A stretch of DNA of 64,000 bases from Paecilomyces variotii (Eukaryota). The position numbers and the translations under genes are program-made. The notes below the pieces were generated by a model. It saw only the letters and a list, made by a program, of their open reading frames with translations, was not told the origin of the DNA and made no database searches. Shown in pieces: positions 1 through 64,000 of the stretch; the first letter of the stretch is position 1, and each line of letters begins with the position of its first letter. The DNA lies in the NCBI GenBank assembly GCA_004022145.1, contig RCNU01000017.1; one strand, written 5' to 3'.

Positions 1-14
1 CTATACTTTTCTAG

Positions 15-226
15 ATTATATAAGGAGTTATATAACCTTATAAAGATATCTTTAATATATAGCTTAATTTAAATTTAAGTTTCTTAAGCTATATTTTATT
101 TACTAAGCCTATCTATAATAGCCTGTTCTAGTTTAAATTAGCTAAATAGAGATCCTATAGCTAGTCTTAGTATTAATTACCTTATTCTATTTATTTTAAT
201 CTGCTCCCTAAGCCTATACCTTAATA
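15..226 (+). repeat. LTR of Gypsy family C (partial; 3' or solo LTR)
   Basis: Reverse complement of ~43493-43705, e.g. AGCCTATACCTTAATA versus TGTTAAGGTATAGGCT; ends in a RIP form of ...CCTTAACA at 226 and abuts Copia integrase sequence. Confidence 0.85.
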
Positions 227-3150
227 CTAATATTCTTATACTTTTAAATAATTAATTAATAGCTTAACTTTAATAAAGGCTTCCTCTAAAGATATTTAAA
301 CCCTATTAACTATTAGTCTATTTAATACTCTATTTCTAATATATATATTAGTTTAAGCTATTTTTATCTATAATTTAATTAGAAGGTTTAAATCTTTAAA
401 TATAGCTCTTATTCTTTTTTTAATAATCTAATATACTTATTTTATAGCTTTATTCTATATTAATATATATAAAATTATTAATTTATAATAAGTGCTAAAC
501 TATTTCTTCTAAATCTTAAAAAAATTCTTAAGTTTTAATATATTATTTAATTATATACTAAGAATTTAGAAACTTATTATTATCTTAACTTTTCTTTTCT
601 ATTTATTTAAAATAAGAGTAATATTAAATTTAGCTTTTATTAGAAATATTTATATTTTCCTTAAGAAATTATCTATAACTATTAAAAAGTAAATATATTT
701 ATTCTTAAACTCTAGCATTTAACTATATATATCTATATAGATAAATTTAAAAATACTAGCCTTTTATATATTAATAATCTTTCTTTTATTTCTAATATTA
801 GCTATAATATATATTATATATTAGTAGTCTATTACTATTTTAATAGGTTTCTTTAATATAATTAAATTATATAAGTTTTTAACTTTTTTAAGTTTAAAAT
901 AGCTAATTCTCCTATATTATAATTAATACTTCTTCTTAATTTTATTTTAATAAAATAAAGAAGTAATTTTATTTTAAAGATATTCTTTCTCTTAGTTTAT
1001 AATTATAATATTAAAGGCATTTTTAATAGATAGTAATATAATAAGCATATATTATAATTTTAATATTTAGTCTAAGAAAACTCTCTTAATAATATAGACT
1101 CTATATTTAATAGCACCTTAAATTATAACCTTATCTAATTTATTTAATATAGATATTATTCTTTTATTAAAATACCTATATATATTTAACTATTAGCAGA
1201 ATATCTTAATTAATAAGAAATTTGCCCTAAGGTTTAATATAAGTAATATATTTTCTAGGTTTAATCCCTTCCTATTCTTATCTCTTAAAATAGCTATCTC
1301 TATATATTTTAAATATAGGATCTCTCTGCCTATATAAATATACCTCTATTAAATTTAAATTAATAGTCCTTTAAAATAATAGTTCTTATTAATTATATAT
1401 AAACTAATATTACTATTTATATATTATTAGGATAAATTCTTACTAGTAATATTTTTTAAAAAATAGGCAATTTTATATAAGACTTAATTATTAAAAATAA
1501 CTAAAGTTAAGGATTTTAATTAAGATTAACTCTTCCTAGAGTCTAAGATTTCTTCTATCTTATATACCTTATACTTTCTATCTTTTAATCTCTTATTTTT
1601 TAAGAATTAAATCTCTTTATAAAATTTAGTAATTAAATCTATTATCTTTTTATCCTAGATAATAGGACTATTAGATATTTAAGAGACTTCTTTCTTTATC
1701 TTTAGTTATCTCTTATATTTTTCTAAGCAATAAATAAGAATAGATAGTCTTTAATATAATAATCTTTCTTACAGATATAGTATTTAATTAGGGTTTATTT
1801 ATTCTTAATAAAGAATATAGTAATTAGTTTTACTTAAAATTAGATTTTTACCTTCTTTAAAATACTTAGGATTTTATCTATATTTAAGCTTATTTATATA
1901 TTAATTACTATTCTAATAATAGTATACTCTTTAAGTAAGGCTAAAAATAGTTATTAAATCCTAGCTTTAAATTTAGCTAAAAAAGATATATTCTTATTAT
2001 ATACTTTAATTTTCTTTCTTATTAAGTTTAATTATCCCTAAATATTTAAAATTATCTATCTAGAAATTATTTAAAATTGCATATATTATTAAATAAGCTC
2101 ATATTTCTAGATAGAGAAGAATTATTTATATTTTATTTATAGTCCCTTCTATAGATTCTCTGCACTAGATAAATCTATAAAATTCTCCTAATTATTATCT
2201 AAGAGGCATTTAATAATCTAATATTATGTAATTATATTAATCTTTTTAAATATCTTCTTATTCTAGCTTTTCTTTTCTTCTTTAAATAATTTAATAATAT
2301 CTTAATAATCCTTACTAAGGAGCTATTTTTTTATATATAAGAACTATATCTTATAGTTCTTCCTTAAAAAAATAAAAACTAGTTTCTCCTTCTTATTATT
2401 CTTATCTTCTATTAAGAATATAATAATAATAGATTAATCCTCTAATCTTTAATAAAATCTAACTCTTATTAGGTTTAGTGCCTAATATAGTATTAAAACA
2501 GTCTTATTATAAGTTTTCTTATATAAGAATAGCTTATTATTACTAGTTTAAACTTAAATATTTAAAATAAAATAGTTTTTATTATATAGCTATTTCTCCT
2601 AAATTATTATAAATCTAGGCTTATAATTAATTAAAAAAAATAGGCTTAGATAGAATTCTTAGACTAATCTAATAGCTTAAAAAGCTAATAATACTTAAGG
2701 AAAAAGAGTATTAGCATATATAATAAATATAAAATATATCTCTCTATTTTTAATTAGGGCAATAAATTTTTTATAAAGGCTTAGGAAATAGTTTCTCTAA
2801 ACTGCCTAATTTTATTATAATAAAATTATTTTTAAAGATTTTCTTAGAGTAAAATCTTAATTACTTAAGAAATTACTAGTTTTAACTACTATTTTATAAC
2901 AGTCTTATTATTAAACTTAGCTATATTATTACTATTTAACTTAGACTTTATAAAGCTAAAGACTTTAAAATATTAAGAAAAAGAGCAGGAAGAGAAATAG
3001 AAGAAAAAATAAAAAAAAGAATTAATACTAGTAATTATAGACTTAGTAATATAGGCTAAAATTAAAGATATTATATTTAACTAGAAGGCCTTATTCTTAG
3101 CCTAATCCTTAATAGATATATTATTTACCTTATTAAGGACCTTATAATAA
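227..3150 (-). mobile_element. Ty1/Copia retrotransposon relic (gag, protease, integrase), RIP-degraded, cut by the family-C LTR
   Basis: De-RIPped minus-strand motifs in Copia order: CCHC knuckle CxxCKKDHxxxxC (~1742-1785), protease DSGASSHMT (~1390-1425), GAG-pre-integrase LWHRR (~905-925), integrase HIDICG (~722-745) and VVDDFSRK (~656-683). The right-hand (LTR) boundary is uncertain. Confidence 0.8.
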
Positions 3151-6100
3151 TACTTATAAGGTATTATATTAAGTATAAATACTTGCACAGCAGTTAGCAA
3201 ATTATATAAAATATATAATAGGGCTATAGTATAGATATAAAGATACTCCTTCTCTTTAAGTATAAAGTAACTAATTAGATTATTAGAGACTTAAAGAATA
3301 TATTCTATATTAATAGTAGGAAATATCTTTAGATTAAACTTTAAGCTAATTATAATTATTACCTAGAAAATAATATATTACTCTAAGTTATCTTTCTATA
3401 AAATATTCGCATTAACTATTTTATTACTATAATTATATATTATTAGCTATATATATAGCATTTAATACTTACTAATAGCTAGTAGCTTATAGATTATAGT
3501 TATAATATAAAATAGAGAAGGCTCTATTATTAGTAGCATATAATCTTTATATATATTAGATTTTAAGTTACTAGGTATTTTATAATATAATAATAAGTTA
3601 GTAATAAGTAAATATTAATTAGAAGAAAGAGCTTTTATAGGGTAAAATACTTAGTATAAATAGATAAAATAAGGTAGCCTTAATTTATTATTTTTATTAA
3701 TAAATATCCTTAATAGAATATAACTATATTATTTAAAAAGATTAAATTAAACTAATTATAGTACTCTATAGTAATAGGAAAACTATTAGGCTTAATAATT
3801 AGGCCTAGTAATAGTTTCTTTAAGCCCTAAGTAAATATCTATATAACTATTTACTTAATTATAATTTTAAGTATAGTATTAATAGCTAAGATATTAAAAA
3901 AAATAATATATATTAGAGGTTAATATAATGCTAAGTAGTAAGGATTCTAGTAAAGAAAAGTAAATAACAGAAAAAAAGAAGAATATTTAAAAAGATTAGA
4001 GGAGTTAGCAGGGGAGAATAATATATATATATTTTTACTTAAAGGAAAGTACGCCTAATTCTTTACCTACAGATTAATAAAATTAAATATTAATAATACT
4101 TATCTTCTGTTTAAATAGGTAAGAAAGGCCTAAGTATCTCTAGCTATATAATATTCTCTATAATTTAAGCAGTATTATTCTTCTTAAATAATATGCTAAG
4201 TCTCTAAGCTAATATTATTCTTAATATAGCAATATATAGCTAATTATAGCTAAATATAAATATTTACAGATTTACTCTAATATAATAAAGTAATTAATTC
4301 TAAGCCTTATTAATAGTTATAGTAAAGGCTAATTTAACTAAGAACTATATATAAGTTAAAAGAAATAGAAACTTACTATTCTTAAATAAGAGCTTAAACT
4401 ATAATAAAAGATATTAATTATCTTTAAACCTACCTATAATAATCTTAACCTCTAAATAATAGTATTAGATACTAATAATAATAAGATAAGTTCTATTATA
4501 TATATTATACTATAGGTTATAGTTTTATATAAGTATTATTAATATACTTATCTTTAACTATAAATTGCTTAAAAATAATAAAGAAGAGTAAAGGCTTTGT
4601 AAAAACTCTATAATATACTCCTTATTTAACTTACTATTATTATTATATTTATTTAATAATAAAAGATATATTTCTTAGCTAGGCAGGTAAGTAAGTAATA
4701 TCTTATTAAACTTATTAATATTAATATTATATAGAGTTAAAATAGTATAATCTTAAAATAAAGCTAGACTTATAGCTAAATTAGCTATTATTTAAAAATA
4801 CTTTATAGAGTAAACTAACTCTAAGAATATATTTAATTTATATATTGCCTAAATATACTAGAGTAAAGAAATTAGGCTAGTTATAATAAGATTATAGTTA
4901 AGATCTATTAGCTATTATACTAAATAGTAATTCTCTTTATAAATAAACTATAAGTATATATTATTAATTAAAGAAATAATCTCTAAATATAACTAAATTA
5001 TAGTATATTATAGATAAATTATTATAATATTTATATAATTACTGCTAAGTATAATAGATAAGATTTATTAAAAATTATTACTAAAAATAGTAAGAATCTT
5101 ACTAAATAGCTAACCTCTACTAGATATATTATTATAAATATTATAAAGCATTTAGTTAATAATATTAAAGATATAGTAATTAACTATAAGAGTCTTATTC
5201 TAAATAATTAGAAATATTTACTATATTAGCTTTACTATACTTATTCTTCGCCTAATATTATAACTTAAGTCTTTATTATATAATATAAAGACTTAAAAAT
5301 ATTTATAAGTAATATACTTATTAAAGAGAAGTAATAATATAATTTTTATAAAAATAATATAAAGGATAATTAAGCTATAGGAATAGTAATATTTAGCTAG
5401 TATATTATATAAATAAGTCTTGCCTATAGTAAATAGAGATATTAGTATTAGAGTTATATAGTAAAAAAGAGAATCTTATTAATACTACTAAGGCTATATA
5501 AGAAAAATCTTACTATTATAGAATTCTCCTTAATAGCCTTAATAATATATAAAAAGGCTATACTACCCTTTATTAAGTAATATAAAGCAGCGCTTAAAAG
5601 TACTATATTACTTAATATAGTTATATATAAGCTCTTCTTATAGCTTCTAGTAAGTATTTAATATTTATAATAACTAATTATACTATATTAAAGGTAATTT
5701 ATAGTTTAGTAAAGTCTTATTAACCTATATTATAGTCTGCTAAATATATTATAGTATAAGATTTTTATATAAATTATTATTAGGGGAGTTAAATAAAAAG
5801 TATATATACTAAATATATATTAATAAATTATTATTAATTAAGTTACTAAAATACTTTTAAATAGTAATAGCTAAATTACGTATTAAAGGCATATATATTA
5901 AAGCTATAGTAAATATTATATAAAGAATCTTACCTATTTAGAAGATAATAATATTTTTAAAATATTTTACTTACTTATTCTTATAATTAATAATACTAAA
6001 TATATAGTAGGCCTCTTAGAAAGTAGAATAAATAATATTACCTATTATATAAATAGCTTTATAGCTTAAAGGGCTAAGAATAATTATTAATAAATAATAT

Positions 6101-6776
6101 AAATAATAAGCCTTATCTTAATAAAGAGTTAGAGAATAAATTTATTCTATTTAAAAGCCTTTTTAATATAGCTTCTATTTATTTTTCTCCTAGATAAAAT
6201 ACTGTAGCATATTAATATAGAAATACTTCTCTATTATAGGGTTTTTATAATAATACTTAAAGAATTCTAAGAAATAGGTTATTTTATTATTAAGTATTTA
6301 CTAAACCTTATCTATAAGGATATTAGCATTATATATAATATCTTACTTATCTTTATTATATATTACTAATATTATAACTAAAGGCTTTATATTATTTATA
6401 TAATATTTTATAAGGCGTTAAATTATCTCTAATATATTTAAATACTGCCTATTAATAAATTTTTTTATTTTATTAAAGCTAAACTTAACTATAAAGTAAT
6501 TTAGCCTCTTATAGAAATACTTATAAAGATAGTAAATTATCTTAATACTGCTATATAATTTAATATTAATATAGGCAATATATTTCTAGCTTAAGTAGGG
6601 GTTATAGAGAATTATTTATTTATTACTTATCTTTAAAAACTCTTATAATTAAATAAAGTACTTAACTTTAATTTATATAGTATTATAATAGCAATATTAT
6701 AAATAGCTATTCTTTATAATCTTAATAATATTATAGAAAGGCTTAGAGAAGTATTTAAAATAAGTTTAAATATTAT

Positions 6777-7133
6777 TATTATAAACTAAGGCTATAATAC
6801 TTAATCTAGACCTGCTAAGACTTAAGATAAATAATAAAGGATAATAAGATAACTAAATCTATATATAATAGTTAAATTAGCTAGTTATAGATAGAGCTAT
6901 TAAGACTAGATTATTTAGATAACTTAATAGAACAGATAAACAGATAAATAACTCTTAAAAAAATAGAAGTTAAATAAATTAGCAATTTATTCTAATTATT
7001 ACTAGACCTAACCTTTAACTCTATTATATATAGACGGCTACTTGCCTATATCTCTATCTCTTATCTTATATTCTATTTAACTAGTTTAACTAATTACCTT
7101 TAATAAAGAGCTTTCTTACCCTAGCTCTTTATA
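6777..7133 (+). repeat. 5' LTR of A-left
   Basis: TATTATAAAC...CTCTTTATA is the RIP form of TGTCATAAAC...CTCTTTACA; matches the other three family-A LTRs. Confidence 0.93.
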
Positions 7134-7156
7134 GTTTAAATTATTTAACTAATAAT

Positions 7157-10100
7157 ATAATAAGAAGAGAAAAAATATTAAGAAATAGTACTAGAGATTA
7201 GTATAGAGAATCTAAATATAATCTAAAGCTTAGCGCTTAACTTAAACTAGCAAATACTACTAATTCTAAGTAATTAAAATTAATAAATAATACTAGTCCT
7301 AATTAGCTTAAACTAATAACTATTATAGGCCTAGGAAATTTAATAAATTTAAAAAATATTATAGACTTTAAGATTTAATAAGAATTAAATATTATTAGTG
7401 CTAGACTTATTATTTTATTAAGTTCTTAATATTAAGTTAATAGTATAGTAATAAAAGCTTTATAAAATATAACTTAAGGATTATTAAAAAAGATAAATAT
7501 AGCTGCAGTTATAGAACTAATAAAATAAATAAATATAGCTCTTAAATCTAGGTCTATTATTAAATTACTTAAACCTTATTAATATTAAGCTAAGAATCTT
7601 AATACTTACTATTATTAGTACTACTATATAGACTAATATTTTATTTATAACATATTAATATTTTAAACTAAAGCTAATAAAGTAAACTATACTACTATAT
7701 TGCTTTTAAATAACTATAAAATAGCTTAAAATTATAGATCTCTTACTTTAGCTATAACTTTATAGTAGAGATTTTAATAATAGCTATTAAATTATCTTAA
7801 GGATTTATAATATTAACCCTAAATAACTGCTATATAATTTTAAAGGCTAAAATAATAGCTAAAATAAATTACTTAAGAATTTTATAATAAATTTAAGCTT
7901 TATAGAGCTAAATTAGCCTTAGAAAATAATATCTAGAGCTAAATCTTCTTCTTTATATTATAAGAAGATATATAGAACTAATTATTTAAATATATATATA
8001 TTCTAACTAATTTAGACTAATTAGCTTTTAAAGCTATAATTATTAAATAAAGTCTTAAAAACTCTATTAAATCTTAATTAAAAGACTTTAAGAAAAAGGA
8101 ATAATCTTAACCTTATATAAGAGAAAAAGATTAATTTTATTTATATATATAGGACAAGCAGAAGAATAAATTATTTTAATTAACCTTTATAAAGACTTAT
8201 TTAAAATATAAGAAAGGAGGTTTAAATCTTTAGAAAAATAAGAATAGTTAATAAAAGAAGAGTAATACTTTAATTATAAGAAGAATAAATATATTAATAA
8301 ATAGTATCTTAATAAGATAAGGAAGGATTTAAAACTTCTTAAAGATAATTAGATAAAGATATTAGGCTTAGTATATTTTAGCGCCTTAAAGATATAGAGC
8401 TAAAGTTTATAACTTTAGTAGGTATATTAATTAAGGGTTATATTATAAAAATAAATATACTTCTTAATTTTTAAGCATATGCTAACTTTATTAATTATAA
8501 CTTTTTATTATATTATAAATATAAGAGGTTTTTATAAAAGCTAGTAGGTTATGCCTTATAAATAGGAGATTAAATAATATTAATTTATAGCTATTTCTCT
8601 ATTATTATTAAGGTAAAGGACTTAGAGAAAAAGATAAAATATTATAAGATTAACTTCTAGATTATTTTTATATAGGAATCTAATATAGTTAAAAAAATTA
8701 GAATATAATCTTAAGATTACTATAGTTATACTATAATAATCCTATTATAGATTAAAAATGCTTAACTTAAAGATATTAGTAAGAGGCTTTATTTTAGGTT
8801 AAGATTTAAACCCTATAAGTATTTATAGAGATAGTATAAAATTAATTAATTTATTATATATAAAAAGAATATATTAAAATAGATATAAAAGAAATTTAAC
8901 TTCCCTTATATTATATATAATTTTAAGATATCTTTTTAGAAGAGAGAGCTAAAATATTATCTCTGCTAGAAGATACTAAGATTTATATAATTAATCTAAT
9001 TAATAGCAAGTTACTACTATAAAGGCCTTTATACCTATACTTTATTAGAGAACTAGATATATTATAAAGATATCTAAAAGATATATAATAATAAGGTTAA
9101 ATCTAGGTTTTAATTAGCTTAGCTAAATTATTAATTATTTTTATTTTTAAAAAAGATAATAAATTATGCTTATATATTAATTATTAAGGATTAAATGCCT
9201 AAATAATTAAGAATTACTACTTATTATTATAAATAAATAAGACATTAAATTAATTAATAAGTATAAAATTTTTTATAAAACTTAATTTTTAAGAAGCTTA
9301 TTATAAAATCTATATATAAAAGAGAGATAAATAGAAGATAGTATTTAGAACTAGATATAGCTATTTTAAATATCTTATTATATTATTTAAACTATATAAT
9401 ACTCCGGCTATATTTTAAGCTTATATTAATATAGTATTAAGGGGCCTATTAAATATCTACTATATTATATACTTAAACAATATCTTAATCTTCTTAATAA
9501 ATAAGAAAGAATATAAATAGCATATCTCTAAAATGCTAAGAAAATTTTATAAATATAATTTATATATAAAGCTAAGTAAATATAAATTTTATAAGAAAGA
9601 AGTTTCTTTTTTTAAATTTATTATAAGATATAATAAAATTAAGATAAATTTCTTTAAGATTAAAATAATTTATAATTAGCTTATACTAAAAACTTTTTAT
9701 AATATTTAAGTCTTTTTAAGATTTATAAGTTTTTTTAAGAGATTTATCTATAATTATTTCTCTATTATAATACTATTAATAGACTTACTTAAGGATAGTA
9801 AGAATAATAAGAAGATAGGCTTATTAAAATAAATACTTAAAATATAAAAAGTATTTAAAAATTTAAAAACTATATTTATTAAACTGCTAATATTATAGTA
9901 TTATAATTTAAAAAAGCTAATTATAATAGCTATAAATACCTTAAGATTTGCTTTAGCTATTATTTTATTATAGCTTATAAATAAGGTAATAGAGTAATAA
10001 TACCTAATTATATATTTCTTAAGAAAATTTACTAAAATTAAATATTAATATAAAGTATATAACTAAGAACTATTAGTAATAATTAAAGCTTTTAAGTATT

Positions 10101-10935
10101 AGAGATACTATTTAAATAGCAATAAATACCCTGCTTAAATATAAACTAATTATATAAACCTATACTACTTCTTTATAATAAAGACTTTAAATAATAAATA
10201 AATAAGATAGGCAGAGTTATTAGTAGGCTATAACTTTTATATTAAATATAAGCTAGATTATTTAAATATAGCTAATATATTATCTTAGAGACTAAATTAT
10301 AAACTCTTAGAGAAAAAGCAGAAAATTAGACTATTATTTACCCTATAGAAGAAACTAAAACTATATACTTTAAATAAAGAAGATAATATAGGTAGTTATA
10401 AATATTTACTACTAAAACTATTAGTATTAAAGATTATTAATAGGGAGATAATTTAAAATCTTTTAAAGCCTAATCTTCTAGAATTACTTAAGTAGCTCTA
10501 GTAAAGGGACGCCTTTATACTAAAGAAGATTAATAATTTAAAGACTAATTAATCTAGAAGCTTTAAATAGATTATAAATAATAAGAGTCTGCTATAAAGA
10601 TAAGATTAAATTTATATTTTAAATAAATATTTACTAAAGTAAGAATTATTATAAATTTATTATAATAATCTATATATTAGCTATTAAAGAGTTAGAACTA
10701 TAAAAAAACTACTTAAGTAAAAATTTTATTAGCTAAATATATAGAATAATATATAGAAATATATAAAGACTTATAATATCTATAAAAAGAATAAAGTTCT
10801 TAAATATAAGCTATATAAATAGTTAAGCTTATTACTTATAGCAGAAAGACTCTAGCAGAGTATATTAATAGACTTTATTATTAGCCTGCTACTATTAACT
10901 TAATAGAGAGTTAAATATAATGCGATCCTAGTAAT
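7157..10935 (+). pseudogene. gag-pol of A-left (gag, PR, RT, RNase H, integrase N-terminus), RIP-inactivated and truncated
   Basis: Colinear with minus-strand 55064-51292; ends at the deletion junction inside the integrase core. Confidence 0.85.
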
Positions 10936-11758
10936 AAAGACATTTCGTGTTAATATAAGGACAGATATACTATTGCTTTAAATCTTATACTAGGGCCTTT
11001 AAATAGTAAAGATATATCTCCTATAAGATAGGAGAAAAGTCTTTAATTAAACTCTCTAGGCTAAAAAGATTTATAATAGAGTCTATCTTAAAGGCAGTAA
11101 GATAATTTATTATTATATTAGTATTAGCAATAATAATTAATATTATTATTTTAATAAGAGCTAGATTAATCTAAGAAGGAGATATTTTAATAATAATCTT
11201 AACTCTGGTAATAAAAGTTATAATAATATCTTAGGTTTTTTAAGTCTCTATATTAAGAACCTCCTTTATTTTTAATCTTTTTTATAGTTTTTTAATTAAT
11301 TAAATAAGAGTTTTTTTTATTATAAGTATAATAAGAGTAATATTATTATAACTATATTTTAATCTCTAAAAAAAATATAATAAATTAGCCTATACCTCCT
11401 TATATATAAGAGGAATTATATTGCTAAATATAAACTAATCCCTATATATTTTAGATAAGAGATACTCTTTTATTAGAGAGTTCTCTATAAATAATCTTAG
11501 TAAAGATACTTTACTACTATTATTAATAGCGGTAAATAAAGTAATCTATAAAAAAGAAGTTATTAATTCTAATATTATATTAGTAATTAAAGATATAAGA
11601 GAGAGAGATAGTTTATTAAGCTGCTTATTATTTATATTAAGCTAATAATTAAATAGATAATCTTTAGTTAATAGCTATAATAGCTTAGGGCTAGCTATAG
11701 AGGCCTTATTAAGAAAGCCTAGAATAAATAAAATATGCTTAAAGCGCTTAAAAGATAT
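10932..11758 (-). pseudogene. N-terminal part of the family-A antisense ORF (second copy)
   Basis: Reverse complement aligns to 48803-49630; keeps TGT codons at 10961-10963 and 10940-10942. Confidence 0.7.
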
Positions 11759-12168
11759 TATTATATTAATTAGCACTATTATATAAACTTAAAAGATTAT
11801 AACTTATATTAAGCATATATACAGGATTTATAAAAAAAATAACTTAAAAATTCTATTTTTAATACGCCTATATAATTATTAGCTATTTCTATATTTAAAT
11901 TATTAAAAGCAGTTTTAAATAAACTGTAGAAATAAGAAAAGAATAGCTTAATATATAGATAAGAAAATAAGAATTAGTTAGTAAAAAATAGAAATACTCC
12001 TAATCTCCTAGATAAAAATATTAAAATAAAGCTAATATTAGATAAATTTATATAATAAATATATTTTAATAATAACTTACTACTATTACTATAGTTATAC
12101 TTAAATATTTAAATCTATATAATAAACTTTATATAGCTTAAGATAAGCCTTTTAATAAGGGGAAATAT

Positions 12169-12525
12169 TATTATAAACTAGAGCTATAATATTTAATCTA
12201 GACCTACTAAAACCTAGGATAAATAATAAAAGATAATAAGATAATTAGATCTATGTATAATAGTTAAATTAGCTAATTATAAATAGAGCTATTAAGATTA
12301 AATTATCTAGATAATCTAGTAGAATAAATAGATAGATAAATAACTCTTAAAGAAATAAAAATTAAATAGATTAGTAATTTATTCTAATTATTACTAGACT
12401 TAATCTTTAACTTTATTATATATAGACAGTTACTCGCCTGTATCTCTACCTCTTATCTTATATTCTGTTTAACTAGTCTGACTAGTTACTTCTGATAAAG
12501 AGCTTTCTTACTCTAGCTCTTTATA
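12169..12525 (+). repeat. 3' LTR of A-left
   Basis: Direct repeat of 6777-7133, preceded by the purine tract AAGGGGAAATAT. Confidence 0.93.
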
Positions 12526-15500
12526 ATTATTAACCTTCTTTATATAAATAGCTATTAGGTTATAATTATTATATAATTAGTATATTATTATCTTTATAAC
12601 TATTATATATAATTACTTATTATTATAACTATTAATAGGCAGAATCTCTACTAAGATTACCTTATTAAGAGTAAATAGATTAAGGAATTACTAACTACTA
12701 TTTACCTATAGAAGGATATAAATATAGAGAAGTCTTTATTTCTAATACTTAATTATAAAGATATAGGCTTTATATTAACTAAAGATATCTCGCTTAATAA
12801 TATTATCTAAAAGATAGTTTAGCTTTATTTAAAATACTTATATAATTAAATTAAGATAAGTATAAGTATCTTAAATTAGAACCCTAGTATTATCTTAAAT
12901 AAGCTTATTCTTAATCTTTACCTAATATAGATTTACTATAAATATAATAAAGAAAGTAAGCTTATTATATTATATTATAATAGCTATAAAATTATAATAA
13001 TACTTTTAATAATAATATATACTTTTTATAAATATTACTAGTAGAATTACTTATTAGCTTATTTTAGCAGATATTAACTAATTAAGTAAACTCTTATATA
13101 GTTTTTAAGCATAAGTACTTAACTATATCTAAGAGTATTTCTTAGTATATAGCTTAGGCTAATTTCTCTATATAAAATCTAGTTTTCTTTTCTTAATTAT
13201 AATATAGATATTAATAATAAACTACTAAAAGAAATTAGCATTTTAATATAGAATATTAAATAAACCTTTACGTAAGTATATTAACTACTATACCTATATT
13301 TAATTAATTAGCCTATTTTATTAATAAGGATTATCTTAATCTATTATCTTAATTAATTATATAGCCTAATAATAGCCTATTCTATTATTAAGGTAGAAGA
13401 GAATATAATAAAGTAAGAGATATAGAGAATAGATATAATAAATATTTATTAAATATTAATTATTACCTATATTACAGAGAGCCTTTAGGATATAAAGATT
13501 AATAACCCCTAAAATATTAGATAGCAGTTATTTATTAGGCATATAATTAAAATAGAGGCAGATATTATAAAAGCTAGCTTAAGAATATTTACTTAATATA
13601 TCTAGACTTACTAGTATAGCTAGCATATTAGGGATAAACCTAATAACCTTATAAGCAGATATAACTAGATTAAACTATTAATTACTGCTATTTAAAATAA
13701 TAATATATATCTATATATTTAACTGAAGTAAATCTAAAGAGAGAGTTCTTATAATATTCTTAGTATAGTAAAATAATATATAGAATAGATTTAACTTATA
13801 GATACTATAGTTTAATTATTTTATAATAACTATAGCCTGCTAATATAAGATTAAATTATTTTAAATATAGATCTTATAGGTAAAGGAAGAATTAAGAAGG
13901 TAAAAGCTAATATAAATAAGGTTAGCATCTATAAATAAGAGATATATATTAGTATATATATAATATAATAATGCAGGGCTTATATCTTATTAGCTAGAGG
14001 CCTTTAGTAGTAATATATAGTTTTATTAATCTAAAAGATATAATTTAATTTATTTAAGCCTAGATAATTATCTCAGTTATAGCTAATAGAAATAAATACT
14101 AGAGAGTAGTTTAATTAGTAAATATAGGACTAAAATAGCTTTAAATTAATATTATTTATACTAAAATAATAATAGAATTTAGTATTTAAAAAAGCTAAAA
14201 TAGAATTTAAATATATAGAGCCCTTTTTACAGCATATATTAAAGAATATATTATATAAAATTATAATTTTATAATACTAATAAAGAATACTATAAAAGAA
14301 ATAGATTTAATCTATTTACCCTAGATTTAATATATCTTATTCTTTAATATAAGAAGAAAAGGTAATAAAAATATCTTATATATACTAATACCGCTTATAA
14401 TAGATATTATAATAATAATACCTGCGCTAGTCCTTAAGAAGAAATATATAATATATATAATAGATTAAGTTAGATAAAAAGCTTAAGCTTATACTTATAT
14501 TTTATATTTATACTTATAGTTAAGCCTTATAATAATCTAACTAGCATTAATAATAATTAATATAGATATTATAAGATAAGGATATTACTATTTAATATAT
14601 ATTACAGTTCTATAAGACCTATAAGGTTACTAATAATATAAGTATAGAATTAGTTAAGTAATAATTAGCATAGTAACTAGTATAATAGTTTAAATATTTA
14701 TTATATTTATTAAAAGCAGATATTTAATTATTATAAGAAGTATAATACTTATAATCTATAAATAATTATAGTATACTATTATAAATAGTTATTTAATAAT
14801 CTATATATTTAATATATTAGCAAAGAATAAGTTTATAGATAGGCTCTATATATTGCCTATAATAAGTATTAAGGATAAGTATAAGCATAGGTATAAAGAT
14901 AAGTAAAGAAGCAGATATTAATAATAAATATTAAAGATTTAAAATAAATATATATTATAAAGGCACTAGTAGCCGCTATTAATATATAAAATAGCCTAGT
15001 ACTATAGTAAACTCTAAAGGATTATAATATTATAAAGTAAAAATAGAGATAAATCTTATAGATAAAGTATTTCTTATAATAGAAGTAAAATATATATATA
15101 TTTATAAAATAAATTAAATATTAAGATAATAATTAATACTTAATCCCTATAATTAAAAAGAGTAATAGACTATAATTATAATAATAAATAATGCCTAATA
15201 TCTAGAAGAAGCTATTAATAACACTAAATAAAGATATAGAGCATATAATTATAAAAGATTAGAAGAATAGCATATAGTAGAAATAAAAAGTTAAAAATAA
15301 AGAGTATTTAGTATATACTATTAAAGGCAGTATAAAAAATTTAGGCAGAAAAGCAATTTTAATAGGATATAAAAGCTTATATACAGGTGCAGGAAGTACC
15401 TAAAATAAAAGATAGTATACCTAAAATAGTAAGCAGTTAGCTTAAAACCGCAAGCGGTATAGAATAGCAGCAGCAGAACAGATGTTAAAGCGTGCATTTT

Positions 15501-15716
15501 TAAGGGATCGCCTATGTATATATATGATATAGTGGGTTACTGGCAGATGTCTAAAGGGTTATGGCGAATCGAGCAACATAAGGATTGATATTGCTTGATC
15601 AAAACATCTATAATTTGAAGTTTACTAACACTGCACTGTAAAGACCGGACGCCGCCCACGCAAGTCATTGCTTATGCCTCAGATAGAAGGGAGTTTCGAA
15701 GTGGAAGTAATCCAAT

Positions 15717-16976
15717 CTAATCGAAAGGGATCGGTCGCAGTCCAGAGCCACCCATGCGTTTCCGCATCTCGGCGCCTGCAGCGATAGTACTTGGGACCTT
15801 AATACCACAGCAGTCACCAAACCAATCACTATGATCATGACCTGCATGTGAATGTCCGTGCTCATCAATAGTTGACTGGTCCACCTCCTCGCCTTCTGCT
15901 CGTTCTCCCATTCCTGGTGCGGCCGGGATAAGGCTGCCAAAAAGGAAATGCTGCATGATAGGCAGCTTTCCAAGAACTTCCTTGACGAACATCTTCTTCA
16001 TTCCACTCTCGATCTTAAGCCAGTTCTTGGCACCTGAGATATCATCCAACATGGGGCTATGCCATCGCAGACCCTTGACAGTCTTGACACTGTCCACCCA
16101 TCGCACCTGGTTAAGGTAGATGTACTTATCGCCTTCCTCGTCTAGGATGGCTTGGTTATGGATTGCAAGTGGCGTGATGTAAGGGTGGTCCACAAGCTGA
16201 GCAGCTCCGAAGAGGAACGGCAAGAAGTGGTAGTCATCCAAACCCCAAACACCGTGGGAACCAGCAGGTTCAAGATAGTATGTTGACTGAACTTCGCGCA
16301 TGAGATGCATGTAGTCCACATATACACGGAAAACGAGCATCTGGAAGTCTTCCCGAGTGATCACCCTTATCTGATACAGACAGAGGAGCCACATCATAAA
16401 ATTCAACTCATGGCCTGAGCCATAATCAATTCGGTCCCGCGACCCTAGAGAATGGATCAGATAAGTCGATATCTCATCCACCGCAGCACTGTCTTTGATG
16501 CCAAGTATATCTCGATGCCATGCCGGACTTTGGGCAACTACATCATCGAACAACGAACGGAACGCCGGGTTACCGAATCTCGACCCGCCTTGGTCGATCG
16601 AAGGGTTCTTGTCGAGGAGTGATTTGATATTATGCACGATTGACAAAATTTGCTTGATTCCAGATGATGGATCCTTGTCCTTGATGTCCGTCACAGCACG
16701 CCCGCGTACCGTGTCTGAAAGTCCGAAGATAAACGCTAGAACTAGCTTGTAAGTTGGAGAAGAAAGGAATATCTCATGGTCTTTGGGAGAAAGAATGCGA
16801 CGCGTAGGAGTACTGAAGCTGTGCAATGATAAGTCGATCGGGTCAGGCAAAGGGGGCGTCACTGGCGCTGGTTCCTGTCCTCCGACACGACGGTTCTTGC
16901 GCTCCGTTCGCAGTCCAGAGAGTTTCTTTGAAAGTTCGACGCTGGCTGCCGGCTGGGGAGCAGGTCCAGGAGACAT
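15717..16976 (-). CDS. RRD2: Serine/threonine phosphatase 2A activator 2 (PTPA family)
   Basis: PTPA motifs [34 protein letters not shown] and C-terminal RPIPFD; intronless; likely start MSPGP at 16976. Confidence 0.93.
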
Positions 16977-17535
16977 TTTCAGGAGCAAATGATGAGACGT
17001 TAAAAGAGGAATAGCATGCCAGTCGGATAGTTGGTGTCTTGATAGATCGATAGTGGTCTGCTTATGCGATCCTAATCGAAGTGGGTTGATGTTAGTTAAG
17101 AGGTGGCACGGATGACATCGAGTGGGGAGCGGCAGAACTGATGGCGGAGAGAGGCGCATCCATCACCGCCTACCATTAACAGATAAGCGGTCATTCTCAG
17201 CACTGCTAATTTTGGCTTAGCTTATAAGCATCCGCGCAGTGCAGATCTCAGCTACTTTATTGGCCAATCCTCGTCTTCTGTTCGAGGGCACATGATCTTC
17301 ACGACAGACATTGAGGCTGACCATTGACTACGATCTGGTTATACGCTGTGTTGCTAGGAACTGCTCCAAAGACACAGAATATCTAGGCAGCTTCAGACCC
17401 AAAAACAATCGTTGGAATTGCAAAAGTTGACTATTCAGCACGATTAGCTCGACGGTCATTGTTGTCACTACTGGGGCGGCGGACCGAGGAACAAGAGAGT
17501 GTAGGACTAAACTGCAAGCCACCCAGCACGCCATC

Positions 17536-18595
17536 ATGAATCTCTTTGAAGCAAGTTCACCTGGCATAGACCGCGACAATGTTTCTCCCGGGGATACTGG
17601 AGCTTCTGGCCCCTCACATCCAGGACCCTCGTCGACTGCAAACGAACATAAGTTGAGTCGCACTCAATCATCGACCAGCACCGTTCGGTTCCAGATGCCA
17701 TCACGGTCCATGTCATCCTCAAACCGAGACCAGCAACCCTCTCACGATGAAGTGACACCGATAATCCACCATGAGTGGAGAGACGAGCGCAATTACGACA
17801 CTACACAGACCTCAAGGAACGGCGAGGTAGGACAGGCTCACTCTCGAGACGCGCAAGGGACAAGCAAGAGTGGATCGGACACAGACAGGGCGGATGACAC
17901 AAGCACTACACAAGAAGAGCCTGGAAAAGAGCGTGGTGCATTGTGGTACAAGCGTATAGCAGAAAAATACGGTAGTCTCGAGTTGGATAACAAGGGCAGT
18001 GTTGCCAGGGATCATCTTGCTCTAGGTACGTTTAGAGGGAAAGCGCTGTGAAAGCGAGAGAAGTCGTCGTTCAAATACCTAAGCTTGCCTTCGGATTCTT
18101 GGACAATATTCTCCCATAATTAGTGACTGAAGTGCAGCTACTGACTATGACTAAATATGTACAGAGCGGACATTCCTTGCCTGGCTCCGGACGTCTCTCG
18201 CATTCGCTTCCATCGGTATTGCGATCACTCAGCTGTTTCGTCTGAACAGTTCCGTGTCAAGCGGCCACAGCTCGACGACAAAAGACTATCCCTCTATCCT
18301 GACTCAATTAATGTCGCCCCCATACTACGGCACTTCAAGTGATGTATCAACCACCGATCAGAGCTCTCGCCTACGGAACGTCGGAAAGCCGCTGGGTGCA
18401 ACTTTTATTGCCATTTCAATCGTGATCCTCCTCCTAGGCTTCCATCGCTACTTTGAAAGCCAATATTGGATAGTCCGAGGCAAGTTCCCAGCAAGCAGGG
18501 GCAGTGTCGCTCTGCTCTCTTTTATCACCGCGGCCTTGATTATAGCCAGCTTGGTGGTTATTCTAGCGATAGCACCCGGGGCGATAGAGTCATAA
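17536..18595 (+). CDS. DUF202 membrane protein
   Basis: A GT-AG intron at 18026-18164 joins ARDHLAL to ERTFLAWLRTSLAFASIG (DUF202 signature); about three hydrophobic helices follow. Confidence 0.88.
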
Positions 18596-18922
18596 CTGGA
18601 ACATAAGGGGAATAGGTTCACCCACAGTTGTACAGTTTGATACGACTTTGTTTTTTTTCTATCTAGCATCAAGCGGGCGTACCTGACGAGAGGTATATAG
18701 TTATGCATGGCGTATTATGTAGCCATCTATACACCAATTTGCAATTTTCATTCCATTTTGATGGTCGAGCCTTTCATTCTTTAGCTTATGACTTCCACTC
18801 ATAGCCTGTTATTACCGCTGAACTCATTAGAGGGGGTTGCTACAGAGAAGGGCGATGGGAATTCATAGAATACAAGAGGAGAAAGAAAATAAAATTTCGC
18901 TAGATTAAAGATACCCAGACCA

Positions 18923-20054
18923 TTAAACCTTGGCCTTCGGCTTGAACAGAGCCTCCTGCGTGTTGTAAGTGTACTTCAGATCCAAGTGCCAGTAGTTCGC
19001 CGTGGTCGGCTTCGTGATCAGCCAAGCCTGGTCCAAAGCTTCCACCACTTCTTCAGGAAGTGGTCCCTTCTCCAGATCCCGCAAGTTGCTCTCCAGCTGG
19101 GAAAGGCTGCTAACACCGATGATAATACCGTCGCGACCTCCATCCTTGATGTTCAGAGCCGAGTGGTGGCGCAGCCAGCGCAGGGCCGTCTCCAGCATCG
19201 TCAGACCGTGCTTTTCAACCACGGGCTCGATCGTCTTCAATGCCTCGAAAGTGGCATCCTTGAAGTAACGCTTGCGATACATCTCTCCGGACTTCGCCTT
19301 GTCACTGTATCTGCCATCTTGGGGAACCAAGTCCTTCGACTTGATCTTTCCAGAGAACAAACCACCAGCCAGGGGGTTGTAGACGACAATGTCCATACCG
19401 TAGCGTCGGCAAGCGTGGATGAGTTCAGTTTCAATAGATCGTGCTGTAGATAAGTCAGTCAGTGGTCACGAACTAGGTATTGGTACCAAATGGTAGAATA
19501 ACTACAGGGGGTGAGAACTTACTAATGGCATTGTACATTCCCTGGTAGATCGTCGGACGGACCCATCCTCTCTCGTTGCACATGGTCACAATCTCTGCGA
19601 CTTCGAATGCAGTGAAGTTGCTCAGACCAAGCTGCACGAACTTTCCCTCCTTGTGCAGCTGATTGACGGCCTCTAGGGTCTCTGAGAAGGGCACAGATCG
19701 GTCGGCCGCGTGCAAGTAGAAGATGTCAACAGTGTCTGTTCCCAGCTCCTTCAGAGACGTCTCGAGCTGGGTGCGGACAACATCGGGCTTGTGGTCACCA
19801 GGAGTCCTGGGGTACCACTTGGTCGCCAAGGTCAATCCACGCTCTTTCCACTTCGCCTCGCGTGTCCAGGCTTCCTGCTTGCCGCCAACGTATACCCGAG
19901 CTGTATCAATCTCATTGTATCCCTGCTGCTGGAAGTAGTCCAGACACTTGGTGAAGTCGTCAAAGTTGGTGACACGGGCGCCAGTGGACTCGTCAGGCCC
20001 AAAGGTCATCAACCCGAGGATCACCCGGGGCTTCAATTGCTGCGTGATAAGCAT
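18923..20054 (-). CDS. Aldo-keto reductase (AKR7/aflatoxin-aldehyde-reductase-like)
   Basis: ILGLMTFG, EIDTARVY, VDIFYLH, LGLSNF, PTIYQGMYN, YNPLAGG; intron 19444-19522. Confidence 0.92.
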
Positions 20055-21763
20055 TTTGATGGATATATTGACTTTTCAGTGTCCAAGCACCTATGTTTAG
20101 AGGGGAAGAGATGGCTGTGTTTCATACCGCTTTGAAATCAGCGACGGCGGGGTTCGGCGGGGTAATAATACCTGTAATACCTTATGGACGTCAATCGGCA
20201 CTGGTGCCGGTATCAAGATAAGCGGCGTCTTTAACCGCGACCAGTACTGTATAAGGGACTCAACTCCTAGGAACCTTTACAAACGCAATTTGCCGCATAA
20301 TATTCTTGAACTAATCGTTGATTCCCTCAACAGACAACCCCAACTGCTACGCATCCTAATCCGTTAATGGCGTATACTCATTGGCCTCAATTCCCACCTC
20401 GTTGATAACGTTCACCCGTCTCCGCACTGGTGATTTGTCGAATCCACGATCTTCCTCTAAGGAGTTCTCCTTTTTGGTCGAATCAGTTAGGATCCTTCGA
20501 CATGATTGTTCTAATCGTTAATGACACTGTACGCAACACGGCATTACATCAGAAACTAAGGAGCTAAGACCAGGTAAATATGGTCGGCCCTTATCTAGGT
20601 AGATGGACTGAACAACAATTGTCTGATCTGATAGCAGGCATTTCCTCTAGTAACCGTGCTACTCGTGGACGAAGAAAGTGAACGTCCGTGGATTCAGAAA
20701 AGCCGCACTCTATACAACTTCGAAAACCACTTGAGTTCGAAATTCAACACACAGAAGCCAGACTAGACCGCTGGTGGACCAAGAAACCAAGATAGTGGTC
20801 AACCTCATTAGATCCTTGTGCATCGAGTTGGTCAGTCTTTGAGTAGTGTTCTTGCCGATAATGTCCCAGCGTCTCTATTGTCAACTCCGCAGATGCCTTA
20901 TAAACTCTCCGCATAATCGATCAGATCTTGAAGAGATGTCTCTAGGTAGTTCCGTGATCTATCTCTGAGGTAGTCATATTTTACTATGGCTATTTCCTCG
21001 ATCCTTCTCGTAAGCGCAAAGGCTTGGCTCTCGACTGGACCTGTGTCCTATTATGTAGTTACTGCCTGCTATTATATAATTCTAAACTCGCCCAATGGCC
21101 TGGAGATAGTCAATAACCAGATTACTCAAACCTCTTCTTTTCAACAAACATGAATTGCATTGGCCTTACGCTCTGCTTGGCCAGGTTTACCCCAGAAGCG
21201 TCACGTGCAGCACATGCTTCCCCGGATATCCAAGCGGGACGAAGGTCTATCTGCACCGAAGTCCGTAAGCCCAACTTCGCAACTCTCCGAGTCTCGACTC
21301 GCAGCATCGTCAACCTTGCCCTGTTCACTCTTCGCTCGTTCTGGATATTGGAGCTGGACCTCCAGATTGATCATCGGCCGTACGCGTCACCTGCCAAGGC
21401 TTGTCCCGGCGTAAGGCAGGTGGAATTGTCCGCGTGGCCTGCAACCGTGGCCGCAGCATCTCAGCCTCGAAACTGAACGTCATGAGAATCGCATATACAC
21501 ATATTGATTCACAACGACAAATTGAATTCTGCAGCGTTACTTGTCTGTTACTATTTTACCTTCCTTCGACAATTACCAAATGATATTTCTCCAAACTGCT
21601 ACATTATCGGTGTCAGCGTGAAAGGGATTAGGAGGTCCGGTACCTTATATCAGCGGCAACTCTTTAGTCCTTGATCCTAGAAGGACTTTGAGCCCGCACT
21701 TAGAAACAGCAATATACTAAATCCCAATTTCCGACTGGCATACGTGCGCCGTCTCGGAGGAAA

Positions 21764-23313
21764 GTGGCTTCAGACAACGTATCGCCGTCTGAGCGGAGGG
21801 AGGAGGAAGAAGAAGGTCGCGCAATAGTGTGGGAATCTGCAGCTTCAGACGACGAGATGCCAGCAACTCGCCCATCGAGCCAGCGCTCAGCAAGCGGTCG
21901 TTCCCACCACCAGCCTTTACTCAAAGATGACCGTCGGGGCCGACAACCCAGCCTCATGCCTACCCTGGATGGTCACGAAGTAGGACATGCTGCTAGGAGG
22001 ACAACATTCAGAAGTAGAACCCCAGTTTATGATGCTAAAAATGCGACCCGCAAGAAATACATCTATGCCTCGGGATTTTTACTTTTGAGCCTGATTAGCT
22101 TCACCGTCCAGACGGAGACGGCTTCATATATCACAAATGAGCTGCACTGGAACAATCCATACTGCATGCTGTAAGTTTTCCTGTCGTCGCCCACGGAATC
22201 CCGGATATTAGAACAAGTACTTATTAAAACGACAACTAGCTATATCACCCACGGTTCCTGGGTAGTCCTCTGGCCAATCCAACTTTTAATCCTGCGGCTC
22301 CAGAAACGACAGCTCTCTTGGGAAGCGTTTTGGCGGCGCCACGTATATCTCCTCCGGACGACCGCCCAGATGGTGGAGTCTGCCGATCTGCATCTCACGC
22401 AGCGCGATTACCATCGCTCTCCGGTACCATATATGCTCAAAACGACTGCATTCGTCACGACGGCGCTCACTATTGCGGGGGGTTCGTGGTACTTAGCAGT
22501 TAACATGACAACTGCAAGCGACCTGACCGCCATTTACAACTGTTCTGCCTTCTTCGCATATGCATTTTCCGTCCCTCTATTGGGAGATAAATTTAGATTT
22601 GACAAGGTGTTTTCGGTCATTGTGGCCATCATTGGCGTTCTTGTGGTCGCCTATGGGGACAGCAGTCCAGAGAAGGGTGACGGTGCTGCTGGACAGCAGC
22701 AAAACAGGCCGCTGGGAAACATTATCATTGGAATTGGAAGCGTGTTGTATGGTTTGTACGAGGTGCTGTACAAAAGATACGCATGCCCGCCAGAGGGGAC
22801 CAGCGCAGGGCGAAGTATGATCTTCGCCAACACTTTTGGCAGTCTTATCGGAGCTTTCACTCTCCTCGTGCTCTGGGTTCCCCTGCCAATCCTGCATGTT
22901 CTCGGATTCGAAAAGTTCAGTTTCCCTACAGGCGAAGTCGCTCGGGTTCTCTTAATTTCCGTTATCGCCAATGCTAGTAAGTGTTGCATTACCATCCAAT
23001 CAGACAAGAAAAAAAAAAAAAAAGAAACAGAACTGAACTAACCATTGCAGCATTTTCCGGTTCCTTCCTCGTTCTTATATCTCTAACATCACCTGTCCTA
23101 TCCTCCGTGGCCGCTCTCCTCACCATCATCATTGTTGGTGTAGCCGACTGGCTCCGCACCAGCAAGACACCCTCCGCGGCATCCTTCATTGGCTGCATCT
23201 TAATCATCATCGCATTCTTGCTTCTAAGCTGGAGCACGTATCGAGAACTGGAAGAAGAACGGAGAAGACGCCTTTCAGACGTTGGAGTCGACTCTGATAG
23301 TGATGATGAGTAA
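21764..23313 (+). CDS. Drug/metabolite transporter (EamA/SLC35F-like) membrane protein
   Basis: Multi-TM ORFs joined by introns 22171-22239 and 22977-23050; SDLTAIYNCSAFFAY motif; start is either GTG 21764 or ATG 21857. Confidence 0.85.
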
Positions 23314-23429
23314 TTTATTCCATTTAAATCAATTCAAGCAAGCTGCTGCTCTCAAACGGCAAGGAATAGGAACAGGCGATATCCTCCGGAGCAATTGGGG
23401 TCTGTTTCGTATGGTGTGTTTTTGGGGTT

Positions 23430-23467
23430 TCTTTTTTATTTTTTTTTTTTTCCTTTGGTTTTCTTTT

Positions 23468-23500
<33 letters not shown>

Positions 23501-23506
23501 TTTTTA
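23430..23506. repeat. Poly-T low-complexity tract
   Basis: Near-pure T runs between the convergent DMT and ARP2 3' ends. Confidence 0.9.
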
Positions 23507-24027
23507 TAGAATCAATCGTATACCCGGGGACGGTTTTACGAACCATATTCATCGGATAGAGCTTATATCTAGTGATTTCTTACGTTTTTTCTTTTTAGAC
23601 ATCTGTATCGTTATGCGAGGGGGGGGGTGTTCATTTTTCTAGATTTATAGTTGGTCATTCGACCATATTTTCGGATACATCCACGAAGACCTCCAACGAG
23701 TGTATGTATGTTCATAGCGTGTCTCATTTGACTATCTTCTTGGTCCATGTTAACTACTGCTTTGATGCCCGGTAGGAAAGACCAATTAAGTGTAAATACC
23801 AAATCTCCACGCGAAAGGGTTTGCTTTTTCTATACTGGAACTGATAGCTGGCTAGGTACACTTGAAAAAACAGGCTGGCTCTGGCCGGGGTAGTAAATGC
23901 GCCTTGAAGGAACAGATGGGAAAGGCGGATTCAAAGGGAGAAGTGAGGGGACGCTAGTTGCGATTGGAAGGTAAAATGGCCAGTTCGATAGATGGATCGC
24001 AAGGGGATTGATTATATAGAAGTTTCA

Positions 24028-25665
24028 CTATCTGGGGCCGAGCTTGGCCAGGGCGCGAGCACCTTCTTCCTGCCACTCCTGTCGAGTCACCCACATGTCT
24101 TCCTTATCTGCGATCTGTTTGAGATGGTCAGCTATTTGACTCTTTCGCTTTCTTCGTAATGGCAGCTGAAGGGGGCTACTTACAAGGTTGGCGAGCACAG
24201 CACCACCAAGGAAGACCATGTGTCTTCGTCGCGGCGGGTCTTCGATACGGACCTTAAATTTCTGCAACGTTGTTAGCCGACGAAATACGTCCGATTGTTT
24301 GGTGCAGACGGATGCCGCAAAGAAAGCGTATAAGGAAATCTGGAGTATGCATACGTTCAATCTCTCCGGGTTTCCTTGCAGAACTCTCGTAAGCCAGAGC
24401 TGCTTGATTTCCTTCTCCAAACGCGAAGGCAGACCCGGGTACATGCTGCTACCACCACTGAGCACGATAGCCTTGTACAGACTGGAGCGAACATCGACGT
24501 CTGTGCCTTGGATTGTGTTGAACAGTAGCTCTCCGATACCGGGCTGGTCAACGTCCACGAGATGCGGCTGGAACATGCACTCGGGGGCCTCGAATCGTTC
24601 GCTTCCAACCCTGATCACTCGACCGTCAGGAAGGGTGTATGATTCGACCAGAACGGTTGTATCCTCCGAAAGTCTCTGGTCCAGCTCGAGATCGTACGAC
24701 ACATAACAGAGCTTCTCCTTAATTTGGCGCACGGTCTCAAAGTCCGCAGTTCGGTTCAACGCATAACCGCGGCGGAGGAGGAGGGCGATCAGGTTGCGGG
24801 TGACATCTCGACCAGCGACGTCAAGTCGTTTGATATGGTGGTTTAGGACCGTCGATTCATAGACAGGAACAATGTGGGTGACACCGTCACCAGAGTCAAC
24901 AACGACACCGCTGCTAAGACCTAGTAGGTGGGTACGGAATTAGCGCAGCTCTACACCCCCCAATTTCCAAGACACATTTCAGAAACATACCCTGAGCATA
25001 CAGAGCAAGCACTGCCTGAATCGCAACATATACACCTCCGAAACCGTAACCCTCCAGCATGACCTCAGCCATCTTTTCGCGGTTCTTCAGGGGGTTCATC
25101 GGAGGCTCAGTCAGGAGAATCTTCCGGCCGGTAGGATCGATCTTCATCTTCTCGTAGAATGTGTAGTTCCATAGATGTTGCATGTCATCCCATTTCTTCA
25201 CGATACCATTCTCCATCTGTTGCAGCATATGTGTCAATTAATGTGTCTGCCTTCCGCGAGGCGGGGTAGAGGTATCGCATCGCTGCCTCTCCGGGGAGGA
25301 TTGCTGGAACGTACGGGATAGCTAATCTGCAGCATTGATCTCGCAGCCGCCGCCTCATCACCACACATGATATCCTTGACGACAATATCCCCGGCCTGTT
25401 CTTCAGATCGTAGAATGGGCCGCCCCACTATGGAGGGGAACTGATGCTCTGGGAAGTTCTAGATAATGGGATAACCATTAGCCAACATGTTCAGAGATTC
25501 AACAGACGGGCAATGATGGGGCGACTCTACCTGCGCGGCATATCCGACCTTCAGGAAACCGGTTCCTCCGTCGAGCACTGGTGTTGTATGTTAGTTGACA
25601 CGGTTCTTAGCGACTGGGTTTCGGGAGGGACTCGGTGGAAGCTCACCGATGGGCGCGTCCGCCAT
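24028..25665 (-). CDS. ARP2: Actin-related protein 2 (Arp2/3 complex), multi-exon
   Basis: [67 protein letters not shown]. Confidence 0.96.
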
Positions 25666-26371
25666 GGTTAAAGCTGCTGTCCTTGATGGGCTAAGAGGAG
25701 ATACCGGCTCCTGAACAAATCTATCGGATCTCCAGACCAGAAGAAGGAAAGAGAGAGGTTGCGGAAGGTGAAAGGGTAGTTGGGTATGGCGCAGGTGGAC
25801 GGAGTTGCTTGCGCTTCCCCAGGCCGAGTACGACAGCAGTCTGGAGGTGACGATGAGTCCGCCCAATGAGGCTTAGAGACGGCAAGCCACTCCACACAAA
25901 CATCCGCCAACGGCTCACCAAGTCTCAACATCTTCCTTGATAGATAACCATACTAATGACTGGCATCAGACAGAAGATATTTATGCGTCTGGGTATCTAT
26001 CATTGTTATCATTTGTTGTCCTGTCAGAAACTGTGAATGCTCTATTATTGACATTCTTTAGCTGGTACTGGAATCACCCGACCAAAAGACAATGAGCGAA
26101 CACGAGTTCTCTCTCAGAGGACGAAAGGATGTGATTACATGTTCCTCTAGAACGGAGAATGCATATTCAGGATATATTTAATATTCTATTGTCCAGCAAT
26201 GGCGTCTTCTAAAAGAAGTAATGACTGATCATGAGATATTCCATCTATCCGTGAAGCATAAACGGACAAGCATATTTCTAGAAGGCTGAACAGGGAGTAT
26301 GCCGAAAAGTACAGGAAATGATTGGTATAAAGAAAAACAAAGAAACATATAAAGTGTGGAGAATAAGCGGA

Positions 26372-27525
26372 TTATTTTCCTCCTTGTCGACTCTTTTCGT
26401 TCCAGAAGGCAAGACCGGCCTTCTGACGCAGAATTCCATACATGGAGCTGCTGTCAAGGCACTCGCCTCCGTACTCTCTTGCAGCAATCATGTTCTTCTG
26501 GGCCACCTCCAGTGCTGGGAGCTCGACGTTTGCGTCCTTGGCCATCTTGAGAGCATGCGCTGCATCCTTGATTGACAGAGATACACCAAATCCAGGACGC
26601 GTGTTCAGAGGCGGTGCGTAAATACCAGTGGTGAGTCTCTGAGAGTAGCTTCCAGCAACAGGACCAAATGCCTCTGTGATGAGTTCTTCCATTGGGCCAG
26701 TCCCCAGTCCCGTACGTTCCGCGAAGACCTGTGCTTCTCCCACAGTCTCCATCAAGCTGACAGTCACAATGTTTCTACCACAAAGTGTCAGTAGATTGTA
26801 CCAGATGAGAGTCTATTGAGGGGTTGGAAGGAAACAAATAACATACCCTGCGATTTTCAGCAAAGAAGACTTCTTAGGCTCATCTCCGCAGTCGATGACC
26901 TTCCTTCCCATAACATCCTGAATAAGTGGCTTGATGGTCTCACGGGCCGTTTTCGGCCCGCCGATAGCGAAAACCAGCTTCCCGGCGGCAGCGACAGGAG
27001 CTCCTCCAAAGACAGGGGCGCAGACGAAAGTCGCATCCTTCTCTTTCAGTTTCGCTGCAGCTGCACCGATCGTGTCGGGGTGCACAGTCGAACAGTCAAC
27101 AAAGATCTTATCCTTGAGTGACGCTCCCGAGCTGACAGCTGAAGAGACAAGATTGTCTAGAACAGCGTCATTGGCAACCTAGGCCATATCAATGTCTCGC
27201 AGTCAGTAAATCCGTACATTGCTCTGCAGAATCAGTATATGCTCTCACCATGGTAAAGATAATGCCGCACTTAGAGACAAGCTTCTCAAAGCTCGTTTCC
27301 TCTTCAGCGCCCAGCTCCTGCAGAGGGACACCCCTGGACCGTGTGCGGTTGGAGAATATCAAGCCCTTTCCCTTGGTAGCAACAAGGTGCTTTTGGAGGT
27401 TCGTGGCCATTCCAAGACCCATGGACCCCAGGCCATACTGCGCGATACATCGATCCCGTCAGTTCCGATGATCCGGAGCAAGGGTGGTGAAGACTCACCC
27501 AGCCGATCTGAACGACGCTCGCCAT
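26372..27525 (-). CDS. 6-phosphogluconate/3-hydroxyisobutyrate dehydrogenase-family NAD(P)-binding oxidoreductase, multi-exon
   Basis: YGLGSMGLGMA Rossmann motif, DCSTVHPD, APVFG, LLKIAG|N, KDAAHA. Confidence 0.88.
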
Positions 27526-28913
27526 GATGCTATCTTATCAGAAGCCTCTGCTGTATCTTTTCAAAGTTTCTATTAGCCTTTCTAGGACGATAGAGAATCG
27601 AAAGGACTGCAACGTCAAAACAAACCTGTAGCTCCCGTCGAGAGATGCACAACCCACACAGGAAAAGAAAAGCAGAATGTAGAAGAGTCGTACCACTGTC
27701 GAATTCCAAATGACGTCTTTCCGTGTTTAAGTAGTTTCCCACCTCAAGAACAATAATTAATGACTGTCGTCCGACTCCGAGACCGTGGAGCTTTCCAGTT
27801 CACCTTAGCTCCCGAGGAATTATCGGCCGAAAGATAAGCCATTCCTCTTGGGATTAGCAGTTACATGAGCCAGAAATAACTGCCATATTCGGTGCTTATT
27901 TCCCAATATAGAGACCCAGTTTTTGAGTCCTTTTGTTCTCAATTTCTCAATTTAAGACCCTCTTTTTCTTACTTGTGAGTCACCACTCTGCCGCCATTCC
28001 GGGAAAGGGTCGGGCAATAATTTGCAGTATCTATGCTGTATCTACTCCGTACATTGCTACCAAGGTCAGATGGAACAACGTGGAGTAACTAGTTCGTTCT
28101 CCCATTTCTCTTCGATAAGCGATCGGGAAACTTCTGAGCCAATCGGACGATATAGATAAGAAATCAAACTTGCCCCTCCAACGACAAGTAATTAATACAC
28201 TGTACGAATGGTGCTGTGTGTGATCTTTGTTACCTAGGTACCCGGCAATGACTTCTTAATATGTAATAGTATAGGAGAAATAGTTCCTTAAATGCTTCTC
28301 TAAACTTGTCTAGGTTACCTTTCGAATAGTCAATAGAAGTCACCTATCTATGACTCCTTTCATGCAAGTAATAATATGCGCTGTCGCGACCGTCGGAAAT
28401 GTAGAATCAAATAAGCTTTCCGCGGAGAGTCCGGAACATCGTGTCTGAGATATACCTCAGTCAATTCAAGAGGCTATAACAAAATACAAAGTATCTTTCA
28501 TCCTTTGTCTACGTAAATTACCTGGGATATTCGGTAGTGCTTCAAGGATAAAAACAAGAGATGGTCAAGTTGACCGGACCGGTCATATATCATTGTAGCC
28601 CAGGACAGACATGGCAGGTAACGCCAACACCACTCCTGGAAAATAAGCCGCCCAGACAGTGTTTATGTTCTTAAGGACCCGACGAAATGATATAGGAGGA
28701 ATTGAAATAGAAAAGAAGGGTTCCATTATAAATACAAAGGACTTTATAAGCTAAAGAGAAAGCGTAAAAAAAAAGAGAGACAGGTACCACACCCAGTCCT
28801 AAATCTCTCCCCGATAACACCTATAACTCCTTTTTGAGAGAGACAAAACCACAGGAATAACCTGCTATACACAGCTTCACACCTTTCGGAAGGTTGTCTT
28901 CAGTAAAGAAAAA

Positions 28914-30598
28914 TCAACCATCTGAACTTCGTTGAGAAGACAGATAACCACCGGGATCGTGTTTGACCCTTGCTGCATCAGCCAAACCGGGGTAAAGGTC
29001 AGCCCATTCTTTCCCAATGGACCAGTTATTCAGATTCCGCAGGTGCCTTTCGAAGACAGGGTTGATCAAGAGCTCCTCAGAATCTGGAGAAGACAGGAGA
29101 CAGTCTGTGGCTTCATACGGCCAATTGACGGAGATAGTGCGTGTCCACGGGACAAACCATTCATCGAAGGGATAAGACTGCCAGGACATCACGACTCGAT
29201 CGCGCAAACGAGGCCAAGGAATATAGTCGACCCACGCGGGGTGTGGAGTCAATAACTGAGACGGCCGCGGTGTCAGCCATTCTGGCAAACGTTCATAGTT
29301 CTGCTGCGTGGGGTAGATCTGCCATCTCATGAGGAGGAACATTACATAGAGGACAGCTACTTGTTCGGGAAGCGACGCAATATCCGGGAAGGTTCGTAAG
29401 ACGTCCGTAAAGACCTTGGAGATGGGATGGGAGTAAACACTTTTCTCCGGGTTCAGGAGAGATGTGATACTAGGATACGGCGGGCCAACCAGTCGCTGTC
29501 TCGAGACTCCTTCTGCTGCTTGCCGCTGACGGTCACGGAGGAAGTTCAGAAGAACACTGTCAAGGGGACACGTCGGAGGAACATTCTGGATAGGAGCAGT
29601 GAAGGCTGTCAAAGGGGATTCTGCTGACAGATTGTTTGCCAGTTGCGGATCTCCAGGTGAGGCGGTTGTCGGCCCCGGACTATCTGGGGTGAGTCGGACA
29701 TCGTTCACCTTCGGTATCTGCTCAGAGCCGTCCAACAAGAAGTTGAAACCAAGCCTCTCTCCGGATTCGCCGAAATCAAGTCCATGAGTCAGATTATGCC
29801 GCTGGTAATTCAACGCTGTCGGTATAGGCCAAGGTTGTTCCACGCCATTATTAGGCCAACTTCGACGGAGTCCGACAAGAGCCGACAACTGGTCTATAGG
29901 AGAAGGAGTCCTGGCACTCGTTGTTGATTGTATATGTGGTTGTCCTGCCGGTAGCGAGCTCACACTGCTAGGGGTGCAACCATTGCTTTCTGACGGCGCA
30001 GGAGGTTGGAGCGGAGGGCGAAGTTCATGCTGAGAGAATGTTGCAGGGGGATCTGTTCCCGACGAAGGAGACCGACTGTTAGCCAGTGCAGAGATATGAG
30101 ATAGTCAGGAGAATTACTTGAGATTCCACTTGTGCGAAGCAATGGTTGTAGAATGTCAAGGACCTCTGCTAGGCGTTTCTTGATCTCTCGATTCTCCGCT
30201 TCAACCGCCTCTTTCTCCTTCAGCGCGACTTGTAGATCGAGATAGGGCTTCTGCGACGACAGATCTCGAACCTGCTGCTGCAATGCTTCAATCTGAGCCT
30301 TTGTCCGCTCTCGAATGGCTCGCTGTGCTTCTCGATCATTGGCGCGCTTTTTAGCCAGCTGCTCTGGAGTCAGATTGGCGACACCTCGTGAAGGAGCGTT
30401 GGTCGCCTTTCGCTTTCTCTTTGCGAGCGGAGCAGTTCCTGAATCAGGTGTTGATTGAACCGCCTCGGGAGACCCATCGTTGATGAGATCGTCGTCCTCA
30501 ATGCCGCTCAGTCGCGATGAGCGGAATGATGGGTGCTCGTCCCCCCGTGAAGGAGCAGCATTGCCGGTGACAGCGTAGTTGTGGCCGTCTCCTGGCAT
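28914..30598 (-). CDS. bZIP transcription factor with a C-terminal DUF3425-like domain
   Basis: KKRANDREAQRAIRERTK followed by a zipper; PHPAWVDYIPWPRLRD and NLNNW motifs; intron 30053-30117 joins the two ORFs in frame. Confidence 0.88.
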
Positions 30599-31732
30599 GG
30601 CCTCACCCACGTGTCAGCCGCCCGCGGTGCCCATCCACCAAGCTGTGTTGCTGTCGCTGAAATGTGAGGGATTGTGGCTCGGAGGCCCAGTAAGGTTGAT
30701 GATGGCGGCTAGAAGGTTAGAATACTACGGATGCTCCGAAAGATTATCATCTACTCGTGGCCCAGCCGAATGAAGACAAAATGCCTACGGATTTCGCGAC
30801 GTGCACAGTGGGGGCCAGAGCTTCAGATGATGATTCCGAAGTGATCACGTTGAACGATATGAGTACGGAGTAGAAGCAGAGTTGCAGAACGTCAAGAAGC
30901 CCTCAAGGACGGCTCAGAGGAGTAAAGGTGATCAGGATTCGAGACGATCAAGACGCAAGTTGTTCTATCGCCTACAGGAATCACTTCCGAGGAGTAGATG
31001 AAAACTAACTTTTTATTCCAAACCCCCAACACAACAGTCCAAGTACCAATGCCAATGTCGATGTCGATGTCGATGACGAATGGATTGTCTCTGCGCCAAA
31101 TATCCTCGTTTGATACTTCTATTCATCTTCACGCGCACCACTCGTAGATGACGTTCTTGGTTCTAAGGGCAATACCTGAACCTCGTAAGAGAGATATTGT
31201 ACTGTACTCTGCCAAGGAGTAGCATCTACCTTCCACTATCAACTTTTGAGTTTGCAAGGCAAGCCGTATCCCACGATTTTATATATGGTCCCATAACAAG
31301 AGATTATGTCGGCTTAAAGGTGCCGAACTCTTGTAAAATCAGTCCAGGCGGATTGTTCATTCAACATCACCGTTCTGCAGAATACGTGACTTGAGATATT
31401 TTTGTCATATCGCAGTGGATATGCAATATGTACAGTACATGAAACGCTATATAATAATCAACAACATAGGAGGTAGTATCACCAATGTACCAGCAGTAGA
31501 GGCCAGTAGGCAGGGTGGTATGCAAGACCTCAGCGAATGACATAACTAGAGCCATAGATAAGCATATCTTTCATCGTGCACGTGGCACGGCGTCAACACA
31601 GTATCTTCGGCATATGTCGCGACCTGGTAGGTCGCTAACTTAAGGGTTTTTACGTGGTATCTGAGATGGCGAAGACCACTTCAGGTGTGGAGATGGTACA
31701 CAGTCTCCCGCAGAGATGAACAATCGAATATT

Positions 31733-33037
31733 TCATTCGATCATATGTCCCATTTTTCCGATCTAGTGATACATAGTTAGCAAAACGACATGGGTCGATG
31801 GACAATATTAGAAGGAATAGGGACCTACTTTCGTTCTTAAATAACCCTCAATCTCTGAACTTCTGATCCCCTGCTTGCCACCTGTTCTCCAAGCCAACGG
31901 GATCATGGGAACTCTCTCCTTAACAGTTACCTCCCGATTCGGGCCTTCAATTGCCCGCACCTTGTCAGGGTTATTCGTGAGCAGTCTGATTCCGGCATCA
32001 GAGGAATCGACGCCCAAACCAAGATCGACTAGGATTGCAGTGGCGAGACCATAACTCCTAGCGTCCGCAGGGTGCCTCAGCAATAGATTGGCCTCCACCG
32101 TGTCAGAACCCAAATCCTGTAGATTATAGGCTTTCAATTTCTCTCCGAGTCCGATTCCACGACCTTCTTGGCGGAGATATACGATGACACCTCCTGGAGG
32201 CTCCACAGAGGACCCAGTATCGTGATCAGGCGTCGACATCAACCGCGCAGCTTCGTCCAACTGTTCACCACAATCACATCGCGCCGACCAAGCCGTTTCT
32301 CCCGTATAACACTCGGAATGGATTCTCACCAATGGCGCCTGCTTCTGCGTGCTTCGAGCGGAGCCAGGCTCCCTCAGAGCCTCAGACACAGCCTTGTCAC
32401 CAGCGTCACCAGATCCTTCAGAAGAACTTCGCGACTCCTTTCTCTTCCCCATGTCCGCCCCATCATCATAGCGGCTGCTGACCCTTCCTGGACGCAACCT
32501 CCCCACATAAGCCCCACGGATCATTCTGTCCATCTCTGTCTCTCCGGGTATCACTCGATCCAAACTCTTACTTCTGATATTATTTCCGAAGACGATTGCA
32601 AGATGTTCTTTATTGTCGACGTTATTCTGATAGAGATGGAGGAACATCTCCGCCCCCGTCGTGGTGGGGATTCGCGCGCGCACTATACATTCCACATGAG
32701 GTAACTGCGGAAGGAGTTTGGGTGTCTTTGCATTGGCACGTTCGGTTTCAATATCAGGTTGATGACTGCGCTGTTGTAAGATTTGCGCCGCATTCACGGT
32801 GCCACCCGGTGTCGCTGGAGGGGTAAAAGCGGGGGATACGATAGAGGCGGGCAAGGCCGGAGTGACTCCTTCGCGTAGGTCATGATCCCCAGCGTTTCCC
32901 TGTGGACGCGGACTCGTAATTGAGGGCAATGGAGATGTTGCAGATTCTGAATTGAGAGAATATTCGGATATAGGATGGTCGGGGTGGACGGGTTGCGGCG
33001 AAAAGTATGGCGACGCATGCGAAGGTAGGTCCGGCAT
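31733..33037 (-). CDS. RIB1: GTP cyclohydrolase II (riboflavin biosynthesis)
   Basis: [40 protein letters not shown]; terminal intron 31763-31828 gives [14 protein letters not shown]. Confidence 0.95.
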
Positions 33038-33594
33038 ACTGATGGAAGGCTGCGGCGCAGCAGCTGATGCAGGTAGAGAAAGAAGACTGTCTAACAGAAT
33101 ATAAAATCTAAACAAAAAATCATAGAAAGAGCCATAGAGGGTTGACTGAAGTCTAGGCACGTCAAGTGTGACTCTCAAGTCCGGCGGATCCTATGCGGAG
33201 ACGACCTCGGCCGTGACGCTGAATAAGCCCGCGGAACTCACCGAGAGTCCGCCGGCCACGATTTGTCAGGTCTGACAACATATCGGGGATGGATTGCCAT
33301 CTAGCACATTCTGCGCCTTTAAAAGGACAACTTCTAGTAGTGATGTCGGAAATAATAATCGAAGTGATGGATTGCTTCCACTTTGACCATGAATCAAGAT
33401 CATTGGAATTATGAACGCTATGTCGCAAGGGAAACTCCGAACCCCGCACCCTAATGACCCTATCTACTCCGAAAAGAAAAAAAAAAAACAAAAAAGGTGT
33501 ACATGTAGGCAATGGGGTATCATGATCTGAAGCATCCACCCTTCCTTTCTCAAAAAAATTGAGAATAAACATAAACATACCACATAAATTCGTC

Positions 33595-34816
33595 TCATTT
33601 CCCCGGGATGTCCAGAACGAAGCGTTTATCCACTTCCATTTCTTTGTCGTCCTCCTCACCCTCGAACTTCAAACGGTACACATCCTTCTTAGAGCCCATA
33701 ACTTCGGCTCGATAGAAAGTAGTCGTGTCAGGATATCTGGCAAGGACCTGTTTCCCAACTTGAAACGCAGGGAGCGTAGTACCGACTTGGGGTATTGGGA
33801 TCAATGAAGCTGCCGTTGTCTTGTAGACTGCACCTTGTTCGCCATTTTCGTTGGGTTCGGGATCTTGGACATCATATCTAATCGTGCAGCTGGAATTAGC
33901 AAATGCATAAAGAAACCCCCCTTGAGGATGAATATACCGTTTCTTATGCCCGTCCCCAGATATTCCCTTTATAATACACTGTATACCTTCTCCCTCCACA
34001 CCTTGCTTGTTTTTGTTGTGCTTGAAGACTACTTCAGCACCGATAACTAGCTGGCCGCTGCGTTCCGCTATGGTGCCCTTCGTCGGCTCCGCCCCTTCTT
34101 CTACCTTGACAGTGACACTGTCACGAGCATCACGAGGTTGATTGCTCGACACGCTGCTACTTCGTTGTGCAGTTCCCTTCACGCGGTTCAACTTGTCTGA
34201 TGCCGAAGTAGCCGAAGGCCCTGGCGATTCCGCGGCCGATCCATCAGTCTCATTTCTCTTCTTTCGGAACTTTGGGAGGGATGCGAGACGACTTAAGGGC
34301 GCCTCAGCCTCTGAGGCTGACCTCAATGCAGTCAGGAGTCCCAGGTTCTTTATAACGTCACTGGGTTCGTCTTGCAGGATGGCTCGTTCTTCTTCGCTAA
34401 GCTTCAACAATTGACGATAGAGGCTGTCGAGTTGGTTATGCTCTGCCAGGGTGGGTTCTGCATTTAAGGCGAGGTTATTAGAAATCCACATTCACAGAGC
34501 CAGTGAGCTCTGCAGTAGGAAAATAGATTGCGCATTACTAGATGTGACCACAAGAGAGGATCGCATATGAGGAAAACATGTTGAAGACGCGCCTCGGTCG
34601 TAACAGCTATGGCAAGGAATAAAACTTACTGCTACCCTCTCTACCAATCTTCTCATTTAAAGCCGCGATTTGCTCTCCAAGGAGACTTTGCTTGTCATTC
34701 TTTTCCTTTGCCTTGCGCAGATCCTGTATAATTTTGTTCCACATATCGGTCTCCTCGTTAGCAGCCAGACCATTGTCTCTGCTTGTTGGAGGACCTCTCG
34801 GACGGTTTCGCGACAT
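33595..34816 (-). CDS. SGF29: SAGA complex subunit with tandem Tudor domain
   Basis: YDVQDPEP, VLARYPDTTTFYRAEV, YRLKFEGEE; introns ~34458-34629 and ~33879-33937. Confidence 0.92.
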
Positions 34817-35839
34817 TTCGTCTAGCTAGATTGTTCAACAGAACCCCCTCTTGCCACCGATGCTGATTATTATGCGTCTGACGCCTGTCTCTCTGGGAAC
34901 CACGTCCCACCTGGAAACAGTGAAGTCTCCGGTCAATTACGGCGCGTCCCTCGCGCCGCAATGCTCATTAGACAACCAGTGATGAGGTAGAAATCAGCGG
35001 GAGAAACTGCGATTAACAGGCGCGATTCTGTCTGCGGAAAAGAACCTTTGAAGCTGAGATAGTAACCGGCCGGCTTTCGTTTAATCTGGGGTTCGTGATG
35101 ATCTTAGCTGCAGGGGACGTGACCGACAACTCGATATTCCGGAGTGGGTAAACTAAGTACGTACTGGGGTTCCGGGCGCGCTGGGCGTTTCTACGGCGGA
35201 CGGTTTGTCCCTTGCGGCCAAACCGATGTTCGTGTCAGCTCCAAATCGCCACTACTACTATACCTAAGCTTAAGAAAAACAGTCATTTCCATATGCCTTT
35301 TTCGAAATCAACAAAACAACATGATCGTGTTACCTTCTCATGCACACGTTCCACAATTAAGGTAAGCTACAAGGGGCCATGGATAACAAGAGGAGCTGTA
35401 TAATACGAAGGGGCTTTCAGAATTAGAGACAAGGTACCAGGAATTGGTATGGGTTGGTAAGCCGATCTCTCAATCAGAATCAGTAACTACCACAATGCTA
35501 CGGTTATCAGCTCCTATTACCTTGATTTTCTGCCAGGGTGCTAACAAAATACAATACAAGCCTGAGGCATGATACTGACTATTGAACATCACCGTAGACT
35601 TTCTCAAACCATTTCACGGGCGTGTTACGGGCTAGTGTCACTCAATAGTATGTTGACATATTGCTTGTGATCTGAACTTTGCATAACTATGTCTCTCTTC
35701 ACGCTGGCGAATCAAAACTTGTCCCAGGCGGCAGGCTCATGTCTGGGCATAGCGTCTCCTCAAGCTTTCCGCGTGGAAGATGTTGAATACTCGCCCTTCT
35801 TGATGGTACCCTAGCTTTCGAAGGGACGGGGATAAAAGA

Positions 35840-35887
35840 CAGATCAGCAGATCAGCAGATCAGCAGATCAGGTGATCAGGTGATCAC
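35840..35887 (+). repeat. Six-unit 8-bp tandem array: (CAGATCAG)4 GTGATCAG GTGATCAC
   Basis: Read directly; ends ~115 bp upstream of the kinase ATG. Confidence 0.9.
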
Positions 35888-36001
35888 TATGCACAAACGT
35901 ACTCAAGTTGTCTCGATATTCCCAGCATTCCACACTGTCTTCACCAATGATCTGAGTTTTTCCATAGCCCTGCAATAAGCCTGCTTACCCTCGTCTCAGA
36001 A

Positions 36002-37487
36002 ATGATGACGTCTCTTCTACGGTCCTTACCCCTGCTCGGACGAAGATGGACACCACGTAACTTCTCAAACCCGAACTTCGTCCGGATACCTGCAAGCCAG
36101 GCAATTGAAGAGGAGGCTATCCCAGGTTATATTGCTGCCCGGTATTACCCTACTAAAATAGGAGAAATCCTTAAGAGCCGATATCAAGTAGTGGGAAAGC
36201 TAGGATTTGGAGCTAGCTCAACTGTGTGGCTTGCACGGGATATGGAGTGAGACGCCCATGGAATATATGTTTATGATTGTCTTGCCTCTACTCGTTCTCT
36301 ACTCGTTTGCTAACTGAAAGTACAGCTGCTGTCGTTATGTTACCCTCAAGATATTCATCAAATCTGCATCATTGGGGAAGCAACTGGATGACGAGCTCAA
36401 CATATACAAACGCATGGGAGGAGCCTCACAAAGACATGCAGGTCATAAATATGTCAGATCGTTGCTCGACTCGTTTGATGTTGATGGACCTGAAGACAAA
36501 CATCGATGCCTCGTGCATCCTCCCCTATGGGAGAGTGTGTTGGCTTTTCTATTTCGCAACCCAATACGGAGACTGCCTACACCAGTTCTGGTTGTTGTGC
36601 TTCACCGTCTGTTTTTGGCACTGGACTACCTACATACAGAATGCAAGATTATACATACTGGTCTGAGCTCCTATTCCGCCTTCTGCTTCTGTTATTTACT
36701 TGGGAATGCCACCAGACATTAAGGCCGACAATATTATGTTTGGCATCGCCGATGATTCGGTTTTTAGTGATTTTGAAGAGAATGAGCTTCGGGACCCCTG
36801 TCCTAGGAAAGAGCTAGACGGAAGGACAATTTACGTTTCCCGGAAACTTGGAATGCCTAAGAAATTGGGTGCTCCAGTCCTATGCGACTTTGGCTCAGCC
36901 GTACTCGGAGATGAGATGCACTCGGAAGATATTCAACCTGATATCTATCGAGCACCGGAGGTAATTTTGGAAGTTCCATGGACATACAGAGTTGATATAT
37001 GGAATGTAGGATGCATGGTAAGACGTCCCATAATAGGGGTGCAAAGGTTCTTAAAACTTACGTCGCAGATTTGGGACATTTTTGAAGGCGAGTCCTTGTT
37101 CACTGGCCAGGACCCAGAATTTCAGACCTACCGGAGTCGAGCGCACCTCGCCGAAATGATATGTCTTCTTGGTCCGCCGCCGCCTACTCTTCTTGCACGA
37201 GGGAATATGACGCGAAAATTCTTTTCAAAGGAAGGTAAGCCAACTGCCGTCTTATTATTCAAGGCGGGTATTTACTCATTATGTCTAACTTTCTAGGTAA
37301 CTTCTGCGCTGGAATCCCAGTAAAAGAACACACTCCGCTCGAAGAGAGGGAAACCACTTTTGAGGGACAGGAAAAGGAGAAGTTTCTCTGCCTCGTACGA
37401 AAGATGCTACAGTGGGAGCCGGGAAAACGAAGCTCTGCTAAGGAACTCGAAGAAGATGAGTGGTTGCAATCAGAACTACATAAATAG
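36002..37487 (+). CDS. SRPK-like (CMGC) serine/threonine protein kinase
   Basis: KLGFGASSTVWLARD, HT|DIKADN, DFG, YRAPE, DIWNVG; GT-AG introns 36247-36325, 36661-36715, 37018-37068 and 37235-37296 give an open frame. Confidence 0.92.
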
Positions 37488-38271
37488 TCTGAGGACCATG
37501 TACTGTACCTATGTCCGTTCTACCATTTCAGCTCCCGCTAACCAATGAAATATGCAGGAGCTTTCGTGCAGCACCTCCTTGAGACATTATTAGGGCTTGT
37601 CCCAGAGGAAAAGAGAAACACGAGACTGCTCACTGCACTAACACAGACCCCCTAATTTGTGCTCTTGTGGTGTCGGCAAAAATATTTAGAACTCCCCTAA
37701 AGCCACCATTTCTAACTAGGCTTACTGCCCCTTAGATACCGCCCCTTAGGTATGGCTTTGCGCAGTAAAGTCACCTGATTAGACAAAAGCAGAAGGCGGT
37801 GAAGTAATATCAGGATAAAATGAACTAATTAGAGAACCTTGGAAAGAGAAAAGGGGCGCTGTAACGGGCTGTCTATGCCCGTGCAGGTGGTAGGTTTTGG
37901 CCACCCGCAACCAGGGATACCTAGCCGCAAGGGGCAAACTGTTTGCCGTTCCGGCCGCTAACCACTGATAGCTGCCCCAATCGGGCATTCTGTAGGGCTG
38001 AGGGCTTAGCAGTCACGGGACGGATGCGGACATGCAGGAATGATGGCGGGGAAAGGAGCTCGAAGTCGGGACTGCTCGATAGTCTATAAGATACAAGAAC
38101 TGCACCCGGAAGAATTATTATAGCTTTGAAGCGAGGTCTATCGAAGGGCTTCAGATCTCTACGGTTTCCCTATAAACCAATACTACCATATTCTTATTCT
38201 CTTGATTTGCTCTTCCCTCCCTCATTGTTTTACAAAGGTGACCGCCGTGGTCGCCTCAGTGCCTTGCCAAG

Positions 38272-39886
38272 ATGCAGATACCATTACTTCGTCTCCAGTG
38301 CGGTATGTCTATTATATACACTTAGGATAGCTCTCGGGATATATTACTGACTCCACTTAGGTGTCAATAGTTACGATTGGGGTACGCTGCCGTTAGGAAT
38401 CTGTTTATTTCTAACCCCGCACTGAACGTCAACATAGGCAAGCTGGGCCAGGAATCGGCGGCGGCCAAGTATGCAGCGACCACAGCACCTTCAGACTTCT
38501 CTATAGAGGCTGAGAAGCCATATGCTGAAGTTAGTTGTTCCGTATACTGCATAAATACGGTCGAGTGACTTACATCATTATCATCTAGTTATGGATGGGC
38601 ACGCACCCTTCTCTCCCTTCGAAAGACCTCGAGACCCAACGAACATTGCTGGACCTTGTTCAAGATAACCAGGCATTGATGTCTACTGAAATCACCGAGA
38701 GATACGGGGGAAAACTTCCTTTTCTTTTCAAGGTGCTGTCGATTAGAAAAGCCCTCAGTATCCAGGCGCACCCAAACAAGAAACTTGCGGAGCAATTACA
38801 TGCAAAGGATCCTCGAAACTATCCTGGTGAGCCTAGCTGAGAGAATTGGACTCACGCCTAGATTCTGACAAATCACGGTTTGCAGATGATAACCACAAAC
38901 CTGAGATGACGATTGCCATCACACCATTTGAAGGACTTTGCGGCTTTCGGCCATTGTCCCAGATTGTGCATTTCCTCAAAGCTGTCGACCCACTTCGAAA
39001 TCTAGTTGGTCAGCAGGCGGCAAGTGACTTCGAGGAAACTGTGAAGGGCTCAGAAGACTCTGAAGATGAGGCGGTCGTCAAGAAGAATAGAGACGCTCTG
39101 CGTGCGGTTTTCACGTCACTCATGCAGTCCTCTCAGGAAAGCATAGAGACTGCCACAAAAGATCTTGTAGCTGCGGCGGAGAACTCGCCCGCTACATTCG
39201 CTACTGGCGGTAAAGATCAGGAAATCACACCAAGTCCGAGAGAACTGGCCGAGCTCGTGATCCGTCTCAACGAACAGTTTCCGAACGACATCGGTCTGTT
39301 CGTTCTCTTCTTCCTCAATTACGTCAAGCTGTCTCCTGGTGAGGCGATGTTTCTTAAGGCAGACGATATTCACGCATACATTTCCGGCGATATCATCGAG
39401 TGTATGGCATCTTCTGATAATGTCGTCCGTGCTGGTTTTACACCTAAGTTCAAGGATGTCGATACCTTGACAAAGATGTTGACATATTCTTATGCTCCAA
39501 TTGAAGAGCAGAAGATGCATCCAACGGACTATCCATATGCGACGTTGAACACGGTCTCTTACACCAGCTCTTCTACCGCAATACTGTATGACCCTCCAAT
39601 TGAGGAGTTCAGTGTTGTGAAGACAGATCTGAACAGGACGGGAGCAAAGGCGACGTTCGATCCGATTCCTGGTCCGAGTATATTTATCTGTACTAAAGGA
39701 AAGGGCAAGATATCTGTGGGCCCAAAGACAGAAGAGATCAAGGAAGGCCATGTCTTCTTTGTAGGAGCAGATGCAGAATGCATCATTGAGAATACGGGCA
39801 GCGGAGAAGGCGATGACGATGTCTTCACTACGTTCAAGGCTTTCTGCGAGCTTACTGGAAAGGAAGACCCGGTAACCGGACACTGA
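38272..39886 (+). CDS. PMI40: Mannose-6-phosphate isomerase, multi-exon
   Basis: [61 protein letters not shown]. Confidence 0.96.
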
Positions 39887-40299
39887 ACCATTTGAACTCC
39901 TTTCGAATGTCTGCCTAACCTATGCAACGGCAATCTAGGTAGGAGATTCCGTGCAGCGGAAAAGAAACGGCATATCTTCACTCTGACGACGATATTAGCG
40001 ACGATGATAATAATTCCCGGATTTAGAAATCAAAGGGCATCTGATCCTATCAAAGGTAGAGCACTTTCATTTACCATTCGCTGCGTTATGGATAGTAGAC
40101 ACGTTTATTTTAAATATGTCTTTTCACGCAACCGTGGCCAATATAATTTGTTGGATGAGAATTACACCGGCTACTCCATCTCTCTGATCTCTGATAGGAT
40201 GGTCTACAGAAATCTGCAGTTCAATATTCAGTCTATCATATCGATTCATTACATAAAGCGCCCGGGTAGTTCAACAAGACAAGACATTTTAAGCGACTA

Positions 40300-41529
40300 T
40301 TATGAGGAGACTTTAGGAGCATATTTCGCCGCTGCCGTATCAAAGAATGCACTCTTCTCTTCCAGGTCGGTGAGAAGGCCATGCGAGGGTTGGACTTGCT
40401 GTAGGCGTCTAAACAAGCGTAATAGCTGTTAGCTAATTTGCGAGGAAATGCAGCGAAGGTGTAAACTATCCCAGAGGGGGAATATGGGTATACGTACGAG
40501 GTGAGCTCCGTGGTGTCCTTTCCACTCAGGACGTTCAGGACGATGGTGTTCGCAATCAACTGGGCGTCATCGGGGTATTTCTGAATTGCAGCAGACAGCG
40601 CAGCCTCCGCTTCAGGCAGGCGGCCAAGGTGCAGCTCAGCAACAGCTTGGCCAACGATAGACATAGCGGAAGACGTGCTAGGCGCAGAGGCGAGCTCTTC
40701 GTAAACGTAGAATGCGGATTGGTATTTGTCACCACCCTGTGTCAAAAGAATAGAGTCAGTTCGGGTTCCTTGTAGCTGAAGCAGAGAATACAGTTAACAC
40801 ATACAATTCTCATTCCAACCCAGGACTCGGCCAAGTTGAAGACAAGCGAATCCTGCGCCCAGCGCTTCGCGGCTTGCACTTCCTTCAAGGCAAGGTCGGC
40901 ACGGTTCTGTTGTAGGTGGATCTGAACGATAAGTGCGACACTACAGGTAGAGAAGAGCAATCAGTACAGTTCCGCAGTGTCGCAAATAGGACAGATGAGC
41001 TCCTGGGGGGATCTCGTCGGCATGCTTGGAGCGGACTCACGCTTCGAGGTTACCCTGATGCTTTGACAGCAGCGCCAACGCTTCCTCACTGTGTCCCTGG
41101 GCTTGCAGGACAGTTCCAGCTAGGACCTGGATGGTTCCATTCTCAGGATCCTTCTGGACCAGTTCCTGCGCCAGAGTCAGGGCAGATTCGGTGTCTCCTG
41201 CCGCCTGCTGCGCCAGCGCCTTGACTGCCGCAAGCTCAGGCGTGTCCTCTTCTCCCTCAACATCTGCGAGCACTTCTTCGGTCTGGTTCAGGGCAATCTT
41301 CGCGCGAAGCTTAAACACACGTGCCGACAATTGGTTCTCCGAGGATAGGGCAGCGGTCTCGAAGTCGATCACTTCCTGGTATTGGCCCTGGTGGAAGGCA
41401 TTGTAGATGTTAAGGAGTTCTGTAGGTGCGCAATTGCCGTTATGGTGAGCGCGCAATTCACAACAGTATCGAGATGACAGGCAAGAGTATGCTATACGAC
41501 TTACCTCCCTCCGCTGAGAATGGATCCAT
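40300..41529 (-). CDS. SEC28: Coatomer (COPI) subunit epsilon, multi-exon
   Basis: MDPFSAEG|ELLNIYNAFHQGQY, helical TPR-like segments, NLAESWVGMR|GGDKYQSAFYVYEEL, C-terminus FDTAAAKY. Confidence 0.92.
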
Positions 41530-42062
41530 GTTGATGTTTGTTAATTCGTTTCCCCTATTGTTTAGTTGACTGCGATCACGGCCTAAACCGCGGAGTTGAT
41601 CATGTTGGCTTCAGGCGGGCATTCAACCAGGAAGCTTTGCCGAGATAGTCTGCTAAGTATTAGCACCGGATCTTCTGGGGTAAGTGAGACGAGCAATGCC
41701 CGCAACTTTCTATATCCTAGAAAAGTCGAATCCTGTTATTTTCACCAGGCCAATAAATCAGAATTAAATATTCATTCTATTAATTATACAATTATATGAG
41801 TTTACTGCATACGACTCTAAACCATAAAATCGCACGCGAATAAGGAAAAACTGACAACAATGTAGTTGAAATTCACGAAAAAGAAAACCAAGACACCGAT
41901 ACCCATATCGCACGAAGACACCGAGAATGAACCTCTAGACGTCTATCATATCAGATCCAAGGTGCAAAGTGCCATAGACGGACCACGAATATTAGATACC
42001 TCCGAATGGCATCCAAAAGATGACTTCGAGGACGAGTCGAAATATGACTTGTCGTCCATGTG

Positions 42063-42629
42063 TCACGCATATCCATTTATGTTCATACGCTCCATACATT
42101 CGCGCATGACGTCTAGCTTAACCTCAATTGATTCACGCTCGAAGTTTGCGTCGTAGAGGATCCCGTAGGTCTCAGAAAAGTGTCGACGTATTAACTCGAG
42201 GAGACAGTCAGAGGACCAGAGTCGGTCATCGTCATCGTCGTCATCATCGTCGCAGTGAGAGGAATCTGAAACAGTGGATTCGAGCTCCCATTCTTCGAGC
42301 GTCCGTCCAATATTAGTTGGAGCGAGGTTGTGAGGTCTTGGCTTTGGCGTGGCCATACCAGTCCCTGTCTGATAGCCCGGTGCATTGTGAACTGCTGGGG
42401 AATTAAGACTTCCCGACAGTATATTCAGGTTACCGGCTCCAGTTCCTGGTGGGTAACAGTAGTTGCACTTTGTGTAGCCTTTAGAACCGATCGAGTCGGT
42501 AGTAGCCTTTGGCGGTATCGCTTTGAGCCAGCAGTTGTTTTTGATATTGTTTCTCGGGTCACGTTCGGGACTGGGAGAGTATGCTCTAAAGCCGGCAAAA
42601 GGAGATTCAATATTATTTTGATGCATCAT
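42063..42629 (-). CDS. Hypothetical 188-aa orphan protein with a poly-Asp tract
   Basis: ATG-initiated open frame only; no recognised domain. Confidence 0.4.
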   Translation of the reverse strand: MMHQNNIESPFAGFRAYSPSPERDPRNNIKNNCWLKAIPPKATTDSIGSKGYTKCNYCYPPGTGAGNLNILSGSLNSPAVHNAPGYQTGTGMATPKPRPHNLAPTNIGRTLEEWELESTVSDSSHCDDDDDDDDDRLWSSDCLLELIRRHFSETYGILYDANFERESIEVKLDVMRECMERMNINGYA

Positions 42630-43492
42630 GATGTTAATGCAATCTATGAATACGGTGCTGTTCCTCGAAATAGAGGATATGCAGATGCAATGATGAGAGA
42701 TCTTGTAGCAAGATATGCAGATGCTATGTAGTGAATGCAGTTATGCGTAGTGAAATTGAATGGATTGATGGCAGAGAGATAATTCTCTCCTCGAAGACAC
42801 AGAACCAACAGCTCTAATATACATCCTAGAGGTCTCCAATACTATTCCCAGTACGTTAGGTGAGCTTCGATGTCTATAGTTACCATGTTAACTGGATACT
42901 GCTTCCTGCTGTGTGATGTCCCGAATAGGCATAACATGAGATTAAGTTACAGGTACCATGGAGTAGTTCCTTAGGCACCTCTATTCGCTGCGAAAAGGCG
43001 GTGGGTTGGTCGCGAGGTCGCGAGGCGGCGTCTCGCGAGGTGGCGAGGTTTTTGTTACCAGTAGATTACTAGTAAATTACTATTTTATATTAAATTTATA
43101 CTAATATATATTAATAGGGAATAAAATCTAAAATTTTTAAATCTGGCGGGGTAGTAAATACAGGTAAATCTTATCTCGCAGGGCGGTAAGATTGTAATCA
43201 CTGTATTTTATACTAAATATTACTAGATTTACTAGTAAGGTTTAATTACAAATAAAACAGCTTAGTCATAAAATACAATTATACCGCCCCGCGAGACTAG
43301 GTAAATAACTGTTAGATCTGTATTGAAATTAAGCAAATATAGGCTATTATTACTACTAAATAAATCTAGATTTATTAATAATATTTAATATTTTTTAATA
43401 AATATTAATTTTATAAATTATTAATATATTTTAAATATATTAGTATATATTAGTAATTATTTAATATATTAATATTTTATTAATAATATTTA

Positions 43493-43726
43493 TGTTAAGG
43501 TATAGGCTCAGGAAGCGGGTCAGAATAAATAAAATAAGGTAGTTAATACTAGGACTAGCTATAAGATCTCTATTTAGCTAATTTAGACTAGAATAAGCTA
43601 TTATAGGCAGGCTTAGTAAATAAGATATAGCTTAAGAAATTTAAATTTAAATTAAGCTATATGCTAAAAATATTTTTATAAGATTATATAATTTTTTATA
43701 TAATTCCTTATACTAGCACTATAATA
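43493..43726 (-). repeat. 3' LTR of element C
   Basis: Starts TGTTAAGG on +; homologous in inverted orientation to 15-226; followed by ATACTCCCTTTCTT (PPT on the minus strand). Confidence 0.8.
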
Positions 43727-46664
43727 ATACTCCCTTTCTTAAAGTTAAGCTCTATTAAGACTATCTTTAAGCTTTAGCTTATTTAAATAGCAATAATAAA
43801 AATTTATAATAATCTTCTAAATATATTACAGATAATATATAGGCTTTTTAATTAAATTATTATAATCTAATTATTTAATAGTATATTATAATTAAGAGCC
43901 TCTATACTTATAATATTCTTATTAAGAGTCTAAAATATTTTTAATAACTTATTTTTTAAGACTATTAACTTTAATAGGTAATAATAAAGATTATCTCTAT
44001 CTAGGCATAAGGTCTTTAATAATAGGATAAAATAGGCTAATATTAAATATAGGATAAATATATATTAAGGCAGGCAGATTAAGCTAATAAATATATAGGC
44101 TAATAATTTTAGTAATATAAAATAAGCTAAGATTTTTTTAATTAAATTTTTTTTAAGGGCGCTAAATATAAATATTCTAAATATTTAATTAAATAGACTA
44201 TTCTATATAATAATAGCAGGCTAAAGTTTAATAATAATTAATCTATTTTTTATAATAGGCTTAGGCAATATAAATCTAAGTATAGATATAATTTATAATA
44301 TCTTATATCTTTTTAATAAAGGCTTTAATATTTTTAATAGCAGGCTAGTTTATAAGCTAAATAAGCTTAAATCCTATATATAGATAAAACCTATAATTAA
44401 TAAAAAAAGGTAATATTTTAATAGTCTTAAAATAATAAGAGTTTAATATAAACTTAATTAGAGATAGCTAATTAACTTAATTATCTTATAAATAATTAAT
44501 ATAGATATATAAATATTATTTTAAAATAATATTTATTCTTTTAATTTAATTATTAGTCTTAAGATAATAAGTAATAAATAATAGATTTATAATATCTAAA
44601 TATTAGATTAAGTATTTCTAAAAAGCAGTAATAAATTAAGGGTCTTAGTTAAATATTATAATTTTTAATAGCCTATAAAGCTTCTATATATAATAGATAT
44701 ATAATTATATTATTTTTTTAATATTATAAATAATCTAGTAGAGAATAAAATATCTTATCTTTATAAATTAGTTTATAATAACTAGTATAATATTATAATT
44801 TTAGTAAGATATAAGTTTAATAATAAAATCTATTAAGATATTTTATTAAAAGTATTTAAAAATAAAAATCTAGCGCAAGATTTTTTAGCAGCCTTTATTT
44901 AAGGGTATAATATAATAGTAAATATAATAATTCTAGATCTAATAATTTATATATTAATATATATTTAGCTAATAATATTTTTATAAGATTAGGTTATAAA
45001 GCTTATATTTTTTAAAATATCTAGATATATACTTATTATAATATTCTTATAATAGATAAGCTTTTAGCTTATTATAATTAAGAATATATAAATAGTTTTT
45101 ATAATATAAATATCTTTCTTTTTATTAGTAATTAACTAATATAATCTTAGGGTAATAATTAGCTTTATAATCTAAGGCTTATAAAATAAACTATATTAAG
45201 TTATTAAATAGATAAGCTATATCTAGCAAATCTTTAATATTAAGTAAGTATTTTAATTTATTAAGCGTAATAGGGGAATTTAACTAATTTTATTTAATAG
45301 GCTAAGCTACTTTTTTAATAGGCTAAATAATCTCTTTAATAGACTAGATTATCTCCTTAATAGATTAAATAATCTTAATAAACTAGTTAGGCAGTAGGGT
45401 AAATTAAATAGATTCTCTAGGCTAAATAGATTAATTTCTTAGAGTAAATTAAATAAATATTCCTATAAATTCAGCAAGATTTTTAATCTCTTAAATTATT
45501 AAATTAGTAAAATAAATATACCTTATTATTTAATTCCTAGTAATAGCTTTTAATTTTAGAGATCTCTAAATCTATAAATTAAAGTTCTCTTTCTTTAAGA
45601 CTATTTAGCTCTAATACTATAGCTATTTATCCCCCTCTTTAAAGAGATTTTCTAACCTCCTAGTTAAGGCATTAAGCTTTACTCCTTACTTTTTAAGTTA
45701 GTATATAATTTAAAAATTAAACTAAGATAAAAACTTAGATTAATAAGCCTATTACTAGTTTAGCAGCTTAATTAATATAAAATATTTTAGATTATAATAA
45801 TTTATAATAACTTTAATTAGCAATAATATATCTTTAAGCTTAGGGCGCTATTTCTTAAAGCAGTAAATAATTATTAATAGCTTTTTATTATAAATCTTAT
45901 AATTATACTTTATAATAAAGAGCTTTTAAAAAAAATATAATAAAATATAGGATTTCTTTATTATTATATTAAAATATAACTTTAGCTAATATATAGTTAA
46001 ATAAGTTAATTTTAACTATAACCTTATAGGTTTAATTAAATAGCTTTAAGATTAGGGCTTAAATAAATACTTCTTTTAGGGCTTTAAAACTAGACTAATA
46101 GATAATTATTTAATTAAAGAGAATTCTCTTTTAAGTTAAGTTTATAAATAATATAATTATCTTAGAAAAGTTATAAATAAACTAATAATAAAAATTACTA
46201 AACCTAATAAAGGCTTATATATTAATTATATAAATTAGGGTCCTTTATTTAATAATTATTTTTACCTTATCTAAGTTTATTTTAATATAGTCTTAGCTAA
46301 TAATAATGCTTAAAAACTTAGTCTTAGAGATAATAAACTTATACTTTTAGATTTTTATATATAGGCCTACTTTATATAGCTTTTATAAGATAATATAAAT
46401 ATATTAAATATATTTAGAATAGGTTATATTATATATTAAGATATTATTAAGATATATAATATAAAAGATATTAAGATAATCTTATAAGATATTATTAATA
46501 AACTATTAGAATATTACTAATACTTTTATTAAGCTAAATAATATTATTAATAATTTAAATAGATTAAGTTAAATATAGAAGGTAATTAGATATTTTTATT
46601 CCTTCTTAATATAAAGGTTATTAAATATAGAAATAATATTAATCTTTATAAAATACTTTATTCC

Positions 46665-46812
46665 TGTAACTAGGCGAAGCCGTAGAGATATAAGAGGTAA
46701 GAAGGTTAATTCCTCTAAACTAGGGATGCTAGTGCTAAATAGCTGCTAGGGCGGTTTAATACTGCCACTTCTAAGTGGGCGGTATACTTACAGCAGTGCT
46801 ATATCTATAATA
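46665..46812 (-). repeat. 3' LTR of element B (148 bp)
   Basis: TGTAACTAGGCGAAGC...; direct repeat of 62531-62678. Confidence 0.93.
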
Positions 46813-47741
46813 GGATGCCCCCCCTTCTTTAAATAAAGACAGTATCTGCGCTAGTAGTAATGCTGTTAAGTATAAATATTAAAATAATTAAATAACTAAA
46901 TATATCTGTCCTATTCCTCTAAGCTAAAAGTATTATCCCTGGATATACCTATAGTATTATCTTAAGTAGTACTAACTAGCTAGTAGATTATATTCTTGCC
47001 CTAATTATCCTTAAACACTGTTTATTTTTATTTAATCTAATTATACTTCTATTTCTAATACTTATAGTTAAATATAATCTTTTGCACTTAGAGTATATAG
47101 ATATAGTCTTAGTATAATTATTAAGCTAGCTTAAGTAAGCTGCTATAGGAGCAATAGGCTAGTAAAAAGATAATATTATTATACTTAATAAGTTGGCAAT
47201 TCTTATCTATTAAGTAGTATAGCTAGTTTTTCTGCTATTAAGTAAATCTTAGAGGTATTATAGTGCGCAGTAGTATTAATAGTCTTTATTAATATAACTA
47301 TTTACCCTTATTAAAATACCTTTCCTTAGCTTTATTAATAAGGATCCCTACCGCTATTATAAGTAATTCTTAAGGCTTTATTAAAATAGAGTATCTGGGC
47401 GCTAGTTTATAGACCTAAATTATAGATATAAAAATAAAATATAGCTATAGCTGTAGGAATGCCTAGTATTACCTTAACTAAATAGTATTACTATAGCAGT
47501 CCCTTAAGATACTAGGGATAATTAGGTCTCCTTACTTCTCTAATATAGGATTGCTGTATATCTCTTTATCTATTATCTCCTCTAATTATAGTTCTAGTAT
47601 AGCTATAATTAAGTTAATTACTTTATTATTAGCAATATAGTTATTATTATAGATATTATTAACTATTTTATTATTAGAGGGGTAATTATTATTAAAGATA
47701 TTTAAAGATAAAGGTAAAGCCGATACCTCTATAGCTGCCTT

Positions 47742-47814
47742 ACTTATTTCTCTATTATTACTTATTTCTTTATTGTTATTTATTTCTCTATTATTATTTA
47801 TTTCTTTATTGCTA
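47742..47814 (+). repeat. Four-unit 18-bp tandem repeat in the 3' region of B
   Basis: CTTATTTCTCTATTATTA-like units; the period is a multiple of 3. Confidence 0.8.
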
Positions 47815-48020
47815 GAGATATTAACCTCTTTAAAGATATTAATAGGTGAAGCTAATAACTTAGTAACTGCATTACTTATTTTATTATTAGCATAATAAAT
47901 GTTATTATAGCTACTATTAGTACTAATACTAAGTTCTCCTATTATTATAATATAGCAACATTCTTCTTTAAAGATATATTAATAATATACTTTAATTTGC
48001 TAACAGAATTCTAAAATATT

Positions 48021-48392
48021 TGTAAAGAGCTAGGGTAAGAAAGCTCTTTATCGGAGGTAACTAGTCGGACTAGTTAAACAGAATATAAGATAAGAGGTAG
48101 AGATGCAGGCGAGTAGCTGTCTACGCATAGTAGAGTTAAAGATTAAGTTTAGTAGTAATTAGAATAAATTGCTGATCTGTCTAACTTCTATTCTTTTAGG
48201 GGTTATTTATCTGTCTATCTATTCTACTAGATTATCTAGATAATCTAATCTTTAATAGCTCTATCTATAACTAGCTGATTTAACTATTATATATAGATCT
48301 AGTTGTCTTATTATCCTTTGTTGTCTATCCTAGGTTATCTATCCTAGGTCTTAGCAGGTCCGGATTAAGTATTATAGCCCTAGTTTATAACA
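48021..48392 (-). repeat. 3' LTR of A-right
   Basis: TGTAAAGAGC...TTATAACA on +; direct repeat of 55088-55459. Confidence 0.96.
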
Positions 48393-48802
48393 ATATCCCC
48401 CCCCGTTAAAAGGCTTATCCTGAGCTGTGTAAAGTTTATTATATAGGTCTGAATATTTGGGCGTAGCTATAGTGACAATAGTGAGTTGCCGTCGAGGCGT
48501 GCTCGTCATATGAATTTATCTAATATTGGCTTTGTTTTAATATTTTCACCTGGGAGATCAGGAGTATTTCTGTTCTTTGCCAACTAACTCCTGTCCTCCT
48601 GCTTATATATTAAGCTATCCTTTTCCTATTTCTGCAGCTCGTTTAGTGCTGCTTTCAATAATTTAAATATAGAAATAGCTGACAGTTATACAGGTATATT
48701 AAAAATAAGATTTTTAAGTTGTTTTCTTTGTGGGTCCTGCGCATGCGCTTAATATAAGTTATAACCCTTTAGATTTATATAACAGTGCTAATTAATATAG
48801 CA

Positions 48803-50032
48803 ATGCCTCCCAAGCGCTCTAAGCGCATTTTATTTGTTCTGGGCTATCCCAATAAAGCCCCTATAGCTAGCCCTAAGCTATTACAGCCGCTAACTGAAGA
48901 TTATCTATTTAATTACTAGCTTAACGCGGACAATAAACAGCTTAATAAGCTATCTCCCCCTCTCGCGTCTCCAACTGCCGATATAATATTAGAACTAATA
49001 ACTCCTTCTTTACAGATTACTTTGTTTACTGCTGTTAACAGTAGTAGTAAAGTGTCTCCACCAAGGTTATCCGTAGAGGACCCCCTAGTAGAGGAGTACC
49101 TCCCACCTGAGATATATAGGGATCGGTTTATATCCAGTAATATGGTTCCTCCTATGTGTGAGGAGGTATAGGCTAGTCCATTACATCCTCTTTAAAGGTT
49201 AAAATATAATTATAGTAATACCGCTCTTACTATACCTATAATAAAAGAAACTCCTACTCAGCTAGCTAAAAAACTATAAAAGAGGTTAAAAGCAAAGAAG
49301 GTCCCTAGCATAGAGACCCAGAGAACCTAAAACGCTATTATAACTTCTATTCCTAGAGTTAAGGCTGCTGTTAAAATACCTCCTTCTCAGATTAATCCAG
49401 CTCTTACTAAGATAGTAATATTAACTACTATTACTAATACTAATACAATAATAGGTTATCCTACTACCTTTAAGGCAGACCCTATTATAAATCCTTCTAG
49501 CCTAGAAGGTTTAACTAAAGACTTTCCTCCTATCCTGTAGGAGATATATCTTTGCTATTTAAAGGCCCTAGTGCAGGATCTAAAGCAACAGTATATCTAT
49601 CCTTATATTAACACAAAATATCTCTATTATAAGGGCCTTCGCAAGCTGTACATTCCTATACTGCTGGCGTATAAGGCCAAGTTAACTTATATTCAGAGTC
49701 TTAGCCAAGAGGCTTACCTCTCAGGTAATTTAGAGTCTTTTAATAAGGCTGTAAATATATACATTTTCTCTGTAGAAGTATATATGCGGAAATCCACATT
49801 TAAGACTGCTAGACGCCAGGTTAATGCTGCTGCTGTCCCACTAACCCTATTATACTTTAAATTAGAGTTGTTATATCTCCTTTAAGAGTTATATTAAACG
49901 ATCTGTTTATTAAACCGCAACGTCTTGCATATAGCGAATATGCTTGCCTAGTTATAGGGACTGCCTCTATTCTCCAATGAGGAGGAGGAAGACATTATTA
50001 AGGGGTTTCACGGTGGTGAAGTAGCTGAGTAG
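48803..50032 (+). pseudogene. Antisense accessory ORF of element A (~410 codons; basic N-terminus, putative Zn2Cys6-like cluster), RIP-inactivated
   Basis: ATG CCT CCC AAG CGC TCT AAG CGC; a single frame with no frameshift that includes the tracked ORF 49571-49885; about ten internal stops, all TAA/TAG and so RIP-revertible; acidic EEEED near the end. Confidence 0.72.
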
Positions 50033-50225
50033 GATAATTTTATGGGCCTGTATTTAGATTATTGGCCGGGGCTAGCCCGGTCGAATTAAATTATTCTTAT
50101 CAGAATTCCTTTCTTCTATATCCTCTTTAAAACTCTTAAACCTTGTGGGAAAATTGGAGAAAGAGTAATACATATAGCAATATATTTAATAATAATTAAA
50201 AAACCCAGTAGGAGAAAAAGTACTA

Positions 50226-53200
50226 TTACCTATCTATCTTACTTCGCTTTCTAGTTCTTAACTCTCCTTTGCCTTGCCTTCGCTTAGGTGGCTTGCCCAT
50301 ATTAAGAGCCTTGCTGGGGTTCTTACTGCGATACTCCTTTAAAGCTTCAGTCGCATATATAAGATCTTCTAATATCTACCATAAGTTTTTATATAAAGGA
50401 TATCCTTTCTATTTTATTAGGAACTATTTCTTCCTACAAAAGGTCTGTTTACTGAGAATTTCTTCTACCTCCTATTTTTATTCTCTATTAATAAGAACTG
50501 GATCTAGCTATTTAGGTTCTGTCCCTTCTTATTAATTATAGGGTTTTAGCAGAGATATATAGAATACTAGATATATCCTGCCTAGGCTCTTTGGCAGTTG
50601 TAATTAGTATACTTACTTTCTGATTATCTCTATTATTTTGTAGGGTCCAGAAAATCAGTAGTCTAACTTCTTATTTAATTAATTAGTTTGTAGATTTTTT
50701 ATCAACAGAAGAACTTAATCCCCTATCTTATATAACTTAGGTATATATTTCTTATTATAGTATTTTGCTTGCACCTTAATAGCGCATTACAAATATTTCT
50801 CTAACTTTACCCTAATATCTAATAATTCTTTAAGTTATTCCTTAATAGCGGGAATATTCAACCTTATTCTTGTGTTATATTTGTCCTAGCTATTAGGATT
50901 AAAGCTGTAAAGGGCTTTGAATGGCGAGCATCTAATAGTGGAATGCTTCATATTATTATAGGTATACTCTGCTGCACCCAGTAACGATACCCAGTTGTCT
51001 TAACAATGATTTATATATACTCTTAGGTAATACTCCAAGGTCTGATTCTGGCACTCTATCTGCCTATCTATCTATAGATAAAAAGCAGTGCTTATTAATC
51101 GGGTAATTTATATACACCGATAAAGCTCAGTCTAGTATTTACTAGTAAATACCAATCCCTGATTAGAAACAATTAATGTCGGGGGATTAAACCAGTAATA
51201 TACCCTTTCTATAATTAGGTCAGCCAGGTCTTCTGCTGTAATTATTTCTTGGATTAAGATATATAAAGCTATCTTAGAGTATCGGTCTATAACTACTAGG
51301 ATTATATTATATTTAACTCCCTATCAAGTCGATAGTGGCAGGCCAATAATGAAGTCTATTAATATACTCTGCCAGGGTCTTTCTGCTATAGGCAGTAAGC
51401 TCAACTACCTATATAGCTTATGTCTAAGAACTCTATTCCTTTTACAGATATTACAGGTCTTTATATATTCTTATATATTATTCCGCATACCCGGCTAATA
51501 AAACTTTTACTTAAGCAGTTCTTCTATAGTTCTAACTCCTTAGTAACTAGTATATAGATTATTATAATAAATTCACAGCAATTCTTGCTTCAACAAATGT
51601 TTATTTAAGATATAAATCTAATCCCGTCTCTATAGCAGACCCTTACTATCTATAGTCCATTTAGAGCTTCTAGATTAATTAGTCTCCAAATCACTAATCT
51701 TCTTTAATATAAAGGCGTCTCTTTACTAAAGCTGCTTAAGCAACTCCAGAAGATTAGGCTTTAGAAAATCTTAGATTATCTCTCTATTAATAATCTTTAA
51801 CACTAATAATCTCAGTAGCAAGTATTTGCAACCACCTATATTATCTTCTTTATTTAAAATATACAGTTTTAGTTTCTTCTATAGGATAAATAGCAGTCTA
51901 ATCTCCTGCTCCTCTTCTAAGGGTTTATAGTCTAGTCTTTAAGATAATATATCAGCTGCATTTAAACAACCCGGCTTATATTTAATATAAAAGTTATAGC
52001 CTGCCAGCAATTCTGTCTATCTTGCCTGCTTACTGTTTAAAGTCTTTATTATGAAGAAATAGCGCAGGTTTATATAGTTAGTCTATACCCGGGCAGGGTA
52101 TTTACTGCCATCTAAATAATATCTCCAGTACTTAAAAGCTTTAACTATTGCTAATAGTTCCTAGTTGTATATTTTATATTAACATTTAATTTCAGTAAAT
52201 TTCCTTAAGAAGTATGCAATTGGGTGCTACTGCCTTATCACCTTACTTATAAGCTACAGTAAAATAACAGCTAAAATAAATCTTAAGGCATCTATAGCTA
52301 CTGTAATCAGCTTCTTCAGATTATAATGCCGCAATACTAGCAGTTCAATAAACGCAGTTTTTAAATCTTCAAACACTTTTTATACTTTAGGTATCTATTC
52401 TAATAGGCCTGTCTTTTTACTATTCTTACTGCCCTTAAGCAAGTTTATTAATAGCATTATAATAGAGGAGTAATTATAGATAAATCTCCTGAAAAAACTT
52501 GTAAATCTTAGAAAGATTTAAATATTATAAAAGGTCTTTAGTATAGGCCAATTACAAATTGTTTTAATCCTAGAAGGATCTATCTTAATCCTATCGCGTC
52601 CCATAATAAATCTAAGGAAAGAAACTTCCTCCTTGTAAAATTCGCATTTACTCAGCTTCGCATATAAATTATGCTTATAAAGTCTTTCTAGCACTTCAGA
52701 GATATACTATTTATATTCTTTCTTATCCATTAAGAAGATTAAGATATTGTCTAGGTATATAATGCAGCAGATATCTAATAGGCCCCTTAGTACTATATTA
52801 ATATAGGCTTAAAACATAGCCGGAGTATTACATAGTCTAAATAGTATAATAAGATATTTAAAATGGCTGTATCTAGTTCTAAATGCTATCTTCTATTTAT
52901 CTCCCCTTTATATGCGGATTCTATAATAGGCTTCTTAAAGGTTAAGTTTTATAAAAAATCTTACACCTACTAATTAATCTAATATCTTATCTATTTATAG
53001 CAGTAAATAGCAATTCTTAATTATTTAGGCATTTAGTCCTTAATAATTAATACACAAGCGCAGTTCATTATCTTTCTTAGGGATGAAAATAATTAGTAAT
53101 CCGGCTAGGCTAGTTAAAGCCCAGATTTAACCTTATTATTATATGTCTTCTAGATATCTTCATAATATATCTAGTTCTCTAGTAAAATACAGGTATAGAG

Positions 53201-55064
53201 GCCTCTATAACAGCGACTCGCTATTAATTAGATTAATCGCATAGGTCCTAATATCTTCTAACAGGGGTAATATTTTAGCTCCCTCTTCTAAAAAAACATC
53301 TTAGAATTATATATAGTATAGGGGAAGTTAAATTTCTTCTATATCTATTTTAATATATTCCCCTTGTATATAATAGATCAGTTAATTCTGCGCTGTCTCT
53401 GTAAATACTTATAGGGTTTAAATCTTAACCTAGGGTAAAGCCTCCTGCCAGTATCTCTAAGTCAGGTATCTCTAATCTATAATGAGATTATTATAATATA
53501 ACCATAGTAATCCTAAGATTATATTCTAATTCTTCCTAACTATGTTAGGTTCCTATATAAAAATAATCTAAAAATTAATCTTATAATATTCTATCTTCCC
53601 CTCTAAGTCCTTTACCTCAATAATAATAAGGAAGTAGCCATAAATTGGCATTATTTAGTCTCCTATCTATAAGGCGTGACCTATTAGCTTTTATAAAAAC
53701 CCCTTATATCTATAGCATAGTAAAAAGTTACAGTTAATAAAATTAGCATATGCTTAAGAGTTAAGAAGCGCGTTTATTTTTATAGTGTAACCCTTAATTA
53801 ATATACCTATTAAAGTTATAAACTCCAGCTCCGCACCTTTAAGGCGCTGGAGTATATTAAGCCTAACGCCTTTATTTTTAAGAGATTCAGAGTCCTTCCC
53901 TATCTTATCAAGATATTATTTACTAATATATCTATTCTTCTTATAATTAAAGCATCGCCCTTCTTTTATTAACTGTTCTTACTCCTCTAAGGATCTAAAC
54001 CTCCTTATTTTATATTCTGAATAGGTCTTTATAGAGATTAACTAAGATAATTTATCCTTCTACTTATCCCGTGCATATAGGTAGAATCGGTCTTTTTCCC
54101 TTACATAAGGTTAGGATCGTTCCTTCTTCTTAAAGTCCTTTAATTAAGATTTAATAAAGTTTTTAGGACTCTGTTCAATAACTATAGCCTCAGAAGCTAG
54201 TTAGTCTAAATTAGTCAGAATATATACGCACTTAAATAACTAGTTCTATATATCTTCTCATAGTATAAAGAAGAAGGTTCGGCTCTAAATATTATCCTCT
54301 AGGGCTAATTTAGCTCTGCAAAGCTTAAATTTATTGCAAAATTCCTAAACGGTTTATCCTAGCTATTGTTTTAGCCCTTAAAATTATATAGCAGCTATCT
54401 AGGGTTAATATTATAGATCCTTAAGATAATCCAACAGCTATTATTAAAATTCCTACTATAAAGTTATAGCTAAAGCAGGAGGTCTATAACTTTAAGCTAT
54501 TCTATAGTCGTCCAAAAGCAACACAGCGGTGTAGTTTACCTTATTTGCTTTAGTTTAAAATGTCGATATGTTATAGATAAAATATTAGTCTATATAGCGG
54601 CACTAACAGTGGTAAATATCTAGATCCTTAGCTTAGTATTAATAAGGTTTAGGCAGTTTAGCAACAGACCCGGATTTAGGGGCTGTATTTATTTATTTCA
54701 TCAGCTCTATAACCGCAGCTATACTTATCCTTTCTAATAATCCCTGAGTTGTGTCTTATAGAGCTCCTATCGCTGCGCTATTGACTTAATACTGGGAACC
54801 CAGCAAGGTAATAAGTCTAGCACTAGCAGTATTTAATTCCTGCTAAATCCTAGGTTCTATAATACTTCCTAAATTTATTAGATTTCCTAGGCCTATAATA
54901 ATTATTAGTTTAGGCTGATTAAGACTAGTACTACTTACTAATCCTAATTGCTCAGGATTAGTAGTATTTGCTAATTCAGGTTAAGCGCTAGGCTCCGGGC
55001 TATATTTAGATTCTCTATGCTGATCTCCAGCACTACTTCCTGATATCTCTTCTCTTCCTAATAT
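50226..55064 (-). pseudogene. gag-pol of A-right (gag with CCHC, PR, RT, RNase H, IN, chromodomain), RIP-inactivated
   Basis: EGRCFN knuckle ~53910-53965; ALL(D)S.AYANF ~53740-53772; YLD(D) 52746-52757; DFIIGLP ~51337-51357; SGPYKII and chromodomain EVEEIL...KGYP ~50330-50650. Confidence 0.92.
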
Positions 55065-55087
55065 ACTGTTGGTTGAGCAATTTAAAC

Positions 55088-55459
55088 TATAAAGAGCTAG
55101 GGTGAGAAAGCTCTTTATTAGAGGTAACTAGTCGGACTAGTTAAACAGAATATAAGATAAGAGATAGAGACGCAGGCGAGTAGCTGTCTATACATAATAG
55201 AGTTAAAGGTTAGGTTCAGTGGTAATTAGAATAAATTACTAATTTATCTAATTTCTATTCTTTTAGGGGTTATTTATCTATCTATCTGTTCTACTAGATT
55301 ATCTAAATAACCTAGTCTTTAACAGCTCTATCTATAACTAGCTAATCTAATTATTATATATAGATCTAGTTATCTTATTATCCTTTGTTATCTATTCTAG
55401 GTTATCTATCCTAGGTCTTAGCAGGTCCAGATCGGGTATTGTAGCCCTAGTTTATGACA
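55088..55459 (-). repeat. 5' LTR of A-right
   Basis: Begins TGTCATAAACTAGGG on the minus strand. Confidence 0.96.
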
Positions 55460-58400
55460 ATATTATTTAATTATGCTAGTGTTGCTATAACAGCATATAT
55501 TAAGCATATTAATATTAGGTATCTTATTAAGTCTAGAAATTATTATTTCTGTCTATTCTTATAGTTCTATAGTATTTCTCTTACTTAAATATTATAGTAA
55601 AGTCTTAGTCTTTTTTATAGAGTAGATTATTCTGCTAGCTATATATTTAATTATATAACTATAATATAGCCTTTATCCTTATTATTAGGCATAAAGATAC
55701 TTATTAACAATATATTAATAGTTAATAATAATATAGGATAAGCGGTAGTCTGCACTAAATAAAAGAGATTAAGCTAATACTCTGCTAGAGTTGGCTATAG
55801 GTATAGTATAAGGATAAAATAGGTAAAATATTGCTAGTACTAGCTAAGTAGGCTAATACCCCCTCTTCTAATAATAAATATAAAGAACCCTTAGTAATTT
55901 TATTCTTATATTCTTTTATCAGCTCTAGCGTATCTCTGAGATTATTAATATTATATTATATATTATATTTTAGTCTTTAGCCTTTCTATTAGACTAGATA
56001 TTCTATTATAATATATTAGCAATAATATTAGATATACTTATCTATAAGCTTCTTAATTTTATAAATCCTTATATTATCTTTTTTTATATATAGTGCCGGC
56101 AGCAGTTATAGCTATCTATTAAAAGAGTTATCCCCTGGCAGAGCCGGCTTTAAGTATACTATTAAGAATATATTATATACTCTCTAATATAGTAGTAGCT
56201 CTAGCTTATATACTAATTTTCTTATATATTAAATTACCTTAAAAGGTCTAATATACTATTGTAAAAGCTTCCTTCCTAATACCTTTATTACTGGTATTAA
56301 ATAGCCTTTATAAAGATATAGATAGACTTAATTACCGGGCATAAAGGCAATATAAAAATATTGCTAGTTATAATATTACTTAACTAATATAGCCGCTATT
56401 TTAATAGCTTCTCTTGCATTAATTCTATATATAAAGCTCTATTCTAGTTCTATATTATATATAAGGTCTATAGATATAAGTAGCTTAATGCTATATACTA
56501 GCTAATATAGCATATATTTTATAGATGCACTTTTGCTGCTATTAAAAGCCTTTTATAGCTATAATAATACTAAGGGCTAGTCTATTAGAGTATTTAGCGC
56601 GCTGAAGAAATACCTAAGAGCTATTTTTACTTACTAGTTTATACGCTCTAATTATTTATCTATTTATAGGTAAAATGCTATAGAAAATAATAGCTAAATA
56701 TTTAAGCATTTAAAAAGTTCCTTCTATAAGTTAAATAAAAATTTAGGGTCTCTGTCAGAGACAATTTTCTGTAATAAACCTTAGTCCCTAATATATAAAT
56801 ATTCCAGTAGGGCTGCTGCCTAATTAGCTGCAATCTAAGTAGCTTTTCTTAGAATAAATATTATTCTCTTAGTAAACTTACACATTATTAATATAGCTTA
56901 ATTAAGGCTATTTCTTATTTTAGGCAGGCCTATAATAAAGTTAATAATTAGTATATTAAATAGGATTAGTAGTATTATAATAGGCTGCATAGACTTAAAG
57001 AGCTAGTATTAATATATCTAATTTACTATATATTTAGGGCAGTAGGCAATATAATCCTATACTAGCTTAAATGCCTTATAAATAGCTAAGCTATTTAGTC
57101 TATTTAGTATCTTATTAACTCTAGGATAATTAACTTAGTTATAAGCGAGCTATAGTATCTCTAGGACTACTAATTATAGAATATATAGATATTAATATCT
57201 ATTATACCTATTAACTAAATATAAAAGACTATCTTCTATCTTATATAGTAGTATTACCTCTAGTTTATTCTATAGATTATTTAAAATTTTACTCTATTTA
57301 GAATCTGTTTAATAGCCCTTTACTACTTTCTCCTTAAACATAGGGCTTATCTTAACTAGGGAGATATAATAAATATCTGTATTATTATTAATATTGGTAA
57401 TAAAGATATCTGTATCTTTAATATCCTCTAGTAGAGAAGCATATAGTTCTACTATAATAAATAGTAAATATAACAGTATATTTAGCACTATATTAGTTTT
57501 ACCGGGCTTATAAATAAGATTTAAGTTAAACTATTAGATATATTATACTATAAGGACTAGATATAAGTTAGTCTGCTCTATTAAACTAGATTTTAGTATA
57601 ATCTACTTAACTATTACTAAGATAGCGCTATAATCTATAAACACTATAATAGTTAATTTTAATACCTTAATAAGATAGCGTATCTTCCTAAGTATTTATA
57701 CTAAGTATATGACCTCTAATTCTGTTAGCTAGTATCTTATTTCTACTAAGTTTAACTGCCTTAATAAGAACAGAATTGGCTATATTTTTAACCTGCTTAA
57801 TATTACCTTAGCTAGCAGGCTAGCTGCTAAAAGATAATATTTATCTGCTAATATTTTATTATATAAGTAGTATACTATTACACTAAGACTATATCTTAAT
57901 ATATCTGCCTTAAAGCCGCCTACCGCATTAAGATTAATATAAAATAGCCTATTTAGCAAGAAATAGGCTAAAAAAGATAAATCCTAGAAATATTATTTAA
58001 TTTCTTAGAATAACTATAGCTCTTATTTAATTAGAAGGTCTATTTAGATATTTATTATAAATTTCTAGCGCAGCTTATCCTTAATAAAACTAGAATATAA
58101 TAATAATATCTTATAGTCCTATAAAGGGCCGGCAATAATTATATATCCTAATATATACTAGCGGAACTATTCTATAAGGGCAAAAAAATACTTAAGATTC
58201 TTTAAAGTAGTAGGAAACAATAGGTCTATTATAGTCTTTATCTTCTCTTCTAGATTAGCTATATTAAAGGCATTAACCTATTAATCTAATAGTATTACTA
58301 AGGGAAATCTAATAAAGGATTTCTTAAGATTTAGTACGATATTAAGCTCCTATATAGTTAAAAAGAGTATATACAGATACTCCTTATAATTATTTAGTAT

Positions 58401-61400
58401 CTTTAAAGCTATAACTAGATTATCTATATAGATATAAATAAATTCCCAGAATTTCTGCAGGTAATAGTCTATAATCTATTAGATATAAGTAGGTATATTA
58501 CAAAATCCTATTACAGCTATATTAAAAACCTCTTAACCCTAATAGCTAACTACTACTAGTTACAATTAATAGGGTAGGAATACTTTCTACTAGTAAAAAA
58601 AGGAGATCGCGTTACAAACTAAGATAAATAGCTTTCCCGCTATTATTGCCAAAATTTTATCCTATAGTAGAATAGAATAGATATCGGGTTCTATCTCTTA
58701 ATTTAGTGCGCAAATATCTACTATAACATACCCTTTTTATATCTATTAGCTATTCTTTTCTACTATTTTCTAAATAACAAAGATTAAGTATCTAGTAGGC
58801 ATATAGCCATTAGCCTATTCTATACAACCTAGATTATACAGCTTATTAAAGGTATTATCTATAACTTTTTAGTCCGCTAATCCTAATAGGTAAACCTTAG
58901 ATTAATATAAGAGCTAAGCTTCTTAACCTTTCTTTAATAATATCTATATCTATTAGTCTTCTAGAATATTAGTAAAGCTATAGTTATCCTATATATTATA
59001 TAATTTAATAATATGCTATAGTTAATTAATAATATCCTTATCTTTATAAATAATAATACCTTTTACTGTAATATGCTTTAGGCTTAATTCATATATTATT
59101 TCTAAGGTTAGTCTGCTATATCCTTTCTGTAAAGCTTCTACTAGAAATACTATTATAAAGTTAATTATAAAAGCATTTATTTTATCTAATTTACTAAATA
59201 TACTTAATTATATTTTTTATAGGATTGCCTATAATTACCCTAAAAAGTTAAATACTTAAATAAATATTACCTTTATATTAACTATATATAAGAATAACGC
59301 GATATAATTATAGCATAGATTAAAGAGATAATCTCTATTATTAATTAAATTGCCTTTTACTTTAACTAGCAATTATATACTAGATCTTAGCAGTATTACT
59401 ACCTACTAAGCTAGATAGATAGATTAAGGTATATAATACCTTAGTTTTACTATAATTTTTATTAGTATTATTACTTTTTAGCAGGCATTAATTACTGCTA
59501 TACTAGTGCCTAAATTAAGTATAAACTTATATAATATAAGAATATCATTATTTATAAGGATATTTGCTCTTAGCCTATTAACTAAATATACTTCTATCTC
59601 TAATCTAGCCTTAACCTTTTAGCTGTTAAAGATAATAGGCAGATTAACTAAAAGTTAGATAAACTAAGTAAATAATATAGCTATATTATTAATACCCCTA
59701 ACTATAATCTCTAATATATCTTATATCGCTAGATATAGGGCTTATTATTATAAGAACTGCCTATTAATAACTATTATAGAGCAACTACTATCTAAACAGA
59801 TAATAGTATATTCTTAAGATTCTATTATATATACTAATACTTTAGCATAATACTATCCCCTAAAGAAATATCTAGTGCCTATTTATAGCTATATTAGGGC
59901 TATAGAATACACTATCTATAATATTTTATTCCTGGCTATTATAGGCATCTGTAATATTACTGTTATTTTACTATATTTAAATTATATACTCTAAAGGTAT
60001 TAATATAGTTTATTATTTAATTTAAATTTATATAAGCATATATAGCATTCTTATATAGGGGCTTCTAGTTAAATATAGTATATAACCTAGTTATAATTAT
60101 TATCTCCTATATAATCCACTAGATCTTTAGTATACTTAACACTGTTAACTAGCCTATCTTTATACTTAGTGCCTTTATATTCTATATAATATATACCTTA
60201 GTAAAACCTATCTATAAAAGAACTGGTTTATCTATAATTAGCATCTATTTATAATATAAATAGCAGAGCCCCTACTCCTAATTATCCTAGCTTATTATTA
60301 ATATATGCATTATATACTTATTAGGGAATAGCATTACTTTAGTTTAGTTAGTCTTAATTTAGTATAAATAATTATTAGGCCCTATTATAGTTCTATAAGA
60401 ATACTTATTAAATAATAATACCTTAATTTACCTAGTTATAGTTTTATACAAATAGCGCTTAAAAAGATATAGAGAATCTACCTTTTCTACCTTTTTTATT
60501 AATAAATTATCTTATCTAATCTTAAGGAATATTAGCTATAGGCCTTATATCTAAAGATTATTACTATAGTTATAGCCTTAGGTTAAGTTATCCTTAATTA
60601 CTATAGCAATATACTTAATATAGCGGCGCCTATAGATAGCCTTAATTATTATATCTATAATTACTATACTAATTATATTATCCTGACTATTAATTATTCT
60701 CTAAATTAGCCTAGTCCTGCTATATTATATAGGCCTTATTTATTAATTCTATAAACTATATTAATAATATATTCTTATTAGGATAAATAAGGTCTTTTTA
60801 TATATATAGGGAGAACTTTATCTATACTGAATAAAACTATATATAAGTTATACTAGATTCTATCGCCTTATACAGCTAGATAATTATCTATATAAAGTTC
60901 TATAATATAATTTTATTCTGTATATTAGCTATAAAGTATAATATTTTTTCTAGCTTATATACTATAATACCTATATTAACCTTAAATTGCTTTAATAATA
61001 GCAGAATCTAAGCTTCCTTAACTAAATATACTTATAAACTGTCCCATTTAAATTTAGAAAGCTTTGCTATATATTATTATAATACTTATCCCTTAAGAAA
61101 TATATAGATCTATAGCTAGACTAACTTATTACCCTTAATTAAGATAAAGTCCCAGATATATTTAATAAATAAGTAAATATCTCTATAAAATATCTAGCTA
61201 CTAATAGTTATTATTAGTCCTATTCTTATATATTTATAATCCTTTAAATCTAGTTAAAAGAACCTAAGTTCTTCCTACTTCTAGAAGGCTAAGCTATTTA
61301 AATATAATCCTATTAGTATAGTTATAGTATTGCTAGCAATATTCTAATTATTATTATAATTATTGCCTAATATAGAGTAATTTCTATTAGATTATATATC

Positions 61401-62530
61401 TTAACCCCGCTATTTACTAAGCTTATAAAAAATTCCCTAATTTTGCTTCGCTAGTTTTATTATAGTCTTAGTTATTATCTTATTTAATATAGCTATTATT
61501 TATATTATTTATATAAGCAGAGCATTAATATTTATTAAATTGGGATTAACTTCTATTAATAGCCCCGCCCTAATATTATTACCTATTTCTTTATCTTTAA
61601 TTAATAGCAATATAGTATTATATATAGGTCTTTTATTTTCTATACTATTTATTTCTCTATCCTATTATTAGTTAATTATAGTATTATCTTTACCTTACCT
61701 AGCTGTACTAAGCGGCAGTTATCCTATACTAAAGATTAAAGGACAGAAATTAGTTCTTAAATATAATAGTTTATTAAACTATATCTATAAAAATTCTAAG
61801 GAGATATTAGAGATATTTATAAGATATTTAAATATATAGTATTCCTAGCCTAGAAATATTAGGGTATTCCTTTAAGGGTTAGAGAAGGCCCTTATTTATA
61901 TTATATATAATAATAATATCTTAGAATAGCTATAGCCTAATAGATTAATTAGTTTTTATATTACTTTCTCCCCTAATAGTGCTCTTTACTCTTACTGCTA
62001 GGATAAGAAGATAAAATTACTAGCTAATATCTTTATTGCCCTGCAAAAACTGCTTATAGCCTAGTTTAAAATATTCTAATTAATTACCTAATCTATAGAA
62101 AATGAAAAATTTCCTGCCTATAGAATAACATTACCCCTAGATATAACTAAGTTAACTATAAGATAAGCTAATATTAAACTTCCTTTTAATACTAGGTAAA
62201 ATGAAATAATAAAGTTAATTAAGAATAAGATAACTTAGGGAAGCTAATTTCTATAGTTTAATTAGCTTACCTAGAAAGCTGCAAGCTAAAAGATAATTAA
62301 TATAATTTAAAAAGGGATTATAGGCAAGTATTAGGAGGGAGGGTTTAGATTATTAGAGGATATAAACATATAATACTATAAAGATACTAGTATTATCCTT
62401 ATTAAGATATATATAATAGATTCTCTATAAGATAATAGGATTAGTTAATTAAAGTCTAATAATCTTAAGGTCTTAAAGCTTAGGATAGAGATAATAGAGA
62501 TACCCTAATTAATTAAGATATATTACTATT

Positions 62531-62678
62531 TATAACTAGGCGAAGCTGTAGAGATATAGGAGGTAAGAAGATTAATTCCTCTAAACTAGGGATGCTGGTG
62601 CTAAATAGCTGCTAGAGCAATCTAATACTGCCGCTCCTAAGTAGGCGGTATACTTACGGCAGTACTATATCTATAATA
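62531..62678 (-). repeat. 5' LTR of element B (148 bp)
   Basis: Direct repeat of 46665-46812, followed by ATTCC. Confidence 0.93.
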
Positions 62679-64000
62679 ATTCCTTTTAAGTTATTTAGAG
62701 TCTCCTTAATTAAAGGCAGAGAATATTAGTTTTTAATAGTTATTATATTTAGGGCTTAATAATCTATATAGATCTATATCTCTCTACTAGGCTTCTTAAT
62801 AAATAGAATTAGAGATATAATAGGTAATAAGCTTAAATAGATAAATCTCTTTTTTAAGTTTTTTTTAATCTATTCTTTTAGGACCTTTAATTTATCTTAA
62901 GATATAATATATAAAGATTTAAAAAGGAGTAACTTCTCCTTTAATAACTTAATATTATAATTATAAGAATAATATAATAATAAGTATTTAGCCTTCTTAA
63001 AAAAAAGATATTAATATAATCTTTAAACTCCTTAGGCAATAAATAAGTAAAGTCTTTTTCTTAAACTTATTTAATTTTTAAAATAATATCTAGGTCCTTT
63101 AAAGTAATTATAAATATTTAAATATTTTTTTAAATATAAATAGAATAGGCGGCTAAAGAAATAAAGGCTATATTTCTCTCTTCTAATCTTTTAAGTTTTA
63201 GGAGTAAGTATTAAAATAAAGCTTTTAAGAGAATATTATATAAGGCAAATATTTTAATTAGCTTTAAGAATATATTATAATTCTTTTAATAATAATTATT
63301 ATTAAAGGCAATATTATAAATAATAAATTATAAATATAGGTTATAGTGCTTTAATTAGAAGAATCCTAAAATAATAAAATAATGCGCTAATTAAATAATA
63401 TAGAACTTAATATCTTTTTTAAAATAATTTTTAATTCTTATATCTATTTAGATATAATATATAATCTTCCTATTCTCTAATTCTCTTCTATTAAATATAT
63501 ATAGAGTAATTAAGCTTTTTAAAAGAATAAACTCTAATTTTTAATTTTTAACCTATTCTTAGTTTATAAATTTTTATTTTTTAGCTCTAATATTAAGTAG
63601 GGTATAAATTAATAAATAAATCTTTTTTTTTTCTTTTCTAATATTATAAACAGTATTATTAATTTTAATTATTATAAATATTTCTTAAGGTTAATTTTAT
63701 AAATAATAATAATAAAGATTTAAATAATATATAATTCTTAAGCCTAGCTATAATTTACTCTAGACTTATTTTTTTTTATTAAAGATTAACTAAGGGATAG
63801 ACTATATAAGTCTAAGAACTAAATTATTTAGGGAGTCTAAAGATAGGGTTTATATATAGCTATAGTCTAAATCTTTTAATAATTATTTAAATATAAATAA
63901 TTTCTAATATAATACTCTAGGAAGCTATATTAAAAATAAGTACTAGTTTTATAATATAATAGGCTATACTTTCTCCTACTCAGGCATCTAAAAATACTTA

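Follow-up and report, generated by a model that had tools for sequence, protein, structure and literature searches.

Within the window (the whole 64-kb stretch of DNA that was analyzed), the minus strand carries a RIP-degraded Ty3/gypsy chromovirus, referred to here as element A. A further gene, the antisense accessory gene (aORF), lies inside this LTR retrotransposon, between the pol stop codon and the polypurine tract (PPT) and 3' LTR. As gag-pol is read from the minus strand and the aORF from the plus strand, the aORF is antisense to gag-pol. The features of element A, together with the remnant of the aORF in a second, left copy of the element, are listed below; P0004, P0006 and P0007 are relatives of the aORF protein described in the next section, and the positions of the domains within pol were computed from residue ranges.

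10932-11758, minus strand: aORF remnant, codons 1-276, in the left copy (6766-12531, plus strand)
48023-55463, minus strand: element A, RIP-degraded Ty3/gypsy chromovirus
48023-48396, minus strand: 3' LTR of element A, a 374-bp repeat 90.6% identical to 55090-55463, its ends approximate to a few bases
48397-48404, minus strand: G-run of the polypurine tract, sense strand TTTTAACGGGGGGGG, adjoining the inner edge of the 3' LTR
48405-48802, plus strand: stretch of about 400 bp from the PPT to the aORF ATG, presumed from its position only to hold the promoter and 5' UTR
48803-50032, plus strand: antisense accessory gene (aORF), 409 codons and a terminal TAG, with 10 internal RIP stops
49547-49651, plus strand: six-cysteine cluster, residues 249, 252, 264, 273, 276 and 283, all now Tyr codons
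49652-49972, plus strand: helical region, equivalent to the predicted P0006 helices 132-151, 154-183 and 196-219 (alignment and AlphaFold2)
49973-50029, plus strand: acidic C-terminal tail SNEEEEDIIKGFHGGEVAE, conserved in P0004, P0006 and P0007
50033-50225, no strand: gap of 193 bp between the convergent aORF and pol stop codons
50226-55088, minus strand: RIP-degraded gag-pol, one frame of 1622 codons with 113 stops
50325-50471, minus strand: chromodomain remnant at the pol C-terminus (PF00385 at E 8.2e-4; its 19.7 bits fall short of the curated cut-off, 25.1)
50538-50723, minus strand: SH3_Tf2-1 domain in gag-pol
51432-51596, minus strand: Integrase_H2C2 domain in gag-pol
51996-52379, minus strand: RNase H domain in gag-pol
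52614-53084, minus strand: RVT_1 domain in gag-pol
55090-55463, minus strand: 5' LTR of element A, partner of the 374-bp repeat

Element A is a chromovirus, with reverse transcriptase, RNase H, integrase and a C-terminal chromodomain within one pol. The RVT_1, RT_RNaseH, Integrase_H2C2 and SH3_Tf2-1 matches each exceeded their own cut-offs, and the sub-cut-off Chromo score comes from RIP-damaged sequence. The gag-pol frame ends in KIDR followed by two stop codons at 50228-50223 on the minus strand (the pol stop being 50228-50226), which, with the PPT at 48397-48404, gives a pol-to-PPT spacer of about 1.82 kb and agrees with the value of about 1.8 kb in the first-pass annotation of this DNA. 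The premise of that annotation that chromoviruses encode gag and pol only was overstated, since Boty, itself a fungal chromovirus, carries the antisense gene brtn at the corresponding site. The brtn gene is reportedly linked to Zhao et al. 2011, Virology 417:248. Runs X1 and X12 contain a GC-rich contig that shares two portions of element A, 48479-48565 and 48798-48843.

The aORF had been described as a 410-codon frame starting with MPPKRSKR and interrupted by TAA and TAG codons alone, with an S/P/T-rich N-terminal half and an acidic tail, and this description was confirmed. The plus-strand frame over 48803-50032 contains 11 stops (6 TAG, 5 TAA and 0 TGA), the last of which is the terminal codon, and the remaining five frames over the same interval contain 22-51 stops each. 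None of 2000 mononucleotide shuffles had as few as 11 stops (mean 25.9, minimum 12). Ser, Pro and Thr together make up 29% of residues 1-240 as compared with 11% of residues 241-410. The N-terminal 180 codons, which are beyond the reach of the less-mutated relatives, include 5 stops, and another frame there has 8. A candidate AT-hook, in which "GYP" at residues 14-16 would be a mutated GRP, was rejected, as these residues include a codon that reads TTT in the left copy, and RIP cannot turn CGT into TTT.

Relatives of the aORF protein and the record of RIP

An exhaustive phmmer (HMMER) search of 1.84 billion representative proteins, with the aORF frame as query, returned four relatives: P0004 (E 5.8e-70), P0005 (E 2.8e-23), P0006 (E 8.1e-20) and P0007 (E 5.8e-5). 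The named sources were P. variotii for two of these (KAJ9271474.1 and KAJ9302331.1) and P. lecythidis for one (P0006), all annotated as hypothetical proteins, and P0005 originated from a 952-base JGI/IMG contig. P0004 is a P. variotii protein that is less mutated than the element A frame, and P0006 (KAL1854635.1, 243 aa) is a stop-free gene model on a 734-kb contig. Both end at the same point as the element A frame, and P0006 starts with MPP followed by basic residues (MPPIRRRGRGRPRK). In pairwise alignment P0006 and P0004 are 46% identical, with conservation in blocks that comprise DFPPVPR, the Cys cluster, LSGDLESF and GLPPFSD; the alignment also placed the conserved block EAYLSG(D/N)LESFNKA in the helical region. 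The N-terminal linker is not conserved between the two proteins, and 84 residues precede DFPPVPR in P0006 versus 240 in the element A version. In P0007, the C-terminal 43 residues of the family are fused to a kinase-like fragment within one gene model.

Other searches did not widen this set. A word-seeded protein search with the element A frame gave no match at E<=0.01, and the same type of search with P0006 and with a two-sequence profile (A2) retrieved P0006 and P0004 alone and no wider family. A scan of metagenome contigs with A2 produced 315 pattern matches, of which 0 were confirmed by tblastn. The aORF protein is a new protein family, and its comparison with brtn is by description only. 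With just four relatives among 1.84 billion representatives, constraint on the family was therefore gauged from very few sequences.

The differences between element A and its closest relative carry the mark of RIP. Sixty-three of the 71 columns that differ between element A and P0004 are RIP-compatible (C>T/G>A only), as compared with a mean of 14.4 and a maximum of 27 in 1000 shuffles, and all five of the aORF stops that could be aligned to P0004 fall on R, W, Q, Q and Q. The four homologs, the RIP-compatible columns and the five resolved stops uphold the proposal that the frame is a coding gene carried by the element, and we are highly confident that the aORF is a genuine accessory gene borne by the element and inactivated by RIP. 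With its six Cys codons converted to Tyr and 10 internal TAA or TAG codons introduced by RIP, element A therefore yields no functional product from this gene.

The left copy was RIPped more heavily than element A, and its aORF was truncated by a deletion equivalent to 49630-51293 of element A. Over the 827 bp that can be compared, the two copies of the aORF differ at 165 positions, 163 of them transitions, with 0 indels. Many more RIP-diverged copies of the element were visible in raw sequencing reads. In another isolate, X9, raw reads at least 80% alike covered the aORF bins to a mean depth of about 154, and the pol bins next to them to about 233. Given this coverage and the retention of codons 1-276 without indels in the left copy, the aORF already belonged to the element during its multiplication.

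These data also bear on the view that the aORF is a passenger, i.e., a captured host gene, with P0006 as the original, that travels as cargo without a role in the life cycle of the element. The placement of the stop-free P0006 model on a long contig and its far shorter N-terminal region would fit such an origin, as would the fusion in P0007, which looks as if pieces of the gene lie outside elements too. Nevertheless, the gene is present in the element in its entirety, from start codon to stop, and was kept while the family multiplied. It also lies antisense in the interval from pol to the 3' LTR, which the accessible text of a review on plant elements gives as the accessory-gene site of other LTR elements (PMC7264820). 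Altogether, a passenger is unlikely.

A role for the antisense transcript itself, through dsRNA or through transcriptional interference with gag-pol, would make the open frame secondary, and the portion of the review available to us does mention antisense transcription as a suggested means of regulation for such regions (PMC7264820). The conservation observed is at the level of the protein, however, with the sequence blocks and six Cys kept at 46% identity and the start and stop in common, and an explanation by transcription alone appears very improbable.

The six-cysteine module and its structural affinities

The first-pass annotation had pointed to seven TAT/TAC codons, read as RIPped Cys codons in the spacing C-x2-C-x11-C-x-C-x6-C-x2-C-x6-C. 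The seven codons are present exactly as described, at residues 249, 252, 264, 266, 273, 276 and 283 (49547-49651). P0006 holds exactly six Cys, all six of which align to codons picked from element A, and at four of these positions P0004, P0005 or the left copy likewise has a Cys. The reading as former Cys codons was correct for these six of the seven and incorrect for residue 266 (49598), which is Arg in both less-mutated relatives, so that the ancestral spacing is corrected to C-x2-C-x11-C-x8-C-x2-C-x6-C. The two TGT codons reported for the left copy, at 10961-10963 (= 49598-49600) and 10940-10942 (= 49619-49621), were both found. In view of the Arg in the relatives, the first of these is a RIP intermediate on the way from CGT to TAT and not an ancestral Cys. 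The TGC at residue 251 is also a RIP product of an Arg codon.

These alignments dispose of the suspicion that the frame is open by chance, as may happen in RIPped, AT-rich DNA, and had its Tyr codons cherry-picked into a Cys motif. The region is indeed rich in Tyr (17 within residues 241-410), Tyr 268 and 275 inside the cluster span had been passed over by the earlier reader, and the pick at residue 266 was wrong. Against this, a chance frame would not be expected to have four homologs, RIP-compatible differences far in excess of shuffles, and a relative whose Cys fall on the picked Tyr codons in six cases out of six; this explanation is refuted, and its probability is close to nil.

The RIP paths that can be read back here run from Cys to Tyr, from Arg through Cys to Tyr, and from Gln, Trp or Arg to stop. 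They show that motifs erased by RIP can be recovered correctly even where the DNA is heavily mutated, with confirmation from a sister species, which helps the annotation of AT-rich fungal isochores passed over by gene callers.

The six-Cys module of the aORF protein probably binds zinc. The Gal4-type signature is C-x2-C-x6-C-x5-12-C-x2-C-x6-8-C, and the aORF departs from it in the first Cys loop, which has 11 residues versus 6, the other spacings being in accord. Searches of Pfam at E<=10 returned 0 families, and no PF00172, for the element A frame, P0004, P0005, P0006 and the isolated 60-residue domain. The canonical Zn2Cys6 pattern had no match in the six frames of the whole window, and the window offered no Zn_clus gene for comparison. 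The Gal4-type, Zn2Cys6-like membership that had been proposed was not substantiated, given the Pfam result and the length of the first loop.

Structure prediction with AlphaFold2 (alignment A1) gave a mean pLDDT of 48.2, with three helices alone modelled with any confidence; values were below 50 across the Cys region and reached 69-82 only in the helical part after the cluster. A PDB sequence search with profile A1 returned one row at chance level, the designed helical repeat 8e0o_C (E 0.22), and profile A2 had no match. Foldseek found nothing in the PDB at E<=0.001, and a wide VIA-align search (best Z 8.9) retrieved helical bundles of a generic kind, aligned to model residues 74-235 and no better than the stated background for helical models. 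The PDB fold searches aligned the helical part only.

In the ESM Atlas, 7 of the 10 nearest listed clusters for P0006 residues 84-135 carry PF00172 Zn_clus (TM by query 0.62-0.67), where all rows were rated 'under the bar' and a TM above 0.5 carries little weight when the stretch is short. PF00172 itself was the aligned part in 2 of the 7 Zn_clus rows. Feature neighbours in the ESM Atlas, which fall in clusters of 63, 52 and 157 members, hint at a broader unannotated group of small Ascomycota Cys6 proteins. The structural look-alikes are the one pointer toward Gal4-type membership, and a Gal4-like binuclear fold for the Cys module is tentative and less likely than not.

A different type of zinc finger would consist of a C4 knuckle pair (C-x2-C ... 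C-x2-C, 20 residues apart) with two extra Cys, and would bind RNA or protein, e.g., as a chaperone or as a nuclear-import helper of the pre-integration complex, rather than act as a Gal4-like factor. The non-canonical first loop and the lack of a PF00172 match in the searches above would be explained in this way, yet the 8-residue middle loop and the C-x2-C-x6-C second half fit Gal4-type spacing and seven of the ten listed structural neighbours bear Zn_clus. Nuclear or import-type roles are proposed for plant antisense genes in the part of the review at hand (PMC7264820). On balance, a finger of this other type seems rather improbable.

A putative regulator and its counterparts in known elements

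The explanation that we somewhat favor is that element A is a RIP-dead element of the Tf2/chromovirus type whose antisense accessory gene of about 409 codons served as a regulator in intact copies. The ancestral protein would have had a basic N-terminus (MPPKRSKR in element A; in the relative from P. lecythidis, MPPIRRRGRGRPRK) and then a long linker, rich in S, P and T, whose length varies. After these would have come the six-Cys module, spaced C-x2-C-x11-C-x8-C-x2-C-x6-C, a region of three helices and an acidic tail with Phe. In intact copies the aORF would have a promoter of its own, in the 400 bp beside the 3' LTR, and would be transcribed convergently with gag-pol. Its protein would presumably enter the nucleus and bind zinc through the Cys6 module, and there it may bind nucleic acid and regulate how the element is expressed or integrates. 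This layout can be likened to that of a miniature zinc-cluster factor, with binding module, helices and acidic tail. A nuclear regulator serving the element is a possible but tentative role for the aORF protein.

A more specific version, in which the aORF protein is a transcription factor of a divergent, Gal4-like zinc-cluster type that binds the LTR of the element or host promoters and drives or de-represses the element, is improbable. It would assign the N-terminus a basic or AT-hook-like character, the Cys6 module a binuclear site with an expanded first loop, the helices a dimerisation function and the acidic tail that of an activation region. If it were true, the aORF would represent a retrotransposon-borne zinc-cluster factor, possibly one of a wider unannotated Ascomycota Cys6 set. 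More generally, a protein that regulates its own element would be a fungal counterpart to the regulatory accessory proteins of retroviruses. Plants and Boty supply other examples of antisense accessory genes in LTR retrotransposons, none of them with an assigned function, and the aORF provides a concrete handle in the form of a small zinc-type Cys module, helices, an acidic tail and a stop-free homolog, KAL1854635.1, that is open to assay.

As compared with Gal4-type PF00172 proteins, the aORF protein is likewise fungal, has six Cys arranged as two C-x2-C-xn-C halves with basic residues after the second Cys, and continues beyond the module into helices and an acidic tail; its middle loop (8) and its C-x2-C-x6-C half are within the canonical ranges. 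It differs from them in that it is small, is encoded by a retroelement and is without the fungal_trans middle domain. A literature search for an antisense gene with Zn2Cys6 in an LTR retrotransposon found none.

Judged by the named sources of the aORF homologs, element A comes from a Paecilomyces-like genome. In that genus, Tn123 of Paecilomyces variotii (CBS 144490, contig 123, 231,587-238,677) is a putative Tf2-type retrotransposon whose RIPped copies form AT-rich regions, according to the sections available of its description (PMC6300479). Element A resembles it in its Tf2 class, to which the SH3_Tf2-1 domain of its pol points, and in its fate under RIP (PMC6300479). The two were likened by description and not by sequence. 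They are similar in size, Tn123 having 7,091 bp versus 7,441 bp for element A, and an antisense gene is unmentioned in those sections (PMC6300479).

Among plant elements, close matches in position are provided by antisense genes of the aORF-3R type (gene23 of maize Grande, rice RIRE2, ORF4 of Silene Retand and ORF2 of Phaseolus PvRetro13), which share both the location and the orientation of the aORF. According to the accessible text of the review, these genes are retained in most copies of their families, some of their products are nuclear, and the Grande antisense gene has its own promoter (PMC7264820). They differ in that they belong to non-chromovirus lineages and encode unrelated proteins (with an SMC-like domain or a transposase_28 domain), and the same text reports no Cys6 cluster for them and contains the word 'zinc' 0 times (PMC7264820).

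Boty is the nearest parallel among fungi in the sources available, which describe an extra antisense gene, brtn, of unknown function between pol and the 3' LTR (PMC7264820, PMC8365987) and gag-pol domains that include CHROMO (PMC4227169). Both elements are fungal, of the chromovirus type of Ty3/gypsy, and carry one opposite-strand gene between pol and the 3' LTR, a likeness that is one of description and not of sequence. The hosts differ, as Boty is found in Botrytis and Sclerotinia, whereas the named relatives of the aORF are all from Paecilomyces (Eurotiales). Since Boty (brtn), Grande and RIRE2 already offer examples of an antisense gene placed between pol and the 3' LTR, the aORF thus joins an existing type of gene.

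Element A and its surroundings

Two AT-rich blocks (GC 17-35%) flank a 26-kb island that is normal in composition (GC 46-52%) and whose genes, for PTPA, an aldo-keto reductase, an actin-family protein, GTP cyclohydrolase II, SGF29, phosphomannose isomerase and coatomer epsilon, are ordinary fungal housekeeping genes. RIP indices were high in the AT-rich parts, with TpA/ApT at 1.35-1.59 in the element vs 0.76 in the genic part. The features relevant to the antisense frame (aORF) are the following.

48023-48396 and 55090-55463, minus strand: LTR pair of element A, a 374-bp repeat, 90.6% identical (found when the right-hand block was compared with the window by BLAST)
48397-48404, minus strand: polypurine tract (PPT) G-run, abutting the 3' LTR
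55088 to 50223, minus strand: gag-pol, a single frame with 113 stops in 1622 codons, ending in KIDR and two stops
48803-50032, plus strand: aORF, 410 codons, start MPPKRSKR, six TAG, five TAA, no TGA
6766-12531, inverted relative to element A: left copy (BLAST against the window), GC 18%, far heavier RIP

Pfam matches above the cut-offs in the gag-pol frame were RVT_1, RT_RNaseH, Integrase_H2C2 and SH3_Tf2-1, and the end of the frame matched a chromodomain weakly (E 8.2e-4, 19.7 bits, under the Pfam cut-off). Together with the LTRs and the PPT, these domains identify element A, which lies on the minus strand, as a Ty3/gypsy element of chromovirus type degraded by RIP. The pol stop lies ~1.82 kb from the PPT, in agreement with the ~1.8 kb estimated in the first-pass annotation. 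The left copy is without 1,664 bp equivalent to element A 49630-51293 (junction 10932/10933), and through this deletion its antisense gene has lost the C-terminal third and its pol the 3' end; aORF codons 1-276 are present at the same place as in element A.

The remnant of a different retroelement was observed in ~17% GC DNA at 45701-46679 (minus strand), with RT/RNase H 36-40% identical in protein to element A pol. Short repeats common to the AT-rich blocks, 43481-43704 vs 15-238 and 46667-46812 vs 62533-62678 (87% and 91% identical, respectively), are other repeat families.

The antisense frame and its relatives

The first-pass annotation described a 410-codon frame opposite gag-pol, starting MPPKRSKR and interrupted solely by TAA and TAG, with an S/P/T-rich N-terminal half and an acidic tail. 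Each of these points was confirmed, S+P+T amounting to 29% of the first 240 residues. The five other frames across 48803-50032 contain 22-51 stops, none of 2000 shuffles had 11 or fewer (minimum 12), and stop density was 2.7% in aORF vs 7.0% in the gag-pol frame. Of 827 aORF positions aligned between element A and the left copy, 165 differ, 163 of them by transition, and there are no indels.

A word-seeded protein search with a translation reading stops as X gave no match; phmmer, run exhaustively over 1.84 billion representatives, returned four proteins.

Proteins matching the aORF translation
P0004: 207 aa, E 5.8e-70, hypothetical protein, Paecilomyces variotii
P0005: 82 aa, E 2.8e-23, from a 952-bp JGI/IMG contig
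P0006: 243 aa, E 8.1e-20 (query residues 231-409 aligned), hypothetical protein, Paecilomyces lecythidis
P0007 (KAJ9302331.1): 125 aa, E 5.8e-5, hypothetical protein, P. variotii

The RIP model was tested codon by codon, with a difference counted as reachable when C>T/G>A changes alone lead to it from a codon for the P0004 residue. This held for 63 of the 71 differing columns (shuffled control mean 14.4, maximum 27 in 1000 shuffles), and the opposite direction of change accounts for only 7 columns. The P0004 residues opposite the five aligned window stops are R, W, Q, Q and Q. Additionally, the C-terminal ends of P0004 and P0006 coincide exactly with that of aORF, and the P0006 N-terminus MPPIRRRGRGRPRK resembles MPPKRSKR. 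Given these homologs, RIP-compatible differences and common ends and start, aORF is, on sequence comparison, a real gene inactivated by RIP, which bears out the earlier claim that the element carries an accessory gene. The P0004 gene model comes from a copy of the element A family that is less mutated; Tyr persists in it at three Cys sites and 23 residues are skipped.

In the P0007 gene model, the final 43 residues of the antisense protein, in diverged form, are fused to a fragment resembling a protein kinase (Pkinase E 0.003). The isolate concerned may therefore have a piece of the gene outside an element, beside kinase-like sequence.

Sequences from four runs, reads as well as contigs, were aligned to 48397-51300 at a likeness of at least 80%. 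Raw reads of run X9, from another isolate labelled as the same species, covered 30 of 30 bins, with mean summed depth (our own arithmetic) of ~154 over aORF bins vs ~233 over neighbouring pol bins. Their excess of C>T (403) and G>A (340) over T>C (66) and A>G (103) relative to element A places it among the less-mutated copies. In run X4, with a different organism label, a 450-letter contig over 49685-50134 differs at 1 position and the remaining contigs by 10-20%; either the labelled organisms are very close relatives or both have this very insertion. A 2,298-letter GC-rich contig of run X12 (the label 'RNA?' being a guess), also in the DNA-type run X1, matches only 48479-48565, upstream of the aORF ATG, and 48798-48843, spanning the ATG and first 14 codons. 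With 234 unlike letters between these pieces and GC-rich unlike sequence beyond both, it looks like an un-RIPped, diverged relative with the start region of the antisense gene.

Cysteine motif and protein type

Seven Tyr codons had been read as former Cys codons forming a Zn2Cys6-like cluster, and the coordinates given for these and for the left copy's two TGT codons are exact. P0006 contains no stop and exactly six cysteines (residues 93, 96, 108, 117, 120 and 127), all six opposite TAT/TAC in the window.

aORF residues aligned to P0006 cysteines
249 and 252: Cys in P0006 only
264: also Cys in P0004 and P0005
273: also Cys in P0004 and the left copy
276: also Cys in P0004
283: also Cys in P0005

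Six of the seven reconstructed sites therefore stand, but at residue 266 (49598) P0004 and P0006 have Arg, whereas P0005 and the left copy have Cys; at the codon level these states form the series CGT > TGT > TAT. The sole Cys codon left in the window's cluster, TGC at residue 251, is also Arg in P0006. With six supported sites and Arg at 266 and 251 in relatives, the ancestral motif is C-x2-C-x11-C-x8-C-x2-C-x6-C. As the 16 window Tyr aligned to P0004 correspond to 7 Tyr, 4 Arg, 3 Cys and 2 His, Tyr is unreliable as a Cys proxy in this gene.

The cryptic Cys6 cluster is real. Canonical Gal4-type clusters have a first loop of 6 residues, vs 11 here, while the middle loop and second half fit canonical spacing. 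Pfam (E<=10) returned no family for aORF, P0004, P0005, P0006 or the isolated 60-residue module, and PDB sequence searches with the protein family yielded at most one row, at chance level (E 0.22). The AlphaFold2 model built from the five-sequence alignment reached a mean pLDDT of 48 (<50 in the Cys region), with some confidence only for three helices (P0006 132-151, 154-183 and 196-219), and fold searches with the model found generic helical bundles only. In the ESM Atlas, where P0006 is present, the clusters closest to it by features are from Ascomycota and lack annotation (best score 0.91, 63 members). For residues 84-135, PF00172 Zn_clus occurs in 7 of the 10 structural-neighbour clusters listed (TM by query 0.62-0.67; a short stretch, all rows 'under the bar') and is itself the aligned part in 2 of those Zn_clus rows. 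Since these neighbours are under the bar, the first loop is off and the profile test is negative, a Gal4-type protein is a lead suggested by modelling, not a finding.

One neighbour cluster of P0006 has DUF3425 together with Zn_clus; DUF3425 also occurs in the gene-island ORF 28917-30104 (minus strand; E 3.1e-31).

The layout of a basic N-terminus, disordered linker, Cys6 module, helices and acidic Phe-containing tail is that expected for a small nuclear nucleic-acid-binding regulator, whose cysteines would bind zinc. aORF and pol are convergent, with 193 bp between their stop codons, and ~400 bp lie upstream of the aORF start before the PPT and LTR. This arrangement and the layout favour a nuclear regulator with its own transcript: the protein would be translated from an antisense transcript of the gene and, once in the nucleus, would influence how the element is expressed or integrates. 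Altogether, the first-pass observation is confirmed with one site corrected, and its interpretation is partly supported, with Zn2Cys6 membership and function unproven.

Comparison with known antisense genes

In P. variotii, RIP is reported to be active, and AT-rich regions are reported to consist of mutated copies of Tn123, a Tf2-type retrotransposon (PMC6300479); the excerpted account of Tn123 mentions no antisense gene. Our literature search found no paper joining LTR retrotransposon, antisense and Zn2Cys6, and within the reach of these searches the aORF protein family is confined to Paecilomyces. The plant elements Grande, RIRE2, Retand and PvRetro13 have antisense genes in the stretch from pol to the 3' LTR, as does Boty, a fungal element of Botrytis and Sclerotinia, where the gene is brtn; some of the products are nuclear, and no function has been assigned to these genes (PMC7264820). 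brtn is also mentioned in PMC8365987 (methods) and PMC4227169. By description, brtn has the same slot and antisense orientation as aORF. Antisense genes in this position are already known as a kind; the aORF protein family, with brtn compared by description alone, is new.
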